Translations under genes and position numbers: made by a program
NCBI GenBank assembly: GCA_963932905.1
Contig: CAWVRN010000022.1
Coordinates: 11,182-75,181, forward strand
Direction of reading: 5' to 3'
From: an uncultured Bdellovibrio sp.
GTDB taxonomy: Bacteria > Bdellovibrionota > Bdellovibrionia > Bdellovibrionales > Bdellovibrionaceae
Length of the DNA: 64,000 nucleotides
The notes under the pieces: model-generated
Databases searched by the model: none
What the model was told of the DNA's origin: nothing
What the model saw: only the letters and a program-made list of their open reading frames with translations
Part shown: in pieces, positions 1 through 64,000 of the stretch
Numbering within the stretch: the first letter of the stretch is position 1
Layout: each line of letters begins with the position of its first letter

Positions 1-942
1 CGAGATTTAAAATTGATTGATGAATTAGGTTTAAAACTTATCTATGCTCTCGATACTCATATTCACGCCGACCATATAACTGGTGCTGGAGAACTCCGAA
101 AACGCCTAGGAATTAAAACAGCAGTTAGTTCAGATGCAGAAGTCGCATGTGTTGATATACCGCTTGAGGACGGACAAGAACTTTTGCTTGGTGATAAAAC
201 AATTAAGGTCATTGCGACCCCAGGCCACACAAACACCTGCTTAACTTATGCTTTTGAAGGACTGATATTTACTGGTGACGCGTTACTAATTAGAAGCTGT
301 GGTCGTACAGATTTCCAACAGGGTGACTCAGCAAAACTTTATCACAGTGTTAGAGAAAAGCTGTTTAAGCTTCCTGAGGACACAAAAATATACCCAGGGC
401 ACGACTATCGCGGCCATACGTCATCGACAGTCGGAATTGAAAAGAAACACAATGCTCGATTGAATGAAAAAATCTCTCTGGATGATTTTAAAAAAATCAT
501 GTCAGAGCTTAAATTAGCCAATCCTAAAAAAATTCATGAAGCTGTTCCAGCAAACTTAGCCTGTGGAAAGCCGAAAGATGCGCGAACTCTTCATCCTCAG
601 GTGGTTGATGGAACACCAGAGATCACAGTTGAAGATTTGTTAACTCATCTTAGCGATGTGAAAAATAAAAAAATAAGACTTATCGATGTGCGTAGACCAG
701 ATGAGTACAACAACGAACTTGGTCATATCGAAGGAGCAGAGTTGATTACATTAGGAGCTGATCTGACGGCATTCCTAGAAAAAGGTGATCGCTCTGAAGA
801 AATTGTTTTTGTATGTCGTAGTGGAGGTCGCTCAGGAACGGCCACAGCGGAAAGTATAAAACTTGGATATAAATTTACGATTAATATGGCTGGCGGAATG
901 ATTCGGTGGAATGAAAAGAAGCAGCCCGTGGTGAGACAATAA
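1..942 (+). CDS. ETHE1-type persulfide dioxygenase (MBL fold) fused to a C-terminal rhodanese domain; 5' end outside window
   Basis: THIHADHITG, TPGHT, FTGDALLIRSCGRTDFQ and PGHDY motifs, then rhodanese LIDVR...VCRSGGRS; frame is open from base 1. Confidence 0.92.
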   Translation, partial: RDLKLIDELGLKLIYALDTHIHADHITGAGELRKRLGIKTAVSSDAEVACVDIPLEDGQELLLGDKTIKVIATPGHTNTCLTYAFEGLIFTGDALLIRSCGRTDFQQGDSAKLYHSVREKLFKLPEDTKIYPGHDYRGHTSSTVGIEKKHNARLNEKISLDDFKKIMSELKLANPKKIHEAVPANLACGKPKDARTLHPQVVDGTPEITVEDLLTHLSDVKNKKIRLIDVRRPDEYNNELGHIEGAELITLGADLTAFLEKGDRSEEIVFVCRSGGRSGTATAESIKLGYKFTINMAGGMIRWNEKKQPVVRQ

Positions 943-954
943 AGGAGAATTTAA

Positions 955-1377
955 ATGAGTCAGGATTGGATGAATGCATTATTGGGTGGAGTTTTAATTG
1001 GAGTATCGGTTTCGTTGATGCTTCTTTGGAACGGACGAGTCACTGGCATAAGTGGGATCGTCAACGGGGCCATGACACCAGTAAAAGGAGACACGCTTTG
1101 GAGAGTCTTATTTATTGCGGGGCTATTTCTTGGTGGATTAGTGATGGGACAATTAAATCCTAAAGTTTTTGAGAATACAATTGCGTCTGATATTTGGACG
1201 ACAGTGGCTGCGGGGTTACTCGTTGGTTTTGGCACTATATTAGGTAGTGGATGCACAAGCGGTCATGGCGTTTGCGGCATAAGCCGGATGTCACCAAGAT
1301 CTTTAGTTGCAACTGTAGTTTTTATGGCAGCTGGAATTGCAGCGGTTTTTATCTTCAGAAAGTTAGGAGTTTACTAA
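955..1377 (+). CDS. YeeE/YedE family sulfur-compound transporter subunit
   Basis: GRVTGISG and GFGT..GSGCTSGHGVCG motifs; hydrophobic. Confidence 0.9.
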   Translation: MSQDWMNALLGGVLIGVSVSLMLLWNGRVTGISGIVNGAMTPVKGDTLWRVLFIAGLFLGGLVMGQLNPKVFENTIASDIWTTVAAGLLVGFGTILGSGCTSGHGVCGISRMSPRSLVATVVFMAAGIAAVFIFRKLGVY

Positions 1378-1805
1378 TGAAAAATTCTATTGCAGCCCTT
1401 GTTGTCGGATTTGTTTTTGCAATCGGTCTTGGTCTTTCTGGAATGACACAGCCTCAAAAGGTGATTGGGTTTTTGGACTTATTTGGCCAATGGGACCCCT
1501 CATTAATATTTGTGATGGTTGGCGCAATTATTGTTCACTTTGTTACATTTAAATTGATTCGAAAAAGAAACTCTCCACTATTCAGTAGCCAGTGGCATGT
1601 TCCAACAAAAAAGGAAATCACCCCAGCCTTAATGATTGGTGCCTTTATTTTTGGAATTGGATGGGCGCTAGGCGGATTTTGTCCGGGACCTGCTATTACA
1701 TCTATGGCGAGCTTTGATAAAACACCTTTCGTTTTTGTCATTAGCATGGTTGTCGGTATGGTGCTATTTCGACATGTCGACAAGAAACTTAAACTTCAAA
1801 AGTAG
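1377..1805 (+). CDS. YeeE/YedE family (DUF6691-like) partner membrane protein
   Basis: GLGLSGMTQPQKVIGFLD..G.WDPSL and GWALGGFCPGPA; ATG at 1377 overlaps the upstream stop. Confidence 0.88.
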   Translation: MKNSIAALVVGFVFAIGLGLSGMTQPQKVIGFLDLFGQWDPSLIFVMVGAIIVHFVTFKLIRKRNSPLFSSQWHVPTKKEITPALMIGAFIFGIGWALGGFCPGPAITSMASFDKTPFVFVISMVVGMVLFRHVDKKLKLQK

Positions 1806-1811
1806 GAATGT

Positions 1812-2612
1812 ATGGAAATCATAGGTTATATTGCTTCGATTTTTATGGGACTTTCTCTGGGAATGATCGGCGGTGGTGGTTCAATTTTAACAGTCCCTAT
1901 TTTAGTTTATCTGTTTGGGACGAATCCGATCACAGCTACGGCGTACTCTTTGTTTATCGTTGGATCAACAGCGCTCGTCGGTGGTATTTCGTATCTTAAA
2001 AAGGGAGAAGTCGATCTTAAGACTGGTTTTATTTTCGCAGTTCCCAGTTTCATCGGGGTTTATTTAACACGAGCCTATGTAGTTCCAGCTCTTCCTGATC
2101 CCGTCTTTTCTTTGGGGTCTTTTGTGTTTTCAAAACCACTTCTTATTATGTTGGTTTTTGCAATTTTGATGGTGGCAGCATCTTTATCAATGATTAAGAC
2201 CAAAAAAGCAGAGGCAAGTAAGGCCGAACTAAGCCCAACTGCAAAATTTCTCTTGATTGGTGCAGAAGGTTTTATTGTTGGCGGTGTAACTGGATTCGTT
2301 GGAGCTGGTGGTGGTTTCTTAATTATACCGGCATTAGTTATACTGGTCGGAATGCCCATGAAGATCGCAGTGGGAACATCCTTATTTATTATCGCTGCAA
2401 AGTCTTTAATTGGCTTCACCGGTGATTTACAACATCACGCTCAGATTGAGTGGTCTCTATTGACGACACTCACGGCGATTGCAGTTTTTGGATTATTTAT
2501 CGGCATGTATCTTACAAAAAAAGTTTCAGAAAAAGGTCTTAAAAAAGGATTTGGGTATTTTGTCTTGTTGATGGGTGCCTTTATTTTATTTGATCAACTT
2601 AAAAAACTATAA
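1812..2612 (+). CDS. TauE/SafE family sulfite exporter
   Basis: GMIGGGGSILTVP and GFVGAGGGFLIIPAL repeats; multiple TM segments. Confidence 0.9.
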   Translation: MEIIGYIASIFMGLSLGMIGGGGSILTVPILVYLFGTNPITATAYSLFIVGSTALVGGISYLKKGEVDLKTGFIFAVPSFIGVYLTRAYVVPALPDPVFSLGSFVFSKPLLIMLVFAILMVAASLSMIKTKKAEASKAELSPTAKFLLIGAEGFIVGGVTGFVGAGGGFLIIPALVILVGMPMKIAVGTSLFIIAAKSLIGFTGDLQHHAQIEWSLLTTLTAIAVFGLFIGMYLTKKVSEKGLKKGFGYFVLLMGAFILFDQLKKL

Positions 2613-2627
2613 AAGTCAGGAGTCAAA

Positions 2628-2921
2628 ATGTCTAAAACAGCTTATAAAGTTCTTATTCTAGGTGGTGGAGCAGGCGGAATTTCTGTAGCTGCAAAACTAA
2701 GGCGAGAATTGGATTCAGGGGAAATTGCGATTATTGATCCCACGGATAAGCATTTCTATCAGCCATTATGGACAGTTGCCGGAACAGGCTTAATGGATAA
2801 AACAGAAACAGAAAAAGATGAAAGAGACTTAATCCCCAATGGTGTGGATTGGATAAAAGAGTCTGTTCTATCAACAGGTCAAACAAAAATCACACCATCT
2901 CCGAAACCTCCTGTGGACTGA
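2628..2921 (+). pseudogene. sqr: Truncated sulfide:quinone oxidoreductase (N-terminal FAD-binding fragment)
   Basis: VLILGGGAGGISVAA and HFYQPLWT match the SQR N-terminus; similarity is lost after about 80 aa and the ORF stops at 97 aa (family is about 400 aa). Confidence 0.8.
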
Positions 2922-3059
2922 CATTAAGAGAGAACATTCTCAATCAGAAATGGAATATGAAAACGAAGTTTTAGATCTCTGGCACAAGTTGGCACGTCCA
3001 TGGCGCTCTGGACCCTGCTGCCTCCTGACCTCTACTTTTGGCACACTTTCAAAGCCCCG

Positions 3060-3130
3060 CCAGCAATACCACACCTCAATAAATTCAATTATCGCTGATT
3101 TCGCCTTGTACAGATGGGCAAATGTCATCA
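3060..3130 (-). mobile_element. Possible IS3-family transposase C-terminal remnant
   Basis: Minus strand reads TFAHLYKAKSAIIEFIEVWY, resembling the IS3 tail F..l.eA..aIfeyIevwYN; very short match. Confidence 0.4.
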
Positions 3131-3159
3131 ATTTTGGATGATGGGATTTTGACATCTAA

Positions 3160-3189
3160 AGAATGGGCTCAATTTCTTCAGCCCATTCT
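3160..3189. terminator. Stem-loop downstream of the kinase operon, possible terminator
   Basis: AGAATGGGCT (3160-3169) and AGCCCATTCT (3180-3189) form a perfect 10-bp inverted repeat; weak U tail. Confidence 0.5.
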
Positions 3190-3296
3190 GGTATTAGAAT
3201 TTTTCAAAAAGTAATTGCAGGCTTTTTATAAAAACGACATGAGATTTCTTAACAGCAGCCACTGACCATTCGGGCATGGCCGGTAGTTCAATGGAT

Positions 3297-4853
3297 CTAC
3301 CTAACAACCAAAGGCATATCGAGAATTTGGCTCTTAGGAATCAAATAAACCCCGTGACGGACGCATGCGGCTTGAACTTCGCTATTATCAAAATGGCCCG
3401 TAACCAAGCATCTAGTCGCGGTTGGTGGCGCTTTTTGAAGCCAGTCGAGACCGGTGTCATCCGCTCCCAAATCAAAGTCAAAAAGAAAGGTGCATAAGTT
3501 TGGTTGGATTTGAATATCTTGTTGCTCCGAGAGCAGTTCTTGTCCTTGGCTCATGAACTTAGTTCGTTTCAATAGATCGGTGTCGTGAAATTTTAATTTC
3601 CACAGCGCTCGGCCTGTTTCTTTATCGTCTAGAACATAAATTCGTGAATCTGCACTAAGTTTTAGTCTTGGTAAATACCATGCAGCCCTGTCCTTTGTCG
3701 GCAGTCGAATCCTAACCGTGGTTCCAATTCCAAGTACGGATTCCAACTTAACAGAACCGCCCCAAGCCTCAATATTTTCTTTGGCATGAGAAAGGCCAAT
3801 GCCTGATCCACTAATTTTGCCATGAGAAAAATTCTTCTCAAAAACATAAGGCACGTTTTTAGGATCAATTCCTTTTCCGTTATCAATTACTGAAATTTCA
3901 ACTTCACCACCGGCATCCTTAGCACGAACAACAATTTTTCCCGACAAATCAATCGCTTCAATAGAATTTGTTACTATGTTTCCCAAAATAGCTCGAAGCT
4001 CAACTGGGACATGTGACACTAATGTTGAGCAAATCATGTCGTCTACTTCATATTGAAAATCAATTGTTTTAGAAACATAAAGTGTAAGTTCTCGCTTTGC
4101 TTGCAATAAGGTGCTGTAAAGATCCGACTCGAATTCTTCTGACAGCTCGCCAATGGGTCTATCGTCAAGCTTTGCAATTAGCTCTTTAATCTGACTGATA
4201 GTGAGCTCTAAAAGTTCACGATCATTACCGACAGCCTCAGGTAATTTTTTTGGAATTCGCATTAGTGCGGCCAAGGGTGTGCGTAAGTTATGTCGCACTT
4301 GTTGAGCCACTTCACTTTTAGCAAGCTTTTTCTCGATTTCTAAATCTCGGTCAAACTGTTCAATTAACTTTCGCTTTAAAAAGCGCGTTTGTGGTATAGA
4401 CACTAGATTTAAAATCAGCCAAATTAGAAATGCGTAAGGAATTAAACGAAACCGTTCAAATTCAAAAACAATTTCATCTGTTGTTCCCGATGAAATAGAG
4501 CTCTGAATTGGTACACGAATAGAATCCCGGCTAGCTGTTTTCCAAAAACTTTGATCTTTAAAAACTTCTGCTTTAGGCGGAATCACGAACGATCTTCCAG
4601 GCTGAGTCGATTTATAGTGAATCGTAGTGAAGCTTGAGAGCCTGGCTTCTTGTAAAATCAAGGTTGCTTCTCTGAAATCCCCGATTTTAACCATCCTAGA
4701 TAAGAATCGAGTATTTTCCTCAGCTACTTTTTGCAAATGAAGCGCGTTGAAGACAACTGAAACTCCGCAAAAAATCAGAAGACATAGCCCCGAAATGATG
4801 TACTGCTTGCGTTCGAACGCTTTAATTTTATGCGCCGGTGTTTTATTATTCAT
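3297..4853 (-). CDS. Membrane hybrid sensor histidine kinase with a C-terminal receiver-like domain
   Basis: Two TM segments; H-box AQQVRHNLRTPL; N box NIVTNSIEA; DNGKGI and GSGIGL; C-terminal VLDD...FLFD...LVTG...IPK. Confidence 0.9.
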   Translation of the reverse strand: MNNKTPAHKIKAFERKQYIISGLCLLIFCGVSVVFNALHLQKVAEENTRFLSRMVKIGDFREATLILQEARLSSFTTIHYKSTQPGRSFVIPPKAEVFKDQSFWKTASRDSIRVPIQSSISSGTTDEIVFEFERFRLIPYAFLIWLILNLVSIPQTRFLKRKLIEQFDRDLEIEKKLAKSEVAQQVRHNLRTPLAALMRIPKKLPEAVGNDRELLELTISQIKELIAKLDDRPIGELSEEFESDLYSTLLQAKRELTLYVSKTIDFQYEVDDMICSTLVSHVPVELRAILGNIVTNSIEAIDLSGKIVVRAKDAGGEVEISVIDNGKGIDPKNVPYVFEKNFSHGKISGSGIGLSHAKENIEAWGGSVKLESVLGIGTTVRIRLPTKDRAAWYLPRLKLSADSRIYVLDDKETGRALWKLKFHDTDLLKRTKFMSQGQELLSEQQDIQIQPNLCTFLFDFDLGADDTGLDWLQKAPPTATRCLVTGHFDNSEVQAACVRHGVYLIPKSQILDMPLVVR

Positions 4854-5653
4854 TGGCCATCCGCCGTTTCTGCAACAAAACGAGCCGTCTGAATCGGCGC
4901 ACTTGATAGAATTGAAACTTGTGAATGATCGACGTGAACTCTTTTTAGCATCGGAATGTCAGTGCGGAAATCGTCTGCGTCAATGTCACAAACAAGCAGG
5001 GGTTCAATCTGAGATAAAAATTTTGAATCTATATGCCATGGGAGCTCTACATCAGACTTTTTGTTTTCATCGGTAAGCCATGCAAAATTTGGCAGAGCTT
5101 CCAATAACGATCGCTGAATACTTTTTTCTAAGGAATTCGACAAAGCAAATCCAAAAGCCGTGGCACCGCCAGAAGTGACCTTCATTGAACACACTAATCC
5201 GAATAGTTCTTGAGGCGTTTGCATTTTATAAAAACTTAATTCGGATTCGGGATTTAGATTTCTAAACTTTTTTGTATCGATGCTTTCAAGAAAAATTTGG
5301 TGAAATGGAATTTTTTCTTTAAGATGTTTTTTAAGATAAAATCGTTCCAAAGCCTCGTGACTGGCATGATCGATGGGATCATATGTGCTACCTATCGCAA
5401 ATCCAACGGAATCAAATCCCAAGCTTTTACAAATCAATCGCTCGATTGCCTCGGCAACGGATTTTTCAAGTGCAATTTCACGGCTAGAATCTACGCCTCG
5501 ACCTTTTGCCTCAGTACCATCCCAGGAAAGAGTCGTAGAAAAATCGTGTAACCCAGGAAGGATACGATTAGACCAGCTAAACTCTTTAAATCGAGGATTT
5601 AGCTCATGCCGTTTTGAATAAAGCCAAGCGGCTAGTGGAGTTTTATTCGCCAT
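4850..5653 (-). CDS. Minimal YcaO-like protein
   Basis: Three YcaO-type motifs in order: GRG..S...A..KSVAEAIER, DSVGFAIGST...HEALER, AFGFA......IQRSLLEA; only 267 aa. Confidence 0.65.
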   Translation of the reverse strand: MANKTPLAAWLYSKRHELNPRFKEFSWSNRILPGLHDFSTTLSWDGTEAKGRGVDSSREIALEKSVAEAIERLICKSLGFDSVGFAIGSTYDPIDHASHEALERFYLKKHLKEKIPFHQIFLESIDTKKFRNLNPESELSFYKMQTPQELFGLVCSMKVTSGGATAFGFALSNSLEKSIQRSLLEALPNFAWLTDENKKSDVELPWHIDSKFLSQIEPLLVCDIDADDFRTDIPMLKRVHVDHSQVSILSSAPIQTARFVAETADGQ

Positions 5654-7170
5654 AATTGATTATTCGCATAGAGTTCTGATAGTTCGATCTTCCAAGGTTT
5701 TCTAACTAAAGCCGCGTACGGTGATGCGATTAGCGGTACAATCGCAGGTTCAGATAATGCTTTATAATGAAGTTCCTTAAGCTTATTAATCCGTACTGCT
5801 TTATCATCAGTAGCCATGTAATCAGCTAGCCACGCCGAACGCTGCGACTTTGAAAGCCCCAAGAGTCCAGCATTTAATGAATACGAAATAAGACTAATGT
5901 CTTCCATAAATCCGGTGTCTCCTGATGCAAGCCACGCATGAGGAATATCTTCTTCATTTTCATATTTCTTAAATTCCGGCGAATTTGTTTCTTGGTAACA
6001 ATTAGCCATAGGAAGTGCCGTCTGGATCGGGTTCGCCCATTCTTCAATGGCAGAGCGCCGGATGAGTCCAAGTTTAAAATGCTTTTTCGGAGCAGTCATA
6101 TCTTGAGTGCTTACTTCGACGAGACGTTGCTGCTGCTGAACTGTCAGTCCACCTTCGCCAAGGCTTGGAAAAAACTCAGCTCTTTGCTCATAACCCGGAA
6201 TATTTTCATAAAGTTTTGCAAAGACGGCTTTCATCTTTTCGCCAATAAATCGTCTTTCACCAGCAGATAGTTCTTTTTGGCCTCGTTCAGTAAAAACGAG
6301 AAAAAGACTTCTGATTTTCATTGTTACGTGACTTTCAAAATCTGCATTATTTGCAGCAAAGCGAAGCGCCTCACTCACTTTGGTTGAGTCTACTGTGGTT
6401 AAATGATCAATCCGATTTTCTTTTAGAGCGGTAAGGCTTGAATTCATAACCGAAGTGTCCATGGGCACTAATACGATCTTGTCAGCGATCTCAGAAGACG
6501 CAAAATAATGATTCGGATTCAGCCTAAGTACGATGTTTCCATTTCCATCATCTTCTGACAGCGAATATGGACCACTTGTTTCAGAAAAATTCGTAATTTT
6601 TAGTGTTTTTGGATCAACGCTAGATTTTGGGATTATAGCAAAATCAATCGCTGAAAGCATTGGCAGCAAAAACGATTTTCTTCCCTTGGCTTCAAGGTAC
6701 ACATGCCCGTTGTCCTGTCGAATGCCAGGGCATGGGTCTTCAACTGATTTTAGCTCGACGCCAGGGCAAACAATATCTTTAAAATTCCCATGTGTATTGC
6801 CGGAAAGAATTAAAAGTCTTTTTAACGAAAAAATGACGTCATCAGCGGTGATAGGAGCACCGGAAATAGTTTTTAGACCCTTTCTGATGGTGAGTCGAAG
6901 CTCGTCACCGACCCAATCAACCTTTTCAGCAACACCAGGCTCGATGGACCCACTTTTTGAGATTTCAACGAGCGGCGAAAACACATTCTCTAAAAAAATA
7001 TACTCATAGTCCATACTGATGCTGGTCGGCTCATAAGTTGAGGCCTTCAGCTTAGCTGGAAAGGCCACTCGCAATGTTCGATCTTTATTTACATTTTTCA
7101 TAGAAAGCAGTCCTCCGACAACGAGCACAACAGCGGTCAATGTTAGCATTTTGATAGTAATATTCTTCAT
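5632..7170 (-). CDS. Family 5 (OppA/DppA-like) extracytoplasmic solute-binding protein
   Basis: N-terminal signal/anchor; VFSPLV...IEPGVAE, LTIRKG...SGAPITADDVIFSL, SGPY and LRLNPNHY motifs. Confidence 0.85.
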   Translation of the reverse strand: MKNITIKMLTLTAVVLVVGGLLSMKNVNKDRTLRVAFPAKLKASTYEPTSISMDYEYIFLENVFSPLVEISKSGSIEPGVAEKVDWVGDELRLTIRKGLKTISGAPITADDVIFSLKRLLILSGNTHGNFKDIVCPGVELKSVEDPCPGIRQDNGHVYLEAKGRKSFLLPMLSAIDFAIIPKSSVDPKTLKITNFSETSGPYSLSEDDGNGNIVLRLNPNHYFASSEIADKIVLVPMDTSVMNSSLTALKENRIDHLTTVDSTKVSEALRFAANNADFESHVTMKIRSLFLVFTERGQKELSAGERRFIGEKMKAVFAKLYENIPGYEQRAEFFPSLGEGGLTVQQQQRLVEVSTQDMTAPKKHFKLGLIRRSAIEEWANPIQTALPMANCYQETNSPEFKKYENEEDIPHAWLASGDTGFMEDISLISYSLNAGLLGLSKSQRSAWLADYMATDDKAVRINKLKELHYKALSEPAIVPLIASPYAALVRKPWKIELSELYANNQLWRIKLH

Positions 7171-7182
7171 ATAATTCTGACC

Positions 7183-7458
7183 TTAATATGGTCCTCCACC
7201 AAGACAAACCGTGTCGGGATCTGTTGTGCCACGGTCAATACGGCCTTCAGATTCAAGAACGCTTAGAATATCGTGATCAAATTGCACGCACTGGTTTTGG
7301 TTTGCTGTCAGGGTTTTAGTGCTACCTAAAATCCTAATCGCCCAGGCGATCTGCTGTTTTTGCAGCGGAGTCAACTTCTTGGCCTGATCTACATCAGCTA
7401 AAGCCGTGACGTTAATTCCCACCATCCCTGCGAAAATTGCTAAAATTGTTTTCTTCAT
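7183..7458 (-). CDS. Small secreted protein (91 aa), candidate signal precursor
   Basis: Sec-type signal MKKTILAIFAGMVGINVTALA; GAGGGGG SD; start overlaps the regulator stop; two Cys; ends TVCLGGGPY. Confidence 0.75.
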   Translation of the reverse strand: MKKTILAIFAGMVGINVTALADVDQAKKLTPLQKQQIAWAIRILGSTKTLTANQNQCVQFDHDILSVLESEGRIDRGTTDPDTVCLGGGPY

Positions 7459-8846
7459 AATTCATCCCCCTCTAATGTTTTTTGTTTGAGTTCAAATCCA
7501 TATTTTTTCATTTTTTCACGTACAGTACTCCGACTAAGACCTAGTATTCGGGCTGTAGCTGCTATCGATCCACCTTCTTCGATAGCTTTTAGAACAATTT
7601 TTTTCTCGGTGCTCATTTGACTCAGTTTAAGCATTTCTAAATCCGCAGGCTTTATTTTTATGTTAGAAATGTCGGCTCGTGTTTTTAATAAATCGGCATC
7701 CAGGTATTTTTCTGGCGAAAGGTTTACTAAAAATCGAATGCAATGCTCTAGTTCACGCACATTGCCTGGCCAACTTAGTTTTTTAAGTTCCTCAGCAGTA
7801 GATTCTAGAAGAATTTTATTTTCTCCTGACTCTGCATTGGCTTTTTTTAAAAAAGCTTGCGCCAGAATAAGAATATCTTCTGGCCGTTCTCTGAGCGGCT
7901 TGACATTAATAGGAAGGACATTGAGCCTAAAGAACAAATCCTCACGAAAAGATTTTTCTGCAATCAGTTTTTCTAACGGAGCATTGGTCGCTGCAATTAG
8001 TCTGAAATCTATTTTTTTACTTTCATTTGAACCCACAGGAGTAATTGTTTTTTCTTGAAGAACACGCAGTAAAGTGGCCTGCAAATGTTTCGGCATTTCG
8101 CCGATCTCATCTAAAAAAATCGACCCGCCGCTAGCACTTTCAAAATGGCCTTTTCGGCTGCGAGCGGCTCCAGTGAAGGCGCCTTTTTCATGACCAAAGA
8201 GTTCACTTTCAATTAAATTTTCTGGAATAGCAGCGCAATTGACAGCAACAAATGGCATTCTGTTTCTTGGCGAAAGATTGTGTATGGCGCGGGCCACTTT
8301 TTCTTTTCCCGTTCCATTTTCGCCACGAATCAAGACCGAATCATTTGCTGGTGCAAATTTTTGAATGAGCCTTGCTACATCAGCCATTGATTCTGAAACT
8401 CCAATCATGCCAACCGATGAAATTAATTTTTGATTGTCTGTGTGTGTAGAAATTAACAGCGGTTTTTCACGACGTTCGACTTCACGACAGGCGCGATGCA
8501 AAATCCCCAGCAGCTTTGCTTCGCCGATATCTTTTTCAACAAAGAAAACTGCACCAGAGTTTAAAGATTTATTGTGCGCATCGATAGAATCATCACCAGA
8601 CAAAGCCAGGACAGTAAGCTTAGGTTCAATCTGTTTGAGTTTTTGAATAGTCTCAGGGCCTTGGATTTCTGGCATATGGTAATCAACTAGGGCTAAAGAA
8701 AATGATGCTACCCTTTGACGAATAAGTGCGATGGCCTCATCACCGGTAGACACAGCACGAACAAAGAAGCCTTCATCGTTTAAAAACGAAGTCATTGAAC
8801 GCCGAAATGCCAGATCATCATCTACGAGTAGGATGTTGTGCTTCAA
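7455..8846 (-). CDS. Sigma54-dependent NtrC/AtoC-family response regulator (REC-AAA+-Fis HTH)
   Basis: LLVDDD, LVDYHMP, GENGTGKE, ESELFGHEKGAFTGA, FLDEIGE, WPGNVRELE and a C-terminal HTH; TTG start. Confidence 0.95.
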   Translation of the reverse strand: MKHNILLVDDDLAFRRSMTSFLNDEGFFVRAVSTGDEAIALIRQRVASFSLALVDYHMPEIQGPETIQKLKQIEPKLTVLALSGDDSIDAHNKSLNSGAVFFVEKDIGEAKLLGILHRACREVERREKPLLISTHTDNQKLISSVGMIGVSESMADVARLIQKFAPANDSVLIRGENGTGKEKVARAIHNLSPRNRMPFVAVNCAAIPENLIESELFGHEKGAFTGAARSRKGHFESASGGSIFLDEIGEMPKHLQATLLRVLQEKTITPVGSNESKKIDFRLIAATNAPLEKLIAEKSFREDLFFRLNVLPINVKPLRERPEDILILAQAFLKKANAESGENKILLESTAEELKKLSWPGNVRELEHCIRFLVNLSPEKYLDADLLKTRADISNIKIKPADLEMLKLSQMSTEKKIVLKAIEEGGSIAATARILGLSRSTVREKMKKYGFELKQKTLEGDEL

Positions 8847-8883
8847 ATTTTAATTCCCCCCACATTTTCCCTTCAATCACTGT

Positions 8884-8900
8884 TACAAATATAGTGCCCA
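8884..8900 (-). promoter_or_regulatory. Candidate sigma54 (-24/-12) promoter of the regulator operon
   Basis: Minus strand TGGGCACTATATTTGTA versus consensus TGGCAC-N5-TTGCW; GT in place of GC at -12. Confidence 0.55.
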
Positions 8901-9068
8901 AGCAGTTTGAACGCGAGCCTGCGTTTAAACAGATTTAGTAAAGTAACTCGCTTTAGATAAGGACTTTTAAGAGCCTAAAATGTGAATTTTCTGCATGGTC
9001 AAACTGCACCGGCTTTGCACGCACCTCGTAAGTGATTGTAACATCAATCGATTTGAATGGTTTTGGGG

Positions 9069-9384
9069 TGGCGGTTGTCCGCCAGGGGAACCTCCATAGG
9101 ATTCGCATAATTCGCCAAGCGATGTTGCTCGCTTGATTGGCCCCGTTCAAATTGGAATAGTATTTGCGATTAGTACCAACACAGCACACGTTAAGAGCAA
9201 ATTTTTTATTCAATTTAAACGATAGGGATTCAATAACATTAATCTGATGGCTAAAGCTTAGTAGTCCGCGGCTTCACCTGGCGATAATCTTGCCGCCACT
9301 GGTGGATAGCCGCCACCCTCATCATTTTTCTAAATCTTTGAATTGCTTTCTAATTTCCAAAACAGGGGTGGCGAATAACCGCCA
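9069..9384. promoter_or_regulatory. Three palindromic operator/enhancer sites, consensus TGGCGG-N4-CCGCCA
   Basis: TGGCGGttgtCCGCCA 9069-9084; TGGTGGatagCCGCCA 9300-9315; TGGCGAataaCCGCCA 9369-9384. Confidence 0.7.
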
Positions 9385-9551
9385 CCTATTTTCATAAAGC
9401 ATTTTTCTGCTTCGTTCATTTTTTTCATTCTTATCATTTACTTAACTGTTTTGGCTTCTCATTAAAATTTGTTGTTGTCGTTCTTGCTCCTTAGATCACC
9501 TCAATGGCTGTCGTAGTGGCGGCTTCTAACACAAACAAAGGAGGTGCATCT

Positions 9552-9758
9552 ATGAATGCAAAACAAAATAGAGAGCAAACAAAACATCGGACACAGCTAA
9601 ATCTAGCGCTGATCACGTTAGAAAAAGCTGAGCCGCGCTCAATCTGGCAAAAAATCAAATCAGTGCTTTCAACATCTGATTTAGATTTTGAAAATTGGCA
9701 GCGACTGGAGTCAAAAAAATTTAAACATGGTTTCTCCGACCAGAGGAGGAATCAATAA
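9552..9758 (+). CDS. Hypothetical protein, first gene of the transfer operon
   Basis: Strong AAGGAGGTG SD before ATG 9552; coupled to the next gene. Confidence 0.65.
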   Translation: MNAKQNREQTKHRTQLNLALITLEKAEPRSIWQKIKSVLSTSDLDFENWQRLESKKFKHGFSDQRRNQ

Positions 9759-10009
9759 TGTCCCGTACATTAAAAGATAAAAGACCTATTTATCGCCGTG
9801 ATGATGAACCCATTTACAAAACTCATGAGGAACCTGTTTTAAAACGACGATTTCTTAACTTCAGAAAATCAGGACCACGCCTGGACGGAGAAGAGTGTCC
9901 AGAATGTGGCGGGCTTACACACTTTCAAAGTGGTTATCTAACTTGCTGTGAGTGCGGCTGGACAGAAGATGTAGTTGATATGTGTGATTTGGAAAGGTTC
10001 GCCGTATGA
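9758..10009 (+). CDS. Small zinc-ribbon protein
   Basis: CPECGG...CCECGW; GGAGG SD; overlapping start and stop codons on both sides. Confidence 0.7.
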   Translation: MSRTLKDKRPIYRRDDEPIYKTHEEPVLKRRFLNFRKSGPRLDGEECPECGGLTHFQSGYLTCCECGWTEDVVDMCDLERFAV

Positions 10010-10419
10010 GTAAGCGAGCAGATTTTCCTTTTAGCAACGTAATTCCCATCAGAAAAACAGATCACTTTGGCGTATACACCGGCGATGTGCTTCCAAGCGG
10101 TGAAGTTATTGAAGGAGAAAGTGTTGGAATTGCTTTTTTAAAACAAGGCAGCAAGAAATTTCGTCTTAAACTCTTTGTTTATCCGAACAATAGCTACTTC
10201 GTCGTTCCCGACGACAAAGACGACGCCAAGTACATCGTTCTAAGCCTAGAGGAATACCAGCTTTCCGGGGGCGAAACACGTTCGCATTGGAACCGGATCG
10301 GCGAAGGAAAACTTACCGGAAGCTTTATCGCGCTTCGACTACAGCTCATTCCGGAGCCGCTATTCCTGTGTCTATTTCCAGAAAAAAATATCGCCGAGGA
10401 GGACGCAATTGCATCTTAA
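10006..10419 (+). CDS. Hypothetical protein
   Basis: 137-aa ORF with ATGA coupling inside the operon. Confidence 0.65.
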   Translation: MSKRADFPFSNVIPIRKTDHFGVYTGDVLPSGEVIEGESVGIAFLKQGSKKFRLKLFVYPNNSYFVVPDDKDDAKYIVLSLEEYQLSGGETRSHWNRIGEGKLTGSFIALRLQLIPEPLFLCLFPEKNIAEEDAIAS

Positions 10420-10456
10420 TCAATTTACTCAAAACAAAAATATAGGAGGTGAAAAT

Positions 10457-10741
10457 ATGAATCGAAAACAATTCTTTTTCTATGCCGTACTCACAGCTAT
10501 GATCTTTATCGTTCCAGAGATTGGCCTAGCGAGTGTGGAATCTTCGCTTATGGGGATTCAAACAAAGCTCACGCGAGTAATTCTACCGTCGCTCTCGATC
10601 TGCGCCATTGCCTGGGCTGCATTTTCAATGATGTCCGGCAATGACAAATCAAAAACGCATCTTTGGTATGCGATTATTGCAACGATTGTGGGCTTCGGGG
10701 CGGAATCCATCGTTAATTTTATATCAACGACGGTGCGCTAA
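10457..10741 (+). CDS. TrbC/VirB2-like conjugative pilin
   Basis: GGAGGTG SD; leader ending PEIGLA followed by two hydrophobic helices; sits before VirB3/VirB4-like genes. Confidence 0.75.
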   Translation: MNRKQFFFYAVLTAMIFIVPEIGLASVESSLMGIQTKLTRVILPSLSICAIAWAAFSMMSGNDKSKTHLWYAIIATIVGFGAESIVNFISTTVR

Positions 10742-11064
10742 TGAGTAACGAATCAATTCTAACTTCGACCGTGCCACGCACGCTAGAAACAAAAAACAAA
10801 ATTTTAGGATTGGAACTTTCAGACGTTCTTGTCCTTCTTCTTAACCTTTCAGCGCAAAACCTAGTTTTTGGGTCAACAAGTTTTAAAATTCCGATGGTGT
10901 TTGGAACAAGTTTATTTCTTGGGCTAACTCTTTTCTTTTTCAAAAAAGGAAAGCCCGATCACTACCTTCAACACTTCGTTGAGCATTTCATTTCACCAAC
11001 GGTTTTCGCGGCGAACGCAATTGATCTTCAATACCGCAGATTTAACAAAGGGGGTAAGTTATGA
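10741..11064 (+). CDS. VirB3-like membrane protein
   Basis: VPRTL...KILGLE..D plus two TM segments, directly upstream of the VirB4 ATPase. Confidence 0.7.
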   Translation: MSNESILTSTVPRTLETKNKILGLELSDVLVLLLNLSAQNLVFGSTSFKIPMVFGTSLFLGLTLFFFKKGKPDHYLQHFVEHFISPTVFAANAIDLQYRRFNKGGKL

Positions 11065-13523
11065 TTGAAGCTGCATTGTGTGAACAACTTCCATTTTGGG
11101 AATTTGAACAAAACCCGATTCCTCATGCCATTTTATCGGACGGCTCTATTTCGGCTGGTATCGAGCTTTTGCCACTAGATATTGAATGCTTTGATGAATC
11201 CAGAATCAATCAACTGACATTAGGATTAAGAGCGTTTACCAACTCGCTACCAGAAGGAACCACGGCGCAATTTTTAGTAAAGGTTGAATCTGACATTGAA
11301 GAAGTTCTTAAAAAACACTGTGACTTAGTTTCTACTGAAAATGAATTTTTAAAACACCTTGACGAAAAGCGATCACTACACTTATTCGATCAAATTCAGT
11401 CAGAATCTATTTTTCGACCAAGGCTTTTCTTTTTCCTAAGAACGTCTGGTGTTCAAAAGCCCAAGGCGCTTTCTTTCGGTAAAACTAAAACATTTTCAAT
11501 GGAATTTGAAAAAAGTCATGAAGATCGGATTCAGACTCTAGGTCAGGCCATTGAAGGTGCGTCTGGCCTTCTTTCATCACTTGGGTTTACGACAACTCGC
11601 TGCGAGCGAGAGGATCTTATTCAAATCCTTTACAGCTATTTTAACCCTAAACGATCCAAGGAAATCGAAAAGCCGCATGTTTCAATAAAATCAACCGATT
11701 TAGACGACATTTCCCCAAGGGCACAAATTGTGTTTGGCGATCTGATTCTTGATCGTGAAGATTTTATTTTAGATCAGCGTCGGACTAGAGTCCTCACTTT
11801 AAAAACGCTTCCTGAAATGACTTTCGGTGGAATGATGAGCTCTTTTCTGGCTTTGCCATTTAAATATGAACTAATTTTTTCGTTTCGTATCCAGGACCAA
11901 GCGAGTGAGATAAAAGTATTAGAAAGTAAACGCCGTATGGCACATTCGCTTTCCAGCACAGCAAGCAATAGAGTCTCAGATTTGGAGAGCGAATCAAGGC
12001 TTTCACAAACGACTGATCTTCTACGTGAGCTGATCGAAACTGGTCAGCGCATTTACCAAGCTGAAATGATAGTGATTCTTCGTGAATCAGCAAGTATCGA
12101 AGGTGAAAAGAAATTAAACTTACGAACGAAAGAAGTTTTGTCGCGGTTTAAAACCTTAAGTGGCTCTGAAGGAATTCAAGAAACCGTCGGTGCTTGGAAA
12201 ACATTTAAATCAGATTTACCTTTGGCCCCGCTAAGTCTTGTACGCGCGAAAGCCATGAAGACAAACAATCTTGTTGATTTTCTTCCGCTCTACGGAGCTG
12301 CCACAGGTGACGATAATCCGGTTTGTTTAACAAAGACTCGGCTCGGAACACTGTATTCTTATGATCCCTATTCATCTCGTCTTAGCAACTACAATGTGCT
12401 TACGACAGGTTCTAGCGGATCAGGAAAAAGCTTTGCAAATAATTTTTTGATGCTTCAGCAGATCGCGCGCGGCAGCAGACTATATGTGATCGACATTGGT
12501 GGATCATACAAAAAGATGACCGAGGTTTTAGGTGGCCAGTATTTTGAGATCAATCTTTCTGGCACATACGTCATTAATCCTTTTGAATTGTTAAATCCAG
12601 CCGAACCTCCAAGTGGAGATCGCCTTAAAGGCTTTGTCAGCATCATCGAGCAAATGGTCGTCGATCAGGGTGAAAAATTAAACCGTTTTGATCGAGTTCA
12701 GCTAGAGGCGGCATTGACGGCAGTGTTTGAAAAAGCCCGGAAAGAATCCAAACCTCGCTCGCCTTTACTCACGGATCTTGCAAAACATTGCCTGAACGAT
12801 TCTGAAGAAAGTTTAAAACGAATTGGAAAGCTTCTTTTCCCGTGGGTTGGTAAAACTCCCTATGGAAAATTGCTTGATGGCGAGGGAAAAATTGCAGTTG
12901 ATAAATCTGTCGTAGCCTTCGACCTGAAAGGACTTTCGCAGTACCCGGATCTTCAATCAGTGATGATTCTGATTTTGACAAACTTCATTTTAGAGCAAGT
13001 CGAAACTAATCGCACAGTTCCAAAGCGCGTTTTATTAGATGAGGCCTGGGAGCTTTTAAAAAGTCCAGCAGCAAGTTCTTTTATGGAATATGCCGCACGC
13101 ACGTTTCGTAAAACTGGAAGCGGAATCACATTCATTACCCAAGGCGTGGAAGAGATTATTGCAAGCGGAATGGGGCCAGCGATTTTAAATAACACGGCCA
13201 CAAAACTTGTAATGCTCCAAAAGGGCGACACGAATGTTCTGCGCGAAGCTTTAAAGCTCAATTCACAAGAGCTTAGGCTTATTCAAAGCTTAGAGCAAAG
13301 AAAAGGACTATTTAGTGAAGGCTTTTTAATGGAGGGTGAAAGCCGTCAGATTATCCGAATTGAACCATCACCACTGGAATATTGGATTTCGACTTCTGAT
13401 GCTCGTGATAATCAGTTTTTAAATCAATTGCGTGATAAGGGCCACTCGCTTGAGTCAGCTTTATTGAAAGCGGCAGAGCTTGCGCCATTCGGAGTTTCTT
13501 CCATGAAGGCGGTGGCCGCATGA
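11061..13523 (+). CDS. virB4: VirB4/TraC-family conjugative ATPase
   Basis: 820 aa; Walker A GSSGSGKS, VIDIGGSY, INPF, LLDEAW, RTFRK, ITQ. Confidence 0.92.
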   Translation: MIEAALCEQLPFWEFEQNPIPHAILSDGSISAGIELLPLDIECFDESRINQLTLGLRAFTNSLPEGTTAQFLVKVESDIEEVLKKHCDLVSTENEFLKHLDEKRSLHLFDQIQSESIFRPRLFFFLRTSGVQKPKALSFGKTKTFSMEFEKSHEDRIQTLGQAIEGASGLLSSLGFTTTRCEREDLIQILYSYFNPKRSKEIEKPHVSIKSTDLDDISPRAQIVFGDLILDREDFILDQRRTRVLTLKTLPEMTFGGMMSSFLALPFKYELIFSFRIQDQASEIKVLESKRRMAHSLSSTASNRVSDLESESRLSQTTDLLRELIETGQRIYQAEMIVILRESASIEGEKKLNLRTKEVLSRFKTLSGSEGIQETVGAWKTFKSDLPLAPLSLVRAKAMKTNNLVDFLPLYGAATGDDNPVCLTKTRLGTLYSYDPYSSRLSNYNVLTTGSSGSGKSFANNFLMLQQIARGSRLYVIDIGGSYKKMTEVLGGQYFEINLSGTYVINPFELLNPAEPPSGDRLKGFVSIIEQMVVDQGEKLNRFDRVQLEAALTAVFEKARKESKPRSPLLTDLAKHCLNDSEESLKRIGKLLFPWVGKTPYGKLLDGEGKIAVDKSVVAFDLKGLSQYPDLQSVMILILTNFILEQVETNRTVPKRVLLDEAWELLKSPAASSFMEYAARTFRKTGSGITFITQGVEEIIASGMGPAILNNTATKLVMLQKGDTNVLREALKLNSQELRLIQSLEQRKGLFSEGFLMEGESRQIIRIEPSPLEYWISTSDARDNQFLNQLRDKGHSLESALLKAAELAPFGVSSMKAVAA

Positions 13524-14221
13524 AAAAGAAATTTGTCGCAATTTCGTTGTGCTTTTCCATGATGCTTTCCCCAAGGGCCGCGAAAGCGGACCTCTTTGGC
13601 GGAGATGTTGCCGTTCTTCTTCAAATTCTTGCGCAGGCCATTCAAACCGTTACGACACTTCAAAGCGTTTTAGAAAACGGCAAAGATTCCCTTAATCTTA
13701 TGCGCGATCTAAATGCTGGGATTAGAAGTGGTATTGATGTCATTCGTATCATCAATCCTAACTTCAATCCAGGTGTCTATGGGGATTTAAAAGATGCTGA
13801 TCGTGTGCTTGCTGCGATTGAAGCTGTCTATGGAATTGTACCAAAAGGCATGGACGAAGACCTTATGCGTTCGCAAGATCAAAGCGTTTCTGAAGTTATC
13901 GCTATGAATCGTAATCTTTACGACTACGCCGATCAAGTGGACCTCGAGCGTGACAAAATTATTTATCACGCTCAAGTCGTTAGCCCCCAAGGGGCTGGCA
14001 AGCTTCAAAACCAAGCTTTAGGCGTTCTAATCGGGGTCACTACGCAGCTTCTTCGCACGCAAAGTCAAATGCTCAAACTCATGGCGCAAAACATGGCCTA
14101 TGACACGCGACAGGAAAAGCTATCAACACAGAACTTTCAGGAAAACTATCAGGGGCTCTCGAAAGGGTTTGAAAGTTTACCGAAAGACACAAAGCTTCCG
14201 CGCTTAGGTGGTGGCAAATGA
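13520..14221 (+). CDS. VirB5/TrbJ-like exported protein
   Basis: Signal peptide ending AKA; helical Q/L-rich sequence; lies between VirB4 and a VirB6-like gene. Confidence 0.55.
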   Translation: MKKKFVAISLCFSMMLSPRAAKADLFGGDVAVLLQILAQAIQTVTTLQSVLENGKDSLNLMRDLNAGIRSGIDVIRIINPNFNPGVYGDLKDADRVLAAIEAVYGIVPKGMDEDLMRSQDQSVSEVIAMNRNLYDYADQVDLERDKIIYHAQVVSPQGAGKLQNQALGVLIGVTTQLLRTQSQMLKLMAQNMAYDTRQEKLSTQNFQENYQGLSKGFESLPKDTKLPRLGGGK

Positions 14222-15093
14222 TGCCAAATCTTGAAGTGCTCGGAACTTTAGTGCGCGAGCTGTACCAAGGGTTAAGCCAGCTTTTCTATCTGATGTTGCC
14301 TGTTGCGATTTTATTTTCAGTGGTCTTTGGCTTTTTGAAGTCAGGTGATCCAAATTATCCAGACATTCTGAAGCGGGCTTTTGTTGCAGCACTTCTTATT
14401 GTTTCATTTCCTGAAGTTTCAAATCTTATTCTGGATGTTTGTGATGGTATAGCTTCAAAAATTGACGATATGTCGGGCCTTGAAGCTTTTATGAAGATTG
14501 CGCAAGAGAAATCACTTGGATATGCCGCCGCCAAGAAAATTCTGCTGCTAAAATTCGATGGCTTTTTTATGGCGATTTTAAGTTTTGCAAGCTTTGCTCT
14601 ACTCTATATCGCAAAGTATTTGACGGTTGTTCTTTACTATTTTTATTGGGGACTTTTGTCGATTGCAGCACCTCTGATGATTCTTTGCTATATGTTTCCA
14701 GCAACAGCCAACATCACTGTGAATCTCTACAAGGGTCTAATTGAAGTTGCGTCATGGAAAATTATCTGGGCGATTTTATCGGCCATGCTGAAATCAATTT
14801 CGTTTGGATTCATCTATGAAAATGAGCAATCCTATCTGCCACTTGTAGCCATGAATTTTATTATTGCTATCGCTCTACTTTTTACTCCAAGGATTTTGAA
14901 ATCATTAATTGGTGAAGGTGTTCAATCAACAGCAGCAAATATCGGAGCAACAGCCGTTTCGGGTGTAATGACTGCTATCACGCCAGCGGCAAAATTAGCA
15001 CAAGGAGCAAAGCTTTCGCAAGTCATCATGCCGCGAGCGTGGAGTGTTCCTAATCAAAAATTCAAACCAACAACAACAAACAAACGACCTTAA
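14218..15093 (+). CDS. VirB6/TrbL-like polytopic membrane protein
   Basis: About 6 TM segments, APLMI motif, A/G-rich tail; gene order. Confidence 0.65.
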   Translation: MMPNLEVLGTLVRELYQGLSQLFYLMLPVAILFSVVFGFLKSGDPNYPDILKRAFVAALLIVSFPEVSNLILDVCDGIASKIDDMSGLEAFMKIAQEKSLGYAAAKKILLLKFDGFFMAILSFASFALLYIAKYLTVVLYYFYWGLLSIAAPLMILCYMFPATANITVNLYKGLIEVASWKIIWAILSAMLKSISFGFIYENEQSYLPLVAMNFIIAIALLFTPRILKSLIGEGVQSTAANIGATAVSGVMTAITPAAKLAQGAKLSQVIMPRAWSVPNQKFKPTTTNKRP

Positions 15094-15113
15094 CGGTCAA
15101 AGGAGGTATTTTT

Positions 15114-15704
15114 ATGAAAGATAAAATTTCAATCCAACTTAGTTCATACCCAAAAGCCATGCGAGAATTTGCCGAAGAAAATTTAAATATCAAATTTCTT
15201 CTAAGCGCATTGCTTGCGGTTACATTTTTAATGCTGATTTTAGTGCTTTACCTTACTAAGCAAGGCCCAAAGGTGATCGCACTTGAAAGTAGTGGCGCAA
15301 TCGCTACGATTGAAACCAAAGTCACCGATGCGCAAATTGAATCGGCTGCGAAAGAGTACATTCGTCACCGCTATTCATGGAATGAGCAAACTATTTCCGA
15401 AGAGCTATCAAAAGCAAAATTTTTTGTTTTGCCGTCGCTAGCCTCAGCGTTTGAACGCTCGATGCAAGAGACAATGAAGTTCGTTCGAGAAAAGAAAGTT
15501 CGACAGCGTGTTTATCCAAAGACCATCACAGTTGATCTAAAAGAAAAACGAATTAGTGTTTTAGCGGATCGAATTACAGAGTTTGATAACCTGAAGGCTG
15601 CAACCGAGCTTAGGCTTTCTCTTCAGTTCACAATTGATGATCGAACTGTCATTAATCCGTGGGGTGTGTATGTAACAAAAGAAACTGAGGAGGCTACACT
15701 ATGA
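15114..15704 (+). CDS. VirB8/TrbF-like protein
   Basis: Single N-terminal TM and the C-terminal RTVINPWGVYV signature. Confidence 0.75.
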   Translation: MKDKISIQLSSYPKAMREFAEENLNIKFLLSALLAVTFLMLILVLYLTKQGPKVIALESSGAIATIETKVTDAQIESAAKEYIRHRYSWNEQTISEELSKAKFFVLPSLASAFERSMQETMKFVREKKVRQRVYPKTITVDLKEKRISVLADRITEFDNLKAATELRLSLQFTIDDRTVINPWGVYVTKETEEATL

Positions 15705-16414
15705 GGTTGTATATAATTTCTTTCGTTTTTTCGATTTTTATTACAACAACCGCAAGTATTGCTCAGATCCGAAAAACACACGCCAAAGAAGACGACATCC
15801 TTACAGTTAAAACGGCTTTGGGGATTGCAACGCTCTTGCAACTTCCAGAATCCATTCAATCAGCGATTATTGGTGATCTATCAGGGTTTAAAATCGAGTA
15901 TCTTGAAAAAGCAGTAACGATCAAGCCCCTTCGCTTCGGTGCAAAGACTAATTTGTATCTGGTAACGGGATCTCGGCGCTATAATCTTAGGCTGGTAACT
16001 GGAACTCAAGAGCTAGCTGATTATATCGTGTACTTAAAGAAACCAGAAACACCAAAGCCTGAAACGAAGTGGCGTAATTTTTCTAAATCAGCCACGCAAA
16101 AAAATTTGAAACTTTCAGTTGTTCGAATCGGACAGACGCCAAGTGGATTCATCTTGATGGATGCAATTCTAACTTCGACTCAAGTTCAGCGAATAACAGT
16201 TCGGCCTGAATCTATTTGGATTAAGCAGGCTGGAAACTCAAAAGTCATAAATAGTCTTTTTATGTCCGATTCTAAGGTCGAAAAAGATAAAGCGCTACGG
16301 ATCGGTCTATCGCTAGCTAAGTCTGATTTAGCAGCTGGAAAGCCCATAACAATTGAGGTCAATTCAGAGCAATCTATATCCCTTCAAATCTTGGAGGCTG
16401 AATTATGGAAGTAA
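15701..16414 (+). CDS. VirB9/TrbG-like outer-membrane core protein
   Basis: Signal peptide; TALGIATLLQLP, IKP and KTNLYLVT..RRYNLRL motifs. Confidence 0.75.
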   Translation: MRLYIISFVFSIFITTTASIAQIRKTHAKEDDILTVKTALGIATLLQLPESIQSAIIGDLSGFKIEYLEKAVTIKPLRFGAKTNLYLVTGSRRYNLRLVTGTQELADYIVYLKKPETPKPETKWRNFSKSATQKNLKLSVVRIGQTPSGFILMDAILTSTQVQRITVRPESIWIKQAGNSKVINSLFMSDSKVEKDKALRIGLSLAKSDLAAGKPITIEVNSEQSISLQILEAELWK

Positions 16415-17364
16415 AAAATAAACTCTCCGTTATTAGAGACAAGCTTAAAACATTAAAAAATGGACTAAAAACTTCTGTCATCCAAGAAAATGCATTCAGT
16501 AAAAAATTTGATCTGAATATCAAGACCATAAAACTTTTAGCGATCTTTGGCGTAGTAGTTTTCGTCACCGTTGTATTTATGATTCCAACGGACGTTCCTA
16601 TCGAATTTACGGAAAAGATTGAACGCTCGGATGAAAAGAAACCTGATTCTAACAACTCGCAAAATGCATTGCAAAACCAACAATCAGCTCAAGCGCTATG
16701 GGCAGCACCCAGGGTTTCGATTCCGGGTGGATCAGCAGGAAACCCGGTCAATTACAATACATCAATGATCGTTGGTTCAAAACTCGGTAACGCAAAGACC
16801 GAGCTGCGCTCTGGAATTCGCGTGGCTTTAAGACTTATGGATAAGGTCATAGTTTCTCAAGACCCTGTTCCAATCTTGGCAGAGTCTATCCTTGATTCGG
16901 TTTCTGACTCTGGGTTAAGGCTTCCAGCTGGAACAAAATTCTACGGACAAGCGAGCTTTCAAAAAGGATCTGATCGTGCGCAAATTCGCTTCGATCAAAT
17001 TTCTTTAGCCAGCGGACAAATCAAACGCATTTCAGCATTTGCGCTAGATAAATCAGGACAGGCAGGCATTTCGGGAAAAGTTTTTTCAGATGGAATGAAA
17101 AACGCAACTGGCCAAGTACTTACAACCTTTGTTGGGGGACTTGCCGCAGGAAGCATGCAAACCGATATTAAGGGAAATTCCAAAGGCGGCATTGAAAATG
17201 GACTACTCGGTGCGGTCGCTGCAACTGCACAGACTCGTGCGCAAAACTACGGCGAAAAATTAAAAACCGAAAGAGAATGGATCGAATTAAACCCAGGCAC
17301 CGAGTGTGATGCGGTTTTAAATGATGCTTTCAAATTACAAGAAGGAGGTGAAAATTATGAGTAA
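16405..17364 (+). CDS. VirB10/TrbI-like core protein
   Basis: One TM, low-complexity linker, LPAGTKFYG, DRAQIRF and D.SGQAGI.G motifs. Confidence 0.8.
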   Translation: MEVKNKLSVIRDKLKTLKNGLKTSVIQENAFSKKFDLNIKTIKLLAIFGVVVFVTVVFMIPTDVPIEFTEKIERSDEKKPDSNNSQNALQNQQSAQALWAAPRVSIPGGSAGNPVNYNTSMIVGSKLGNAKTELRSGIRVALRLMDKVIVSQDPVPILAESILDSVSDSGLRLPAGTKFYGQASFQKGSDRAQIRFDQISLASGQIKRISAFALDKSGQAGISGKVFSDGMKNATGQVLTTFVGGLAAGSMQTDIKGNSKGGIENGLLGAVAATAQTRAQNYGEKLKTEREWIELNPGTECDAVLNDAFKLQEGGENYE

Positions 17365-19006
17365 TCAAAAATCAGACATGTCAGATCGTGGTTTTTTAAT
17401 TCTAACCACGGCGCTTGGAGCCGGAATTCTTTGGCTTAAGTATAAACTGCAAATTGTTACGTTTATCGTTAATTGGCGCATAGCAATTGCTTTTACGATT
17501 TCTCTCGGCGCTGTATTTGGTTTTCAATTGCTTCGCAAAAAGCTCAGAGCTAAGAATAAAGATTTAGACTTAGAGAATGAAATTGTGACACCAATAGATG
17601 ACGAAGACGCCGTCTATGCAGGACTTTCAGTTAATGGCAAAAATATCTATGTGAAACAACCATTCAGAAGAATGCACACGCAAGTAGTCGGCACGACAAA
17701 CGCTGGAAAAACTGAATCGGTTATTTTGCCTTGGGCCATTGACGACATTAAAAAACGTCGAGGGCTTTTAATCATTGATGGTAAATCCGACATGAGTCTT
17801 TTAAATAAGCTCTATGCTTATGCCAAAAGACATCATCGTGAAAACGACATTAGAATTTTATCACTTTGTAATGTCGCAATCAGCCACTCTTTTAATCCCT
17901 TAAGCGGAGGCTCAGCACTTGAAATAACAGAGCGCGTTTTTAACGCCTTTAACTTTGAAAATGAATACTTTAAAAGTATTCAGTATGACGTTTTTCTTCA
18001 TTCGTTGCTGATTCTAGAAGCTGTCGGTGTTAAACCGACGCCCTTAAGAATGATCGAATGCATGAAAAATGAAAAAGCTTTAGCAGATCTTGCCATTGCT
18101 TCAAAAAAGCCCCGACTTCAAGTTTGGGCCGGAGAATATCTAAAACTAAACCGTGAAGAGCGAGAGCAAAGAACAAGCGGCCTTGTGGCTCAACTTCAAA
18201 GTTTTGCGGTGGGCGAAACGGCACAGGTGTTTAATACAGAAATTTCAGACATCAACCTTGAGCAAGCGTTAGAGCATAGCGAAATCATTTATTGCCAGCT
18301 TCCAGCTTTGAAAATTCCAACGCTCGGAAAAGCGACTGGCAAAATGATTCTTCAGTGCTTACAAAGCGCGGTATCATCAAGGCACCTTGGGAAATATAAT
18401 AACCAGAGCTTCTTTTCAGTTTACCTTGATGATTTTACAGAATACCTGACGCCAAGTTTTGTGACGCTATTAAATAAATCTCGAAGTGCCAATGTTGGGA
18501 TCGTTTTTGCGCATCAGGCTCTCGGCGATCTTGATGGTCTGGGTGATGGGGTAAAGAACACCATTCTTACAAACTCGAATCTTAAAGTTTTTATGCGTAC
18601 CAATGAACCCGAATCTGCCGAATATTTTTCATCAGTTATTGGCACGATTCAAGGATCAAAAGTAACTGAACGGCAAACTAAAAGTCTTTTCGGAAGTGAA
18701 AAAACTGGTGATGGTTCTATTCGTGAAGTCGAAGAGTTTAAATATCATCCAAATGTCTTTAAGCAGGAGCTTGGCATCGGTGAAGCCGTGATGATTATTC
18801 CTCATGCTCAAGGCAGTCTTCCGATTCGGTTGAAATTCAAAAAATCTTTTGATCTAGATGCGCCTCAAGTTCCGCTCATTCAAAAACCAGAGCCGACGGG
18901 CCTTCCAAAACTTGAAAGCTCAGCTCCGGCGAATCAGCCGCAGACACCCTTGCGTGCTCGTGCGGATGTGATGACGGAGCTAACCCAAGAAAGGAAGGCG
19001 GTATGA
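17357..19006 (+). CDS. VirD4/TraD-like type IV coupling protein
   Basis: Two N-terminal TMs; HTQVVGTTNAGKT, LIIDGK, FNPL, YLDDF, KSRSA, AHQ; GGAGGTG SD before ATG 17357. Confidence 0.88.
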   Translation: MSNQKSDMSDRGFLILTTALGAGILWLKYKLQIVTFIVNWRIAIAFTISLGAVFGFQLLRKKLRAKNKDLDLENEIVTPIDDEDAVYAGLSVNGKNIYVKQPFRRMHTQVVGTTNAGKTESVILPWAIDDIKKRRGLLIIDGKSDMSLLNKLYAYAKRHHRENDIRILSLCNVAISHSFNPLSGGSALEITERVFNAFNFENEYFKSIQYDVFLHSLLILEAVGVKPTPLRMIECMKNEKALADLAIASKKPRLQVWAGEYLKLNREEREQRTSGLVAQLQSFAVGETAQVFNTEISDINLEQALEHSEIIYCQLPALKIPTLGKATGKMILQCLQSAVSSRHLGKYNNQSFFSVYLDDFTEYLTPSFVTLLNKSRSANVGIVFAHQALGDLDGLGDGVKNTILTNSNLKVFMRTNEPESAEYFSSVIGTIQGSKVTERQTKSLFGSEKTGDGSIREVEEFKYHPNVFKQELGIGEAVMIIPHAQGSLPIRLKFKKSFDLDAPQVPLIQKPEPTGLPKLESSAPANQPQTPLRARADVMTELTQERKAV

Positions 19007-19296
19007 TGAAGCGTTTAGTTTTATCACTTCCCTTTGTTTTGGCTAGCTGTGCTCATTCGCCAAAGTGCGGAAATCCAGAGGGCGCAAGAATCATTTTTAC
19101 AGGTAAAAAAACTTGTGAAGTCCGTATTCGCCAGGTGACGATGGGATCAGAGCTTAAAATCCCACAATCACTAAAAGGTGCAGCACTTGCGGATTTTACC
19201 CTAGACTGGATAGAACCAACATTAGAATCTGGCCGGATTGAGCTTGGACACTTTGTTTTAATTCCGTCATCTAACTCAAAGGATCAAGCACGATGA
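19003..19296 (+). CDS. Small lipoprotein (possibly VirB7/TraV-like)
   Basis: Lipobox LASC; coupled within the transfer operon. Confidence 0.55.
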   Translation: MMKRLVLSLPFVLASCAHSPKCGNPEGARIIFTGKKTCEVRIRQVTMGSELKIPQSLKGAALADFTLDWIEPTLESGRIELGHFVLIPSSNSKDQAR

Positions 19297-20108
19297 GAAC
19301 CCCAAGCAATAAAATCATTTTAGATTCCTTAGAATTCGCAGCACGCTGGGGCTTTTTGACGCGAGAACTTTTTTTTGATTTTATTTGCCCAATGAGTCAG
19401 GCGCAGCAGTACCGCTATTGGAATTACCTAATGACCTCCGGCTTATTTGTAAAATCCCGACACTCAACGAATAATCTAATTTTAGCAAAGAAGGGACGAG
19501 CGGATTTTGGCAGCTCCGCACGTCCGGCAAGATCACATTTCTATGTCGATCATGACGCACTTGTGGCAAGATTCTTTTTTGCCTTTGAAAATCGAGGCTT
19601 GATCGCGAGCTCTTGGCTTGAAGATGAATTTATGCGTAACCCTGTTGAAGCTTATGACGTTTTGGGTATGCCCCAGATTCAGCGTATACCGGATTTAGTA
19701 TTTGATTTAAAAACAGCGAACGGTTCCACTGTTCGATGCGCATTAGAGATCGAAAAGGTTACAAAATCTCAATCGCGTTATGCAAAAATGGCACTGGCGT
19801 ATTTGAATGCCAGTAAGATTGACGTAATTCTATTTGGTTGTATTCAACCAACAACGGAAAGAATTGTTCAGCGAGCGTTCAACACCGCAGCTCTTTTAGA
19901 ATCTAAGCGAATACCAGGAACATTTTTGCTTGATGAATTCGATCCTGGATCACTTGAAACAAGTTTGAAGTTTCAAAGCAACACAATGAGCATCAAGCGA
20001 TTTGTCGAAGTTGTTACAAAGCAAAGTGTTCCGCAAATGAGAAAATCACGAGAAAAACGCGATTCTGAATTCTCATCAGAAATAAATAAAAAACCGGAGG
20101 CTGCATGA
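19293..20108 (+). CDS. Replication-relaxation (Replic_Relax/MOBL-like) relaxase
   Basis: N-terminal wHTH-like GFLTRE, then HD motif and PD...ALEIEK..KS..RY nuclease core; follows the coupling protein. Confidence 0.7.
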   Translation: MRTPSNKIILDSLEFAARWGFLTRELFFDFICPMSQAQQYRYWNYLMTSGLFVKSRHSTNNLILAKKGRADFGSSARPARSHFYVDHDALVARFFFAFENRGLIASSWLEDEFMRNPVEAYDVLGMPQIQRIPDLVFDLKTANGSTVRCALEIEKVTKSQSRYAKMALAYLNASKIDVILFGCIQPTTERIVQRAFNTAALLESKRIPGTFLLDEFDPGSLETSLKFQSNTMSIKRFVEVVTKQSVPQMRKSREKRDSEFSSEINKKPEAA

Positions 20109-20140
20109 TGACTTTCCAAAGTAAATTCAACATGATCGCG

Positions 20141-20530
20141 CCCACCCAATCCCGTCCCCTTAAATCTACGATTTTTCCTGACCACTCCCACCCAACGATG
20201 TTGGTTGAAAGTGGTCAGGAACCAGGGGACGAGATTGGGTGGAAAACAAAAAATCCAAAAAAAAATAGTAAAAAAGAAATTAGAAGAGAAGAGTACAAAG
20301 CGAAACAAAGAGAATTATATCCGGTAGGCAGATGGAGTCAGCGGCTGTCGATTGCAGAATTAGTGCCGTTTGATGGGTGTGGCTTTGATTGTAATTTTGT
20401 GCAGGGCCTACCAGATATAATTCTCATCGCTCCGTATGATGAGGGATTCCGTACCGTCATCCCTAGGCTTGGATGGGATCACCCTAACGAGTGCCCCGCT
20501 GTTCTCTGTGTCGCGCATAAGCGCGACTTT
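20141..20530. repeat. Nested inverted repeats and hairpins, candidate oriT region
   Basis: 19-bp arms 20142-20160/20224-20242 (1 mismatch); 12-bp arms 20175-20186/20210-20221; 5-bp core hairpin; separate GTCGCGC-ATAA-GCGCGAC at 20510-20527. Confidence 0.7.
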
Positions 20531-20595
20531 TATCAGCACGATCAAGCTACAACCAAAACAGAAAATTCAAATCACAAACCAAAGGAGGTGCCATT

Positions 20596-21009
20596 ATGAA
20601 GGAGGAAAAGGAAGTAAACGATCCAAAACAAGAATCAGACAACATAATCAAGATTACGATCACGAAGGAAGCTGGTGAAACCCTTGCGACGCTCGTAGTT
20701 CGTGCGAACGAAGGGTTTGACGGTGGAAAAATCAATCGCCAAAACCTAGCGAGTTACATCATCGAGAAATACAAAAACAGTTTCTCAGATCGCGAACTGG
20801 CTCATCTGAGGCAGCTTCACTATGACGATGCCGCCATGTTGGAGGCCATGTATAAGAAAATGAAAGAAACTGGCGAGATCCCAGATTTCTTGCGGGAGGC
20901 CCTTAAAAAGCAGTTCCAAGGGAATGACGAGCTGCCCAAACGGAACCGTAAGTCCTTGACTAAGGAGTACATCAATGATGAACTTCGAGAACATGAGGAC
21001 GCAGCATGA
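20596..21009 (+). CDS. Hypothetical protein, possibly ribbon-helix-helix-like relaxosome accessory
   Basis: GGAGGTG SD; strand-helix-helix pattern IIKITITKEAGETLATL...NRQNLASYII. Confidence 0.55.
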   Translation: MKEEKEVNDPKQESDNIIKITITKEAGETLATLVVRANEGFDGGKINRQNLASYIIEKYKNSFSDRELAHLRQLHYDDAAMLEAMYKKMKETGEIPDFLREALKKQFQGNDELPKRNRKSLTKEYINDELREHEDAA

Positions 21010-21260
21010 TTGGATCAGAATTCAAGGCGATAAGAGAAAGGCTCGGCCTATCTCAGGACGAGTTGGCGGTATTGTTATGCCTTTCTGGAAAGCAGGCTGT
21101 CAGCAATATCGAAACTGGATTTCGGAACCCAAGCAAACTTTCGGCGGTCTTGATGCTTGTATTCAACAGTCTTTCGGATGCCAAATTCAAGGAATTGAAA
21201 TCACTTATTCTCAAGCATTCCGATGGCGTTTTGAAGGATTCCAAGCGGAGCAACCGATGA
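21006..21260 (+). CDS. XRE-family HTH transcriptional regulator
   Basis: FKAIRERLGLSQDELAVLL...AVSNIETGFRNP. Confidence 0.88.
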   Translation: MIGSEFKAIRERLGLSQDELAVLLCLSGKQAVSNIETGFRNPSKLSAVLMLVFNSLSDAKFKELKSLILKHSDGVLKDSKRSNR

Positions 21261-21457
21261 CTGCGGGGCGAAAACCAAATCCCTTTTACATCGTAGATTC
21301 AAGCCTTCCAGTGAACCTAATCCCGACGCCGGAATCATCTGATGAGTTCCAAAAGCGTCGCGAAGAAGTGCAAGACATGATTGTCCGAATTCTTCTCACG
21401 GGAAAGAAACGCGGTCGTCCATCTAAGAAGGAGGAAAACATTGAAAACGCAGCTTAA
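21257..21457 (+). CDS. Small basic protein with an AT-hook-like motif
   Basis: ATGA coupling to the XRE gene; KKRGRPSKK; overlaps the recombinase start. Confidence 0.6.
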   Translation: MTAGRKPNPFYIVDSSLPVNLIPTPESSDEFQKRREEVQDMIVRILLTGKKRGRPSKKEENIENAA

Positions 21458-23156
21458 GATAGGAGCTTACCTTCGAGTTTCCACTGATCGCCAAGTTCAG
21501 GTCTTTGAAGGATCTTTAGATACACAAAAATATCGAATGCTGGAGTTCGTGAAAAACAAAAACAAAGAAGTTAAAAACTGGGGTGAAATCGTCGAATTTT
21601 ATGTTGATGAAGGTCTCTCTGCTGGGACAGTCAAAAGACCTCAATACCAGAAGCTCATGACAGACGTTCGCAATGGAAAAGTGAATTTGATTTTAGTGGC
21701 CGACATTTCTCGACTTTCGAGAAGTGTGCATGATTTCAGTATTCTTTTGAAAGAGCTTGAGCAATGCAATGCTAGCTATCTTTCAATGAAAGAGCAATTT
21801 GATACAACGACTCCGGCTGGTCGCCTCATGATAAATATGGTCGTCAATATGGCTCAGTTTGAGCGTGAGCAAACCTCCGAACGAGTATCTATCAATGTCA
21901 GTTCGCGAGCTATGCGCGGCTTTGTTAGCGGTGGCAAAACACCATTCGGTTATGACAGAGACAAAGATCGACCAGGATCATTTTTGGTGAACGAAAAGGA
22001 AGCGAAAGACATTCGCACAGTATTTCGCGTGTTTTTGGAGCAAGGTAGCGTTGGAAAAACTATTCCAGTCATTGAGGCACTCGGGATTTTTCCGCGACCA
22101 GCGAAGTCAAAGAAAGATGGGCTTGTATCCAAGAAGTGGGGATATGACCAGTTGAAGGACTTGTTGTCGAATCCGGCCTATATTGGAATTAAGGAAGTAA
22201 ACAAGAAGCAACGAAACAGTGACCCCGATACATTGAAACCATGGCAAACGTACCAGCAAGTTAAAGCTTCGTGGCCTGCAATAGTAAAAGAGAATGAATA
22301 TCGAGAAGTTCAGAATATTCTCGAAGAAAATCTACAAATCGAAAGACGACGTGTTGAAGGGAGCGAGCGACGCATCTTTCTTCTGTCTGGAATTTTACAA
22401 TGTGGGGAATGTGGTAGAGCTTTAACAGGACAATCCTCGCATGGATCGCAGAATGTTCATCGCTATTACGCCCATGTAGAAAAACGAATTAGCAATGTTA
22501 GTTGCGCCGTTAAAAGACTTCGTGCTGATGAGGTTGAGCAAGCAGTAGTTAATCACTTCACCGAGGCTGTAAGCCGAGCTAGATATTTTGATAATCTTGA
22601 AATGAAGTTGGCCGAAAGTACAAAGGGTGAACCTGCGCGAATCAAGGAAGAAATTGATCGTGCTAAAGAGGCATTGGCAAATCTAGAAAAGGAAATCGCC
22701 GCCACTTTCCGGTTCCAACTTCAATCGGCTGGTGGAACTGAGGCGGCTCACCTTACCGCCCAACATTTGGAAAAATTAGGTCGAGACAAGAAGATCGTAA
22801 TGAATCGTATGTTGGAGTTGGAAGAAATTGAACATTCACAGAAAGACTCCGCCGGATTGAGAAATGTCATTGAAATCAACATGAAGGAACTCAAGAGATG
22901 TTTTCATAAGGCAACGCCTGCGACCAAGCGACGACTCATCAGAAAAGTTTTATGGAAATTGGTTTATCAACCAAAGGGTTTGGACGCTTATTTTAATTTT
23001 GAAGAAGGCCATAGCAGCTTGAAACCAGCATCTGGCGAATCCGGCGAAATGGGCAAACTGGTGCCTTTTAAACAAAAAAAGCAGGCTGAACCTGCTTTGA
23101 ATCTCTCGTTTGAATTTTTGCGAGTTGAAGGAATTGGATGGGGTAGCAGGACTTGA
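21441..23156 (+). CDS. Large serine recombinase (integrase)
   Basis: YLRVST catalytic Ser, RPQYQ, DISRLSRS, AQFERE, PFGY, LSNPAYIG, zinc ribbon LLSGILQCGECG, coiled coil; TTG start after GGAGG. Confidence 0.95.
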   Translation: MKTQLKIGAYLRVSTDRQVQVFEGSLDTQKYRMLEFVKNKNKEVKNWGEIVEFYVDEGLSAGTVKRPQYQKLMTDVRNGKVNLILVADISRLSRSVHDFSILLKELEQCNASYLSMKEQFDTTTPAGRLMINMVVNMAQFEREQTSERVSINVSSRAMRGFVSGGKTPFGYDRDKDRPGSFLVNEKEAKDIRTVFRVFLEQGSVGKTIPVIEALGIFPRPAKSKKDGLVSKKWGYDQLKDLLSNPAYIGIKEVNKKQRNSDPDTLKPWQTYQQVKASWPAIVKENEYREVQNILEENLQIERRRVEGSERRIFLLSGILQCGECGRALTGQSSHGSQNVHRYYAHVEKRISNVSCAVKRLRADEVEQAVVNHFTEAVSRARYFDNLEMKLAESTKGEPARIKEEIDRAKEALANLEKEIAATFRFQLQSAGGTEAAHLTAQHLEKLGRDKKIVMNRMLELEEIEHSQKDSAGLRNVIEINMKELKRCFHKATPATKRRLIRKVLWKLVYQPKGLDAYFNFEEGHSSLKPASGESGEMGKLVPFKQKKQAEPALNLSFEFLRVEGIGWGSRT

Positions 23157-23210
23157 ACCTGCGAATGATAGAATCAAAATCTATTGCCTTACCAACTTGG
23201 CGATACCCCA
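23135..23210 (-). tRNA. tRNA-Gln (UUG)
   Basis: TGGGGTATCGCCAAGTTGGTAAGGCAATAGATTTTGATTCTATCATTCGCAGGTTCAAGTCCTGCTACCCCATCCA; all four stems pair, anticodon TTG, CCA encoded. Confidence 0.96.
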
Positions 23211-23305
23211 ACATAGAAATGACTTGTCTAGTAGTATTGAAAATCAAACGAAATGACAAGGGTTTTTTCGGCCCTTGTCCACTTAAAATGGGTATCGCTG
23301 ATAAA

Positions 23306-24751
23306 CTAATCAGCGATGGTAACTACGATGATGCGGTTTCCACGGGCAATGCGGAATGTGTTTGCCTTCTGTTTAAGCTTGGCAAATACATCTTTGGCTG
23401 TTGTGACCTCTTCTTTATTTACGTCTAAAATCAAATCTCCGGCTCTTAAGCCTGCCAATGACGCCATTGTCCCCTGTTCTACCTGGATAATGATTGGTTT
23501 TTTGACCTCGGGTGGGACATCCCATTGGTCCCTTAAGTTGTCATCGAGGTCGGCCAGCGTAAACCCGAAATTGTTCGGGGCCTTCTGACCTGGGGGTAGT
23601 TTTTGGCTTTTGCTTATTTTTTGGGCTAATCTTTGGTCGGATGGGCGTTCAGCGATTTGAACGTTGAGGTTTACTTTTTTGCGGTCACGTTGAACCACCA
23701 TTTTTACTTTTTCGCCTATTTTGCTATCCGCGACCGCATCCATCATGTCTGTCGAAGATTTGATTTTGCGGCCACCAACTTCAATTACTATATCATAGGG
23801 TTTTAATCCCGCCATATTCGCTGGCCCGCCGGCCTCTACGCCCACGATCACCGCTCCGCCGGACTCTTCATCCAATCCTACATGTGTCGCTGCCTCAGGA
23901 TCCAAATCGCCCAAGCTTACACCGATGTATCCCTTACGAATGCTGCCTCTAGATTCTAAATCAGGCAGGATTTTTTTCACGTCATCGATGGGAATTGCAA
24001 ATCCGATCCCTTGTGCGCGGGCGTCGATCGCTTGATTGATACCGATCACGTAACCTTTCGAGTTAACCAATGGGCCACCGGAATTTCCCGGATTAATGCT
24101 GGCGTCCGTTTGTAATAGCGGAACCTTATTAATTTCTCCTAGTGATCGGCCCATTGAACTGATGATTCCCTTTGTCATGCTGTGACCATGGCCGAATGGA
24201 TTACCGAAGGCGGCGACCCATTCTCCGACTTGAATATCTTTGCTGGTACCCAAAGAGACTGCCGGCAGTTTGTTGCCCGCATCGATCTTGATCAATGCGA
24301 TATCCAAACGCGCATCCGATCCTATCAGTTTTGCATCGTACGTTTTTTCTGAATTTTCAGTTAGCTGAACTTGGATTAAGTCAGCACCTTGTACGACGTG
24401 GTTATTTGTTAGAATCAAACCATCTTCACGGATGATGAAACCCGTTCCTAATGACAGTTTCTGAGGTTTATTTGTGCGCGGCTGTTGTTGCGGGCGCACG
24501 CCGTAGAACTGTTCAAACAGTTCCATCATTGGATCACGCAGTCGTGCCCCGCGCGCAATCGCGCTGGTGGAAATATTGACCACGGCAGGGTTTACGTTTT
24601 TAGCCAGTTCGATAAATAAATTTGCTGGCAATGGATCCGACAACTTTAAGGGAGGGGGCGGCTTCGAAGTAAACTGAGCTTCCGTATTGTAAGAAAAAAG
24701 ACCGTAAGCCAAAACAACTAATAGAACCAGCGACGTGGACAGCTTTTTCAT
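23306..24751 (-). CDS. degP: DegP/HtrA serine protease with two PDZ domains
   Basis: LGTGFII, TNNHVV, DIALIK, QTDASINPGNSGGPL; GGAGG SD before ATG 24751. Confidence 0.93.
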   Translation of the reverse strand: MKKLSTSLVLLVVLAYGLFSYNTEAQFTSKPPPPLKLSDPLPANLFIELAKNVNPAVVNISTSAIARGARLRDPMMELFEQFYGVRPQQQPRTNKPQKLSLGTGFIIREDGLILTNNHVVQGADLIQVQLTENSEKTYDAKLIGSDARLDIALIKIDAGNKLPAVSLGTSKDIQVGEWVAAFGNPFGHGHSMTKGIISSMGRSLGEINKVPLLQTDASINPGNSGGPLVNSKGYVIGINQAIDARAQGIGFAIPIDDVKKILPDLESRGSIRKGYIGVSLGDLDPEAATHVGLDEESGGAVIVGVEAGGPANMAGLKPYDIVIEVGGRKIKSSTDMMDAVADSKIGEKVKMVVQRDRKKVNLNVQIAERPSDQRLAQKISKSQKLPPGQKAPNNFGFTLADLDDNLRDQWDVPPEVKKPIIIQVEQGTMASLAGLRAGDLILDVNKEEVTTAKDVFAKLKQKANTFRIARGNRIIVVTIAD

Positions 24752-24951
24752 TTTTATTCCTCCAAATGAATGCTCAGGATTTACTTTGTTAACATAAGTA
24801 TGCAAATCCGATGCGCAAGGTTTAGAAGTAATAAAATTTATTGAAAATGACAATTTAGCTATTTAATTAGCTTTGGGCGTTAGTGGTCCAGTCTGAAATG
24901 GATGGCCTAGTTTCGTTTCGGATCCACCCATTTTGGCTCTGTCTCTGAATT

Positions 24952-25200
24952 TTACATTTGGACAAAGCGAGTTTGCAAATCTTGAATTAGGCTTGCGATT
25001 AGGTGGGATTCATCGTCTGTTAGGTTTGATTTTGTTTTTTCACGTAACATCATCAGTAAATCGATGTTAAATTTAGCCATGTTTTTGTCGACGCGCGTTT
25101 CCCCCGTTTCTTGATCGGGGGCTAGGCCCAATGACATCGCCGCAGATGAGGCAATTGATAGTACCAGTGATGAAAAATCGGCTTTGATCTGATCTGACAT
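24952..25200 (-). CDS. DUF1844 family protein
   Basis: FSSLVLS..SSA...LG...AKFNIDLL.ML.EKTK.NL pattern. Confidence 0.8.
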   Translation of the reverse strand: MSDQIKADFSSLVLSIASSAAMSLGLAPDQETGETRVDKNMAKFNIDLLMMLREKTKSNLTDDESHLIASLIQDLQTRFVQM

Positions 25201-25234
25201 TTAAAAAGTCTCCCTTGCCCTTTATTTATAAAGA

Positions 25235-26068
25235 TTAAAGCGGACTGTGTCCAATTAAATGAACAATTCGGCGTTGCACACTGGGGTGAATGCGTTCGAA
25301 AAAACTCTGTAATTGATAGGACGGGTGCACCAAAAATAAATGTGCGGTTCCTTCGGGAATTGTGTCTGGCAAGGTTTTCGAATAACCATCTAATTTCCAA
25401 AGCAATTCACAGAATTGGCGTTTGTCTTTCAAAACTTCGCAGCATAATCGATCATTGCGATAATAGGAATCTGTGTTCGCGATCGATTTCACTAATGCCC
25501 AGATGAGCGGTTTTGAAATCGCTGAAAATAATATGAAATTATTTTTGAAAACAAATTTTAGAAAAATAACTTGATCCAAAAAATAGGCAAATCCAGCGAT
25601 CGTGTTCGCCAGCACGCTGACCACACCAAAGGCAAAGGAATCCATTTTTTTAATTTGGCACAGGCATAGTAAAATCACTTGTTCTAATTCTGCGCGCGAC
25701 AAATGATTAACGCTGCCACTGGAAATAAAAATCGTAGGAGAGTTCCAAAATAGACCCAGTGTGAATGAATTGATCGATTCCGATTCGTAAATTCTGATTT
25801 TTGGTTTTTCCATTTTTAATTGTTCGCACAAAACATCGCGAACTCGCAAAGCGCCGTAAGGATCCTGGCCTTTGAGTTCTGTGGATTTAAAGAAATTGTA
25901 TAACTTGAAATCCCCGTAAATAAATATAAGTACGTTAAAAAACAGCGAAAAGAAAAATCCAACGATCAAACCCAGGCGCCCAAATGCTGAGTAACCATAA
26001 AATAGTAACGAGATACTTGATACCAGTATGAACAGCCAGACTTTTGTCGAATTTGAAAACGTCACCAT
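25235..26068 (-). CDS. HtpX/M48-like membrane protein with a degenerate zinc motif
   Basis: HtpX-like N-terminus, P.IRIYES..INSF, LSRAELEQVI, HPSVQRRI; the HExxH position reads LCLCQ. Confidence 0.7.
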   Translation of the reverse strand: MVTFSNSTKVWLFILVSSISLLFYGYSAFGRLGLIVGFFFSLFFNVLIFIYGDFKLYNFFKSTELKGQDPYGALRVRDVLCEQLKMEKPKIRIYESESINSFTLGLFWNSPTIFISSGSVNHLSRAELEQVILLCLCQIKKMDSFAFGVVSVLANTIAGFAYFLDQVIFLKFVFKNNFILFSAISKPLIWALVKSIANTDSYYRNDRLCCEVLKDKRQFCELLWKLDGYSKTLPDTIPEGTAHLFLVHPSYQLQSFFERIHPSVQRRIVHLIGHSPL

Positions 26069-26219
26069 ACGGATATTATTCTACTGCGTGAAATTTTAAG
26101 CAACAAAATTTCCTTAGGCGTCATACCTATACCTGGATGATTTTATTTATATTTTCATGAATTCTAAAGCATACTTAATTAGTTAGATTTTCAAATCATA
26201 CATTTGTGAAGGATTAAGG

Positions 26220-27212
26220 ATGGAAGTAGATATCTTAGCGTTGAATGCGGCGATCAAACAGGAAAGTCAGTTCATCGAAAAAATGAAAGTAGAAATCAAC
26301 AAAGTCATCGTTGGACAAAGTGAGATGGTCGACGGGATTTTGATGGGCCTATTAACGGGGGGTCACATTCTTCTGGAAGGTGTTCCTGGTTTAGCGAAAA
26401 CGTTAACGATTTCTTCCGTGGCGCAATCGATCTCGTTAGATTTCAAACGTATTCAATTCACTCCGGATTTATTACCTACGGATTTAATCGGTACGATGAT
26501 CTTTAATCCTCAATCGGGTGAATTTGCTCCGAAAAAAGGTCCCGTATTCACGAACATTTGTTTAGCGGATGAAATCAATCGTGCGCCTGCCAAAGTACAA
26601 TCGGCATTGCTTGAAGCCATGGCTGAAAAACAAGTCACCATTGGCGAGCAGTCCTACAAACTAGAAGCGCCGTTCTTGGTATTGGCAACACAAAACCCAT
26701 TGGAACAAGAAGGTACGTATCCGCTGCCGGAAGCCCAAATGGATCGTTTCATGTTTAAGATCAATGTGAAATACCCAACCAAAGGTGACGAATTAGAAAT
26801 TCTGAATCGCATGGGCAAAAATGATAAACCAAAAATCAATTCTGTTATCACAAAAGAAGATTTACTGCGCGCCAGTGAAAAGGCCGATCAAATATACGTA
26901 GATCAAAAAATTAAAAACTACATTGTTGATATTGTCATGGCTTCGCGCGAACCGTCTCGATATGGACTAAGCAAGATTGCGAATTTAATTAACGTTGGAG
27001 CGTCGCCACGTGCGACGATCAGTTTGCTTCGCGCGGCTAAAGCGCACGCGTTTTTAAAAGCACGCGGGTATGTGACGGCCGAAGATATCAAAGCGATCGC
27101 GTATCACGTTCTACGTCATCGTTTGATTCTGACTTATGAGGCCGAAGCGGAAAATATCAGAACGGATGATATCATCAAAGACATCTTAGCCCAAATTGAA
27201 GTTCCAGCATGA
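26220..27212 (+). CDS. moxR: MoxR-family AAA+ ATPase
   Basis: HILLEGVPGLAKT, RIQFTPDLLP, LADEINRAPAKVQSALLEAM, EGTYPLPEAQMDRF. Confidence 0.96.
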   Translation: MEVDILALNAAIKQESQFIEKMKVEINKVIVGQSEMVDGILMGLLTGGHILLEGVPGLAKTLTISSVAQSISLDFKRIQFTPDLLPTDLIGTMIFNPQSGEFAPKKGPVFTNICLADEINRAPAKVQSALLEAMAEKQVTIGEQSYKLEAPFLVLATQNPLEQEGTYPLPEAQMDRFMFKINVKYPTKGDELEILNRMGKNDKPKINSVITKEDLLRASEKADQIYVDQKIKNYIVDIVMASREPSRYGLSKIANLINVGASPRATISLLRAAKAHAFLKARGYVTAEDIKAIAYHVLRHRLILTYEAEAENIRTDDIIKDILAQIEVPA

Positions 27213-28075
27213 TTCCAAAAGAGATACTCAAGAAAGTTAAACTGATTGAAATCCAGACTAAAAAAATGGTGAACAACATTTTTTCAGGCGAGTATCATAC
27301 GCACTTTAAAGGCCAGGGCATGACATTTTCTGATTTCAGAGAATACGTGCCCGGCGATGACGTGCGATCCATCTCTTGGCCATTAACTGCTCGTACGGGA
27401 AAAACGTTCGTGAAGACTTACGAAGAAGAACGGGAATTGTCTGTAATTTTGGCGGTGGACATCAGTGCCTCAACCGATTTTGGTTCTGGCAAATACGTCA
27501 AGGGCGAAGTGATCGTGTACTTGTCGGCACTATTGGCGTACGCAACGGAAAAGAACAAAGATAAAGTCGGATTGATTTTATTTTCTGATCGAGTCGAACA
27601 TTTTGTGCCACCGAAAAAAGGCCGCGGTCATATGCAACGCTTGCTACGTGATTTATTATATTATAAACCGGTGGGCAGAAAAACAAATTTGTCTTCGACC
27701 GCAGCGTTCTTGCAGGGGTATTTAAAGAAACGCGCGACTGTGTTTTTTATGAGCGATTTTTTCGATCAAAACTATGAACAGAGTTTAAGATTGCTAGCTA
27801 AAAAACATGAAGTCATCGCCTGCGTCGTGAATGATCCCGTGGAAGAAAATTTTCCGGATTTGGGTTTGATTGAATTTGAAGATGCAGAGACGGGTGAACG
27901 TATGTTGCTGGACACAACGTCCGTGTTCACGAAAGAAAAAGTAAAACGTAATTTTTATTTTCAAAATGAAGCGCGCGATAAAATGTTAAAAAAATCGCAG
28001 GTCGACAAAATAGTGATTTCGACTCAAGGGGATTTTGTTCAGCCCTTGATAGCGTATTTTAAAAGAAAGAAATAA
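27209..28075 (+). CDS. DUF58 family vWA-like protein
   Basis: GQGMTFSDFREYVPGDDVRSI.W and VDISAS. Confidence 0.92.
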   Translation: MIPKEILKKVKLIEIQTKKMVNNIFSGEYHTHFKGQGMTFSDFREYVPGDDVRSISWPLTARTGKTFVKTYEEERELSVILAVDISASTDFGSGKYVKGEVIVYLSALLAYATEKNKDKVGLILFSDRVEHFVPPKKGRGHMQRLLRDLLYYKPVGRKTNLSSTAAFLQGYLKKRATVFFMSDFFDQNYEQSLRLLAKKHEVIACVVNDPVEENFPDLGLIEFEDAETGERMLLDTTSVFTKEKVKRNFYFQNEARDKMLKKSQVDKIVISTQGDFVQPLIAYFKRKK

Positions 28076-29052
28076 TGGATTTAAACTGTACGTACGAATT
28101 TCTTAACAATCAGCCAAAGCTAACTGTGGGACAGTTATTCCAAGCCCATTGTCAATTGCCGGCGGGCGTGACGGTTGACTTGGCGAAATTGAAACTCAAA
28201 CCGATGCCCGCGCCTGCGGACGCGGCTAAAGGTGCCGAGGCAACTAAAAACTATGATATCGTTTTTGTTAAGGCCGCCCAAGGTGGAGAACAACTAGGTT
28301 TGATGCTGACGTCGTACACCGTGGGGGCCAAAGATATTCCATCCGTTACATTCACGGATGACACCCAAGATTACGTTCTTGTATCGCCGATTAAATTTGA
28401 AGTGACGTCGATTCTAAAACCCGATGAAAAACAGGAAATGTTTGGGCCAATTTCAGGACTAGGTGTTGTGATTCCGCTGTTCTATTGGCTATTGCTGGCT
28501 GCGATTGTGCTTGCCATGATTACTTCGGCTCTGGTGTCCTTACGTTCGCGAATGAAACGTCGTAAATTGTTGGCGCGTTTAGAATCATTGGAAGACGGCA
28601 CCCAACCACTCCCACAATTTTTCACAACCTATCGAAAACTTCAGCGCGAAAATGCTGTGTTCAGCGCGCGCAGTAATATCGACGTTGAAGCAGCAACTGA
28701 CGTGATACAAAATCCGGACGAATTATTAAAACTAGTTAAGACCGTTGAATCCTCGATGAGGACATACTTAGCACGTGCATTTAAAATCACTATGTTCGAG
28801 CAGTCGTGGAAGAAAATCACTGCGGAATTGGAAAAAAATCATGACATTCTATATTCCGCACTGGGTGCTGAATTGGTCGAACTATCCAGTGAATTTCAAA
28901 AAGTTGGAATTGGCAAAAATAAGCTAGAGCCTAAAGATGCTTTGTTGATCTCGGAAAAATCCCGCAAATGGGTAGAACGGGCGGATCAGTTGCAAGCTGC
29001 GATCAAAGCCAAAGACAGTCAGTTGATTAAACGTTTACGAGGAGCCAAGTAA
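28075..29052 (+). CDS. Single-TM membrane protein of the Bat operon
   Basis: Lies between DUF58 and batA; one central TM. Confidence 0.7.
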   Translation: MDLNCTYEFLNNQPKLTVGQLFQAHCQLPAGVTVDLAKLKLKPMPAPADAAKGAEATKNYDIVFVKAAQGGEQLGLMLTSYTVGAKDIPSVTFTDDTQDYVLVSPIKFEVTSILKPDEKQEMFGPISGLGVVIPLFYWLLLAAIVLAMITSALVSLRSRMKRRKLLARLESLEDGTQPLPQFFTTYRKLQRENAVFSARSNIDVEAATDVIQNPDELLKLVKTVESSMRTYLARAFKITMFEQSWKKITAELEKNHDILYSALGAELVELSSEFQKVGIGKNKLEPKDALLISEKSRKWVERADQLQAAIKAKDSQLIKRLRGAK

Positions 29053-30062
29053 TGCAGTGGAAAGACCCCGCTTACCTATGGCTGTTAATCCCGTTAATCG
29101 CTGCGATGGTGTGGACGTTTTTAAAACAGAAAGAAAAAAATAGTTCGTTTAAATTTTCGACGGTGACGATCTTAAGAACCGGTATGAAAAGTATGAAAGT
29201 ATTATTCAGCAGCCTGCCGTTCTTTTTAAAAATCGCAAGTTTAGTGTTTGTTATTATCGCGCTATGTCGTCCACAAACGGCCGATACGAAAATCAAAACA
29301 AATGTTGAAGGTATCGACATCGTTATCGCATTCGATATTTCAGACAGTATGTTGATCGAAGATATGAAACCTTTGAATCGTCTAGAGGCGGCCAAAGAAC
29401 GTATTCAAGAATTTGTTAAAAACAGAACAACAGATAAAATCGGTATCGTTATCTTTGCCGGTGAAGCGTTCACGTTGGTTCCGCCAACGTTAGATTACGA
29501 ATTAATCCTATCACGCATCGGCGAAATCACAACAGCGCAAGACGCCCGCATCAAAGAAGGTACGGCTTTGGGTGTTGGTCTTGCCAATGCCGTGAGTCGC
29601 TTGAAAGACTCACAAGCGAAAACGCGAGTCGTAATTTTCATGACCGACGGGGAAAACAACAGTGGTACGATCGATCCAGAAACGGGGCTTGAATTAGCGA
29701 AGGGATATGGAATTAAAATCTATTCGATCGGTTTGGGCAAAGACGGACCGACTCGTATTCCTATCTACGTAAAAGATTTCATGGGTAACAAAGTTAAAAC
29801 GTATCAGCCGTTTGAATCGACCGTGAATGAAGAATTACTTTCTAAAATGGCTTCGGAAACGGGCGGTAAATATTTCCGTGCCTCTAAAGAAGACTCCCTT
29901 AAAGGCGTATTCGATGAAATCAATAAATTAGAAAAAACTAAAACAGATGTGAATAAATACACCAAATACACCGAGCAATTTCCGACCTACCTGTTAATCG
30001 CCGTCGTATTGTATTTGTTAGCATGGTTGTTGCAGTCAACGTGGTTAAGGAGGGTTCCGTAA
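29052..30062 (+). CDS. batA: vWA-domain protein BatA
   Basis: Two N-terminal TMs, ALCRPQ, MIDAS DISDS, GTALG, TDGENNSG. Confidence 0.9.
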   Translation: MQWKDPAYLWLLIPLIAAMVWTFLKQKEKNSSFKFSTVTILRTGMKSMKVLFSSLPFFLKIASLVFVIIALCRPQTADTKIKTNVEGIDIVIAFDISDSMLIEDMKPLNRLEAAKERIQEFVKNRTTDKIGIVIFAGEAFTLVPPTLDYELILSRIGEITTAQDARIKEGTALGVGLANAVSRLKDSQAKTRVVIFMTDGENNSGTIDPETGLELAKGYGIKIYSIGLGKDGPTRIPIYVKDFMGNKVKTYQPFESTVNEELLSKMASETGGKYFRASKEDSLKGVFDEINKLEKTKTDVNKYTKYTEQFPTYLLIAVVLYLLAWLLQSTWLRRVP

Positions 30063-31126
30063 TGTTTCGGTTTGAATCCCCAGGCGCGTTTTACTTAGTT
30101 GTCGTTGCGATCGTGTTTTACATTATCGCGGTTATTATGCATAAAACGACGCAAAGAAAATTAAAACAAGTTTTCAATGCTGTGATGGTCAGTCAGATCC
30201 TGGCTACATTTGACTATCGCAAACGTAAATGGAAATGGTTCCTGCAATTTACGGCTTTAGTATTTATGGCTATCGCGTTAGCTCGCCCTCAATTGGGACA
30301 GAACCAAGCCGTTGTTAGATCCGAAGGTTTTGAAATTATCCTAGCTGTCGACGTGTCGGACAGTATGATGGCTGAAGATTTACGTCCGTCGCGTTTAGAT
30401 CAAGCAAAATTAGAATTAGCCAAATTAGTTGATCTAATGCCGGGAAACAAAGTCGGCGTGATTGCATTTGCGGGATCATCGGCTTTGATGTCGCCGTTAA
30501 CCAATGATATGGGTGCAATCAAAATGTACTTGGATTCGTTAACAACGACATTGATTTCAAATCAAGGAACTAACATAGAATCAGCGATTCGTCACGCGAT
30601 GGACGTGTTTGATCGCGGTGGTGTCACTGCCGATAGCAGCACCAAAGTGACTCGTGTTATCTTGATTGCCTCCGACGGGGAAGATCACGAAGACGGCGCG
30701 ATCAAAGCTGTCGAAGATGCTGTTCAGAAAAACATTCGTGTGTTTTCTATTGCCTATGGTACGGAAAAAGGCGGAACCATTCCTAAACGTGATCAGTTCG
30801 GCTATTTAAAAGGTTACCGAACGGATCGCCAAGGCCAAACAATTTTGACTCAAGTTAAAGGCGATTTCTTGAAATCCATAGCACAAAAGGGCAAAGGATC
30901 GTTTTATTTTTCAGTGTTTGGCGGCAATCACATTCAAAGTCTAGTGGATGATTTCCGTGATTTTGAAAAATCACAGTTTGAATCCACTGTGGTAACAGAC
31001 TATGAAGAGCGTTTCCAAATATTCTTGTTGATTGCATTTATCTTTGGACTAATCGAATTGATTTTGGGTGAGCGTAAAATTCAGGCGCCAAAATGGAAGG
31101 GACGTTATGTTGATTCAACGAAATAA
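30062..31126 (+). CDS. batB: vWA-domain protein BatB
   Basis: ALARPQ, DVSDSM, PLTND, QGTN, SDGEDH. Confidence 0.88.
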   Translation: MFRFESPGAFYLVVVAIVFYIIAVIMHKTTQRKLKQVFNAVMVSQILATFDYRKRKWKWFLQFTALVFMAIALARPQLGQNQAVVRSEGFEIILAVDVSDSMMAEDLRPSRLDQAKLELAKLVDLMPGNKVGVIAFAGSSALMSPLTNDMGAIKMYLDSLTTTLISNQGTNIESAIRHAMDVFDRGGVTADSSTKVTRVILIASDGEDHEDGAIKAVEDAVQKNIRVFSIAYGTEKGGTIPKRDQFGYLKGYRTDRQGQTILTQVKGDFLKSIAQKGKGSFYFSVFGGNHIQSLVDDFRDFEKSQFESTVVTDYEERFQIFLLIAFIFGLIELILGERKIQAPKWKGRYVDSTK

Positions 31127-31907
31127 CGGACTGATTCTATCGATCGTGACGGCAGTGCTGATGGCTGGCTGTCAATTCACAGACCTACGTGCGATTTATT
31201 ATAACAATCAAACATCGAAAAAAATTAAAGAAAAATCCATGGATGAAAATCAAGCCGGCTATTTAAAGGCGCTTGAGATCGAGCCATTGCTGCCCGCTGT
31301 CCATTCAAACTTGGGCTCTACGTACGATGTGTTAAAGGATCCCGAGCGCGCAATGAAATTGTATAAAAACGCAGAAGATTTTTCCAAAACCGAAATCGAA
31401 AATTTGGAAAAACAGCCAATCCATGCGCAATGGGAACGATCAGCCTTATACACGACCTTGTTTGCTTCGTTATTTAATCAAGGTCAGTTGCTAGCGCGTG
31501 AAAATAAAATTGATGAGGCTTTGAAGAAATACCAAGATGCATTGGCATTAAACCCAACCTCAATCGAAGTTAAAACTAATATCGAATTACTTATGCAGCA
31601 AAAACAAGGCGGCGGTCAGGGTGAAGGCGATAACAAAGACAACAAAGACGAAAATAAAGATAAAGACGGCAAAGGTAAAGGCAAGGGCGATTCCAAAGAC
31701 GACGATAAAGATCAAGATAAACAAGGCGACAAACCCAAAGACTATACTGGCAGCCCAAAATATAAACCCCGCGATTTTAAAGGCGAATTAACCAAAGAAA
31801 ATGTATCTAAAATCTTTGGCGAAATTTCGCAGCAAGAGAAGAAAATGAGAGCCCAGTTTTCAAAACAGAATCAGACCAAGGAATCACCACGTGACAAAGA
31901 TTGGTAA
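31107..31907 (+). CDS. batC: TPR protein BatC
   Basis: TPR repeats, D/K/G-rich linker, terminal KDW. Confidence 0.82.
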   Translation: MLIQRNNGLILSIVTAVLMAGCQFTDLRAIYYNNQTSKKIKEKSMDENQAGYLKALEIEPLLPAVHSNLGSTYDVLKDPERAMKLYKNAEDFSKTEIENLEKQPIHAQWERSALYTTLFASLFNQGQLLARENKIDEALKKYQDALALNPTSIEVKTNIELLMQQKQGGGQGEGDNKDNKDENKDKDGKGKGKGDSKDDDKDQDKQGDKPKDYTGSPKYKPRDFKGELTKENVSKIFGEISQQEKKMRAQFSKQNQTKESPRDKDW

Positions 31908-33840
31908 TTTAATAGTCTTATTATTTATTTTTGCGGCCTCGGTAGTGAACGCGCAGATCGTCGTTCAAGCCGAATTATTATCCGACAAGATCGGTGTGGG
32001 GCAATTTGTAAACTTGGAACTGCGGATCAGTTCACAAGGTGAAGTTCAAATCGAAGAACCGGTGCCGCCACAATTTGACGGCCTAGCTGTACGTAGCACC
32101 AATCAAAGCACGCAGATCTCTACGCGCATGCAGTCGGGCGCCAACGGAATGGAATACAACACGCAGAAAACAACGACATTTACATACCGCCTGCAAGCAA
32201 CCGCGGCAGGTCGAAAAACAATCAAACCATTTGTCGTCAATGTAAATGGCAAAGAATATAGAACAGAAAGTATACCGATAAACATTGCGGCAAAACCGGT
32301 ACAACAACCTCATTCCGATCCGACGGAAAGTATGTTCGGTGGTGGCGAGGATGACCCATTTGCACAAATGGATAAATTAGAAGAAGAAATGTTCAAACAG
32401 CTGATGCATGGGCGAAATCTTCCACCGCAGCAAGGAGGCCCGCAAGGTGATCCTCAGGAAGATCAAAATCCGGCGCTATTGAAAGAACCGGCCTACCGAT
32501 CGACACCGACAAATAATAACGAAGCGTTCTTTATCCAAGTCGAAGTCGATAAAACTGAAGTTTATGAAGGTGAGCAAATCGTTGTTAGTTGGTACCTGGT
32601 GACTCGCGGCCAACTAGAAAGCTTAGACCGCACAAAATTCCCAGATCTGAAAGGATTCTGGAAAGAAATTATCGAAGAAGTCCCGGCGATTCAGTTCTAC
32701 CAAGAAGTCATCAACGGCGTTCCATTTAAGAAGGCCTTGTTAGCACGACACGCCTTGTTCCCGTTAAAAGCGGGGGACACGGTGATCGATGAATTTAAAA
32801 TAAAATCTAAAGTGCGTTTGCCGAATCAGAACTTTGGATTTAATTTGGGTAAAGTGTATGAATACACGAAATCGTCACAGCGTGTGAAAATTAAAGTTAA
32901 ACCCCTGCCGACGGAAGGTCGTCCTGCATCGTTCAGCGGAGCGGTTGGTAAATTTAAAATCAGTTCACAAATTGAAGGCAGTCAGCCAATTGCAAATCAG
33001 CCCATGAAATTCAAACTGAAATTCGAAGGCTTTGGGAATGCCAAAGGCATTGAATTACCTGCGATTCAGTGGCCCGAAGGCATCGAAGTTTTTGAAGTTC
33101 GTAACGAAGCCAAGTTTTTCAAAAACGGACAAAGCTATAAAGAATTTGAAATTATATTGATCCCACGCAAAGACGGCAAGATGGTTTTGCCGGCGATCGA
33201 AATGGGCTATTTCAATCCTGAAACAGGTAAATACGATGTGGCTCATTCGGCGGAAATTCCTATCGAAGTTTTACCGGGAGATAAAGCCAGCGTAACGGAT
33301 TCGTATAAAACAAAATCGGGTGCAGCAGCGCCAGCCGTTAGCCCTTTGACTCTGCCGTCTGTTATTACAGATGTCGATTCCTACAATCGATCACCTATGC
33401 AAAATCGAATGCTATTGTGGTTTGTCGTATTTGGTTTGATCCTGATTGCCATGGTAGCGTACGCATCGCTGGCCTTCGGATGGCGCCAAATGAGTCGTGA
33501 CTTGAAAAAAGAATTAGCGAAAAAAATTGCTAAGGTAGAGAAGAAAATGGGCGCCAAGATGGACAAAGATACATTCATCGAAATTACGAACATTTTCTAT
33601 TTTGTTTTGGGTGAACTAGCGGGCGAAGGCGGCGGGTCGCTGGAAATTCGTAAACTACTGGATAAAATGCCAACGAATATTCGCCGTGATTACGAAAAAG
33701 ACATTCTGGTTTTGTTCGAATTCTTCCAGACCTTGTCGTTTGCTCCGGATGAATTAATTGAAAAACTAAAGAACCCGACTGATATAAAAAATAATTTCGA
33801 GAAGATGAAGATCGTTCTCAATAAATGTTTGGAAAAATAA
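31891..33840 (+). CDS. batD: BatD family protein
   Basis: Signal peptide; VYEGEQ and VKPLP...F.GAVG.F motifs; C-terminal TM. Confidence 0.88.
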   Translation: MTKIGNLIVLLFIFAASVVNAQIVVQAELLSDKIGVGQFVNLELRISSQGEVQIEEPVPPQFDGLAVRSTNQSTQISTRMQSGANGMEYNTQKTTTFTYRLQATAAGRKTIKPFVVNVNGKEYRTESIPINIAAKPVQQPHSDPTESMFGGGEDDPFAQMDKLEEEMFKQLMHGRNLPPQQGGPQGDPQEDQNPALLKEPAYRSTPTNNNEAFFIQVEVDKTEVYEGEQIVVSWYLVTRGQLESLDRTKFPDLKGFWKEIIEEVPAIQFYQEVINGVPFKKALLARHALFPLKAGDTVIDEFKIKSKVRLPNQNFGFNLGKVYEYTKSSQRVKIKVKPLPTEGRPASFSGAVGKFKISSQIEGSQPIANQPMKFKLKFEGFGNAKGIELPAIQWPEGIEVFEVRNEAKFFKNGQSYKEFEIILIPRKDGKMVLPAIEMGYFNPETGKYDVAHSAEIPIEVLPGDKASVTDSYKTKSGAAAPAVSPLTLPSVITDVDSYNRSPMQNRMLLWFVVFGLILIAMVAYASLAFGWRQMSRDLKKELAKKIAKVEKKMGAKMDKDTFIEITNIFYFVLGELAGEGGGSLEIRKLLDKMPTNIRRDYEKDILVLFEFFQTLSFAPDELIEKLKNPTDIKNNFEKMKIVLNKCLEK

Positions 33841-35811
33841 ATGAAATTACTAGCCGTCGTTCTAATGGCTATCTCTGCTCAGGCTGAGGTAGTCGAACTT
33901 TCATTTCCAAAGGATTTGAAAAAATATAAATTTGAAAATGTGTATGAGAATCCTAAATTGAAAGGTCAGCTATCAACCTGGCGTCGTTTAGAAATCGACA
34001 AGAAATACAAGGACTGTGTGACCAAGGGGCCGACGTTATTTTCTAAAAATAAAACCATCGACGGCTGGATTATCAGTGTCTGGTCAAACTGTGTATTTAA
34101 AAGCATAGATGAAAAATTTGATCCCAAAGTCGTTCAAACATTTCTAGATAATATTAAACAGCATCACGCTCGGATTTTGAATGGTCCTTGGCGCGGTGCC
34201 ATCATTTCACAGACTCAGAAAATTGTCAGCCTGGCTGCCGCCGCCATTGAGAAAGATCCCAAGAAATCAGCTAAACTGAAATCTAAATTGCTTAGCTTTC
34301 TAGAAATCGATGAAGTTTATCATAGCATGGATATCAAACGCTGGTATCAAGCTCAGCTGGATCTAAAGCAACCCACAATGACGATGGCGTCACGAAGCAG
34401 AATAATATTCGATTCTGCGCCAGCTGAGGATACCAGCGGTTTCAAAAAGGTAATAGGATTGGAAGAGGCAGCCGCGGTCGTTGATCTTGGAAAAACAATT
34501 GTTCAGATAGAACCTGTTTTTGATTCCATGAAATCCATTTATCGCAAAATGGATTACAAAAAAATTACGGAACTTGGACCGCGCTTAGAAAGCTATTTTA
34601 AACACTCGGAACTGTATCGCGATTATGCGATGATGCTGGGTCGATCGTTCGAATTCACAGGGGAATACGGCAAGTCTTTAGATTATTTTAAAATCATATT
34701 GAATTTTTACGCAGAAAGTGTGGACTACGAAGAGGCCTTATTCCGCGCCGGACTGGTGTGCTTGCGTAAAGGTGACCATACGGATGCCCAAAAGTATTTT
34801 CAGCGTCTGGTGCAGCTGGATCGCGATAAATATGACATCACTGGCCGCTACTGGTGGCTACGTACATTGCAATATAACAAAGATCCTCGTGAAATTGACG
34901 AGAAAACAAAATTCGCAAATGATTTTCCATTTTCCTATTATGGTTTGCGTATCAAAGCCGAGCTCAATGGTGGCAAGTTAAAATCCTCAAAGGGCGGCGA
35001 TATGTCGCCGATCTCGTGGACCCTAACGGGAAAGTCTGCCGAAATTTGGAACCGATTTATTAAACTCAGTGAACTGGGTTGGGTACTGGAAGCGCAAACA
35101 GAAATGCAGAACTTTTCTTGGCCAACAAATCCACTGAAAGTATTTTATCTTTCGATGGTTTTATCGCGTGCCGATCTGCATCCCTTAACGGTCAAGAGCG
35201 TGACGCCATTGTTAGAATCGTATAACGAAGTCCGATCCATCGATGCGATCAAAGAAATCTATCCGAAAACCTATTTAAATTTGATCATAAAAGAAAAAGA
35301 AAAATGCCCGTTACATGAAAATATTATTTTAAGTCTGATCCGTCAGGAAAGTTCGTTTGGGTTAAAAGCATTGTCGACTTCGCAGGCAGCAGGACTGATG
35401 CAAATGATTCAACCAACGGCAATGGAAGTCGCCGATCGATTAAAAATGAAAATCGATTTCCCTGAAGATCTGTATCGCCCGGAAATTAATATCCCTATGG
35501 GGGTGTTTTACATTCACCAAGTGGTGAAAGACATGAACTACAACATCCCATTGGCCCTGGCGGGTTACAACGCGGGACCGCATAAAATCAAAACTTTTAT
35601 CAATCAGCGAGACATAACAAAGAAAATCTTTGAAACCATACAGGACAACGATTATCCAGGGATGGAAGATTTGTGGATTGACGAACTGCCTTGGGCTGAA
35701 ACCACGGGCTATGTTAAATCTATACTGCGTAATGCACTGATTTATGAACTGATCGCCAAAGGGGAGTTCCAATATAGACCCGACTTCTGGCGAGATTTTA
35801 TCTTAAAATAA
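33841..35811 (+). CDS. Slt-like lytic transglycosylase with TPR region
   Basis: IRQESSF, AAGLMQM, ALAGYNAGP, ETTGYVK. Confidence 0.9.
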   Translation: MKLLAVVLMAISAQAEVVELSFPKDLKKYKFENVYENPKLKGQLSTWRRLEIDKKYKDCVTKGPTLFSKNKTIDGWIISVWSNCVFKSIDEKFDPKVVQTFLDNIKQHHARILNGPWRGAIISQTQKIVSLAAAAIEKDPKKSAKLKSKLLSFLEIDEVYHSMDIKRWYQAQLDLKQPTMTMASRSRIIFDSAPAEDTSGFKKVIGLEEAAAVVDLGKTIVQIEPVFDSMKSIYRKMDYKKITELGPRLESYFKHSELYRDYAMMLGRSFEFTGEYGKSLDYFKIILNFYAESVDYEEALFRAGLVCLRKGDHTDAQKYFQRLVQLDRDKYDITGRYWWLRTLQYNKDPREIDEKTKFANDFPFSYYGLRIKAELNGGKLKSSKGGDMSPISWTLTGKSAEIWNRFIKLSELGWVLEAQTEMQNFSWPTNPLKVFYLSMVLSRADLHPLTVKSVTPLLESYNEVRSIDAIKEIYPKTYLNLIIKEKEKCPLHENIILSLIRQESSFGLKALSTSQAAGLMQMIQPTAMEVADRLKMKIDFPEDLYRPEINIPMGVFYIHQVVKDMNYNIPLALAGYNAGPHKIKTFINQRDITKKIFETIQDNDYPGMEDLWIDELPWAETTGYVKSILRNALIYELIAKGEFQYRPDFWRDFILK

Positions 35812-35904
35812 TCGTGGTAATAAATCTGACTAAATAAAGTAATTCACGCGTTGAAATGAGCCTGATTTTTGTTAATCTAAATTTCAACAAAGGATACATA
35901 TTAT

Positions 35905-37722
35905 ATGCAAAGATGGACCCGCAAACTCAGCGTACTGCTTTTGAGTATAGCATTTTTATCTAGCTGTGCTCATACTTCGAACAAAGCAGAAAACAACGCT
36001 ATTCCGACAGATCCTACTAATGGTCCAGCTACGGCCACTACAAATGTGACCGGTGATGGTAATGCACCGGCCCCGACATTAGATTCATTCCATTTGCAGG
36101 AAGATAAACCATCTAATGATAAAGTATCTGAATTTGATGAAATCCCAAGCGAAGTGAACCCATTAGTTGAAAAATGGATTGGTTATTTTCAAGGAAAAGG
36201 CCGTGGCCACATGGAACGCTATTTAGCGCGATCGGCTCGCTATGAAAAACTAATGAAGAAAGTTTTGCGCGACAATAAATTACCAGAGGATTTATTCTAC
36301 ATTGCTTTGATCGAATCTGGTTTTAGCGCGCGTGCGACTAGTCATGCCGCGGCTGTTGGTTACTGGCAGTTTATCCGAGGAACGGGTAAACGTTATGGTC
36401 TAGAGATCAATAAATTTGTCGATGAACGTCGCGATCCTGAAATTGCAACTCAAGCCGCAGCTGATTATTTCAAAGCTTTGTATTCTATGTTTGGCTCATG
36501 GTATTTATCAATGGCATCCTACAACGTAGGCGAGGGCAAAGTTAAACGTGAAGTGAATCGCCTGGACACTCGTGATTTCTGGGAAATCGCTAAAAAGAAA
36601 CGTTTACCTCGCGAAACTGTGAACTACATTCCGAAATACTTAGCTGCACGTTTGATCGCTAAAGATCCAGATAAATACGGTTTCGGTGAAATCGATTATT
36701 TACCACCGATTGAATTCGATACTGTAAAATTGACGGAGCCTTTGAATTTAAGAATCATGTCTGAAAAAATGAGCTTAAACTACGAAGACTTCAAAGCCTT
36801 GAACCCAAAATTTAAAGGCGAAATAGCTACGCTATCAAATAATGTTCTGACTTTACGTATTCCCGTCGGAACCACAGACGCCGCAAAATTAGCAGCGAAT
36901 GAAAGTAAAGTCGATAAAGTGGAATTCGTGGCCGATGCCGGAGATACACAAGAATACCGTATCCGTCGTGGTGATTCGTTATACACGATCGCGCGTAAGT
37001 TTCGCACAACTGTCGCTTACTTACGTGATCTAAACGACATCCCAAGAAAGAAACGTTTGAAAGTAGGATCGCGAATTTCTGTTCCTGATCGCACGTCGCG
37101 TATTTCTAAAGTCAATTATAAAACTCAGGCACCAGTCACAGCGACAACAAGCCCAGCCGATAGCAAAGCGTCGGTAGCAGCGGTTTCTGGCGCAGATAAA
37201 GAAAAAACAGAAGCTTCGGTTCCGCAAACAACAGCAGTAGTACAGGATGGCATTTCTAAGTTCTACATTGTGCAATCGGGTGATTCATTGTTTAGCATCG
37301 CGATGAAATACAACACGACAGTTGACAGTTTGAAAAAGTTAAATTCAATTCGTCGTGGCCGTGTTTTAAAAGTAGGTGCAAAAATCCGACTGCCTGCTGA
37401 TGTTTCTGATAACAAAGATGATCAAACAAACAAGAAGAATCAGAATTCACAAGATTCAACACAAAAGAAAATCAACAAAGGCAAACGCCAAACGGCGATT
37501 GCTAGAAATATGTCAACTCAACGATCTGTCGCTGCGACTAAAGGCAGAGTGGCTAAGAAAGTCGCGAAGAAAACATACCACATCGTTCGACGTGGCGAAA
37601 ATTTAGAAAAAATTGCGGATAGATATGCAATTGATATCGCGGATATCAAATCTAAAAATAAAATTAAAAATTCGTCTAAGATACTTGTGGGTCAACGAAT
37701 CATGATTCCTACGGTAAACTAA
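35905..37722 (+). CDS. mltD: MltD-like lytic transglycosylase lipoprotein with LysM domains
   Basis: Lipobox LSSC; IESGF, AVGYWQF, DERRDP, ASYN.G, ETVNYIPK; three clear LysM repeats. Confidence 0.92.
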   Translation: MQRWTRKLSVLLLSIAFLSSCAHTSNKAENNAIPTDPTNGPATATTNVTGDGNAPAPTLDSFHLQEDKPSNDKVSEFDEIPSEVNPLVEKWIGYFQGKGRGHMERYLARSARYEKLMKKVLRDNKLPEDLFYIALIESGFSARATSHAAAVGYWQFIRGTGKRYGLEINKFVDERRDPEIATQAAADYFKALYSMFGSWYLSMASYNVGEGKVKREVNRLDTRDFWEIAKKKRLPRETVNYIPKYLAARLIAKDPDKYGFGEIDYLPPIEFDTVKLTEPLNLRIMSEKMSLNYEDFKALNPKFKGEIATLSNNVLTLRIPVGTTDAAKLAANESKVDKVEFVADAGDTQEYRIRRGDSLYTIARKFRTTVAYLRDLNDIPRKKRLKVGSRISVPDRTSRISKVNYKTQAPVTATTSPADSKASVAAVSGADKEKTEASVPQTTAVVQDGISKFYIVQSGDSLFSIAMKYNTTVDSLKKLNSIRRGRVLKVGAKIRLPADVSDNKDDQTNKKNQNSQDSTQKKINKGKRQTAIARNMSTQRSVAATKGRVAKKVAKKTYHIVRRGENLEKIADRYAIDIADIKSKNKIKNSSKILVGQRIMIPTVN

Positions 37723-38001
37723 ATAAGTTTGTGCTTATAAAGCATCAAGTTAACGCATCTCTGTGAGAGATTGCATTTTGAATATCAAGGTTTGATTTTT
37801 ACTTTAGAATTGGTGTCGAAAGTCCTTAGAAAATCTGCACCAATCGGTAGATATCGAAATAGCCCACCTGACCACTGCAGATTGGTTCAGAACATCTTGT
37901 TGGTTAAAAATGACAGTCACTTGAGGATGTCGCGGTCTCGTAGAGGGACACTTTATTTACCTTTTGGAAATTTTTGGCTAGCGAGATGTAATTGTTTTAT
38001 T

Positions 38002-38412
38002 TCAATTTCTAGAAACAAGACGCTGAATCATCAATCGCACCAAATAGATCGCGCCTGATGATGTCAATAGTGTGACCAGAATAAAAACGTATTCAAATAG
38101 AAATCCTTGAGCAAAAGCTGTGGTTAATTCAAATCTTGGGATATACTTCGTGATAGCGGTAATAAGAGGAACCAGTGCAAACGTCACTACGATCGGGATA
38201 TAAGACTCAGAAAAAAAGACGAGGGGAAACATCACTAAAAATGCGATAAGAAACTTTTCAGCAAAAGGAATGGGTATCGAGTACACAATCTTATTAAGCC
38301 AATCTGGAAAATTCGTGTTTTTGCAGAACGTGGTCAAGCAGGGTTGCCAAAAAGTCAGTCCGGCGTAAATGGACAGGGTGAATGTAACCAGAAAAATTTC
38401 TTTTGTATTCAT
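38002..38412 (-). CDS. Hypothetical membrane protein
   Basis: Hydrophobic ORF with about 4 TM segments; start uncertain. Confidence 0.45.
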   Translation of the reverse strand: MNTKEIFLVTFTLSIYAGLTFWQPCLTTFCKNTNFPDWLNKIVYSIPIPFAEKFLIAFLVMFPLVFFSESYIPIVVTFALVPLITAITKYIPRFELTTAFAQGFLFEYVFILVTLLTSSGAIYLVRLMIQRLVSRN

Positions 38413-38549
38413 AGAATGAATGTTAGTGAGTCCGAACTGTTTTGGCAACTGTGACTCTGTACGAATCAATTTAGAACCTAGAAATATGAATTGTGGTAAG
38501 AGATGGGGCTGATACTTTATTTTTACGCCGACAATGGATGGCTAAATAC

Positions 38550-38589
38550 AAAAAAGCTAGAAGTCATCCTCAATGATGTTCTTCTAGCT
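38550..38589 (-). terminator. Intrinsic terminator downstream of the riboswitch
   Basis: Minus strand AGCTAGAAG...CTTCTAGCT followed by a T run. Confidence 0.8.
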
Positions 38590-38667
38590 AAGGGGAATGA
38601 AACCAATCCATGAATATATTTGAAATTTTCCTTCCATTTGACACCTCGAATTTCCCTCGGGTACTTA

Positions 38668-38760
38668 CCTTTGGTAGCTGGCAGACAAGGCTTTTACACC
38701 GTAGTCCCTCTAGCTTTGCGTCCCTCGCTTTCGCGAAGTTTGCCTTGGGCAAAGAAAGGA
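38668..38760 (-). ncRNA. c-di-GMP-I (GEMM) riboswitch aptamer
   Basis: Minus strand GGCAAACTTCGCGAAAGCGAGGGACGCAAAGCTAGAGGGACTACGG...GCCAGCTACC; GAAA tetraloop, GACGCAAAGC core, CCTTT/AAAGG P1. Confidence 0.88.
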
Positions 38761-39114
38761 TAAACTAACGTTTATCAACCTTTAGGAAACCTCCTTTGAA
38801 AAGTTAGTGGTTGCACAGTCTCCATCTGCATTTCTTCCAACTTCCGTGCTGGATATGATCTAAGTCTAGTTTGAACTGATGAAAATATCCAGTGAAATCA
38901 ATAGTTTGTATCAAATTGATAACTTTGTTGATAGTCGTATAGTTGGTAGACAGTTTTTCGTTTCGGGTTGAAACGTTTTTGAATCAAATCGATTTATTTG
39001 CCAAACCAGACGAACAGCGACCTTCTCTATCGGCCAATATGGGGACGCCATCCGACGTTACTAAGTTAGTGCCAGTCACTGGCTGAGGAGTTAAATCATC
39101 TTGGACAGGTGGTA

Positions 39115-40020
39115 TTAGGCCGCTTGGGGCTGTTTACGTAATTTTTGTACCGTAATTACAGCTAAGAAACAGATCAAGCCAACAACGACACCGACGATAC
39201 CATCGAACAAAATACCAACGGCTGTGTTCGTAACCACTTGTTCTGATAAATGGTGAATCCACGGCAAACCATGGCTGAAGATACCGCCGCCAACAAGGAA
39301 CATCGCTGCCGTTCCGGCCACAGATAAAAACTTCATCAGGATGGGTGCAAATTTTAACATGCTGGTGCCCAAAAGTTTTTTAAATCCAGATGTGTTTGCG
39401 TTCGTCACCAAATGCAAACCAATATCATCGATTTTTACGATGAATGCGACAAGTCCATAGACTCCAAAAGTCATAGCTAGCGCAATGCCAGTCAGGACAG
39501 CGGCTTTTACACCGATTGAGGATTCTTGAACTGTTCCTAAAGTAATTGCGATAATTTCGGCAGATAAAATAAAATCAGTGCGAACAGCACCAGTGATTTT
39601 TTCTTTTTCAATTTCGATTAATTTTTCAGGAGTCAGATTCAGATGTTCTTTGTGTTGTTCTGTATGTTTCTGCTGATCTTCTTTTGAGTGAAACAACACA
39701 TGCCAGACTTTTTCAAATCCTTCGAAACATAAATACGCACCACCGATCATTAATAGTGGAGTCACTAATGATGGCATTAAAAGACTAATAGCTAGCGCGG
39801 CTGGAACTAAAATAGCTTTATTCAGTAATGAGCCTTTGCAGACCGCCCACACGATGGGTAATTCACGTTCGGCGCGAACGCCAATCACTTGCTGAGCATT
39901 TAGGGCTAAATCATCACCCAAGACTCCCGATGTTTTTTTAGCGGCTACTTTGGTCAATACAGAAACGTCATCCAGAACGGTTGCAATATCATCTAATAAC
40001 ATCAGAAAACTTGAAGCCAT
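39115..40020 (-). CDS. yedI: DUF808 / YedI family inner membrane protein
   Basis: LLDDIATVLDDV, GVLGDDLALNAQQV, RELP, RTDFILSAEI. Confidence 0.92.
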   Translation of the reverse strand: MASSFLMLLDDIATVLDDVSVLTKVAAKKTSGVLGDDLALNAQQVIGVRAERELPIVWAVCKGSLLNKAILVPAALAISLLMPSLVTPLLMIGGAYLCFEGFEKVWHVLFHSKEDQQKHTEQHKEHLNLTPEKLIEIEKEKITGAVRTDFILSAEIIAITLGTVQESSIGVKAAVLTGIALAMTFGVYGLVAFIVKIDDIGLHLVTNANTSGFKKLLGTSMLKFAPILMKFLSVAGTAAMFLVGGGIFSHGLPWIHHLSEQVVTNTAVGILFDGIVGVVVGLICFLAVITVQKLRKQPQAA

Positions 40021-40098
40021 AAACACCCTTTGTTAATACCAATCATAGTGTAGTGAATGTTGTAGCTTCAAGATAATTTCGCTGGTCGACAAGTTGCT

Positions 40099-41424
40099 TT
40101 ATGGTGCCGTTCTTGATTTAGCACGCTCTTCTTTGAAGACATTTAGTATAGTTTCAACCAAATCAAATGGTCGTTCGCTAGGCAGAAAGTGACCGGCTTC
40201 AACGCCCGTTTCTTTATCGGTTGAAAATTCGATAATGGGTCCGCCAACCTCATCGACTATAGTTTTTGATCCAGCTTTGTTAATTAGCTTATCCGAATCA
40301 CCAAAAACCATCATAGTCTTGTTTTTAACTTCGTCCGACAAATGTGAAATTTGATAACGAGCTTTAGGATTCACTAAACCAAATCCATTGTCATAGTCGC
40401 GTAACGCCATATCCCGATTGTAAAGAGAAGTGTTGTCGTACCCATGCTGGCTAGTGTCTGATCCTTTCAAACCATCCGCTATTTGTATTGTTGCTAAGGA
40501 TAAGAACATTCGGGTTACTTCTTCGGAAAGCTCAATCCCCACTTCTTGTTTTGATTTAGCGGCTTGATGGTTGGTTACGGAGTTGAGAAGAATAGGGTCT
40601 GAGATTTTATTAGTTTGTCTACGTAAAATATTACGCATTTGATTTGCAAAATATTCTGTAAATTGGCCCAAGCCAGGAATAAAAAAGAATGGATTGTAGA
40701 TTTGCTTGTCAACGATTTCATCGACTTTCCAAGTATCATAACCATTCGAAGAAATGTGTTTAATTAATTGTTTATCAAATTGTCCAGTGGCCAGTGCTAA
40801 AGACGACACCGCAAAACCTCGAGAGTGTCCCAATAAAATAAACTTTTCGCCTTTAGGTATTTCGAGTCGTAATACTTCCGCCAGCGCCAATCCGTCTTCA
40901 ACCGGGCTTGGAGCTTTTAACGCGCGACCGCGGTTCTTCAGTGTATGCATTAGAGTGTGACCGGCATTGGCGCCATCCATTGCAACCACTCGGAAACCCA
41001 TGGCTACTAGAAGACGAGTCATCGAAGCAAAGTAAATAGCAGATTCAGCAAAACCGTGTTGTAAGACGATGGTCGTTTTGTATTTTCCATTAGTAGGCTG
41101 AAGGACGTGATAGCTAGTTGTATATTTAGTTCCGTCGATTGTTTTTCGCTCGAACGTTTTTTCAGTGTATTGGTAAGGAACCGAATCGTTATTTTCAATC
41201 ATTGTTTTCCAGCGCGATGGAACTGCGATTTCACTTCTATCTGAAAAAAATTTAGGTAAGCTCCACGCATCTCTACGTAGGCGCTGAGTTTTTGTTGGTA
41301 ACACTTGCAGATACGTTTTATCGTAGAATCCCAAACAGGCGTCTGCAGGTGCGCTCATAGCTGAATAACTAATAGTCAATGCAAGAACAACAAGTAGATA
41401 TGTAGTTTTAACGTGGATTTTCAT
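40099..41424 (-). CDS. Secreted alpha/beta hydrolase
   Basis: Signal peptide; HGF, GHSRG nucleophile elbow, GDSD, AGHF. Confidence 0.8.
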   Translation of the reverse strand: MKIHVKTTYLLVVLALTISYSAMSAPADACLGFYDKTYLQVLPTKTQRLRRDAWSLPKFFSDRSEIAVPSRWKTMIENNDSVPYQYTEKTFERKTIDGTKYTTSYHVLQPTNGKYKTTIVLQHGFAESAIYFASMTRLLVAMGFRVVAMDGANAGHTLMHTLKNRGRALKAPSPVEDGLALAEVLRLEIPKGEKFILLGHSRGFAVSSLALATGQFDKQLIKHISSNGYDTWKVDEIVDKQIYNPFFFIPGLGQFTEYFANQMRNILRRQTNKISDPILLNSVTNHQAAKSKQEVGIELSEEVTRMFLSLATIQIADGLKGSDTSQHGYDNTSLYNRDMALRDYDNGFGLVNPKARYQISHLSDEVKNKTMMVFGDSDKLINKAGSKTIVDEVGGPIIEFSTDKETGVEAGHFLPSERPFDLVETILNVFKEERAKSRTAP

Positions 41425-41639
41425 AGTGATATTCTAAATTACAAGATTGGGTCCAATGCGCCACCCGCAAATCGTTGTGTAGTGTGGATAAAATAGCTAT
41501 GGAGGTACTGAAAGTATTGAAAACATTGAGTTTTTGCTACTAGATGACGAAAAAGGCCGACGCTGGGACAATCAAAGTTTTTACTCTTTTCCTTGCTGGC
41601 AGCGGATTGTAGGGATTGTGTTTGGATTCTGTTTAAGTT

Positions 41640-42488
41640 CTATTCTTGTATAGTCTTTGTAAACGAATTTAACCATGTCGACCATTGTTCCTGATTTTTC
41701 CAGTAAATATATAATGAATGTTGCCAGAAACCTTTCTTTGGGCCGGAACGTGTTACTAACCCTTGTTCCATGGGTTCATTCATATAAGAGATTGGCAGGA
41801 ATGCAATGCCATAACCATCAATAACCGAGCGAACGACCGAGGAAATAAAATCCGATTCAATGATAGGACGATAGTTATTTTTAGGTAAGCTGCTTAAGTA
41901 GTCTTCGGTTTCGTCACGGAGAATTGTTTTTTTACCGGGAAGAATGATATTGTTTTCATTTGGTTTATGCACTTGGGATTGAAACATATTTACCGCCATA
42001 CTGATTTCTTCAAACATCGACCAGTCTTGAAACTGCGGCATACGACGATCGGTGATTAGCAAATCAGCCAGCGATAAAATTTCTGATTCTTCTTCATTTA
42101 GAGAATTCACTCGAAACAGTTCTATTTTTAAGTGTGAATTTCTTTTTTTCTCTATTTGAAAAGCTGTTTCCAAAAACAACGATGGATCAACGGATGCCGC
42201 TACAGCGATTCGTAAATTTTTTGAAGTGTCTTTTTCGTTAAAGCGCGAAACGAGTTCATTCGTTCCTTGGAATAATCTGGCAGTCTGTGCGTACAGTCGT
42301 TGTCCGCGATCGGTAAGAACTACGTTGCGTCCTTTTTTTTCCAATAATTTAAATCCAAGTTGCTGCTCCAAAGTCTTGATTTGAATACTGAGCGAAGGCT
42401 GCGAGAGTCTTAAATGCTGGGCCGCTTTTGTTACACTGTTAAATCTAGCGACCTCGTAAAAGTAATATATGTGATTATAGTTAACCAT
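41640..42488 (-). CDS. LysR-family regulator (NhaR-like N-terminus)
   Basis: NYNHIYYF.EVA...SVTKAA..L.LSQPSLS.QIK.LE. Confidence 0.92.
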   Translation of the reverse strand: MVNYNHIYYFYEVARFNSVTKAAQHLRLSQPSLSIQIKTLEQQLGFKLLEKKGRNVVLTDRGQRLYAQTARLFQGTNELVSRFNEKDTSKNLRIAVAASVDPSLFLETAFQIEKKRNSHLKIELFRVNSLNEEESEILSLADLLITDRRMPQFQDWSMFEEISMAVNMFQSQVHKPNENNIILPGKKTILRDETEDYLSSLPKNNYRPIIESDFISSVVRSVIDGYGIAFLPISYMNEPMEQGLVTRSGPKKGFWQHSLYIYWKNQEQWSTWLNSFTKTIQE

Positions 42489-42612
42489 TTTGTTTTAAAC
42501 TACCCGAATGTAACATAGAAGTAAATATATTTAAAATTTAAATGATTAGTATAGAAATTATATATTTTATTTATGTATTAAAAAGGGGGATTCTAGGGTT
42601 ACAGGAGGCAAA

Positions 42613-42975
42613 ATGAAAATTCAAGTTCACTATAAAAATATAGCGATGTCCGAGTCTATAAACAATTTTATCAAAGGTGAGTTAGAATCGATGTTTGAAA
42701 AGTATCGTGCCCATAACCCATCTGTGGATGTGTATATAGAAAGCATCCGCGCGCGAATGGCTAATCGTCATCCTATTTTTTCATGTGAGTTTATATATAA
42801 AACCGGAAACGATCGATCGACTCAGAAAATTGTACGAGAAGGTCGCGACCTCTTTATGCTTATTAGCGATTCAATCTCTGTTGTTGAACAGCGAATGAGC
42901 GAACTGTCAGCACGAAAAGCCGATCACCGACGTTATCAACGTCGTGAGGCGCGAACTGCTGCTAGACTTTATTAA
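42613..42975 (+). CDS. HPF/RaiA-like ribosome-associated protein
   Basis: MKIQV.YKNI..SESI..FI and DLF..I...I...EQ.M pattern; basic tail. Confidence 0.6.
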   Translation: MKIQVHYKNIAMSESINNFIKGELESMFEKYRAHNPSVDVYIESIRARMANRHPIFSCEFIYKTGNDRSTQKIVREGRDLFMLISDSISVVEQRMSELSARKADHRRYQRREARTAARLY

Positions 42976-43009
42976 AATATCTTCACTGTAATCTGATCAA
43001 CTCTCCTTT

Positions 43010-43041
43010 AAGCCCGTTTTGAAATATAAGCGGGCTTTTTT
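43010..43041 (+). terminator. Intrinsic terminator
   Basis: AAGCCCG...CGGGCTT followed by a T run. Confidence 0.8.
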
Positions 43042-43091
43042 ATGTTGCCCGTGGAACTTGACTGTGGAAGCATTTTCACTAGGAGTTCCCA

Positions 43092-44225
43092 GTGACATCG
43101 TTACCTACCTTTCCGCCTTTGGGGCCAATCAGTAAAAAACTGAATGCCAGCCAATTAAAATGGTCTGACTTTACGAAAGCTATTCCCTTTTCTTACACGG
43201 AAATACAAGAGGTGAAAGCTTGGGCTGTCTTCATGCGCGCAATGGTTTTGTGGGGCGCTTTTGTTTGGTGTGGTTTGACACTATTTTCAGTCTCTTCGTG
43301 GACTTGGTATCATTTCCTGATCGATGCGCTGATTTGCGTCGGCATTTTTTGTTGCTATGCCAACCTTTTTGTTTTGGCACATGACTGCGGTCATTTCTGT
43401 TTTTCAAAAAGTAAACTTGCTAATAAATTCGTCGGACATTTTATTTTAAGTGTTTTTCATATTGGGTTTCATAACTGGAAAATTGGTCATAACTTTCATC
43501 ATGTCTATTCTCAAACGATCGGACGTGACACCACGTGGACTAAAGATAAAATGACCGTGGACGTGTTTAAAAACAGCGATGCCAAAACACAAAAAAGTTA
43601 TCTAATTGGATACGCTACATTGATTGGAGTTCTAGTCGGATACTATTTTTCCTGTGTTAATTATTTTTTCTTTGTGCGTTATTATAAAATCATTCCCTTG
43701 GAAAAAGAACAAAAAAGACAACTGATGTTTTCTAGCTTTTTAGTATTGGTATTTAGTTTGGGTCACCTATATTTGTTTTACCGAATAGGTGGGATTGCAT
43801 TTTATTTTAATTTTCACCTAGTTCCTTTGATGTTTGGTGCTGTTGCGGCAGTGGGTATTCCGTTGTTACAACATGCTCATAAAAACGGAGTTTATTTTGA
43901 TAAAGAAAGCTGGACTCCGATGCGTGGTCAAATTTTAGGTACTTATAATTTCCGAATGCCTTATTTCTGGGAACGAGTATTCAATGATGTAAATTTACAT
44001 GTGGGGCATCACATCAATCCCAAAGTTCCTTGGTATAACTTGCGTAAAGTTCACAATGAACTGAAAACAAAATTTCCGGATTATATTTTTGAATACGATC
44101 TGACATGGGACGCGATTAAAGGAATTTATGCGAATCCTTTGGCAGAATGGGATGCTGAGTTTAATCTATATAGATCAGTGCCTGTTCCTGAAAAAAAACT
44201 AATGATGTTTGTGATCCATTTTTGA
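43092..44225 (+). CDS. Membrane fatty acid desaturase
   Basis: Three His boxes HDCGH, HNFHH and HVGHH; PWYNL. Confidence 0.9.
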   Translation: MTSLPTFPPLGPISKKLNASQLKWSDFTKAIPFSYTEIQEVKAWAVFMRAMVLWGAFVWCGLTLFSVSSWTWYHFLIDALICVGIFCCYANLFVLAHDCGHFCFSKSKLANKFVGHFILSVFHIGFHNWKIGHNFHHVYSQTIGRDTTWTKDKMTVDVFKNSDAKTQKSYLIGYATLIGVLVGYYFSCVNYFFFVRYYKIIPLEKEQKRQLMFSSFLVLVFSLGHLYLFYRIGGIAFYFNFHLVPLMFGAVAAVGIPLLQHAHKNGVYFDKESWTPMRGQILGTYNFRMPYFWERVFNDVNLHVGHHINPKVPWYNLRKVHNELKTKFPDYIFEYDLTWDAIKGIYANPLAEWDAEFNLYRSVPVPEKKLMMFVIHF

Positions 44226-44594
44226 TTTAGGCAAAGATAGAGGCAAATCATAACTGACACTATTCCCCTTTTGTCCGAGGCGAGTCGCTTCAACTGTAAG
44301 AGAGCCTTTCTTCTTTAAATCAAATTTTTTACCTAAATCACAAATAAATACATCGCTTTCCGGATGGCATGCAATCGTGTTTACTAAGACTGCCGAGTTT
44401 TCAACAGTCGGGTTTTTCCATTCGATATCTAAAAGATAGATTTTTAATTTCGATTTTGAAATAGAAACGACTTCTGTATGAAATCCACCTGGCATTTTGA
44501 TGTATCCACCGTGTGGTCCAAGTTTATCTTCCCCATGTGAGAAAGCATTTGACGTAAAAACTATGATGGCGGCAATTAATAAGCATTTGTTCAT
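44199..44594 (-). CDS. Secreted His-motif protein, possibly metal-binding
   Basis: Signal peptide; HGEDK.GPHGG, FHTE, terminal HKHH. Confidence 0.65.
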   Translation of the reverse strand: MNKCLLIAAIIVFTSNAFSHGEDKLGPHGGYIKMPGGFHTEVVSISKSKLKIYLLDIEWKNPTVENSAVLVNTIACHPESDVFICDLGKKFDLKKKGSLTVEATRLGQKGNSVSYDLPLSLPKSKMDHKHH

Positions 44595-44766
44595 TCTGTG
44601 ATATTAGCAGAATAAAACGATCTGGCATCAAAAGATTGTTTTTTCTGGACCAAAAACGTCACCCCTTAGACTAGATAAGTGTAATAACTTCTGTCTTATT
44701 TTTTTACACATTAAAATTCGGTAAAAGTAGTTTAGTATGGCCTTCAATCAAGACAGGAGATTTAGA

Positions 44767-45381
44767 ATGAAAACACTTAACCTTACAAATTTAGCTAAAT
44801 TGGCTCTTGGCCTTTTAGTAGTTCTATCGGTGGCGTGTGATAAAAAAGGTGGAGATTCGACTCCTGTTGGTGCTACGGCAAACTACGCTTACGTGAATGG
44901 ATCATGCCACGATACTACGACCAATACAGCTGTCGCTGCCAACTTGTGTGCGAACGTGTTGATTAATGGTGCTTACAGATATGACGGTGCCACTTGTCGT
45001 GATACTGCTGGCAATGTAGTTACGACAACATTGTGCACTCAAGGTATATATACTACAGGTGTAAACAGTCAGTATCATTTGAATGGTGTTACTTGTGTTG
45101 ATATCAACAACAACCCAGTCGCTCAAACTCTGTGCACACAAATGGGTGTGAACACTCAATATCAAATCTTGGGTGGAAATTGTATTTATACGTACACTGG
45201 TCAAGCGGTGTCTTATCAGTATTGCTCGGGAGTTGCTGGTTACAATCCAAATATGTGTAATGGTATCTTCTTGAAATACTTAGGCTATGGTATGACGTCA
45301 TACTTATATTGCCAAGGTAGTAACTGTTCCGGTCAAACTCTAATCGAATACACTACTGGGATTCAAAAAGTTTGCCCGTAG
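44767..45381 (+). CDS. Cys-rich repeat lipoprotein
   Basis: AGGAG SD; lipobox SVAC; four Y.....C......V....C-type repeats. Confidence 0.75.
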   Translation: MKTLNLTNLAKLALGLLVVLSVACDKKGGDSTPVGATANYAYVNGSCHDTTTNTAVAANLCANVLINGAYRYDGATCRDTAGNVVTTTLCTQGIYTTGVNSQYHLNGVTCVDINNNPVAQTLCTQMGVNTQYQILGGNCIYTYTGQAVSYQYCSGVAGYNPNMCNGIFLKYLGYGMTSYLYCQGSNCSGQTLIEYTTGIQKVCP

Positions 45382-45405
45382 TATTTAATTAGTTTCTAAA
45401 TTTAA

Positions 45406-47496
<2,091 letters not shown>

Positions 47497-47546
47497 CCAG
47501 AGAACGGACTAGCGCATCCATCCTAGGCACGCCAGAATTTTAGAAA

Positions 47547-47936
47547 TTATTTTTGCGGAGTATGGCAGACCGCTTCGATGTTGTGACCGTCGGGATCAGT
47601 TACAAAAGCACCATAGTAGTCTTGGTGGTAGTGAGGACGAGGGCCTGGGGCGCCATTGTCGGTGCCACCGTTTGCCAACGCCGCTTTGTAGAATTCATCA
47701 ACTTGTTTGCGAGTTTCAGCGCGAATGGCAACATGGACATGTGGTTTTTGCGGTGAGCCTTCGCTAATCCAAAAATCAGGTTTGGGAGCGATTCCGTAGC
47801 CAAGGATCACTTTTCCTCCCGTGTATTCTTTGGGAACTTCCATCAGCATTTTATAGCCAAGCGGAGCCAAAGCGGCATCGTAAAATTTTCTGCTTTTAAC
47901 GGGATCGCTAATCGCAACACCAGTGTGATCGATCAT
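47547..47936 (-). CDS. VOC/glyoxalase family protein
   Basis: MIDHTG, HVAIRA, GGTDNGAPGPRPHY, YYGAFV.DPDGHNIEAVCH. Confidence 0.92.
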   Translation of the reverse strand: MIDHTGVAISDPVKSRKFYDAALAPLGYKMLMEVPKEYTGGKVILGYGIAPKPDFWISEGSPQKPHVHVAIRAETRKQVDEFYKAALANGGTDNGAPGPRPHYHQDYYGAFVTDPDGHNIEAVCHTPQK

Positions 47937-47955
47937 ATTTAATCTCCTTGTTTGT

Positions 47956-48816
47956 TTATGTGTTTGGAAGTGGGATAAATTCAGTTTCGCCCGGAACTTG
48001 TGGAAATGACCGATCGGCCCAAGCACGTTTTGCAATTTCAATTTTTTCTTTTGAACTGGAAACCAAATTCCACCACATATAACGAGGGGTAGTAAATGGT
48101 TCGCCGCCGACGACAATGAAGTGGGTGCCTTTATCGACTGTTATATAAAGTTCAGAATCTTTTTCGTAGGCGAGCATTTGAAATTTTGCAATTTCATGAG
48201 TCGGTGTATGTGCTGAACCATCAATAATGTAAATAGCTAATTCGAATCCAGGAATTTTCAAATTAAAATCAAAATTATTTTTTGCGACGACGTCAGCAAA
48301 AATGGTTGGCGAGGTCGTTTTTACGGGTGATTGTAAGCCAAATCCAGAACCGACTACCAAAGATAATTTGTAATCACTAGTTTCCAGAGTCGGTATTTGA
48401 TTTTTAGTGTAGTGCTGAAAATCAGGCTCGCAATCCTCTAAATCATCTGGAAGCGCAATCCAAAACTGCAAACCATGCAGCCGGCGTGCCTTTCCTTTTT
48501 CGCTGGCGTGTGCGCGTTCTGAATGGGAAATGCCTTTACCTGACGTCATCCAATTTACAGCGCCTGGGGTGATCTCGGCAGTGGTGCCTAAACTATCGTG
48601 ATGAACAATGCGTCCTTCATATAAATACGTTAGTGTAGATAGACCAATATGTGGATGCGGGCGCACATCAGTGTTCTGATCGGGTGCTGTTGTAAGGGGA
48701 CCCATGTGATCTAAAAAAGTAAATGGGCCAACCATGCGTTTTGTTCGATCGGGTAAAATGCGATGGATAGTAAGTCCACCACCTAGATCGTGTACTTTGC
48801 CATTTAGATGTATCAT
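47956..48816 (-). CDS. Pirin family protein
   Basis: GPF.FLDHMG, VRPHPHIGL, VNWMTSG.GISHSE, LQFW. Confidence 0.93.
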   Translation of the reverse strand: MIHLNGKVHDLGGGLTIHRILPDRTKRMVGPFTFLDHMGPLTTAPDQNTDVRPHPHIGLSTLTYLYEGRIVHHDSLGTTAEITPGAVNWMTSGKGISHSERAHASEKGKARRLHGLQFWIALPDDLEDCEPDFQHYTKNQIPTLETSDYKLSLVVGSGFGLQSPVKTTSPTIFADVVAKNNFDFNLKIPGFELAIYIIDGSAHTPTHEIAKFQMLAYEKDSELYITVDKGTHFIVVGGEPFTTPRYMWWNLVSSSKEKIEIAKRAWADRSFPQVPGETEFIPLPNT

Positions 48817-49200
48817 GCGATCAATCCTTCCCCGAATAAACTCACTGGAATTATTCTTGATTGAGGATGGAGAAAAGTAAATTAAAATTTATATCGGGCG
48901 TTTGAATCGTACTTCAAAACCGTCCGGTGTTGACACCATCGTGGTGAAGCGATTGAGAACTGGCTCCTTAGCTTGCGGCTAAGAAGCTAAATTCTATTGG
49001 AAAGACAGTTGTTTAGTTGAAATTTAAAAGCGCTGTCTTGAAACAGTTTTTCAAAAGAAAAATTATTATCCGAATTACCTCGTAATACATTCGAGTTTCG
49101 ATCCCTCAAAAAAAGCGAGCATGTTGGATCTTTCTGGATTTTAGATACCGCTTTTTAAATTCACTTGATTTGGCGATATTTTACTGGCCTTAGCCGCAGG

Positions 49201-49794
49201 CTAAGGGACCAGTTCATATTTAATAATTCTAAACGTTAAATTGATGCGGGGGTTGATGGGATAGGTTAGCTTAGGAAGGCTGTGGTACCAATGTTGTTGA
49301 GTTGATCCCCGCATTATCAAACCGCTACCGTCATTTAATGGAATCGATTTTTTTAACTTGGGTTCGGCCGCGTGGCGAAAATAAAAGGTGCGAATGGCGC
49401 CGAAACTGACGGACGCAATCACGGGATCTTTACCCAATTCTGATTCATTATCGCGATGCCAACCCATACTGTCTTTCTCATTTCTGTATTGATTTAGTAG
49501 TACGCTATTGAAAGTAATATCGGCAAATGATTCTACTCGAGTTTTAATTTCTTTCAAGGTCGAGGTCCACGGCAGAGGCTGCATTTTGATTCCTGAATAA
49601 CGAATGATTTTGCCCTCATCGCCGTACCAGGCTGTCAATCGAGGTTGCATAATTTGTTTGCCGAATAACATGATGGGTTCGTGGCGCCATTTGATTTCAT
49701 CTTGCAATAATTTAAAAAATCGCTGGCTTTCCACCGGCGAAAACAAATCAGGTTTGTAAAAAACTTCGCCATCCTTGGGCAAAATATTGATCAC
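49201..49794 (-). CDS. AlkB-family (ALKBH2/3-like) 2OG-Fe(II) dioxygenase
   Basis: QPRLTAWYG, NSVLLNQYR, GWHRD, HSLPK, RINLTFR. Confidence 0.92.
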   Translation of the reverse strand: MINILPKDGEVFYKPDLFSPVESQRFFKLLQDEIKWRHEPIMLFGKQIMQPRLTAWYGDEGKIIRYSGIKMQPLPWTSTLKEIKTRVESFADITFNSVLLNQYRNEKDSMGWHRDNESELGKDPVIASVSFGAIRTFYFRHAAEPKLKKSIPLNDGSGLIMRGSTQQHWYHSLPKLTYPINPRINLTFRIIKYELVP

Positions 49795-50273
49795 AGAGTT
49801 CCCGTTTGTTCTAGACGTAAAAGTTTTTCCTTAATAGATAAACCGCCGGCATAGCCTCCAAGAGTGCCATCAGCAGCAATGACTCGGTGACAGGGAACGA
49901 TCAAGCTCAGAGGATTGCGACCGTTAGCAGTACCTACCGCGCGTACGGCCTTGTCGTTTTTGATTTTCTTAGCGATATCGCGGTAAGAAAAAGTTGTGCC
50001 ATAAGGAATCTTACTAAGTTCAGCCCAAACCTGCTTTTGAAAATTAGTTCCTTCAACGCTCAGAGGTAGTTCAAAAGTTTTCCGTTTGCCGTCTAAATAT
50101 TGTTCCAGCTGTCGCTGCGTTTCTTCCAAAATTTCGACAGCACGTCCTTGATGTTTTGAATTTCTATATGGAAATTTTGATTCTTTCCAAAAGACACCCT
50201 GCAAGCCGTTGTCCGAGGCCACCAAATAAATAGGACCGATTTTAGAATTCATTTTAATTTGGATCGCTGACAT
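49791..50273 (-). CDS. ogt: Methylated-DNA-protein-cysteine methyltransferase
   Basis: FQKQVW..L..IPYG, RAVG.ANG.NP, VPCHRVI. Confidence 0.95.
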   Translation of the reverse strand: MSAIQIKMNSKIGPIYLVASDNGLQGVFWKESKFPYRNSKHQGRAVEILEETQRQLEQYLDGKRKTFELPLSVEGTNFQKQVWAELSKIPYGTTFSYRDIAKKIKNDKAVRAVGTANGRNPLSLIVPCHRVIAADGTLGGYAGGLSIKEKLLRLEQTGTL

Positions 50274-51717
50274 GCGAGGCTCCTTTCTTCTTGTTCTTAA
50301 CTAAGCTATGAGAATATGTTCGCCAAAACAGGGCGGCCACATAGCCGCGCCATGGACGCATCTGTTGAATTATTTCTTTCGGATGCAGATCTAAAGCACG
50401 CGCCAATATCAAATCGGTTTCTGGGAATGTATCTGTGTGACGTAATACTTTAAGTGTCATGTAGTTGGCGGTCCAAGGGCCAATACCCTTAATCGACATA
50501 ACTTGGTTTAAGAATTCGTCTACGTCTTGTGTCGCTTCTAAAGAAATCGTTTTGTTAGTCACTGCTTTAGCAAATTCAACCAAAGTTTGCTTTCGAACGC
50601 GCGTTGTTTTTAATTTTTGTAAATCAGCGGACGCTAGCTCTTTGGGTGTAGGAAATAGTTTTATATTTTTCCCATTTACGATGTAGCCCGATTCCTTGCC
50701 GGCAATTTCAATCAAATCACGCACTAGCTTTTGTCCTTGTTCTACACTGACAAGTTGGCCAAGAATCGATCCCACGGCTGTTTCGAATGGATCCCATCCT
50801 GACGGCAGTCGTATACCCGGATATTTCAAAAGCAATTTTTTAATTTGTGAATTGGTTTCCAACTGATTCGCTATCACAACTGGGTCAGAATTTAAGTCAA
50901 ACAAATGGCGAACTTTGGAAATAATCGCGTGAATCATCGAAGTATCAGGAAAATCAATATTTACTATCAATTGTGAATTTGGTTCGTCATTGGCGATACT
51001 TATTTTTCCCGTTTTACCATTCATCGAAATCAATCGGTGCATTTTATAATCGTCAAACCATTCTAGTTCACCGACGCAATGACGTTTGTAATTAGCCAGC
51101 AATCCGTCAAAATCAAACGGTGGGCGGTAAGGAATCGTCACGCGTAGACCATCATCATCCGATATTTTATTTCGACGAATGAGTCGCGGTGATTTTTTAA
51201 ATCGTTCTTTAAAAGCATCGTTAAATCGTCGGATAGAGCTGAACCCCGCGGCGAATGCGACCTGAGTTATTGGTAGCGAAGTTTCAGTTAATAATTTTCG
51301 TGCTAAGTTTAATCTGTTTTCAAAAGAAATTTGCTTCGGGGTTTTGCCTATCTCGTCTTGGAATAATCGACGCAAGTGCCGCGCTGATACGCCAAATAGC
51401 GATGCAAACTTGTCTTCATCGAAATCCAAAGACTCTTGAGCGTTTAAAACTTTGATGGCGCGTTGAATGACTGCTGATTTGCCAATCCAAGCTGGTGATT
51501 GCGGCGCACTTTCGGGGCGGCAGCGTAGGCAGGGACGATAGCCTGCTTTTTCAGCTTCAAAGTGTGTTGAGTAAAACTCAACATTTTCTTTTTTAGGTTT
51601 GGCAGGACATATCGGTCGACAATAGATGCCGGTGGTTTTGACTCCGACAAAAAACTTTCCATCAAAGCGATGGTCACGTGTTAATAGGGCTTGGTAGTAA
51701 ACATCCCGCTGTTTCAT
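50254..51717 (-). CDS. alkA: Ada metal-binding/AraC regulator fused to AlkA 3-methyladenine glycosylase
   Basis: FFVGVKTTGIYCRPIC, YRPCLRCRPE, AraC HTH, ILGQLVSV, IKGIGPWTA.Y, PWRGY. Confidence 0.92.
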   Translation of the reverse strand: MKQRDVYYQALLTRDHRFDGKFFVGVKTTGIYCRPICPAKPKKENVEFYSTHFEAEKAGYRPCLRCRPESAPQSPAWIGKSAVIQRAIKVLNAQESLDFDEDKFASLFGVSARHLRRLFQDEIGKTPKQISFENRLNLARKLLTETSLPITQVAFAAGFSSIRRFNDAFKERFKKSPRLIRRNKISDDDGLRVTIPYRPPFDFDGLLANYKRHCVGELEWFDDYKMHRLISMNGKTGKISIANDEPNSQLIVNIDFPDTSMIHAIISKVRHLFDLNSDPVVIANQLETNSQIKKLLLKYPGIRLPSGWDPFETAVGSILGQLVSVEQGQKLVRDLIEIAGKESGYIVNGKNIKLFPTPKELASADLQKLKTTRVRKQTLVEFAKAVTNKTISLEATQDVDEFLNQVMSIKGIGPWTANYMTLKVLRHTDTFPETDLILARALDLHPKEIIQQMRPWRGYVAALFWRTYSHSLVKNKKKGASHVSDPN

Positions 51718-51860
51718 GAGGCCAATATAGCGGAAAATGGAATAAAATACTGGCTGTTTTCGGACATTATCGTTCGCGTTAAGAATCGGATGGGTTCTAA
51801 ATTTGTAGTTCCCAGGCTTTCAACCATTAGCTAGGATATAAACGTAGCTGAGGAGTATTT

Positions 51861-52562
51861 ATGAACGGTGATACTGTTTTTCACCAATTATTTGAAGCGG
51901 AATCGTCGACCTACACTTATCTGATCGCGGATAAGAAAACATCGGAAGCTGCGCTTATTGATCCTGTTCTAGAAACTGTGGATCGTGATTTAAAATTAGT
52001 CGCAGAGTTAGGCGTCAAATTGAAATACGTGCTAGATACACATATCCATGCCGATCATATTACAGGTGCCGGTGAAATCAGAAAACGATTAGGAGTCCAA
52101 ACAGGCGTCAGTGAAGACGCCGAAGTGGAATGCGTTGATATCCCCCTACATGATGGCCAAGAGCTGATGTTAGGTCATAAGAAAATTAGAGTTATCGCAA
52201 CGCCCGGGCATACCAACACCTGCTTGAGTTTTAGTTTTGAAAATATGATTTTTACTGGGGACGCTTTGTTAATACGTGGTTGTGGTCGTACCGATTTTCA
52301 ACAAGGCAGTTCCGATAAATTGTTTAATAGCGTTCGCAATATTTTGTTCAAACTTCCGGAAGATACCATTGTTTGCCCGGGCCATGATTACAAAGGCCTG
52401 ACATCATCAACGATCGGTGCCGAGAAAAAATACAATTCACGTTTGAATTTATCGATTGATTTAGACGCGTTCAAAAAAATTATGTCGGAATTAAACTTAG
52501 CGAATCCAAAGAAAATTCATGAAGCTGTGCCGGCTAACATGGCCTGCGGAAAGAAAAGTTAG
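51861..52562 (+). CDS. ETHE1-type persulfide dioxygenase (MBL fold), stand-alone
   Basis: SSTYTYL, DTHIHADHITG, RGCGRTDFQ, AVPANMACG. Confidence 0.92.
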   Translation: MNGDTVFHQLFEAESSTYTYLIADKKTSEAALIDPVLETVDRDLKLVAELGVKLKYVLDTHIHADHITGAGEIRKRLGVQTGVSEDAEVECVDIPLHDGQELMLGHKKIRVIATPGHTNTCLSFSFENMIFTGDALLIRGCGRTDFQQGSSDKLFNSVRNILFKLPEDTIVCPGHDYKGLTSSTIGAEKKYNSRLNLSIDLDAFKKIMSELNLANPKKIHEAVPANMACGKKS

Positions 52563-52753
52563 TATGAATTCTGAAAGGTTAAATACACCGTTAGGTTGCG
52601 TTCATTGGCTAGTCGTGATCTTCAGCCTTTGATTTTTGTTGGGGCATTTTGCGACCATCTTTCTTTGGTGTGTTTTCTGTTCTGTCCTTGTTCGGCTCCG
52701 TTATTGCTTTAACTCCATTGTGGTATTTGTTTAATTTTTTAATGGAGGTCGTC

Positions 52754-53263
52754 ATGCAATTGACTCAAGATCAAAAACAAACTCTTCAAGGGGCCGCGCT
52801 GGTTATTGGGGCTAATTTGATTAGTCGTGGTTTAACTAAAGCTGTTGTTGGAGAGAAAGACAAGGATGAGGAAGTTCAGCGAAATTATGCGAAGTTAGAG
52901 AAGCCTTCTTGGCAGATTCCCGCATGGTTGTTTGGGCCGGCTTGGTTGTCGATTAATCTGGCTCAGGCGTATGGTACCAACAGACTTTGGCATCAGCCTT
53001 CGTCGCCTCGGCGAACTGCGGCTTTGGGGGTGCATGCGTTGACGTGGGCTTTGTTTGTTTCATGGAGTCCGGGGTCGCTGGCACTGAAGAGTCAAATGCG
53101 TAGTGCTGTCTTAACATTCTTAACGACCGCCGCAGCGGGAGCTTGTGTTTATTTCGGTAATAAAGTGGATCGCAAAATTGGGCTAGCGTATGTGCCCATG
53201 ACGATATGGGGACTGTACGCATCGGCCCAGTCTGCTTGGATGGCTCGGCATAACCGAGACTAA
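52754..53263 (+). CDS. tspO: TspO/MBR family protein
   Basis: YAKLEKPSWQIP.WLFGPAW, WS and YVP..IW motifs; GGAGG SD before ATG 52754. Confidence 0.75.
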   Translation: MQLTQDQKQTLQGAALVIGANLISRGLTKAVVGEKDKDEEVQRNYAKLEKPSWQIPAWLFGPAWLSINLAQAYGTNRLWHQPSSPRRTAALGVHALTWALFVSWSPGSLALKSQMRSAVLTFLTTAAAGACVYFGNKVDRKIGLAYVPMTIWGLYASAQSAWMARHNRD

Positions 53264-54501
53264 GCAGGTTTTGTTGTTGGCAAATTTATTTTTTGATTGA
53301 TTAGGTACATGGCCACCGATGTTGCGATCGTCGTGACTACCATGATGTAACCGAGCGTATCGAAGTGCTCTAAAAATCCATCCGTGCCTTCCACAACAAT
53401 CAGTCCGGCAACTAACGACGCGACTCCGCCCGATAACTGTTGAAGTGAAGCACTGATTGCCATAAAGGCACCGCGATTTTCAGGTGTCGGGATTGCCGAC
53501 ATCAAGGCTTGCGATGGTATCATACGCGAAAAAATTCCGATAAACATAACTGTGTTCACGGCAACGACCGCATAGATCGGTGTAATTCCCAAGTTAGTGT
53601 AGATCACTACCATGATGGCACTTAGTATCGATCCAAACATAAATACTTTTAATTTTCCAAACACGTCGGCGGCTTTGCCAACCAGTGGTCCAACGAATAT
53701 TGATGCTAAACCTGTAAATAAATAGATCGATGGTAAACTTTCAATATGTATACCTAGGTTGTGAACCGTGTAAGCACTACCAAATGGCATCAGCATATAG
53801 CCACCTAAGCTCAGTAGACCAGTCGTAAAGAACGGTAACAAGTAGTCCGTATTTTTAAGCGTCGTAATCAAGTGATGAAAGGCATTGCGATCAGATTTAA
53901 CCGTTAAGTGCGCATTGACTGGTTTCAAATAGGTGAAAATAACTACGCCAACGATAATACTAACGATGACGATCATGATAAATGGTGAATGCCATCCCCA
54001 GTGATTCGAAAAAAACAATCCAGCCGGGATTCCTAAAATCTGACTAGCTGCAAACGCTGTTTGTAAATAGCCCATCACGCGTCCACGCATTTGAAACGGG
54101 AATATATCGGTAGCAATAGCCATAACAACAGATCCAATTACGCCGCCAAATATACCAGTGACGATACGTGCTCCTAGTAGGAAAGCGTAGTTGGGCGCAA
54201 GACCACAAAATAAAGTTCCCAGAACGAATCCCGCATAAAAGAACAGGAGTAGTTTTTTTCTATCGTAGCGATCGGCAAAACCAGCAGATAGAAATCCTGA
54301 CACCCCTGCGCTTAATGCGTAGGCTGACACGACCGTACCAAATTGTGCAGGGGAAATTTTTAGTGCAGGCATTAGGATCGCGCCCAGTGGGGACATGATC
54401 ATAAAATCTAAAATGATCGTAAATTGTAGAAACGCTAAAATAGCGACTACAAATTTTTGATAGCCTGTGAATTCATGTTGCGTAGTTTGTGCTTTTTGCA
54501 T
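53260..54501 (-). CDS. MFS transporter
   Basis: About 12 TMs; ADRYDRKK motif A; RGRVMG. Confidence 0.92.
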   Translation of the reverse strand: MQKAQTTQHEFTGYQKFVVAILAFLQFTIILDFMIMSPLGAILMPALKISPAQFGTVVSAYALSAGVSGFLSAGFADRYDRKKLLLFFYAGFVLGTLFCGLAPNYAFLLGARIVTGIFGGVIGSVVMAIATDIFPFQMRGRVMGYLQTAFAASQILGIPAGLFFSNHWGWHSPFIMIVIVSIIVGVVIFTYLKPVNAHLTVKSDRNAFHHLITTLKNTDYLLPFFTTGLLSLGGYMLMPFGSAYTVHNLGIHIESLPSIYLFTGLASIFVGPLVGKAADVFGKLKVFMFGSILSAIMVVIYTNLGITPIYAVVAVNTVMFIGIFSRMIPSQALMSAIPTPENRGAFMAISASLQQLSGGVASLVAGLIVVEGTDGFLEHFDTLGYIMVVTTIATSVAMYLINQKINLPTTKPA

Positions 54502-54667
54502 GAAGAGCCTTCTTAAGATGGGTATTGAATATTTATATCATGCGCTTTGTTTTGACGACAAAAGCTTTGTGTCTATACCTGCGAAAGGCCAGAAGTTTAG
54601 ATTTCTGTAGCCTTTAGCCAAGCGGCAAGAGTCACCACACACTTACATAATCAGATAAATAGGTAAA

Positions 54668-55423
54668 CTAAGGAATATACCAACAGCTTGGACGTTCTTT
54701 TCCCAATATCCCGTTCATCATCGTATCTAATCGACATTGTGATGACGGGTAGTAATAAGGGTCCTTATTTACTTTAGTTGCCATCGAGGTATCATGTTTA
54801 TCAAATTCTGTATTGGGATCATCAGGACTTAATTTAAAAAATGTGCGTTCTGCCTGCAAAGTCTGAAAAGCGCGCGTGCAAAATTCATAAGATGAGGCAG
54901 GCAGAGTTTTGCATTGGCTATCCGTATAGGCGTTCATTGGTTTAACCGGTTCATTCGTCGGCAAGCGTTTGAAAATTCTTGGTAAGCAATATCGGAAAGC
55001 AAAATAGTCGGCTTGGCCTTCAACGGAAACATTAGTTTCTTCGTGTTCGTAATTTTTAAAGGGAGCGCCCCCAAGACCGTGACCCAGCTCATGGCAAAGG
55101 GTTGCGGCGACTCCGTCGCGGGTCATGCCTTTCATTCGCGCATAACCGCCCATCAAAAATAAATAGTGCTGCTGAACGTTTGTATCACTATCAACCATCG
55201 ATGAATACGCAGCTCTGATTTCATCTAACTTCCACCAAAATCCGACCATTTGCGGGTTTGAAGCTGGGTTTACAACGATACTTTGGTTTTTAGCTTTCAG
55301 TTCGGTGTCATATTCCGCATGAAATGCACGCACCACCAATTCAAAGTCGGCTTCAGAAATTTGCGCGAAAGATCTAGATTCTGAAAGTAAAATAAACAGA
55401 ACAAGTAAGGTATTTTTGATCAT
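54668..55423 (-). CDS. Secreted zincin-like (HExxH) protein
   Basis: Signal peptide; LCHELGHGLGGAP and EGQADYFA. Confidence 0.75.
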   Translation of the reverse strand: MIKNTLLVLFILLSESRSFAQISEADFELVVRAFHAEYDTELKAKNQSIVVNPASNPQMVGFWWKLDEIRAAYSSMVDSDTNVQQHYLFLMGGYARMKGMTRDGVAATLCHELGHGLGGAPFKNYEHEETNVSVEGQADYFAFRYCLPRIFKRLPTNEPVKPMNAYTDSQCKTLPASSYEFCTRAFQTLQAERTFFKLSPDDPNTEFDKHDTSMATKVNKDPYYYPSSQCRLDTMMNGILGKERPSCWYIP

Positions 55424-55637
55424 GACAGCTGTCTACTCGCAGGCCATTCCTTGGGTCAAGGCGTATGTTGGGCGGCAGGGATTTTTGGAACATGGCTCAG
55501 GCAATATTTCCTTTGAATTCTATAGCTAAAACTCCAAATCAAATTGGCTGCGTTTGAACATGGAAATAAACGGAATAGAATTTGAGATAACACGGTATGA
55601 ACGTCAACGCAGGTTTCGCACCTGGATTGGATTTAAT

Positions 55638-55766
55638 ATGGAAAAAATGAAAGCAGTTGTCGATGATGTGAATGGACGAGTGGCGGTGCCGATACTACTA
55701 TACTTAATGGGCGTTCCGGGAATCATAGTCTTACTGTTATGGGCTTTCTTTTTCAGAGGTAAATAG
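55638..55766 (+). CDS. Small membrane peptide
   Basis: PILLYLMGVPGIIVLLLWAFF hydrophobic segment; start uncertain. Confidence 0.5.
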   Translation: MEKMKAVVDDVNGRVAVPILLYLMGVPGIIVLLLWAFFFRGK

Positions 55767-55771
55767 TTTAG

Positions 55772-56146
55772 TTAGATTCCAACAGCCAGAGTGCGGCGGC
55801 AATTGAAACAATAAACGGAAATTTTATTTTCTTTTGCTGTTATTAATTTTTCTTTTAAATCGTCCTGACATTGTGGGCATTTAATTCCCGACATATCAAA
55901 AGAATAGACTTTGTTGTACTGCCTTATAGCGGCTACAACCGATGCAATTAACAGTGCAGGGACTAATACAAAATGAAATACAGGCACCAAGATGGAAACG
56001 ACGGCTGCGCCCAGGACGATCCCAAAGGTTTTCATCGCTTTCCTAAAACGTTCCGGCTGAGATAGATGTACGACAGGAATAGCCGTATCGTAGATAGTAC
56101 CGTCATCGAGTTTAATATAAGGCATACTCGTTTTTCTCACTGCCAT
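55772..56146 (-). CDS. Membrane protein with a C-terminal zinc ribbon
   Basis: VPVFHFVLVP TM pair; CPQC...CFNC. Confidence 0.7.
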   Translation of the reverse strand: MAVRKTSMPYIKLDDGTIYDTAIPVVHLSQPERFRKAMKTFGIVLGAAVVSILVPVFHFVLVPALLIASVVAAIRQYNKVYSFDMSGIKCPQCQDDLKEKLITAKENKISVYCFNCRRTLAVGI

Positions 56147-56194
56147 AATGGCAAATCAAGTGAAACTTAACTTAAGATATGTTTTGATAGATGG

Positions 56195-57310
56195 ATGACA
56201 CGTTTATTTGTAATCCTATTTTTGTTTTTAAGTTATTCCGTTTATAAGACTATCCAATTGGTTCCCGATCACCCCTTTGTCATGACTTTGATTTGTGTTT
56301 TACTTTTTGGATCAGTAGTTGGTTCGATGATGGCCAGTCGCCGGTATCCTGATTCATTTAAAAGTCCATGGTTTAAATTTGTCACGTGGGTTGGTACCAG
56401 CTTTATAGGTTTTTGGGGTACATTCAGTTTGATTTCAATTCCTATAGATTTAGTCGATTTTGTTTATTCATTATTTAATGGCGGAAATAGTTTTCGTACT
56501 CCAATCTTCCACGGGTCCGTCTTGTTGGTGGCGTTGTCTATGGTGTTCATTGGATATTTAACGGTTTTATTTGGGCCAAAGGTTGTCGAGGTGGATGTTA
56601 ATGATTCACGTCTGCCGGACAGTTTTAGAAATTTTAAAATTGCTCAGATTAGCGATTTGCACATTGGTCCGACGGTGCAAACTCGTTACGTCAATCGCGT
56701 CGTTGAAAAAACAAATGCTTTAGAACCCGATTTAATAGTGATCACTGGTGATTTGGTAGATGCTCATACTGAATCAATCAAAGATCATTTACAACCATTG
56801 GCCAATTTAAAATCAAGGTATGGAGTTTTCTATGTTACGGGAAATCATGAATACTATTGGGGTGTAAAAACATTGTTGCCAGAGTTAGAAAAAGTGGGAA
56901 TGAAAGTGTTGATGAATCAAAACAAAGTGATCGACGTGAACGGATCTAAGTTACTGGTAGCCGGTATTCCAGATCCAGCGGGAAGCCAAGTTTCGGAATG
57001 GCATCAGCCCAATATTGCTCAAGCAAAGCGCACGGATGGAAAAACCGATTATAATATTCTGTTGGCTCACCGCCCAGATCCCTACAGATGGGCTGAAGAT
57101 CAAGGTTTTCATTTGCAGTTTTCGGGACACACGCATGCGGGCCAGTTTTTTCCGTTTAGTTTGTTTATTCCTCTTGCCCATAAATATTATCGCGGTTTAA
57201 ATCGTCATGGTAATTTATGGTTGTACGTAAATCCTGGCACTGGCTATTGGGGCCCGGCCAATCGATTTGGTATTGCATCGGAAATCACGCTCGCTAAACT
57301 AGTTAAATAG
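56195..57310 (+). CDS. Membrane-anchored metallophosphoesterase
   Basis: SDLH, TGDLVD, GNHE, LLAHRP, SGHTHAGQ. Confidence 0.92.
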   Translation: MTRLFVILFLFLSYSVYKTIQLVPDHPFVMTLICVLLFGSVVGSMMASRRYPDSFKSPWFKFVTWVGTSFIGFWGTFSLISIPIDLVDFVYSLFNGGNSFRTPIFHGSVLLVALSMVFIGYLTVLFGPKVVEVDVNDSRLPDSFRNFKIAQISDLHIGPTVQTRYVNRVVEKTNALEPDLIVITGDLVDAHTESIKDHLQPLANLKSRYGVFYVTGNHEYYWGVKTLLPELEKVGMKVLMNQNKVIDVNGSKLLVAGIPDPAGSQVSEWHQPNIAQAKRTDGKTDYNILLAHRPDPYRWAEDQGFHLQFSGHTHAGQFFPFSLFIPLAHKYYRGLNRHGNLWLYVNPGTGYWGPANRFGIASEITLAKLVK

Positions 57311-57320
57311 GCAGGAAAAA

Positions 57321-57704
57321 ATGGCAATGAAACCGCAACAAGATTCACAGCAGATGACTTTTGGTGAACGACTAGCCGATAAAATTGCAGCGGTGGGGGG
57401 TAGTTGGACATTTATTATTTGTTTCTGTTTAGTGTTAGTGGCTTGGATCACGCTGAATGAATGTGGTGCTTTGGAAAAACCGTTCGATCCATATCCCTAT
57501 ATATTGTTGAATTTAGCATTATCTTGCTTGGCCGCCTTGCAAGCGCCAGTCATCATGATGAGCCAAAATCGCCAATCAAAAAAAGATCGTGCCCAAGCCT
57601 TGGCCGACTACGAAACAAATGTTGAGGCCGAAAAAGAGATAAGAACATTGCATGCAAAAATCGATCAGCTAATGAAAATGGTAAAAACCAAAGATGATTT
57701 ATAG
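57321..57704 (+). CDS. DUF1003 family membrane protein
   Basis: GERLAD.IA..GGSWTFI, FDPYPYILLNL, QAPVIMMSQNRQ. Confidence 0.92.
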   Translation: MAMKPQQDSQQMTFGERLADKIAAVGGSWTFIICFCLVLVAWITLNECGALEKPFDPYPYILLNLALSCLAALQAPVIMMSQNRQSKKDRAQALADYETNVEAEKEIRTLHAKIDQLMKMVKTKDDL

Positions 57705-58572
57705 GTTTGTTTTTTTCGCAGTTGTTCTGTGTTTAACTACGGGTTGTTTTTCAATGTTGATCCGAAAAGGTGAATCTGAAACAGAAGCCTATTGGACAAA
57801 ATTAAAAGAACAAAATAATAAATTGGCTGCGGTGGATAGCAAACAAGCCTTGGATAAATCGGTCGAGCAATGCGGACAGAAACCAACAAAATATATTCAA
57901 CGGTTGTGTTATGCTCATCTTTTTGCGAATAACAAAGATAAAAAAGTTTGCAAAGAGTTGTCGGAAAACCCGATTGGCCAATATTCATGTTATTTTGAAA
58001 TTATAAAAGACCAACGTTTAAAACGCTCGGATCTGAAAACATTCTGTCCAGATTCTATGTGCCGCGCCGTTTTTGCTTATCGACACTATGGTACCGATGG
58101 AGCCCAGGCCGATCTATTGCCGTATCGTGAACAAGCCCGATTGATAGAAAATGAAACCTCCTATCAATTGCCGCTGGCGTCAACGCCGCCCGCACGTGGC
58201 CTTGATTTCAGCGAAGTGTTACATGCCGAACTTCGCACCAATCGTGCATTAGGAATCGGTTATGATTTAAATTTTAGAAATGAAGGCAAAGAAATACCCG
58301 GCTTCGGTATCGGACTCTATAATTTGGCAGAAAAAATTTTTTCTATTGATGTCGTCATATCTGGCGTGCAAAAACCAGTATCCGTGAGACTTGCATTAGG
58401 TGCTGAATTTAAAGATAACTATGATACTCGTTACCATCTATTGTATTCACTTGGTCTTGGATCAAAAGTGGCAGGTATGGGACCCTTAATTGAAATCAGT
58501 AGTGATTTTAAAAAAGACCACCAGTTTGTTTTAGGATTCACAATTCTATTTCAAGTTCCAAGGATGAATTAA
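57694..58572 (+). CDS. Hypothetical lipoprotein
   Basis: Lipobox-like TTGC; Cys-rich N half, beta-strand-like C half. Confidence 0.65.
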   Translation: MIYRFVFFAVVLCLTTGCFSMLIRKGESETEAYWTKLKEQNNKLAAVDSKQALDKSVEQCGQKPTKYIQRLCYAHLFANNKDKKVCKELSENPIGQYSCYFEIIKDQRLKRSDLKTFCPDSMCRAVFAYRHYGTDGAQADLLPYREQARLIENETSYQLPLASTPPARGLDFSEVLHAELRTNRALGIGYDLNFRNEGKEIPGFGIGLYNLAEKIFSIDVVISGVQKPVSVRLALGAEFKDNYDTRYHLLYSLGLGSKVAGMGPLIEISSDFKKDHQFVLGFTILFQVPRMN

Positions 58573-58573
58573 A

Positions 58574-59131
58574 ATGGAAACGATAATTAAAAAAGATCAA
58601 TTTCGTGAAATGCCGTGGAAGAATGGCCTTGGTGTAACTCAGGAAATAGATATTTTTCCTTCGCATTCTGATTTTACCAAAGGCGATTTTCACTGGCGAG
58701 TCAGCAGTGCCGTTATTAAGACAGCTAATACATTTTCGCTATTCCCCGGATATGATCGATTGCTGACAATTATAAGCGGCGATGGACTTAAACTGAACCA
58801 AGTGATTTTAGCACCATTAGAGGTGTATGCTTTTTCTGGTGAAGAAAAAATAGAATGTACGTTAGCAGGTGCACCTGTTGTTGATTTAGGAATTATGTAT
58901 AAGCGGGATCTTTATCGATGCGATATGCAGATCCTGACGGTGACTCAGAACTCAAAAGTATTTTTTGGTGATGGGGTTCACTATATCAAGAGTATTGCGA
59001 ATGAAATTCAGATAAATGGCACAATACTTTCTGGCGAAGAAGTTTTAAAGGTCGAAGGCAGCGAAATCGTGGAAATCGATACGGCTGGCCAATCCAAAAA
59101 GCTTTTAAAAATATCGCTGTATTTAAAATGA
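58574..59131 (+). CDS. HutD/Ves family protein
   Basis: MPWKNGLGVTQEI, F.WRVSSA, FSLFPGYDR. Confidence 0.88.
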   Translation: METIIKKDQFREMPWKNGLGVTQEIDIFPSHSDFTKGDFHWRVSSAVIKTANTFSLFPGYDRLLTIISGDGLKLNQVILAPLEVYAFSGEEKIECTLAGAPVVDLGIMYKRDLYRCDMQILTVTQNSKVFFGDGVHYIKSIANEIQINGTILSGEEVLKVEGSEIVEIDTAGQSKKLLKISLYLK

Positions 59132-59134
59132 AAA

Positions 59135-59605
59135 CTAATGGTGATGTGGTTTACGTTGTTCGCAAAGGGAAACTATTTTGGCCATCGTAGGCAAAAATTT
59201 GCGATCCAGCAGTTCAGATCGGATAAACCACAATGTCGTTAGGCGGTCGTGGTTGTTGAGTTCACAAAAATTATTATCGATATAGCAATCGACATGCGAA
59301 GCTACGGCAATCGGCGCGACGCTTTCACAAGTTAGATTATTTTGGCTAGCTAATCTGTTGACCAGGCAATTGCGAATGCGTTCGAATATGGGCCGTCCCG
59401 CTTTAGTATACGACTGCTCTTTGTTGATGAATAAACGGCAATACTTGTAACCAAAACTTTTCAAATAGTTGCTAGCACTGCAGTTAAGCTCATCACTTTT
59501 TTGGCAATAAAATGAACACACCGAGGTGTCATTAACACACTCGGTAGCTTTATTAGTCAGACTAAACAATAACAGGGCGAAAAGAACGAATTTCGTAAGA
59601 TTCAC
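59135..59605 (-). CDS. Secreted Cys-rich protein, stanniocalcin-like pattern
   Basis: Signal peptide; CSFYC, YL..FGYKYC..F, RNCL, SHVDCY...FCEL. Confidence 0.6.
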   Translation of the reverse strand: MNLTKFVLFALLLFSLTNKATECVNDTSVCSFYCQKSDELNCSASNYLKSFGYKYCRLFINKEQSYTKAGRPIFERIRNCLVNRLASQNNLTCESVAPIAVASHVDCYIDNNFCELNNHDRLTTLWFIRSELLDRKFLPTMAKIVSLCEQRKPHHH

Positions 59606-59610
59606 AGTAT

Positions 59611-61134
59611 TTAGCGTGGCTCGAGATTAACTGTGCCGCCCACACGTGCTTCTTCAACAACACGTACACGATCAACAGGTACATTTTTAGATGCTAAATA
59701 TTTGCGAGTCGCTTCTGGCAATGACTTCCACATTTTTAAAGCCACTAGTACACACATGATACCAAACGGTACCAGGAACGCAGGCCAAGCATGCCAACTT
59801 TCCGGTTTTTCAGTTAACAGGTTGCCAAGAACTAAAGATTGTAAACCTGTTCCAAGATAAACGAAACCATCAGTGATGCCCGACGCAGTCGCCGTCATCT
59901 TGCGACCACCAAAATCGGCTGCTGCCGTACCAGACATCAACGAGTGAACAGAGATTGAAAGTAGACCCAACAGAACCGCACATGTTCCGACCACAACTGG
60001 TGATGTTAACAAGCTAAAGTACATAGTGGTTGCTACGATTGTAATCAAGATTCCCGCGATGGCCACTGGAGGACCACGACGTGATTGAAATACTTTATCA
60101 GAGATATGGCCCGCAGCGAATCCACCAGCGATACCTGTCAAGCAAAGGATCAATCCCCAGTTATCGTGGAAAAACTCTGCACCCACCTGAGGAACGACTT
60201 TACCGAACTTGAAATACCATTGCATAACACCATTGCGGATAACGCCCGTAGTGAACTCAACCGCCGCAACCATCATAATTATTGGGTTCGTGAATACTTT
60301 TTTGAGCATTTCAGTTTTAGTTAGCTCGATATGCATTTGGCCAGAAGAAGCGTCAGCTGTATCGAAATCTTCGTGACCGGCTTGTGATGGCATATCTTTT
60401 ACCAAGATAAAGTCCATGATGAACCAAAAAATTAGTAATAAAGCAGGAATAAAGAATACGAACCAAACTGAATCAACGCCGTTATTCACCGAGCCTAAAG
60501 TTGTATGGAATAAATTAGAAAGGAAGCCTGGGTTTTTTGGATTGGCGCTAGCTGAGTCAGCAATCACCGAATTCAAATCGAATGCGAAATAGATACCGAC
60601 AGAAATTAATGTTCCAAAGATGGCACCAAAGATACCGCGCTCACGTACGTGAAACCAGTATGCTTTGTTTTTGATGATAGAAACAGCGCCGTAGCTTTGG
60701 AAGAACATGTTTACGGAGTATAGAATCGCTAATGCCACCGTCATGTCGACGTCCAATTGACCGTTAAGGAAAAGGTAAACAACGATACCCATGGCGATAT
60801 TGGCTACCGAGGCACCGCCGGTCGCTAGAAGCATACCTTTTTTGCTACCCCATTTATCGACTAAGGGACCATTTAGCAGGAACGAGAAACCGTAGGTGAT
60901 TGTTCCCGCCGCGAAGATTGTACCGAAACTAGCGATAGACATTTTAGAACCAAGGGCGTTGCTGGCTACATTTAAATTGTATCGAGCCATATAAAGGAAG
61001 GCATAACTCATTCCCAGTGGGAACCAGTTTAAAAACCGGCGCACCATAAACGGGGATGCATGGGCCATCGGGTTGTATTTAAAGTACAGGATAATCACCG
61101 CGAAAAGGGTTAACAGTACCGACGCTGCTGCCAT
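59611..61134 (-). CDS. MFS transporter, GlpT/UhpC-like
   Basis: YAFLYMARYNL, WF...ERG, GHISDKVFQSRRGP, TASGITDGFVYLG. Confidence 0.85.
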   Translation of the reverse strand: MAAASVLLTLFAVIILYFKYNPMAHASPFMVRRFLNWFPLGMSYAFLYMARYNLNVASNALGSKMSIASFGTIFAAGTITYGFSFLLNGPLVDKWGSKKGMLLATGGASVANIAMGIVVYLFLNGQLDVDMTVALAILYSVNMFFQSYGAVSIIKNKAYWFHVRERGIFGAIFGTLISVGIYFAFDLNSVIADSASANPKNPGFLSNLFHTTLGSVNNGVDSVWFVFFIPALLLIFWFIMDFILVKDMPSQAGHEDFDTADASSGQMHIELTKTEMLKKVFTNPIIMMVAAVEFTTGVIRNGVMQWYFKFGKVVPQVGAEFFHDNWGLILCLTGIAGGFAAGHISDKVFQSRRGPPVAIAGILITIVATTMYFSLLTSPVVVGTCAVLLGLLSISVHSLMSGTAAADFGGRKMTATASGITDGFVYLGTGLQSLVLGNLLTEKPESWHAWPAFLVPFGIMCVLVALKMWKSLPEATRKYLASKNVPVDRVRVVEEARVGGTVNLEPR

Positions 61135-61368
61135 GGTTGCTCCTTATGAAAGAAAGGTTGCTCGAGGGCGTTTCTAACCCAAAGGGCCTGCTATGTCCAG
61201 TGTCCTAACCGATGTCCTAACAGAATCTTTACGAATGCGTTGGCCAAAACGACTTTACGAGAAAAATTGAAAATATTGCCGTATAAACAGGCGTTTCATG
61301 GGTAAAATATAGCTTTTTCTAAGTTTCAAGAATACATAGGCAAAGTCTGTCGATAGAGGAGTCTTAAC

Positions 61369-61572
61369 ATGATTGAACAGCGTCTGATTGAAATGGAAAC
61401 CCGATTTCTTTATCAAGAAAACACTATCGAACAGCTAAACCAAGTCGTCACAGCTCAGGCCGATGAGCTGCGCCAATTGAAGGCGACTCTGGATGTCGTA
61501 ACTAAAAACTTAAAACACCTTTTGGAAAATGCAGCGGAAATCCGTCCGCACGAGAAACCGCCTCACTACTAA
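61369..61572 (+). CDS. slyX: SlyX family protein
   Basis: EQRLIEMETR..YQE.TIEQLN..V and terminal EKPPHY. Confidence 0.93.
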   Translation: MIEQRLIEMETRFLYQENTIEQLNQVVTAQADELRQLKATLDVVTKNLKHLLENAAEIRPHEKPPHY

Positions 61573-61656
61573 GCACGGACAGTACAAATTCTTGAACAGC
61601 TCTAAAAAATAAGCTAGAAGCTAGTTTGGTTCTATTAACAACATAAGTGAGGAAAC

Positions 61657-62055
61657 ATGACTAAATTAGTACTTGTATTAGCAATGGGTTTTTTAATGAG
61701 CTGCGCTTCTAAAAAAACAACAACAGAAACAACAACGGCAGCCGGTCCAACAACGGCGACAACTCCGGCAGCAGCAGCAGCTACTGTAGAGACTAAAAAA
61801 GAAGACACTAAAAAAAGTAAAGCTACAGCTAAAAAAGCAGGCGAAGCTAAAACAGCGGCTGAAGTTACTTGCACATCTAAACAGGAAACTCGCAAACTAG
61901 CGATCAAAGCTAAAGATCAAGGTTGTGAACTTGAATACACCAAAGGTGGGCAACCGACGTCTGTAGCGAGTCAAGTTGTTGGCCAAGCTAAATGCGAAGA
62001 AGTTTCAACTCGCATCCAAGAAAAACTAATCGCTGCGGGCTACTCTTGCGAATAA
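61657..62055 (+). CDS. Hypothetical lipoprotein
   Basis: Lipobox LMSC; T/A/K-rich linker; 4-Cys C-terminal domain. Confidence 0.75.
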   Translation: MTKLVLVLAMGFLMSCASKKTTTETTTAAGPTTATTPAAAAATVETKKEDTKKSKATAKKAGEAKTAAEVTCTSKQETRKLAIKAKDQGCELEYTKGGQPTSVASQVVGQAKCEEVSTRIQEKLIAAGYSCE

Positions 62056-62160
62056 TAATTTAGCATCGAATTTGCAATCTACGTGGTCTGACTTGTAATC
62101 GTTTTGAATGGGGTAATGTGTTCCATATTGCCCCGAAAACGAAAAAACAAAGGAGGATCA

Positions 62161-62568
62161 GTGGAAAATAAAAACTTAGAATCAGAAATTATCAAATTAG
62201 AAAATCGATACTGGAACGCCATCAAAGATAATGATGTCGAAACCATGATGAAGCTGAGTGATGAAAATTGTATTGTCACCGGCGCACAAGGTGTTACCAA
62301 AGTAAAACGTTCAGACTTTCCAAAAATGAACGCAGAAGGTAACAAGATATACACTCTAAACGACTTCAAACTTAAAGATCACAAAATCACCATCGTTAAC
62401 GAAGACATTGTCGTAGTCGGCTATAATGTTTGGGAAAACTTGACTGTCGAAGGCAAACCTATCGAATTGGAAGCCGCCGATGCCTCGACTTGGATTCGTA
62501 AAGATGGCAAATGGGTGTGTGTTCTTCACACGGAATCCTTGGTTGGTGATCCGTTTGGAAGACACTAA
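62161..62568 (+). CDS. NTF2-like (DUF4440) protein
   Basis: GGAGG SD and GTG start; STWIRKDGKW.CVLHTES. Confidence 0.82.
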   Translation: MENKNLESEIIKLENRYWNAIKDNDVETMMKLSDENCIVTGAQGVTKVKRSDFPKMNAEGNKIYTLNDFKLKDHKITIVNEDIVVVGYNVWENLTVEGKPIELEAADASTWIRKDGKWVCVLHTESLVGDPFGRH

Positions 62569-62715
62569 GCTTACGATTGATGGCTTTGCCAAGGCAAATG
62601 AGTCTGAAATTAGGCGAAACCTGAAAAACTTGCCTGTACAATTCAGCGACATTGGTTTGTCTTTGTAAATTGGTTACAGTGCCGATGCACAACTAAACCA
62701 CCAACTGAGGTAGCT

Positions 62716-63099
62716 ATGTCTGTTTTCTCGTACATCTTTAGTGCATTGTTATTGGTTCAATCGGCAATGGCCGCTACTGAGTGCAAAAGTGCTGAAAAAA
62801 ATCGTGATGGATCTTCAAAATACATAATTCGCTATTACAAGCCAAATGAACGTCCGGGAGTTCGCAATCAATTTGCGAATGTTCAAGTTTTTGAAACTGA
62901 AAAAATGGTTACCAAAGATTACCAGCCATTAACATTTACTTTGTGTGTGGCTAAACCAAGTGGTTATGGAATCATGGTACGTTGTGATAGCTCGATGGGT
63001 TCATATTCTTACTTGATGATTGAAAACATTCGTAACTCGGGTGCTTATCAAGATGGTCCGTTTAAATTATTCAATTTAGCTTGCGGTGATTTAAAGTAA
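62716..63099 (+). CDS. Secreted hypothetical protein
   Basis: GAGGT SD; signal peptide ending AMA; four Cys. Confidence 0.65.
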   Translation: MSVFSYIFSALLLVQSAMAATECKSAEKNRDGSSKYIIRYYKPNERPGVRNQFANVQVFETEKMVTKDYQPLTFTLCVAKPSGYGIMVRCDSSMGSYSYLMIENIRNSGAYQDGPFKLFNLACGDLK

Positions 63100-63285
63100 A
63101 CTTAGCATAACCTTGCGAGGGTTTCGGTAAACAGAATTTGTTCGTTGTAGCATTTGTAAACATTTTTTTGCATTCAGATTCAATTGCTTAGCCATAGTTG
63201 CGGTATGGCGATGGCATGTATGACTCCTGAAAACTTAACTGCAACAATTAACTGTCATAAAAGTATACGATTTTGAGGATGGCCC

Positions 63286-64000
63286 ATGAAAAAGATGATT
63301 TTTGCATCATTAATTACGTCTGTAAGTGTATTGAGTTTAATTTCTTGTAATGACAAGGGTAGCGATACTCCGGTTGCATTCCAAGACAGAGTTCCAGAGA
63401 AATTAACGTTCTCGATCCCTGCGCAAGGTGAAATGCCGTCTGATGCTCAACTAAAAGAAATTCAGGCTACATTCCAGAATCAAAATAAAATGATGCTTCC
63501 TCCGGGTGAACTAATGTATCCAGATGATTTAACGTCATCGGAAATTTCAAAGAAAGAAGCAGAATTAAATATAAAAGATCCTAATTCATATAAGATGCTA
63601 AAAGAAATCCAAGCTAATTGTTCGGCGACTCGTCCCGTAAACAGTAATAACTTTCCTAAAGACGGTCAGAACATCGAAATTAAAGCTGGCGATATTTATA
63701 CTGTCGATATTAAAGCGAATTTGACCGCGAAATCAGGTGCTTGCCCAATGACGTCTAAAAGCGAAATGAACGGCAAGGTCATTATTGAAGAGTACGAAAA
63801 AGATACTCAAAAAATTAAAAAATTAGGCGTGTCTATGGGTGGCGGTGCTAAAGTTGAATATTTAGTTACGAAGCCGGAGTATCAAAAACTATTAAATGCG
63901 CGCGGTATGATCGTAGATACAAATATATCTGGTCTAACTTCCATTGTTGCCGAATTTCCGCGATTTGTACCAGGCGATTTCCTGATAGTGTACCACTTGT
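63286..64000 (+). CDS. Hypothetical lipoprotein, runs off the window end (absent from the ORF track)
   Basis: GAGGA SD; MKKMIFASLITSVSVLSLISCNDK lipobox; frame open to 64000. Confidence 0.75.
   Translation, partial: MKKMIFASLITSVSVLSLISCNDKGSDTPVAFQDRVPEKLTFSIPAQGEMPSDAQLKEIQATFQNQNKMMLPPGELMYPDDLTSSEISKKEAELNIKDPNSYKMLKEIQANCSATRPVNSNNFPKDGQNIEIKAGDIYTVDIKANLTAKSGACPMTSKSEMNGKVIIEEYEKDTQKIKKLGVSMGGGAKVEYLVTKPEYQKLLNARGMIVDTNISGLTSIVAEFPRFVPGDFLIVYHL

Follow-up and report, generated by a model that had tools for sequence, protein, structure and literature searches.

Five adjoining genes in the 64,000-nt stretch of Bdellovibrio DNA that we analysed (the window) are best explained, in a reading that we hold tentatively, as one sigma-54 two-component sensory module that activates itself and is carried on an integrative conjugative element. 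Its output, judged from promoter and palindrome sequences, is well supported as a self-activating sigma-54 switch for transfer genes, and the circuit probably switches on its own genes together with the DNA-transfer machinery of the element. What its YcaO-fold protein acts on can be proposed with less assurance. We found no published description of this architecture in the literature.

The five genes and their products

All five genes lie on the minus strand and encode an NtrC-type sigma-54 enhancer-binding response regulator (7455..8846), a small secreted protein of 91 aa (7183..7458), an orphan family-5 (OppA/NikA-like) solute-binding protein (5632..7170), a compact YcaO-fold protein of 267 aa (4850..5653) and a hybrid sensor histidine kinase (3297..4853). 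An earlier note, made from the sequence alone, had described overlapping or nearly abutting ends, and the list of open reading frames confirmed its junctions exactly: a 4-nt overlap (7455-7458), a 12-nt gap (7171-7182), a 22-nt overlap (5632-5653) and a 4-nt overlap (4850-4853). Its identification of the five products also holds, based on Pfam matches, fold matching and invariant residues, as does the divergent placement of the module relative to a conjugation operon. This conjugation-type type IV secretion system (T4SS) operon (9552..19006, plus strand) starts at an ATG conserved in the alignment of related loci and comprises small ORFs, a VirB6-like gene and, by domain scan, a VirB2-like pilin, TraC/VirB4, VirB8, VirB9/CagX, VirB10/TrbI and a coupling protein; no relaxase was identified in the domain scan of the window ORFs, which counts against our main reading. 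Downstream follow a large serine recombinase at the right end of the element (21381..23156, plus strand; Resolvase, Recombinase and Zn_ribbon_recom domains) and a tRNA-Gln (23135..23210, minus strand), which abuts the recombinase gene and is the probable right border.

The regulator has a TTG start and matches REC, Sigma54_activat (9.2e-71) and HTH_8 in Pfam, with GAFTGA present in its AAA+ domain and a Fis-type HTH; orthologs with 63-75% identity head the module in 11 loci, and rpoN was found in this genome. For the small protein, which has no family match in Pfam or NCBIfam, inspection by eye suggests a Sec-type signal peptide cleaved after ALA21, followed by a helical region, a near-C-terminal Ile-Cys and a Gly-rich tail. 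The Cys (C85) is the only invariant residue of the mature protein, I84 before it and A21 are nearly invariant, and what follows is usually either one hydrophobic residue or a tail rich in Gly. A 7-kDa periplasmic protein has no obvious way out of a diderm cell, which we count against our main reading. One metatranscriptome contig of 1775 nt covers positions 6638-8390 (regulator, small protein and binding protein) at ∼93% identity, a weak hint that the module is expressed.

The binding protein, which carries an N-terminal hydrophobic anchor or signal, is a distant, OppA-like member of family 5 (partial SBP_bac_5 match, 1.5e-12). Among solved structures, its best relatives are peptide/nickel binding proteins (E 2.5e-6 or weaker), with murein-peptide and oligopeptide binders among the remote ones. 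In agreement with the earlier note, a domain scan of 69 ORFs across the window found no ABC permease or ATPase family, and the protein is therefore an orphan within it. The kinase (HATPase_c, 1.9e-21) has two hydrophobic segments around a periplasmic domain of ∼100 aa; the H-box (H188) and catalytic domain come next, and a divergent receiver forms the C-terminal part. H188, N292, N296, D324, G326, G328, D409, D410, D459 and K507 are invariant in the alignment; the last four are receiver residues and justify the label ‘hybrid’, although Pfam gives no match to the receiver domain.

Assignment of the 267-aa protein to the YcaO enzymes was borne out by its AF2 model (pLDDT 92), which matched the YcaO structures 6ci7_A (Z 16.5), 4v1t_A (16.0), 6gos_D (15.3), 6pe3_A (15.2) and 4q84_A (14.9), the next match being at Z 7.1. 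The YcaO residues E68, E71, E100, E103, R104 and E185 are invariant, as is H96; the ATP motif is only partly canonical, with His for Gln, Asp for Glu and a Ser out of register. This and several other observations count against our main reading: the window protein has no Pfam or NCBIfam match, a search of PDB sequences with the profile of its family retrieved no YcaO at E ≤1, and it does not have the C-terminal Pro-His-Pro (PHP) motif of its longer relatives. Distant relatives do pass the Pfam YcaO cut-off, 25 of 27 matching at E ≤0.01, and their best match is the azoline-forming SagD model (TIGR03604; E 1e-7 to 1e-18, below its cut-off), ahead of the NCBIfam thioamidation model. Inspection by eye showed no signal peptide, so we place the mini-YcaO in the cytoplasm.

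Promoters and shared palindromes

A sigma-54-type promoter for the five-gene operon, GGCAC-N5-TTGTA (8882..8899, minus strand), lies ∼35 nt before the TTG start of the regulator, and GGCA(C/T)-N5-TTG recurs at the equivalent position in all 12 regulator-upstream regions. Close upstream of the regulator start, nine of 11 distant modules likewise have a canonical sigma-54 motif scoring ≥16.5, where 0.013 would be expected per search interval of this kind; in eight of the nine it stands 16-60 nt before the called start, and in L053 it falls 60 nt inside a called regulator ORF that is over-long. A 16-bp palindrome, TGGCGG-N4-CCGCCA (9067..9085), is a candidate activator site ∼170 nt upstream of the operon promoter. 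It is present in eight of the 12 regulator-upstream regions and was unseen in C1, L012 and L013, which counts against our reading. Between palindrome and promoter lies a conserved CAATCACTTA box (9024..9039, minus strand), which by eye resembles the IHF consensus WATCAANNNNTTR.

Similar elements precede the T4SS operon, with two to three copies of the regulator-type palindrome plus an IHF-like box. Comparison of related loci revealed palindrome cluster A (9279..9317), the perfect palindrome B, GGTGGCG-N6-CGCCACC (9367..9386; no mismatches, aligned in all six loci), an IHF-consensus-like box (9431..9446, plus strand) and a promoter element (9480..9496, plus strand) whose conserved parts are the −12 TTGCT and a TA-rich box downstream of it. 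A TGGC-N7-TTGC match inside cluster A was rejected as a chance product of palindrome half-sites. The −24 GG of the T4SS promoter is lost in the window as well as in C1, L003, L011 and L008, so the sigma-54 dependence of the window promoter is uncertain, again a point against our reading. The equivalent position reads TGGCAC-N5-CTGC in C30/C56, L059, L063 and L065, and in these and L060 module-specific palindromes are followed by a promoter of the TGGCAC-N5-(C/T)TGC type. Palindromes precede the T4SS operon in all seven window-type loci, and module and operon have palindromes in common in both relative orientations, divergent and co-directional.

Across the sequences compared, the type of palindrome changes with one residue of the DNA-recognition helix of the regulator. 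Arg at this position goes with TGGCGG in all six regulators that have this site (the window, L001, L005, L014, L060 and L052), two of which are only 33% and 56% identical; His pairs with TCCGG/TTCGG sites (C30, L059), and Ser, Asn and Ile pair with three other palindromes.

Conservation and genomic setting

All 14 close loci keep the gene order over whatever part of the module their contig covers, and this genome holds four copies of the module; by its recurrence, the order exceeds chance. YcaO and kinase genes are adjacent in all 16 distant loci, and binding protein, YcaO and kinase genes stand together in 14. In 27 of a further 29 loci the binding-protein gene lies upstream of YcaO, and in 27 the kinase gene lies downstream of it; in metagenome loci the binding-protein gene is upstream in four of four and the kinase gene downstream in the two that are long enough. 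Even copies of ∼25% identity keep the 22-nt overlap between the binding-protein and YcaO genes. An ORF with a signal peptide precedes the binding-protein gene in 14 of the 16 distant loci; 13 of these 14 small proteins contain a Cys, in 12 of them ≤10 residues from the end, and the one without has, by eye, a Ser at that place. The co-occurrence extends from complete order in close loci to a core of small protein, binding protein, YcaO and kinase that persists to ∼25% identity, including in chromosomal copies. In L053 and L054, regulator, YcaO and kinase persist without an adjacent small protein, and in L053 also without a binding protein. The bond of YcaO to the kinase is therefore closer than that to the small protein, a point against our main reading.

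The proposed link to transfer genes is supported. T4SS genes adjoin the module in the window, in five of the 16 distant loci and in seven of the 11 close loci whose flanks are long enough to judge, and the common palindromes speak for the link as well. Exclusivity to conjugation is not supported: five of the distant copies have housekeeping genes (Mfd, NADH dehydrogenase, TatC, YbeY) as neighbours, and type IV secretion genes are absent near some chromosomal copies. No T4SS gene was found within the available flanks of the close loci L005, L006, L007 and L009, and a related T4SS element of this genome (C12; VirB4 51% identical) has no module.

Proposed mechanism, rival readings and known systems

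In the mechanism that we propose, the phosphorylated regulator would bind the palindromes and, with sigma-54, turn on its own operon in a positive feedback as well as the transfer genes. The membrane-tethered OppA-like protein and the periplasmic domain of the kinase would read a periplasmic ligand, most likely the co-encoded small protein or its C-terminal tail. Before Sec export, the cytoplasmic mini-YcaO may modify the Ile-Cys site in an ATP-dependent manner, a thiazoline being the simplest product, and the modified protein would then be read by the binding protein. A YcaO substrate with a Sec signal peptide is not known from other systems, which counts against this reading.

With the same output wiring, it is possible, if rather unlikely, that the mini-YcaO instead acts on the cytoplasmic side of the kinase, either as an ATP-dependent accessory (as PII to NtrB) or as a backbone modifier of kinase, receiver domain or regulator. 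The small protein would then be a periplasmic accessory like ZraP or CpxP and the binding protein a sensor of an external ligand such as peptides, in keeping with the murein-peptide and oligopeptide binders among its remote relatives. YcaO and kinase are indeed the most constant pair, with their 4-nt overlap in the window and their survival without small protein and binding protein in L053 and L054. The fastest-evolving parts among close relatives are also both cytoplasmic (YcaO, 50-58% identity; kinase receiver, 35-54%), and the missing C-terminal tail of window-type YcaO fits as well. YcaO enzymes that modify whole proteins are described for McrA (PMC5589413) and uL16 (PMC13063428). Left unexplained, however, are the closeness of the longer relatives to azoline-forming SagD and the signal-peptide protein with its Gly-flanked near-terminal Cys (Ser once) that goes with YcaO in 14 of the 16 distant loci. 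Nor does the kinase alignment show any conspicuous conserved target rich in Cys, Ser or Thr.

The earlier note had favoured a small exported and possibly modified peptide; as a diffusible pheromone it would leave the cell, dock on the binding protein of its neighbours and make mating depend on pherotype and cell density. In favour, positive autoregulation is the classic quorum-sensing loop when the operon encodes a secreted protein, and the four copies of this genome rely on two or more types of DNA site, which suggests insulated channels. We nevertheless consider this improbable: the mature small protein (64-75% identity among close relatives, along its whole length) and the periplasmic domain of the kinase (63-72%) are as conserved as the rest, which lends no support to a pherotype-forming peptide, the module encodes neither exporter nor protease, the product is a periplasmic protein of ∼70 aa in a diderm cell, and chromosomal copies have no mobile-element context. 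Most improbable is that the module is a sensory system regulating only itself or distant genes, with the T4SS nearby by accident. The copies among housekeeping genes, the four close loci with no T4SS gene in their flanks and the module-free C12 would suit it, but not the palindromes common to module and T4SS operon in two relative orientations, nor the five further lineages with module-specific palindromes and canonical sigma-54 promoters before T4SS-type operons.

AioX-AioS-AioR, LuxP-LuxQ-LuxO, TorT-TorS and ChvE-VirA-VirG resemble the module of our preferred reading in placing an orphan periplasmic binding protein beside a membrane kinase. The Aio and Lux output regulators are sigma-54 activators, and ChvE-VirA-VirG also controls a T4SS. 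For arsenite, AioX is described as the periplasmic sensor, AioS as the kinase and AioR as the regulator (PMC7565993). Unlike the module, these systems have no YcaO-fold protein and no co-encoded small secreted Cys-tailed protein; the module further differs in its family-5 (peptide/nickel type) binding protein and in being carried by the very mobile element it seems to govern.

Azoline-forming YcaO proteins (TOMM/SagD, McbD, LynD) share the fold (Z 15-16) and, with the longer relatives, the TIGR03604 best match and Pro-His-Pro tail. Microcin B17 has Cys beside Gly-rich sequence, as the small protein does at its invariant Cys. In contrast to azoline RiPP systems, the module has no E1-like/RRE partner, dehydrogenase or dedicated exporter (absences that, with that of a protease, count against our main reading), its YcaO belongs to a two-component operon instead of a biosynthetic cluster and falls ∼100 residues short of the smallest YcaO of solved structure, and its candidate substrate has a Sec signal peptide, a conserved body of ∼50 aa and a single site. 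The best structural matches are the TfuA-independent thioamidating methanogen YcaO (6ci7, 6pe3) and the protein-modifying E. coli YcaO, which have protein substrates and no E1-like partner. His in ATP motif 2, invariant in the module as H96, is described as preferred in thioamide-forming YcaOs (PMC8120280); unlike these, the module has no sulfur-delivery partner encoded nearby.

RapI-PhrI (ICEBs1) and PrgX-cCF10 (pCF10) of Firmicutes share two traits with the module: the small exported product is encoded on a mobile element, and an OppA-type protein takes part. Their peptides enter the cell via the Opp permease and target RRNPP receptors in the cytoplasm, whereas the module has no permease, a membrane kinase as receptor and output via sigma-54. 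MbnE is a family-5 binding protein for methanobactin. YejABEF is described as the uptake route of phazolicin (PMC10128002). YejA and MbnE offer a precedent for OppA-like proteins binding azole-bearing or otherwise modified ribosomal peptides; both feed ABC importers, whereas the binding protein of the module is paired with a kinase.

Conservation and gene content of the module

The order of the five minus-strand genes at 3297–8846 is conserved: 14 close loci, all from Bdellovibrionota MAGs, carry every gene for which their contig has room, in the same order. The junctions are as the earlier note had described them, with a 4-nt overlap at 7455–7458, a 12-nt gap, a 22-nt overlap at 5632–5653 and a 4-nt overlap at 4850–4853. 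The regulator gene (7455–8846) matched Response_reg (1.8e-20), Sigma54_activat (9.2e-71) and HTH_8 (1.2e-8) in Pfam, and likewise in NCBIfam. Its product has the layout of an NtrC-type activator, namely a receiver domain, an AAA+ sigma-54 interaction domain with GAFTGA (read from the translation) and a C-terminal Fis-type HTH. The 91-aa small protein (7183–7458) had no family match. The third gene (5632–7170) encodes a remote family-5 binding protein (SBP_bac_5, 1.5e-12); among solved structures its nearest relatives bind peptides or nickel, with E values no better than 2.5e-6. The fourth (4850–5653) encodes a 267-aa protein that matched no family by sequence, and the fifth (3297–4853) a kinase (HATPase_c, 1.9e-21).

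The solute-binding protein (SBP) does lack an ABC partner in the window, since a scan of 69 ORFs there showed no ABC permease or ATPase. Neither of the two components that RRNPP-type peptide control calls for, a permease and an RRNPP/TPR receptor, was found in the module or the window. An orphan SBP beside a kinase with a periplasmic domain follows the binding-protein-dependent two-component pattern of the LuxPQ, TorTS and AioXSR type.

Relatives were present in 56 of the 401 genomes of a phylum sample, with a patchy distribution. In 16 distant loci (YcaO 25–36% identical), the genes for the 267-aa protein and the kinase were adjacent in all 16, the SBP gene preceded them in 14 and a regulator was present in 11. 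The arrangement recurred in 29 further short loci (SBP gene upstream in 27, kinase gene downstream in 27) and in four metagenome loci, so that the SBP gene adjoins the other two in 14/16, 27/29 and 4/4 loci of the three sets. The 22-nt overlap between the SBP gene and its neighbour was kept in all locus sets. This genome alone holds four copies: one in the window, one on contig C1, and two at contig ends (C30 and C56). The C1 copy belongs to a second complete element, in which the module is co-directional with the type IV secretion system (T4SS) genes. The copies at C30:1–6500 and C56:1–5665 are near-identical and divergent, with a YcaO of 292 aa, a kinase of 546 aa and a small protein of 94 aa.

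The expectation that the module would lie next to T4SS loci was borne out in part. T4SS genes flank six close loci co-directionally, and the window and locus L008 divergently, but none were seen in the flanks of four other close loci. Among the 16 distant loci, T4SS genes were nearby in five, whereas five sat amid housekeeping genes. Because T4SS-linked and housekeeping-flanked copies both occur, the sensor is a general module that these elements adopted rather than one confined to conjugation. At one distant locus (L051:281–6683, minus strand), several GNAT acetyltransferase genes in a row come after the module, together with a gene of the glyoxalase family and one with a transpeptidase domain, in place of T4SS genes.

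A compact YcaO fold for the 267-aa protein

The earlier note had called the fourth gene product YcaO-like, and structure prediction agreed. A single-sequence AF2 model (pLDDT 31) was discarded in favor of an alignment-based model built from 98 homologs (pLDDT 92). The top Foldseek matches of this model were all YcaO enzymes, led by 6ci7 (E 7.6e-9) and followed by 6pe3, LynD, E. coli YcaO and McbD. A Foldseek-independent VIA search returned 6ci7_A (Z 16.5, 239 residues aligned), 4v1t_A (16.0), 6gos_D (15.3), 6pe3_A (15.2) and 4q84_A (14.9); these top five are all YcaO, with 238–255 residues aligned, and the next match drops to Z 7.1. Comparison of its predicted model with solved structures thus identifies the 267-aa protein as a compact YcaO.

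At the sequence level, the window copy is linked to YcaO only faintly. It has no Pfam match, and hence none above the curated cut-off of PF02624, and 12 of 38 close homologs match that family at E ≤ 1 (best 1.2e-5). Searches against PDB chain sequences found no YcaO, either with the family profile at E ≤ 1 or with one member at E ≤ 10; the link to the PDB YcaO structures was made by fold search only. A profile search of 1.84 billion cluster representatives gave 676 relatives at E ≤ 0.001. Distant relatives of ∼320 aa do exceed the Pfam YcaO cut-off, with scores of up to 63 bits, and 25 of the 27 scanned match at E ≤ 0.01. Their best NCBIfam model is the azoline-forming SagD, below the model cut-off. 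ESM Atlas neighbours in Verrucomicrobiota and Pseudomonadota are leads only.

Two acidic pairs, E68/E71(R72) and E100/E103(R104), as well as E185, were unchanged across 21 diverse members. YcaO ATP/Mg motif 2 reads Sx6-7Ex3Qx3ExxER, as quoted in PMC7774982. In the 267-aa protein it becomes D-x3-H-x3-E-x2-E-R, with His96 for Gln, Asp92 for Glu and the Ser out of register. The putative ATP/Mg-binding motifs are kept in part, in that E100-x2-E103-R104 and E68-x2-E71-R72 are invariant or nearly so. Thioamide-forming YcaOs prefer His in motif 2, according to PMC8120280.

The longer relatives terminate in xPHPxG, a tail that the window type has lost. Azoline-forming (TOMM) cyclodehydratases have a proline-rich C-terminus, PxPxP, and none was seen in the window-type YcaO. 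Azoline-forming RiPP systems further have an E1-like/RRE partner and a precursor with a leader peptide, whereas the five genes of the module encode no such domain by Pfam or NCBIfam, and the candidate substrate carries a Sec-type signal peptide instead.

Kinase, small secreted protein and competing readings

The kinase has a domain of ∼100 aa between two hydrophobic segments, as read by eye. Its description as a hybrid kinase held up in an alignment of 24 kinases: the receiver hallmarks, an Asp pair (D409, D410), the phospho-acceptor Asp (D459) and Lys (K507), never vary, and the Thr (T485) is at least 90% conserved. Pfam Response_reg gave no match in the kinase even at E ≤ 5, indicating that the receiver domain is divergent. 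On these conserved positions, the kinase is a true hybrid with a divergent C-terminal receiver domain. No Hpt domain was found in the module.

A signal-peptide ORF lies upstream of the SBP gene in 14 of the 16 distant loci. In an alignment of 17 small proteins, L68 and C85 are the sole invariants after the start Met, and I84 is nearly invariant. Conservation does not extend to the second Cys of the window protein; the conserved feature is therefore not a disulfide. Five lineages have a single residue after the Cys (ICL, ICW, ICF, ICY, ICM); others have a short, often Gly-rich tail, such as CLGGGPY (window), CGGGGVGGLQ and CNSGGGGGR, and in one member Ser replaces Cys. Small-protein tail types did not sort cleanly with the presence or absence of PHP in the YcaO.

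A single Cys/Ser beside Gly runs, encoded next to a SagD-like YcaO, has the look of a cyclodehydratase substrate, although any modification is putative. The output side of the module is well supported, as a sigma-54 switch that activates itself and serves the T4SS operon too. For the input side, in the mechanism that we favour, YcaO would mark the Ile-Cys of the small protein ahead of export, and the SBP/kinase pair would read the marked protein. There are real objections to the small protein as a substrate: the Sec signal, the missing E1-like partner, and two loci (L053 and L054) in which regulator, YcaO and kinase are kept without a small protein. We regard the full chain, from marking before export to reading by SBP/kinase, as quite possible while falling short of probable. 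Its main rival, in which YcaO acts on the cytoplasmic side of the kinase and the SBP has an external ligand, strikes us as rather unlikely. The parts that diverge fastest among close relatives are the kinase receiver domain (35–54% identity) and YcaO (50–58%), and their divergence showed no apparent correlation. A true diffusible pheromone we consider improbable. The pherotype-like co-diversification for which a test had been proposed did not appear among close relatives, in which the mature small protein (64–75% identity) and the kinase periplasmic domain (63–72%) match or exceed the catalytic core (58–67%) in conservation. That the module is incidental cargo is slightly more improbable still.

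Marking of the small protein and its reading by SBP/kinase can be extended into a broader proposal, which we put forward as doubtful. It would be a previously unrecognised signalling class, in which a cytoplasmic minimal YcaO puts an azoline or thioamide at the near-terminal Ile-Cys of a Sec-exported small protein, and an OppA-like receptor and hybrid kinase read the mark in the periplasm. With this four-part sensor and a sigma-54 activator, mobile elements of predatory bacteria would have a self-amplifying, possibly cell-to-cell, conjugation switch, and chromosomal versions would serve other outputs. AioXSR is a known binding-protein-assisted sigma-54 two-component system. No system of this kind is known to include YcaO and a Cys-tailed secreted protein as constant components, and the limited literature searched contained no published account of a YcaO inside a two-component, kinase, sigma-54, solute-binding, conjugative or quorum-sensing setting.

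To our knowledge, the timing of transfer of conjugative elements in diderms outside Proteobacteria is largely unknown. Here, the module offers a readable circuit, with promoters, predicted binding sites and a putative specificity residue co-varying with the site. In addition, a YcaO enzyme, from a family with 676 cluster representatives, is found within a two-component operon. If YcaO does mark the small secreted protein, RiPP-type chemistry would be linked to receptor-kinase signalling; if it acts on the kinase instead, it would represent a new type of accessory to kinases.

Regulatory DNA and the surrounding element

Among the new results, those on regulatory DNA are the most secure. The genome encodes rpoN (220 bits). 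GGCA(C/T)-N5-TTG lies 35–45 nt upstream of the regulator start codon in all 12 regions examined, and in the window this sigma-54-type promoter is GGCAC-N5-TTG at 8882–8899 on the minus strand. A canonical TGGCAC-N5-TTGC-type site (score ≥16.5) was present at the corresponding place in 9 of 11 distant modules, where only 0.013 would be expected per search interval. The palindrome TGGCGG-N4-CCGCCA (9067–9085), a candidate activator site, lies ∼170 nt upstream of the module promoter and occurs in 8 of 12 regulator-upstream regions, with an IHF-consensus-like box between the two. Upstream of the T4SS operon, the same palindrome is repeated two or three times (9279–9317, 9367–9386) and followed by a similar box, an arrangement shared by 7/7 window-type loci. 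An 86-aa ORF with a TTG start and no family match (8953–9213, minus strand) overlies the regulator-side palindrome and IHF-like box and is probably not a gene.

Other lineages have palindromes of their own, namely GTCCGG-N4-CCGGAC (C30/C56), GTTCGGA (L059), TGACGG (L065) and CGACGA (L051). Where a T4SS-type operon lies 3′ of the kinase gene, the lineage's own palindrome recurs there and is followed by a canonical sigma-54 promoter. All six regulators with TGGCGG, including the distant L052 (33% identical) and L060 (56%), have Arg directly after T-(V/L) in their HTH recognition helix. At this position His goes with TCCGG/TTCGG, and Ser, Asn and Ile go with the three other sites. Such co-variation supports the palindromes as binding sites of the regulator itself.

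The T4SS-side promoter is canonical in relatives, whereas in the window its −24 element is degenerate. The copies in the window, C1, L003, L011 and L008 retain TTGC at −12 as well as the box downstream of it, but have lost the −24 GG. This is a caveat that qualifies the predicted sigma-54 link for the window T4SS copy. With the threshold set strictly (score ≥17.5), scanning for sigma-54 sites revealed none that is conserved upstream of window-type T4SS operons. TGGC-N7-TTGC at 9279–9293 was rejected as the T4SS promoter; it lies within the palindrome cluster and is not conserved as a promoter in the alignment. In several relatives (L014:12690–13000, L060, L059, L063), the first gene behind the T4SS promoter, 3′ of the kinase gene, encodes a small zinc-ribbon protein (C-x2-C ... 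CC-x-C-D-W), which is absent from the window, C1, L001, L003, L011 and L008. In C30/C56, a canonical sigma-54 promoter 3′ of the kinase gene leads into a zinc-ribbon ORF at the contig end.

One metatranscriptome contig (1775 nt, ∼93% identity) covers 6638–8390, spanning regulator, small protein and SBP genes. It is a hint of module expression, as contigs prove no single transcript, ends or levels, nor exclude DNA carry-over, and stretches that lack RNA coverage are uninformative.

On the plus strand, the module adjoins a T4SS operon that encodes a pilin, VirB4/TraC, VirB8, VirB9, VirB10 and a coupling protein. A large serine recombinase gene lies 3′ of it, the last 22 nt of which (23135–23156) overlap the 3′ end of an opposite-strand tRNA-Gln. 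Domain scans found no relaxase family in the element; four plus-strand ORFs without family match (19293–21457), between coupling protein and recombinase, may hide one. Long direct repeats were not found at the element ends, as expected for an element that uses a serine recombinase. Only the left border could be bracketed, to 2921–3238, with a break at 2921 in the DNA contigs of one run and divergence of a relative's contig to the left of 3238. Where the element starts, a fragment of a Pyr_redox_2 (sulfide:quinone-reductase-like) gene stops (N-terminal 97 aa; 2628–2921, plus strand), and this gene may have been truncated by the element. The fragment sits 3′ of an intact sulfur-handling cluster of rhodanese, Sulf_transp, DUF6691 and TauE genes.

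Elsewhere in the genome, a related T4SS element at C12:9379–22326 lacks the module and has its own serine recombinase (VirB4 51% identical). Overall, the genome holds at least one such module-less element, three distant VirB4 loci (C3 and C1:360–365 kb among those listed) and many serine recombinase genes. Just beyond the window element lies a complete MoxR-DUF58-VWA-BatA/BatD-TPR operon of the 'aerotolerance' type (26220–33840, plus strand). Further along, an adaptive-response row (49201–51717, minus strand) comprises genes for an Ada/AlkA fusion, an Ogt-type methyltransferase and an AlkB-like dioxygenase.

Follow-up and report, generated by a model that had tools for sequence, protein, structure and literature searches.

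A minimal YcaO-type protein encoded in a two-component cassette of Bdellovibrionota, with a small exported protein as its candidate substrate

Introduction

The agrBDCA and comQXPA operons each combine the genes for a precursor, the enzyme that modifies it, a sensor kinase and a response regulator; modification in agr takes place at a Cys close to the C-terminal part of the precursor. These are Gram-positive systems in which the kinase binds the peptide directly, without a binding protein of the SBP type, and their modifying enzymes are unrelated to YcaO. Elsewhere, as in LuxP–LuxQ and TorT–TorS, a kinase receives its input from a periplasmic or surface binding protein that lacks a transporter of its own, and OppA-type receptors (PrgZ of pCF10, and Opp with PhrI of ICEBs1) capture a gene-encoded peptide which is secreted and by which conjugation genes are controlled. 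We know of no YcaO or cytoplasmic ATP-dependent modifying enzyme in the LuxP–LuxQ, TorT–TorS, PrgZ or Opp/PhrI systems.

Members of the YcaO family have been described in connection with antibiotic-type ribosomal peptides, methyl-coenzyme M reductase and, recently, ribosomal proteins. The archaeal YcaOs that modify McrA stand alone without a fused RRE, have a protein as their substrate instead of a short peptide, and work with TfuA and a sulfur source. The azoline-forming members of the family use Cys and Ser as nucleophiles. PMC6395948 describes the YcaO structure as three alpha/beta sub-domains with three long helices that form the ATP sphere, and mentions the Glu residues that bind Mg in McbD and the C-terminal dimerisation domain of E. 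coli YcaO. The latter enzyme is reported to act on ribosomal protein uL16 (PMC13063428). According to PMC6395948 and bioRxiv 10.1101/2025.07.11.664356, azoline-forming YcaOs depend on a partner of the E1-like/RRE type and on a PxPxP tail or terminal Pro, frequently together with a dehydrogenase, and in the bioRxiv report the C-terminal PxPxP motif marks the azoline formers. Here we describe an unusually small YcaO-type protein encoded in a two-component cassette of an uncultured Bdellovibrio sp., and propose a small exported protein as its candidate substrate. We found no description of such a cassette in the literature.

A signalling cassette that contains a YcaO gene

The window that we analysed is a stretch of 64,000 nucleotides. 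The cassette within it encodes, in order, a sigma54 response regulator, a small Sec-exported protein, an SBP5 protein, a miniature YcaO (mini-YcaO) and a hybrid histidine kinase:

7455..8846, minus strand: sigma54-dependent response regulator, 463 aa, the first cassette gene
7183..7458, minus strand: small exported protein, 91 aa, with a signal peptide at about residues 1-21 by eye, cut after ALA
5632..7170, minus strand: SBP_bac_5-type binding protein (SBP), 512 aa (Pfam PF00496, E 1.5e-12)
4850..5653, minus strand: mini-YcaO, an open ORF of 267 aa, cytoplasmic, with no signal peptide by eye
3297..4853, minus strand: hybrid sensor histidine kinase, 518 aa (Pfam HATPase_c, E 1.9e-21)

The regulator consists of a receiver, an AAA+ domain and a Fis-type HTH (Pfam Response_reg, Sigma54_activat at E 9.2e-71 and HTH_8) and belongs to the NtrC/AtoC/ZraR-like class of NCBIfam. 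The kinase has two transmembrane segments flanking a periplasmic part of ~85 aa (by eye) and, in alignment A2, an H-box (H188), the HATPase_c domain and a receiver-like domain at the C terminus. The SBP begins with a hydrophobic anchor or signal sequence, and ABC transporter genes are absent from the cassette. An H-box and HATPase_c kinase, a regulator and a transporter-less binding protein (Pfam, A2 and synteny) together characterize a two-component system with an accessory SBP. The start of the YcaO gene overlaps the SBP stop by 22 nt, and its stop shares ATGA with the kinase start; these overlaps bear out the two-component operon proposed in an earlier interpretation of the locus made from the DNA alone (the sequence-only reading). 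Features that this reading did not contain are the membership of the SBP5 gene in the unit, the multi-copy and widespread nature of the cassette, and its conjugative-element-like border.

The source genome carries four copies of the cassette (three besides the one described here), each with its own YcaO, and a homologue was present in 59 of 401 sampled Bdellovibrionota genomes. Among 34 distinct wide loci, the kinase gene lay directly downstream of YcaO in 33 and the SBP gene directly upstream in 30; in a separate locus set, the kinase was the downstream ORF in 26 of 27. YcaO also adjoined 27 of the best 30 SBP loci. Two genomes with a split system (G219 and G276) contain a regulator–YcaO–kinase operon (L045 and L046) without the SBP or small protein; SBP genes without a YcaO, and small-protein/SBP pairs (L080), are found elsewhere in them. 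A locus search with the narrow alignment returned 13 loci, all labelled Bdellovibrionota bar one MAG carrying a Chlamydiae label.

On the opposite strand, Pfam identified genes of a type IV secretion system (T4SS):

9504..23156, plus strand: type IV secretion/integrative-element genes, divergent from the cassette
10409-10741, plus strand: VirB2/TrbC
11061-13523, plus strand: VirB4/TraC
15114-15704, plus strand: VirB8
15701-16414, plus strand: VirB9
16405-17364, plus strand: VirB10
17321-19006, plus strand: VirD4
21381-23156, plus strand: large serine recombinase

In 11 of the 34 distinct loci, all of them in the clade with YcaOs of 265-292 aa, such T4SS genes were no more than 6 kb away from the cassette. 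The sigma54 pattern TGGCAC-N5-TTGC, with at most two mismatches, occurred 61 times in the window against 52.7 expected, which is no enrichment, and neither the regulator gene in the window nor the T4SS operon had an acceptable site upstream; we therefore make no claim about what the regulator controls here. One metatranscriptome run yielded a 1775-nt contig with ~93% identity over window positions 6638-8390, which is the sequence of a relative and may reflect DNA carry-over. The kinase and YcaO parts had no cover in that run, which is uninformative either way.

The 267-aa protein has a YcaO fold and active site

The AlphaFold2 model of mini-YcaO (pLDDT 91.4, pTM 0.88) consists of three alpha/beta sub-domains, with the conserved ATP/Mg residues placed on three long helices. 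In Foldseek, the first 31 listed ranks were all YcaO structures (M. kandleri, M. jannaschii, LynD, McbD and E. coli YcaO), headed by 6ci7 (E 1.3e-8, probability 1.00). The best VIA-align match was 6ci7_F (Z 16.7, rmsd 3.1, 230 residues aligned); 13 YcaO entries scored Z 14.7-16.7 over 230-254 residues and TruD scored Z 11.1 over 208, and the highest non-YcaO structure reached Z 7.0. Two checks had been suggested in the sequence-only reading. The comparison with the E. coli YcaO structure recovered the YcaO fold, at Z 15.0 with 240 residues aligned over residues 14-397. The Pfam search gave a divided answer: mini-YcaO itself had no match to PF02624 at E<=1 (gathering cut-off 25.7 bits), whereas 15 of 18 sampled longer relatives scored above the cut-off, spanning only profile positions ~111-290 of 325. 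Pfam YcaO matches at E<=1 were also found in 9 of 32 close homologues (best E 1.2e-5), and the best NCBIfam match of mini-YcaO was SagD, at E 0.03. The Pfam miss looks like a limit of the model, since the deletion in mini-YcaO removes spacing that the profile expects, and it does not contradict the fold. A single-sequence search of solved structures with mini-YcaO matched no chain, and the A1 profile matched only two chance-level chains (E 0.86 and 1.4). Homologues of mini-YcaO formed 102 clusters, and the YcaO family search returned 698 representative clusters at E<=1e-3.

The motifs read off the translation are G51-R-G53, K64xxxE68xxE71-R72, S82xG84xA86xG88, H96xxxE100xxE103-R104 and G168...R181xxxE185. 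Codons for four stretches within them are located as follows:

5438..5452, minus strand: first Glu pair, E68-A-I-E71-R72, on the long helix 58-78
5390..5410, minus strand: S82-V-G84-F-A86-I-G88 (SxGxAxG motif), with G84 invariant
5342..5356, minus strand: second Glu pair, E100-A-L-E103-R104, on the long helix 93-113
5099..5113, minus strand: R181-S-L-L-E185, on the third long helix, 175-194

Across 39 relatives, with identity down to 17%, G51, E68, E71, G84, E100 and E103 are invariant, and R72, R104, G168 and E185 are conserved at >=90%. The counterparts of the first two E. coli YcaO motifs are E75xxE78-R79, which was paired by eye, and S180xG182xS184xG186. With the narrow alignment A1, hhalign against E. 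coli YcaO was unusably weak (probability 1.5%), so the broader alignment A4 was needed; this placed mini-YcaO residues 81-188 on E. coli YcaO residues 179-293 (E 2.4e-4) and paired the second Glu pair with E199xxE202-R203 and R181/E185 with R286...E290. These E. coli YcaO residues were reportedly described as nucleotide ligands by Dunbar et al. in 2014. The invariance among the 39 relatives and the predicted YcaO fold argue that the motif match is not due to chance. The sequence-only reading had recognized three motifs that fit the YcaO ATP/Mg-binding pattern, and the translation, the conservation across relatives and, from residue 81 on, hhalign agree with this assignment. It was also correct that the gap between ExxER and SxGxAxG is short, although its length, given as about 7, is 9 residues (73-81, between R72 and S82), as compared with 100 in E. 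coli YcaO.

The remaining part of that reading concerned what mini-YcaO lacks. The protein ends ...RFVAETADGQ and, as had been stated, has no C-terminal PxP tail. Longer relatives (310-401 aa) in the same cassette carry a P-H-P/F-x-G tail at their end in 11 of 12 loci, and the sequence of this tail recalls the PxPxP motif of azoline formers; the clade to which mini-YcaO belongs is without it. The absence of E1-like, TfuA and dehydrogenase neighbours was also upheld: no E1-like, TfuA or SagB-type genes were found among the surrounding genes in a Pfam scan of window positions 1-37722, and a profile search of the whole genome (98.6% complete) found no such protein above the family cut-off. TfuA (PF07812) had 0 matches at E<=1 in this genome, and the best scores for TIGR03603 (31.9 bits; cut-off 187.65) and TIGR03605 (17; cut-off 78.4) were both on other contigs. 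Taken together, AlphaFold2, Foldseek, VIA-align, conservation and hhalign justify the description of a stripped-down YcaO as far as fold and active site are concerned, and confirm that the 267-aa ORF encodes a real but unusually small YcaO-type protein.

A small exported protein is a candidate substrate

The 91-aa protein has no Pfam or NCBIfam family match; in the ESM Atlas, no feature scored >=0.8 and all structural matches had TM <0.5. Members of its family (alignment A3) have in common a signal peptide and a C-terminal module, ILxxLxxxG...[ST][IV]C, and the only positions besides the start that are conserved at >=90% are L68 and C85. At the position aligned to Cys85, 27 of 28 loci encode Cys and the remaining one encodes Ser, and a conserved helix lies ~17 residues ahead of it. 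The AlphaFold2 model of the isolated protein (pLDDT 70.7) contains a helix (31-46), a hairpin (50-60), a second helix (62-70), a strand (83-85) that pairs with the hairpin, and a disordered tail (88-91). Alignment A3 and the complex model described below delimit one further feature:

7204..7272, minus strand: codons of residues 63-85, comprising the predicted docking helix DILSVLESE, a linker and T83-V84-C85

Prediction of the complex between mini-YcaO and the small protein gave ipSAE scores of 0.84, 0.84 and 0.82, against 0.56, 0.01 and 0.00 for three controls. These scores exceed the tool's pass mark of >=0.32 and >=0.20 above each control. In the calibration of the tool, which unlike the present run did not use custom alignments and ligands, 116 of 157 solved complexes passed, as did 2 of 215 mismatched pairs. 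At least 61% of contacts were common to the runs, and the partner pLDDT, at 58 and never below 57, was low. Solved YcaO–peptide complexes exist, so part of the score may reflect these known structures. The predicted interface comprises residues 63-65, 67-68 and 73-84 of the small protein and residues 8-9, 12, 20-27, 50-52, 58-59, 62, E68, R72, E185 and 188-208 of mini-YcaO. The model lays small-protein residues 73-84, just ahead of Cys85, across the YcaO active site, where E185 contacts the small protein. Outside the ATP site, conservation of the interface modestly exceeds that of the remaining residues in the close family (the observed value was reached in 452 of 10,000 random sets), and there is no such excess in the broad family (4,739 of 10,000).

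The small proteins of the present clade also conserve a second Cys, C57. Given this conservation and the pairing of strand 83-85 with hairpin 50-60 in the isolated model, a C57–C85 disulfide is plausible; it would need a free thiol at Cys85 and would count against modification of this residue.

A disulfide tether of Cys85 to the SBP or the kinase was considered and rejected. The SBP has a Cys pair, C135/C147, that is conserved in 17 of 18 sequences, and no conserved third or free Cys beyond it; no conserved Cys was seen in the periplasmic part of the kinase (by eye, alignment A2). A disulfide partner for Cys85 in either protein is thus not evident.

Proposed mechanism and alternatives

Backbone chemistry on the 91-aa neighbour, which the sequence-only reading had put first, is the interpretation that we favour from the modelling, because the small protein has a conserved C-terminal docking helix and a conserved Cys/Ser position, and the residues ahead of the Cys are modelled on the catalytic residues. 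We regard it as moderately probable that mini-YcaO performs an ATP-dependent backbone modification at Val84–Cys85 before export, most likely yielding a thiazoline, and that the receptor and kinase read the product. Mini-YcaO would then be a catalytically competent core without the ~100-residue insert, an RRE/E1 partner or a C-terminal tail, and its substrate would be the small protein encoded two genes upstream. As this protein has a Sec signal peptide, modification would have to precede export. At this stage, its conserved amphipathic helix 63-68 would dock on the N-terminal helix and strand of YcaO, residues 73-78 would add as a beta-strand to YcaO strand 21-26, and segment 79-84 would be threaded onto the active site. 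ATP would activate the Val84–Cys85 amide, and the Cys85 thiol would then most likely attack it and form a thiazoline (-18 Da). Alternatively, the activated amide might undergo ATP-dependent cleavage or yield some other amide-activation product. The modified protein would be exported and then bound by the membrane-anchored SBP5-type receptor, which would set the activity of the hybrid kinase and hence of the sigma54 activator. The output in the present clade may be the adjoining type IV secretion/integrative element, and this is the most speculative step of the scheme.

An alternative is that the target or partner of mini-YcaO is the histidine kinase or the regulator. Mini-YcaO would then be a stoichiometric cytoplasmic companion that spends ATP on altering the kinase backbone or on gating kinase activity, and the small protein and SBP would provide periplasmic input only. 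This would account for the kinase gene directly following YcaO (33 of 34 loci, and 26 of 27 in the separate set), for their ATGA overlap, and for the retention of YcaO with the regulator and kinase in the split-system genomes G219 and G276. However, beyond the usual H, N and G boxes and the receiver, no additional conserved Cys, Ser or Thr was seen in the kinase (by eye, alignment A2), and this alternative gives no reason for the conservation of the docking helix and the Cys/Ser position in the small protein. The passing complex prediction points to the small protein as well, although it does not count directly against kinase binding. On this evidence, we consider action on the kinase or regulator unlikely.

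Mini-YcaO could also be a non-catalytic ATP-binding protein, serving as an energy-state sensor or as an export chaperone for the tail of the small protein, that lost its amide chemistry along with the insert and tail. The ~100-residue insert and the C-terminal tail of its relatives are indeed missing, partner enzymes were not found in the genome, and the complex model speaks of binding and not of chemistry. However, pseudo-enzymes usually lose metal-binding residues of this kind, whereas the four Mg-binding Glu, with the Arg and Gly that flank them, are fully or almost fully conserved in 39 sequences down to 17% identity; moreover, the longer relatives that bear the tail hold the same cassette position. 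A loss of catalysis therefore seems quite improbable to us. If mini-YcaO modified a protein encoded elsewhere in the genome, for instance one with a housekeeping function, its operon position would be incidental. Stand-alone YcaOs with protein targets do exist, namely the archaeal McrA enzymes, which are the best structural matches, and E. coli YcaO, which is reported to act on uL16 (PMC13063428). A housekeeping role does not fit with the four genomic copies, each in its own cassette, the YcaO gene beside 27 of the best 30 SBP loci, the patchy occurrence (59 of 401 genomes) or the mobile-element genes that adjoin the cassette in the present clade, and we judge such a target to be highly improbable.

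Modification of the small protein, our preferred reading, can be extended to a more encompassing model that we put forward only tentatively. The cassette might be a counterpart of agr in Gram-negatives, carried on an integrative conjugative element, in which a minimal YcaO (267 aa) binds its substrate through its own N-terminal sub-domain without RRE/E1 and installs a thiazoline or another backbone change on the conserved C-terminal Cys of a Sec-exported protein of ~70 aa. The transporter-less SBP5 receptor and the hybrid kinase would sense the product, and the sigma54 activator would switch the T4SS genes or the cassette itself.

Discussion

On the tentative wider model, mini-YcaO would provide the first case of a YcaO devoted to signal transduction, and its product would form a new class of modified-protein signal. 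If modification of the small protein is borne out, the coupling of a YcaO to a sensor-kinase cassette would extend backbone amide chemistry to bacterial signalling. Mini-YcaO would then be the most compact functional YcaO core, with 267 residues and no partner protein, and would recognize its substrate in a new, direct mode. The reading makes a specific prediction, in that docking should occur through L68 and its neighbours and the reaction at Val84–Cys85, and it could show how Bdellovibrio-like predators control a conjugative-element family.

Among described systems, the best structural matches of mini-YcaO are the archaeal McrA-thioamidating YcaOs (M. kandleri 6ci7/6cib; M. jannaschii 6pe3/6peu, with 6peu_B at Z 15.6). 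Their chains are 360-385 residues long, compared with 267 for mini-YcaO, identity is 11-14%, and, unlike mini-YcaO, they lie outside any signalling operon. The azoline cyclodehydratases McbD and LynD/TruD share the fold (6gos_D, Z 15.3; 4v1u_A/4v1v_B, Z 16.5) and the Glu-based ATP/Mg site. Their substrates present a Cys, Ser or Thr beside the activated amide, for which the candidate here would offer its aligned residue, Cys in all but one of 28 loci and Ser in that one. Mini-YcaO, by contrast, is without their E1-like/RRE partner, PxPxP tail or terminal Pro, and dehydrogenase, and whereas these enzymes belong to antibiotic/RiPP clusters with leader-peptide precursors, the small protein proposed as substrate carries a Sec signal peptide. 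E. coli YcaO (b0905) shares the fold and motifs of mini-YcaO but has 586 aa, with the 100-residue segment between its first two motifs, and is a single-copy chromosomal gene beside focA-pflB, as opposed to the four cassette copies here. By analogy, the logic of the cassette resembles that of the agr and ComQXPA operons, with the difference that their precursors are short peptides, whereas the cassette described here encodes a Sec-exported protein of ~70 aa.

A compact YcaO protein within a two-component cassette

The mini-YcaO is encoded in an operon with overlapping genes. Its first 22 nt lie within the end of the gene before it, and an ATGA combines its stop codon with the start codon of the kinase gene that follows.

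Genes of the cassette in the window, in operon order
8846..7455, minus strand, sigma54-dependent response regulator, first gene
7458..7183, minus strand, 91-aa protein with a typical signal peptide, second gene
7170..5632, minus strand, SBP_bac_5 protein (SBP) with an N-terminal hydrophobic anchor, third gene
5653..4850, minus strand, mini-YcaO, open reading frame of 267 aa
4853..3297, minus strand, hybrid histidine kinase, last gene

The mini-YcaO reading frame contains the motifs G51-R-G53, K64xxxE68xxE71-R72, S82xG84xA86xG88, H96xxxE100xxE103-R104 and G168...R181xxxE185. Nine residues lie between R72 and S82, whereas 100 residues separate the corresponding motifs of E. coli YcaO (E75xxE78-R79 and S180xG182xS184xG186; sequence from NC_000913). 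The sequence-only reading had described YcaO ATP/Mg motifs with a very short spacer after ExxER; given these motifs and this spacing, its description is correct.

Sequence models by themselves barely identify the protein as a YcaO. The proposed HMM check against Pfam YcaO gave a divided answer: the mini-YcaO itself had no match at E ≤ 1, but 15 of 18 related proteins scanned (17 sampled relatives and the paralogue on contig C30 of the same genome) passed the cut-off, over profile positions ~111–290 of 325 only. The best NCBIfam match was SagD (E 0.03; 13.2 bits versus a cut-off of 219), and no YcaO chain was found when the PDB was searched by sequence and by profile. The immediate family comprises 102 clusters with members of 190–282 aa, the named ones being 'hypothetical protein' entries from Bdellovibrionaceae, Oligoflexia or 'Deltaproteobacteria' MAGs; 9 of 32 members touched Pfam YcaO (best 1.2e-5). 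Searched with a profile, a set of 1.84 billion representatives yielded 698 clusters at E ≤ 1e-3, of which 475 reached ≤ 1e-10 and 67 reached ≤ 1e-30; the 150 best-listed matches were 115–410 aa long, mostly 250–340. Through its family, the mini-YcaO is connected to YcaO.

Structure prediction settles the membership. The AlphaFold2 model (pLDDT 91.4, pTM 0.88) retrieved YcaO enzymes at all of the top 31 listed Foldseek ranks (E 1.3e-8 to 1.4e-5). In VIA-align it matched M. kandleri YcaO (Z 16.7, rmsd 3.1, 230 aligned), and its residues 1–267 aligned to E. coli YcaO chain 14–397 (Z 15.0, 240 aligned); the top non-YcaO entry was a dsRNA-binding domain (Z 7.0) resembling the N-terminal sub-domain. 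On the basis of these matches, the entire modelled protein is a single YcaO domain from which about 120 residues have been removed, mainly in the stretch separating the first two motifs. The notion of a stripped-down YcaO was thus upheld by the model and by both structural searches, including the comparison with the E. coli enzyme.

Residues 3–80 of the model, the N-terminal sub-domain, resembled dsRNA-binding domains when taken alone (Z about 6–7, 61–82 aligned). This is the sub-domain that docks the small protein in the complex model described below.

The active site is retained. Among 39 short YcaOs aligned across the broad family, with identity down to 17%, G51, E68, E71, G84, E100 and E103 were invariant, and G53, R72, R104, G168 and E185 were at least 90% conserved. 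The conserved residues fall on three long helices of the model (58–78, 93–113 and 175–194). By hhalign, residues 81–188 aligned to E. coli YcaO 179–293 (E 2.4e-4), pairing E100/E103/R104 with E199/E202/R203 and R181/E185 with R286/E290, E. coli residues that Dunbar et al. 2014 reportedly identified as nucleotide and Mg ligands.

Conservation and distribution of the cassette

We found a homologue in 59 of 401 sampled genomes of the phylum, covering 39 of 203 genera. The genome that contains the window has four five-gene cassettes. Those on contigs C30 and C56 are near-identical to each other, and their YcaO is 26% identical to that of the window.

Other copies in the same genome
C1:538966-539757 (locus L054)
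C30:2355-2957 (locus L004)
C56:2368-2967 (locus L005)

In a narrow set of 29 loci from other genomes, the upstream ORF was SBP_bac_5 at E ≤ 1e-3 in 22 of the 28 scored (17 above the Pfam cut-off), a sigma54 regulator in two and, in four, an ORF of ~500 aa that matched nothing in Pfam. The downstream ORF carried HATPase_c in 26 of 27, the exception being truncated by the locus end. One locus, recorded as both L030 and L052, encodes a 401-aa YcaO without an adjoining kinase. A wide set of 36 tabulated loci contained two duplicates, leaving 34 distinct loci. Among these, the kinase was directly 3' of the YcaO in 33. An SBP was directly 5' in 30, with L052 adding one more by eye; the regulator was directly 5' in two, and one locus lay at a contig edge. 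When the search started from the SBP instead, the YcaO adjoined it in 27 of the best 30 SBP loci. One of the remaining three was cut by the contig end, and the other two, from genomes G219 and G276, had an SBP without a YcaO. In both genomes, the sole YcaO lies in a regulator–YcaO–kinase operon lacking SBP and small protein (L045/L046), and the SBP genes are located elsewhere (L079/L080). At L080, the SBP adjoins a 130-aa protein that ends ...LDQLGILNRAGAAGVQICGNPSKSP and has the same C-terminal Cys module as the small protein.

Near-identical operon DNA was present in freshwater and drinking-water metagenomes, and a related 1775-nt contig was found in one metatranscriptome. All named cassette records were from Bdellovibrionota except one, L098 (contig CALBHK010000007.1), a homologous cassette with type IV secretion system (T4SS) genes on a MAG contig labelled 'uncultured Chlamydiae'; this label could reflect a binning error or a transfer.

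A conserved C-terminal Cys/Ser module in the small protein

The 91-aa protein had no Pfam or NCBIfam family, and an ESM Atlas search returned nothing usable. Across sixteen diverse members, alignment was confined to the signal peptide and a C-terminal module with the consensus [DS]-I/L-I/L-x-x-L-x-x-x-G-x-hydrophobic...[ST]-[IV]-C. L68 and C85 were the sole non-start positions conserved in at least 90% of them. Of the 28 loci with a readable gene, 27 have Cys at the position aligned with C85, and the remaining one, L053, has Ser. Several members stop one residue past the Cys (TICF, TICL, TICM, TVCI, VICY); the window's clade has a Gly-rich tail (TVCLGGGPY).

A fixed disulfide partner for this Cys is not evident, because a single Cys pair is conserved in the SBP (in 17 of 18 sequences), with no third Cys kept across the alignment, and we saw no conserved Cys on inspecting the alignment of the kinase periplasmic part by eye. 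The isolated small-protein model (pLDDT 70.7) comprises helix 31–46, hairpin 50–60, helix 62–70, strand 83–85 and a disordered tail. It makes a C57–C85 disulfide conceivable in the window's clade; many other members have a single Cys.

A predicted complex places small-protein residues 79–84 at the catalytic centre

We modelled the mini-YcaO (narrow-family alignment) with ATP, two Mg and small-protein residues 22–91 (small-protein alignment). Three runs gave ipSAE scores of 0.84, 0.84 and 0.82 against controls of 0.56, 0.01 and 0.00, the control at 0.56 being a caveat on the score. At least 61% of contacts were common to the runs, and partner pLDDT was at least 57. Of the 157 solved complexes in the calibration, 116 reach the pass mark (a score of at least 0.32 and at least 0.20 above every control), as do 2 of the 215 mismatched pairs; our use of our own alignments and of ligands departs from that calibration. 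Memory may add to the score, since solved YcaO–peptide complexes exist.

In the prediction, small-protein residues 63–65 and 67–68, in the conserved helix, contact mini-YcaO residues 8–9, 12, 22, 58–59 and 62, and residues 73–78 pair with mini-YcaO strand 21–26. Residues 79–84 contact K50-G51-R52, E68, R72 and E185, which form the catalytic centre, and Cys85 is the next residue. Azoline-forming YcaOs activate the carbonyl of the residue preceding a Cys; here that residue is Val84. Outside the ATP site, the interface showed only a modest excess of conservation over other residues in the close family (the observed mean was reached by 452 of 10,000 random sets) and none in the broad family (4,739 of 10,000).

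A proposed role for the mini-YcaO in signalling

We propose that the mini-YcaO would modify the Val84–Cys85 amide ahead of Sec export. The product would most likely be a thiazoline (−18 Da), and cleavage or another amide-activation product is possible. The SBP would bind the exported product, and its ligand state would determine how active the kinase and the sigma54 regulator are. This scheme draws on the YcaO fold, the conserved ATP/Mg site, the conserved cassette, the Cys/Ser module and a predicted interface that passes its controls; from these we infer the modification, SBP binding and control of kinase and regulator. The strongest rival is that the mini-YcaO acts on or with the kinase. The YcaO–kinase linkage is the tightest in the cassette and persists in the split systems of G219 and G276. 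Both readings could hold together if small proteins encoded elsewhere, such as the 130-aa protein of L080, are targets of the YcaO in trans. Backbone chemistry on the 91-aa protein, the first interpretation offered by the sequence-only reading, is the best supported, through the Cys/Ser module and the interface, and stands as a prediction.

Candidate promoters and an adjacent T4SS region

A match to the sigma54 consensus TGGCAC-N5-TTGC occurs between ~60 nt upstream and the start of the regulator gene at 7 of 16 loci of other clades (L041, L004, L043, L044, L046, L047 and L048), with 8–10 of the 10 specified bases and three perfect matches. These sites at regulator genes suggest that, in those clades, a sigma54 promoter drives the cassette, which would make it autoregulated. 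In the window's clade, we found no such site upstream of the regulator gene.

The cassette borders a T4SS/integrative-element region.

Features of this region
9504-23156, divergent from the cassette, type IV secretion/integrative-element region
9300-9317 and 9367-9386, GC-rich palindromes GGTGGCG-N6-CGCCACC and TGGTGGA-N3-CCGCCACC

The region encodes VirB2/TrbC pilin, VirB4/TraC, VirB8, VirB9/CagX, VirB10/TrbI, a VirD4 coupling protein and a large serine recombinase, together with a weak VirB6/TrbL-like match (E 0.0021, under the Pfam cut-off) and several small zinc-ribbon ORFs. At 11 of 34 distinct loci, all of the clade with 265–292-aa YcaOs, these T4SS genes are found no more than 6 kb from the cassette. 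The palindromes, 140–260 nt 5' of the first T4SS gene, are candidates for operators or enhancers; a related copy is present near 9066-9085. Both are kept in place in four of six aligned loci (the window, L037, L038 and L054), and a fifth, L036, has partial copies.

A 97-aa ORF (2628-2921, plus strand), adjoining 1-2612, matches only positions 1–76 of 291 of the Pyr_redox_2 profile and looks like a gene cut by element insertion. Its end is just short of the cassette, and it is preceded by a sulfur-handling row comprising a metallo-beta-lactamase/rhodanese fusion, two sulphur-transport proteins and TauE.

Relation to known YcaO enzymes

The mini-YcaO is a real, conserved and undescribed YcaO variant built into a signalling cassette. 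Among the papers listed by full-text literature searches, with subscription journals mostly outside them, none described such a cassette. As far as we have seen, the new elements are a prediction of the substrate down to single residues, the occurrence of Cys or Ser as a rule at the aligned position, two types of enzyme tail, the split systems and the link to a conjugative-element region.

The mini-YcaO sequence lacks a C-terminal PxP-type tail. Its genome (98.6% complete) has no TfuA match, no SagB-type dehydrogenase above the cut-off (best 17 bits versus 78.4) and no SagC/E1-like protein above the cut-off (31.9 versus 187.65), which agrees with the earlier observation that tail and partners are missing. 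Longer relatives (310–401 aa) in cassettes of the same kind conserve a P-H-P/F-x-G tail (11 of 12 wide loci), as do most of their sampled representatives; the 265–292-aa clade of the window has lost it. This tail is reminiscent of, and not identical to, the PxPxP motif described as a mark of azoline-forming YcaOs (bioRxiv 10.1101/2025.07.11.664356). The predicted arrangement of conserved residues on three long helices is in turn similar to that of McbD, in which three long helices bearing conserved Mg-binding Glu residues form the ATP coordination sphere (PMC6395948).

Follow-up and report, generated by a model that had tools for sequence, protein, structure and literature searches.

A small signal-peptide-bearing protein with a C-terminal cysteine hallmark, encoded beside a predicted mini-YcaO in a conserved sensory cassette of Bdellovibrio-like bacteria, may be a modified self-made signal

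The five-gene cassette and its small open reading frame

Five genes of an uncultured Bdellovibrio sp. were found in a row on the reverse strand of the window, by which we mean the whole 64,000-nucleotide stretch of DNA that was analysed. A sigma54-dependent response regulator gene (7455..8846; REC, Sigma54_activat at E 9e-71 and Fis-type HTH_8 domains by Pfam) is followed by a small ORF of 91 amino acids with an ATG start (7183..7458), a gene for an orphan substrate-binding protein (SBP) of the SBP_bac_5 peptide/nickel type with an N-terminal hydrophobic anchor (5632..7170; Pfam E 1.5e-12), a gene for a 267-aa protein without a signal peptide that fold comparison assigned to the YcaOs, here called mini-YcaO (4850..5653), and a sensor histidine kinase gene (3297..4853) recognised by its H-box, HATPase_c domain and two transmembrane segments. 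The small ORF thus lies between regulator and binding protein, as an earlier note made from the sequence alone had placed it. Its start overlaps the regulator stop by 4 nt (7455-7458) in an ATGA overlap through which the two genes are translationally coupled, and a Shine-Dalgarno-like GAGGGGGA can be read in the sequence about 8 nt 5' of the start. The mini-YcaO gene shares 22 nt with the SBP gene at one end and 4 nt with the kinase gene at the other. The two transmembrane segments of the kinase flank a periplasmic part of about 100 aa that contains no cysteine, and the protein also has a C-terminal region of about 130 aa with no domain assignment. Searches found no ABC permease or ATPase genes near the SBP gene, and neither the cassette nor its flanks revealed a gene for a protease that would process the small protein or for an exporter dedicated to it.

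The N-terminus of the small protein displays two lysines, a hydrophobic core and an A-L-A|D site, features which predict a signal peptide of residues 1-21 (nt 7396-7458, reverse strand) and a mature part of 70 aa (residues 22-91, within 7183..7458). It has two cysteines, C57 and C85, the codon of C85 being at 7204-7206 on the reverse strand. The Sec-like signal peptide, the mature part of roughly 70 aa, the two cysteines and the polar tail described in the earlier note are therefore all present in the ORF. Judged by three crude criteria, namely K/R in residues 2-8, a hydrophobic stretch of 10 residues, and small residues at -1 and -3, all 100 of the 100 family members counted look as if they begin with a Sec signal peptide; P0155 (frameshift junk) and the N-truncated P0029 had been excluded ahead of the count, and one protein required an internal start. 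That the ORF is a real conserved gene, beyond a chance ORF, is indicated by 31 homologues of 57-100% identity, by a mean column identity of 74% among close relatives, and by the nucleotide differences in related contigs within 7183-7458, where all 6 among those listed fall at third codon positions. A contig from a metatranscriptome run, 93% identical, spans regulator, small ORF and SBP over 6638-8390 (one RNA run, with a small word share); this gives a weak hint that the region is transcribed, as the contig places the sequence in an RNA library, to which DNA carry-over may have contributed.

The small protein had no meaningful match in Pfam or NCBIfam (best TMP_4, E 0.065), and no Pfam family was found for it or for any of the 31 members. 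The ESM Atlas gave no match at 0.9 or above and no structural match with a TM score above 0.4. The AF2 model (pLDDT 50.9) consists of helices and two short strands bearing C57 and C85, and these strands are possibly paired in this low-confidence model. The family is tiny, with 48 clusters in 1.84 billion representatives.

The order of the five genes was kept in 9 of 9 related loci, relatives and paralogues together, and this genome alone holds four paralogous cassettes, each with its own small protein. Across 301 genomes of the phylum, 16 of 17 distinct small-protein matches shared a contig with a mini-YcaO match and lay no more than about 2.4 kb from it. At 18 further loci the family HMM detected the small protein in 9, and each of the remaining 9 had an adjacent signal-peptide ORF ending in the cysteine motif described below (8 loci) or in a serine variant of it (1 locus). 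One of those 9 loci, L066, has no SBP gene, with the YcaO and kinase genes still together and overlapping. A related-locus search with the YcaO alignment and a single peptide pattern returned 13 loci. From these sequence comparisons the cassette appears to be specific to Bdellovibrio-like bacteria, the small protein almost always accompanying a mini-YcaO, a transporter-less SBP and a sensor kinase. A literature search found no paper describing this cassette.

The C-terminal cysteine and the mini-YcaO

Alignment of the small-protein family revealed a near-invariant C-terminal [S/T]-[I/V]-Cys, of which 99 of 102 unique proteins have the cysteine. The two intact exceptions carry Ser (L071) or Thr (P0140) at the same position (ungapped alignment by eye), and so both cysteine-less members have a Ser or Thr at the hallmark position. 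At least 90% of the sequences of alignment A3 retain C85, which is not the case for C57; the first cysteine is dispensable, since 18 of 100 family proteins have a single cysteine only (80 of 100 have at least two). The stretch after the hallmark cysteine, anything between 1 and 46 residues long, has the lowest column identity of the protein (0.43 in A1, 0.18 in A3), and several members have the cysteine in penultimate position, ending in TICF, TICL or VICY. The residues just before it, 73-81, have column identities of 0.68 (A1) and 0.38 (A3), against 0.89 for the helix at residues 28-47. Distant cassettes keep the C-terminal cysteine motif with an N-terminal body that is unrecognisable or very short (ORFs of 59-63 aa). 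The key feature of the family, as judged from its alignments, is the C-terminal cysteine and not the Gly-rich tail or the threonines, which are not conserved.

These patterns bear on what the earlier note had proposed. Its suggestion that the tail is the signal core is contradicted by the variable length and low identity of the stretch after the cysteine. Of the arrangements for which it had advised looking in syntenic small ORFs, that of a conserved leader with a hypervariable core was absent, the entire mature protein being conserved among close relatives in the manner of a folded domain. Of the Thr and Cys residues that it regarded as cyclisable by a YcaO, the C-terminal cysteine (with its Ser/Thr substitutes) is conserved and the threonines of the tail are not.

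The mini-YcaO was identified by fold comparison only. Its AF2 model (pLDDT 91) gave top PDB matches in Foldseek that were all YcaO proteins (E 3e-9 to 6ci7), and VIA-align superposed it on 6cib_E with Z 16.6 and an rmsd of 3.8 A over 238 residues; 14 YcaO entries scored Z 11-16.6 and the next rows Z 7 or less. On this comparison the 267-aa neighbour has a YcaO fold, which bears out the YcaO that the earlier note had presumed, and its gene co-occurs almost without fail with the small gene. Sequence searches against the PDB gave 0 matches for the single sequence and, for the profile, a chance match to glycerol dehydrogenase (E 0.89). The Pfam YcaO model (PF02624) did not match the mini-YcaO at E 0.1 or less, nor anything else in the genome, and a precomputed match to it exists for 1 of 102 mini-YcaO family members.

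Three ATP-binding motifs are common to all YcaOs (PMC8120280). E68/E71/R72 and E100/E103/R104 do not vary among 32 mini-YcaO sequences, and neither does E185; motifs one and three were paired with those of YcaOs by eye, and hhalign places E100/E103/R104 on E. coli YcaO E199/E202/R203 with a probability of only 1.6%. The E. coli residues are those which we take to form the ATP site, and their numbers agree with the sequence. Given this value and the missing Pfam match, the equivalence of the motifs rests on the fold and a short local alignment. The protein is at least about 100 residues shorter than characterised YcaOs (267 aa as against about 360-750), and it is without the C-terminal Pro-rich motif of those enzymes. 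An E1-like or RRE partner was not found in the cassette; TfuA (PF07812) had 0 matches in the genome, where no SagB-type dehydrogenase (TIGR03605) exceeded the cut-off either (best 17 bits).

McbD of the microcin B17 system, the cyanobactin enzymes LynD and TruD, the archaeal YcaO of McrA thioamidation and E. coli YcaO share the fold with the mini-YcaO at Z 15-16.6 and may share its conserved acidic motifs. The candidate site here is likewise a cysteine, replaced in the exceptions by Ser or Thr, the residues that YcaO cyclodehydratases use. The cassette differs from YcaO RiPP systems in having no PF02624 match, E1-like/RRE protein, TfuA, dehydrogenase or hypervariable core, and in a candidate substrate that combines a Sec signal peptide with a single site. 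The designation of the small protein as a pheromone or RiPP precursor is supported in part: the YcaO neighbour and the cysteine hallmark agree with it, and the missing leader/core pattern, protease and exporter do not.

Another parallel came from the bufferins, small proteins with Sec signals whose cysteines, according to the published account (PMC11626156), are heterocyclised in the cytoplasm before export. By this precedent, modification ahead of Sec export, which the earlier note had raised as a requirement, would be feasible. Bufferins (BufA1/BufA2), whose partners are the MNIO enzyme BufB and the DUF2063 protein BufC, resemble the small protein in measuring about 60-70 aa after Sec cleavage and in having key conserved cysteine; in both, the gene of the enzyme is a neighbour of the precursor gene and neither a leader protease nor an exporter of their own is encoded, and bufferins remain in the periplasm as small proteins, which is also what we infer for the product here. 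The enzymes differ, a minimal YcaO here as against MNIO/DUF692 with a DUF2063 partner, and none of the five cassette proteins had a Pfam match to MNIO (DUF692), DUF2063, DUF2282 or BUF_6/12Cys. The cassette also differs in its one conserved cysteine and in an operon built around SBP, kinase and sigma54 regulator rather than metal-stress genes, and the modified cysteine of bufferins is published whereas modification of the small protein here is a prediction. In a further published case, an azoline-forming YcaO recognises a structured, long leader through protein-protein contacts (PMC12455567).

Small-protein co-occurrence is no stronger with the YcaO than with the SBP or kinase, so the enzyme could act on another protein. 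There is a strong rival explanation, doubtful in itself yet with appreciable weight, in which the small protein is an unmodified periplasmic modulator, a small helical domain with a C57-C85 disulfide that tunes the SBP/kinase directly (compare CpxP-CpxA and ZraP-ZraSR), and the target of the mini-YcaO is the kinase, regulator or SBP precursor, or the mini-YcaO binds ATP as a partner of the kinase without catalytic activity. A C57-C85 disulfide would be incompatible with a heterocyclised C85. Conservation of the whole mature part in close relatives (especially the helix at 28-47), the second cysteine of most members, which would fit an ordinary disulfide, and the modelled helices and cysteine-bearing strands all agree with such a modulator. 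So do a 10-residue LTxxQ+QQ(I/M)-like motif at the start of helix 1 and the pairing of overlapping YcaO and kinase genes even in the SBP-less L066, and YcaOs are known to modify whole proteins (PMC13063428, PMC5589413). Against it, the first cysteine is absent in the 18 single-cysteine members while the C-terminal one stays, the Ser/Thr at the hallmark of both cysteine-less members is unexplained by a structural disulfide, the distant cassettes keep the C-terminal motif without a recognisable body, and the fold model is poor. CpxP, Spy and ZraP (the LTXXQ family) are, like the small protein as predicted here, small periplasmic helical proteins encoded with a two-component system, ZraPSR being a sigma54 system; however, the small protein is half their size and its C-terminal cysteine hallmark is absent from that family. 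Homology to CpxP or ZraP was rejected at profile level, with hhalign of A3 giving a probability of 0.18% against E. coli CpxP and of 5.3% against ZraP, and Pfam matching 0 of 31 members.

Promoter, palindrome and type IV secretion island

Upstream of the regulator start, at 38 nt, lies a sigma54-type promoter-like element, GGCAC-N5-TTGTA (8884..8899, reverse strand), and in 9 of 10 close loci a regular expression for GGCAC-N5-TTG[TC] matched ahead of the regulator gene. The 8884-8899 site is credible through this conservation only, as a sigma54 consensus scan of the whole window gave 36 matches with up to 2 mismatches where 31.8 were expected and was uninformative alone. Further upstream, 223 nt from the regulator start, is a palindrome, TGGCG-N6-CGCCA (9069..9084), a candidate enhancer (UAS) for the sigma54 activator; the motif recurs in 8 of 10 close loci, 207-223 nt ahead of the start of the regulator gene. 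The window holds two such sites against 0.05 expected, and the 4.55-Mb genome six in total, four of them beside cassettes, with none for a reversed-pattern control. Of the other two, the copy on C10 lies within a 534-aa ORF and that on C18 in a 27-nt gap between co-directional ORFs; both are probably unrelated.

The second palindrome of the window (9369..9384), which also scores as a terminator-like hairpin, is upstream of a divergent type IV secretion (T4SS)/conjugation-like operon on the forward strand (9504..19006) encoding a TrbC/VirB2 pilin, VirB4/TraC, VirB8, VirB9/CagX, VirB10/TrbI and a VirD4/TraG-type coupling protein. Ahead of this operon a canonical sigma54 promoter could not be recognised. 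The operon is context for the cassette and a likely output of it, outside the cassette proper. A large serine recombinase with Resolvase, Recombinase and Zn_ribbon_recom domains (21381..23156, forward strand) probably marks the integrase end of the island; base composition did not deviate across the island (GC 0.40-0.445 throughout). T4SS genes adjoin the cassette in 9 of the 27 other loci searched, besides the window. On its left side in the window the cassette has sulfur-oxidation genes, which were beside it at none of those 27 loci.

These surroundings enter into a second alternative, which we consider improbable, that of a periplasmic thiol or metal sensor whose C-terminal cysteine, free or YcaO-derived, binds metal or reacts with an oxidant or persulfide while the SBP reads its state. 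A lone conserved cysteine is unusual in exported proteins, and no fixed disulfide partner for it is evident, since C135 and C147 of the SBP (its sole invariant cysteines, 12 residues apart) probably pair with each other and the periplasmic part of the kinase is cysteine-free. The bufferin precedent is metal-binding (PMC11626156), the SBP family includes nickel-binding proteins, and the sulfur-oxidation genes of the window would suit such chemistry; however, the NikA-type matches of the SBP are weak and far under cut-offs, and sulfur genes were found at none of the 27 other loci searched, T4SS genes at 9 of them. The small protein also has no His- or Cys-rich metal motifs, and Ser/Thr replacements would abolish thiol chemistry.

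The T4SS linkage, in the window and at the other loci, speaks for a classical short-peptide pheromone, in which a cleaved tail would diffuse between cells and be bound by the OppA-like SBP for quorum control of transfer genes. Peptide signals bound by OppA-family proteins or imported control conjugation in Enterococcus pCF10 (PrgZ/cCF10) and Bacillus ICEBs1 (RapI-PhrI), and a candidate receptor, in the SBP_bac_5 protein, and an autoregulatory-looking operon architecture are to hand in the cassette. This reading is nevertheless very improbable: the cassette has no protease, cleavage motif or exporter, the penultimate cysteine of several members leaves a single residue after it, residues 73-81 are poorly conserved, and the peptides bound in OppA-type pockets have a free N-terminus. 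The likeness to pCF10 and ICEBs1 would lie in a secreted gene-encoded signal, an OppA-family SBP and transfer genes on a mobile element, and AgrD of the AgrD/AgrB system is like the small protein in its conserved cysteine near the C-terminus with a dispensable tail after it. The differences are a Gram-negative periplasmic SBP-kinase route in place of import to a cytoplasmic receptor, the lack of any AgrB-like or Rap-like protein here, and a mature species that is probably a protein of about 70 aa.

A possible modified self-made signal

The reading that we tentatively prefer, and hold to be possible rather than established, is that the small protein, modified by the YcaO and exported by Sec, is a mini-protein of about 70 aa resembling the bufferins which the SBP-kinase pair senses, and so may be a modified self-made signal. 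In the cytoplasm, before export, the mini-YcaO with ATP would activate the backbone at the residue before the C-terminal cysteine of [S/T]-[I/V]-C to give a thiazoline or a derivative thereof. The modified protein would then be exported by Sec, as for bufferins, and its signal peptide removed. The orphan SBP would recognise the essentially intact modified protein in the periplasm, and not a short cleaved tail, and would signal through the kinase to the sigma54 activator. This activator would act on its own operon through the sigma54 promoter and upstream palindrome, giving positive feedback, and probably also on the adjacent T4SS operon, where the same palindrome is found. A complex prediction for SBP residues 27-512 (A4) with small-protein residues 22-91 (A3) scored 0.01 against a mark of 0.32, the fold of the partner being uncertain, and weighs neither for nor against binding.

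LuxP-LuxQ and TorT-TorS are SBP-dependent sensor kinase systems. AgtS and AruS of P. aeruginosa are SBP-activated sensor kinases (PMC11113362). All of these are like the cassette in having an orphan SBP gene beside the kinase and no transporter genes; they sense external small molecules, and none is known to have a co-encoded exported mini-protein or YcaO. A bolder version of the preferred reading, which we think unlikely as a whole, would make this a new type of signal, its C-terminal cysteine converted by a stand-alone mini-YcaO and the Sec-exported product, read by the transporter-less OppA-like SBP and relayed by kinase and sigma54 activator, driving a self-inducing circuit that switches on the T4SS genes of the mobile island in these predatory bacteria, with each of the paralogous cassettes of a genome as a private channel.

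If the preferred reading is true, YcaO would be a second enzyme class for Sec-exported RiPP-like products, a recently found group, and the mini-YcaO would be the smallest YcaO known to work, of use in both enzymology and engineering. A modified protein would then be the ligand of an SBP-kinase sensor, and the circuit would offer a first handle on the regulation of T4SS-bearing mobile elements in predatory bacteria. On a conservative reading too, the locus presents a conserved, uncharacterised five-gene sensory unit of Bdellovibrio-like bacteria together with a candidate operator sequence.

The small ORF and its operon

The small ORF (7183..7458, minus strand, ATG start in the ORF listing, 91 aa) comes second in a compact operon on the minus strand. 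A purine-rich ribosome-binding site lies ~8 nt 5' of its start, which shares 4 nt (ATGA) with the stop of the upstream sigma54-dependent response regulator (7455-8846, -; REC, Sigma54_activat at E 9e-71, and HTH_8). On its other side, as an earlier note had placed it, is a protein of the SBP_bac_5 family whose N-terminus bears a hydrophobic anchor (5632-7170, -; E 1.5e-12), followed by a 267-aa protein (4850-5653, -) and a histidine kinase (3297-4853, -; HATPase_c E 2e-21). Neither the cassette nor its flanks contain genes for an ABC permease or ATPase. The C-terminal ~130 aa of the kinase (3297-3700), beyond HATPase_c, form an extension without a Pfam hit that reads like a degenerate receiver domain.

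At the N-terminus of the small protein, two Lys and a hydrophobic core precede an A-L-A|D site, leaving a 70-residue mature part with two Cys (C57 and C85); the Sec-like signal peptide, mature part of about 70 aa, Cys pair and C-terminal tail quoted in the earlier note were all seen in the translation. Signal-peptide criteria (three crude ones, applied after exclusion of two fragments and with an internal start set for one over-long ORF) were passed by 100/100 family members tested. A word-indexed search returned 31 homologues (79-97 aa, 57-100% identity) with a mean column identity of 74% when aligned, and 6/6 nucleotide differences listed within the ORF, among related metagenome contigs, fell at third codon positions, which together argue that this is a genuine gene and no chance ORF. 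One public metatranscriptome run yielded a 1775-nt contig that is ~93% identical to window 6638-8390 and covers the 3' part of the regulator gene, the small ORF and the 5' part of the SBP gene; it is a weak hint at a polycistronic transcript in a relative, with DNA in the library a possible source. Near-identical contigs in drinking-water and freshwater DNA metagenomes accounted for at least half of the words sampled from the stretch.

The 267-aa neighbour and the distribution of the cassette

The 267-aa protein gave no Pfam hit and only TIGR03604 SagD at E 0.03, and its predicted structure is that of a minimal YcaO. The AF2 model (pLDDT 91.1, pTM 0.88; input of 32 family sequences) had 6ci7_A as its top Foldseek match in the PDB (E 3e-9), followed by M. 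jannaschii YcaO, LynD, E. coli YcaO and McbD, and VIA-align superposed it on 6cib_E with Z 16.6 and an rmsd of 3.8 A over 238 residues (14 YcaO entries at Z 11-16.6, unrelated rows from Z 7). By sequence, phmmer and the family profile found no YcaO in the PDB, and the Pfam YcaO model had no match in the source genome. Residues G51-R52-G53, E68, E71, E100, E103, R104 and E185 are invariant in the family alignment and R72 nearly so. The GRG...ExxER pattern matches by eye G60-K61-G62...E75xxE78-R79 of E. coli YcaO, and hhalign set E100/E103/R104 opposite E199/E202/R203 of that enzyme at a mere 1.6% probability; the E. coli numbers are those we take to be ATP-site residues. All YcaOs contain three ATP-binding motifs, as stated in PMC8120280. 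No TfuA, and no SagB-type dehydrogenase over the cut-off, was found in the source genome. As it has no signal peptide, the mini-YcaO is expected to be cytoplasmic.

By tblastn, the five-gene order was identical in 9/9 retrieved loci (relatives and paralogues), with the 4-nt overlap between regulator and small gene in 9/10 loci, window included. In a phylum survey of 301 genomes, the mini-YcaO profile matched 39 genomes and the small-protein profile 10; the 20 small-protein rows represent 17 distinct genes, 16 of them sharing a contig with a mini-YcaO match no more than ~2.4 kb away, and the last one lying in a 300-contig assembly with a YcaO match at a contig edge. Among 18 further loci, 17 have the SBP adjoining the mini-YcaO, 16 have the kinase and 11 the sigma54 regulator, and the family HMM found the small protein in nine. 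Each of the nine HMM-negative loci has an adjacent ORF (59-171 aa) with a signal peptide, which ends in a Cys motif in 8/9 and has Ser instead in 1/9. One of the nine, locus L066, is without an SBP, and there a 130-aa exported-type ORF with a Cys-motif end comes after the kinase. Named hits came from Bdellovibrionaceae, Pseudobdellovibrio, Oligoflexia and Bdellovibrionota MAGs, and from a single Chlamydiae-binned contig. Only 48 small-protein clusters (85-155 aa, four of them tandem duplications) reached E <= 0.001 when the profile was run exhaustively against 1.84 billion cluster representatives. Tandem-duplicated forms (P0160, P0163, P0166, P0167; L074:8058-8540; 136-160 aa) carry the N-terminal helix-plus-Cys unit twice and the C-terminal Cys motif once. 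No paper describing the cassette was found in the literature searched.

The source genome holds four cassettes, on contigs C22, C1, C30 and C56. Those at C30:~500-6230 (L061) and C56:~500-5520 (L062) are nearly identical, lie at equal offset from the contig start and encode one-Cys small proteins of 94 aa; they may reflect a recent duplication or an assembly-breaking repeat.

Candidate regulatory sequences and the adjoining secretion genes

The regulator start is preceded, 38 nt upstream, by a sigma54-type element (GGCAC-N5-TTGTA), which was found by regex in 9/10 close loci, with variants seen by eye in the tenth and in several distant loci. A palindrome, TGGCG-N6-CGCCA, lies 207-223 nt 5' of the regulator start in 8/10 close loci and also 5' of the type IV secretion operon, usually paired ~70 nt apart. 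The window contains two copies (0.05 expected), at 9069-9084 upstream of the regulator operon and 9369-9384 upstream of the T4SS operon, and an imperfect third is found near 9300. Six copies occur in the 4.55-Mb genome (zero for a reversed-pattern control); four neighbour the C22 or C1 cassette (on C1 at 537253-537340) and the remaining two look incidental. Since it is found upstream of both operons, the palindrome is a candidate operator or enhancer. As one window palindrome doubles as a terminator-like hairpin by score and no sigma54 promoter was recognised upstream of the T4SS genes, a regulatory link between cassette and T4SS is one that we infer.

The T4SS operon (9504-19006) encodes a TrbC/VirB2 pilin, VirB4, VirB8, VirB9, VirB10 and a VirD4-type coupling protein, and after it comes a large serine recombinase (21381-23156). 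The region 9504-23156 resembles an integrative mobile element. The unassigned ORFs at 19293-21457 included no recognisable relaxase. T4SS homologues flank the cassette in 9/27 other loci, where they usually follow the kinase gene immediately, on the same strand. In none of the 27 did the search find the sulfur genes that lie left of the cassette in the window. At the outer cassette edge, a 97-aa ORF (2628-2921) whose match to Pyr_redox_2 is confined to the N-terminal 76 positions resembles a sulfide:quinone-oxidoreductase-type gene cut short, and may be a scar of island insertion. Further genes of the window encode a periplasmic HtrA/DegP-type protease (23306-24853) and an aerotolerance-type Bat operon (26220-33840; MoxR AAA ATPase, DUF58, BatA/BatB-like VWA, TPR and BatD).

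The C-terminal cysteine

Among close relatives the mature small protein is conserved throughout, so that syntenic small ORFs did not divide into the conserved leader and distinct core for which the earlier note had proposed to look. Column identity was 0.89 in helix 28-47, 0.86 in residues 57-72 and 0.80 in 82-87, against only 0.43 in the last four residues. In the wider alignment of 44 sequences, only A40, L44, L68, G72 and C85 reached at least 90%, with C57 below. Kinship with CpxP/ZraP was considered and rejected: the small protein shares with them no more than a 10-residue LTxxQ-like motif, and profile tests gave no support.

A C-terminal Cys, usually within [S/T]-[I/V]-C, is present in 99/102 unique small proteins and is followed by 1-46 residues (just one in several proteins); the Cys-less proteins have Ser (L071) or Thr (P0140) at this position in an ungapped alignment by eye. 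This near-universal Cys, its replacement by Ser or Thr and the variable tail show that the hallmark is a nucleophilic residue with its hydrophobic predecessor, and not the Gly-rich tail. The proposal that the tail is the signal core was not supported, the stretch beyond the Cys being so variable, and the Thr residues named as cyclisable were not conserved across homologues; that the protein is cleaved to a short pheromone we consider highly improbable.

In the main rival account, the small protein would stay unmodified and serve as a periplasmic modulator stapled by a disulfide, and the YcaO would have a different protein as its target. Two or more mature-part Cys in 80 of 100 proteins, and a low-confidence AF2 model (pLDDT 51) in which strands 56-59 and 83-86 are placed for possible pairing, are consistent with a disulfide; however, 18 members have one Cys and the two without Cys carry Ser or Thr at the hallmark site, and from this pattern a structural disulfide cannot be the full explanation of the hallmark Cys. 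We rate this rival a little less likely than the bufferin-like account given below. A disulfide at C85 and its heterocyclisation would be mutually incompatible. The only invariant Cys of the SBP, C135 and C147, probably pair with one another and the periplasmic segment of the kinase is without Cys, so no fixed mixed-disulfide partner is evident. A thiol or metal sensor, another role in which the Cys could serve, appears improbable.

The most economical account using every conserved part of the cassette, which we put forward tentatively, is a bufferin-like mechanism. For bufferins, cytoplasmic Cys modification, Sec export and a small periplasmic product are established (PMC11626156). The likeness lies in the small Sec-signal Cys protein, whereas here the candidate enzyme is a stand-alone minimal YcaO, which would modify the Cys in the cytoplasm before export of the small protein via Sec. 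In the proposal modelled on bufferins, the small protein would then act in the periplasm, where the orphan SBP with its kinase would be the reader, and this readout would feed back to the operon's own sigma54 promoter, closing the loop.
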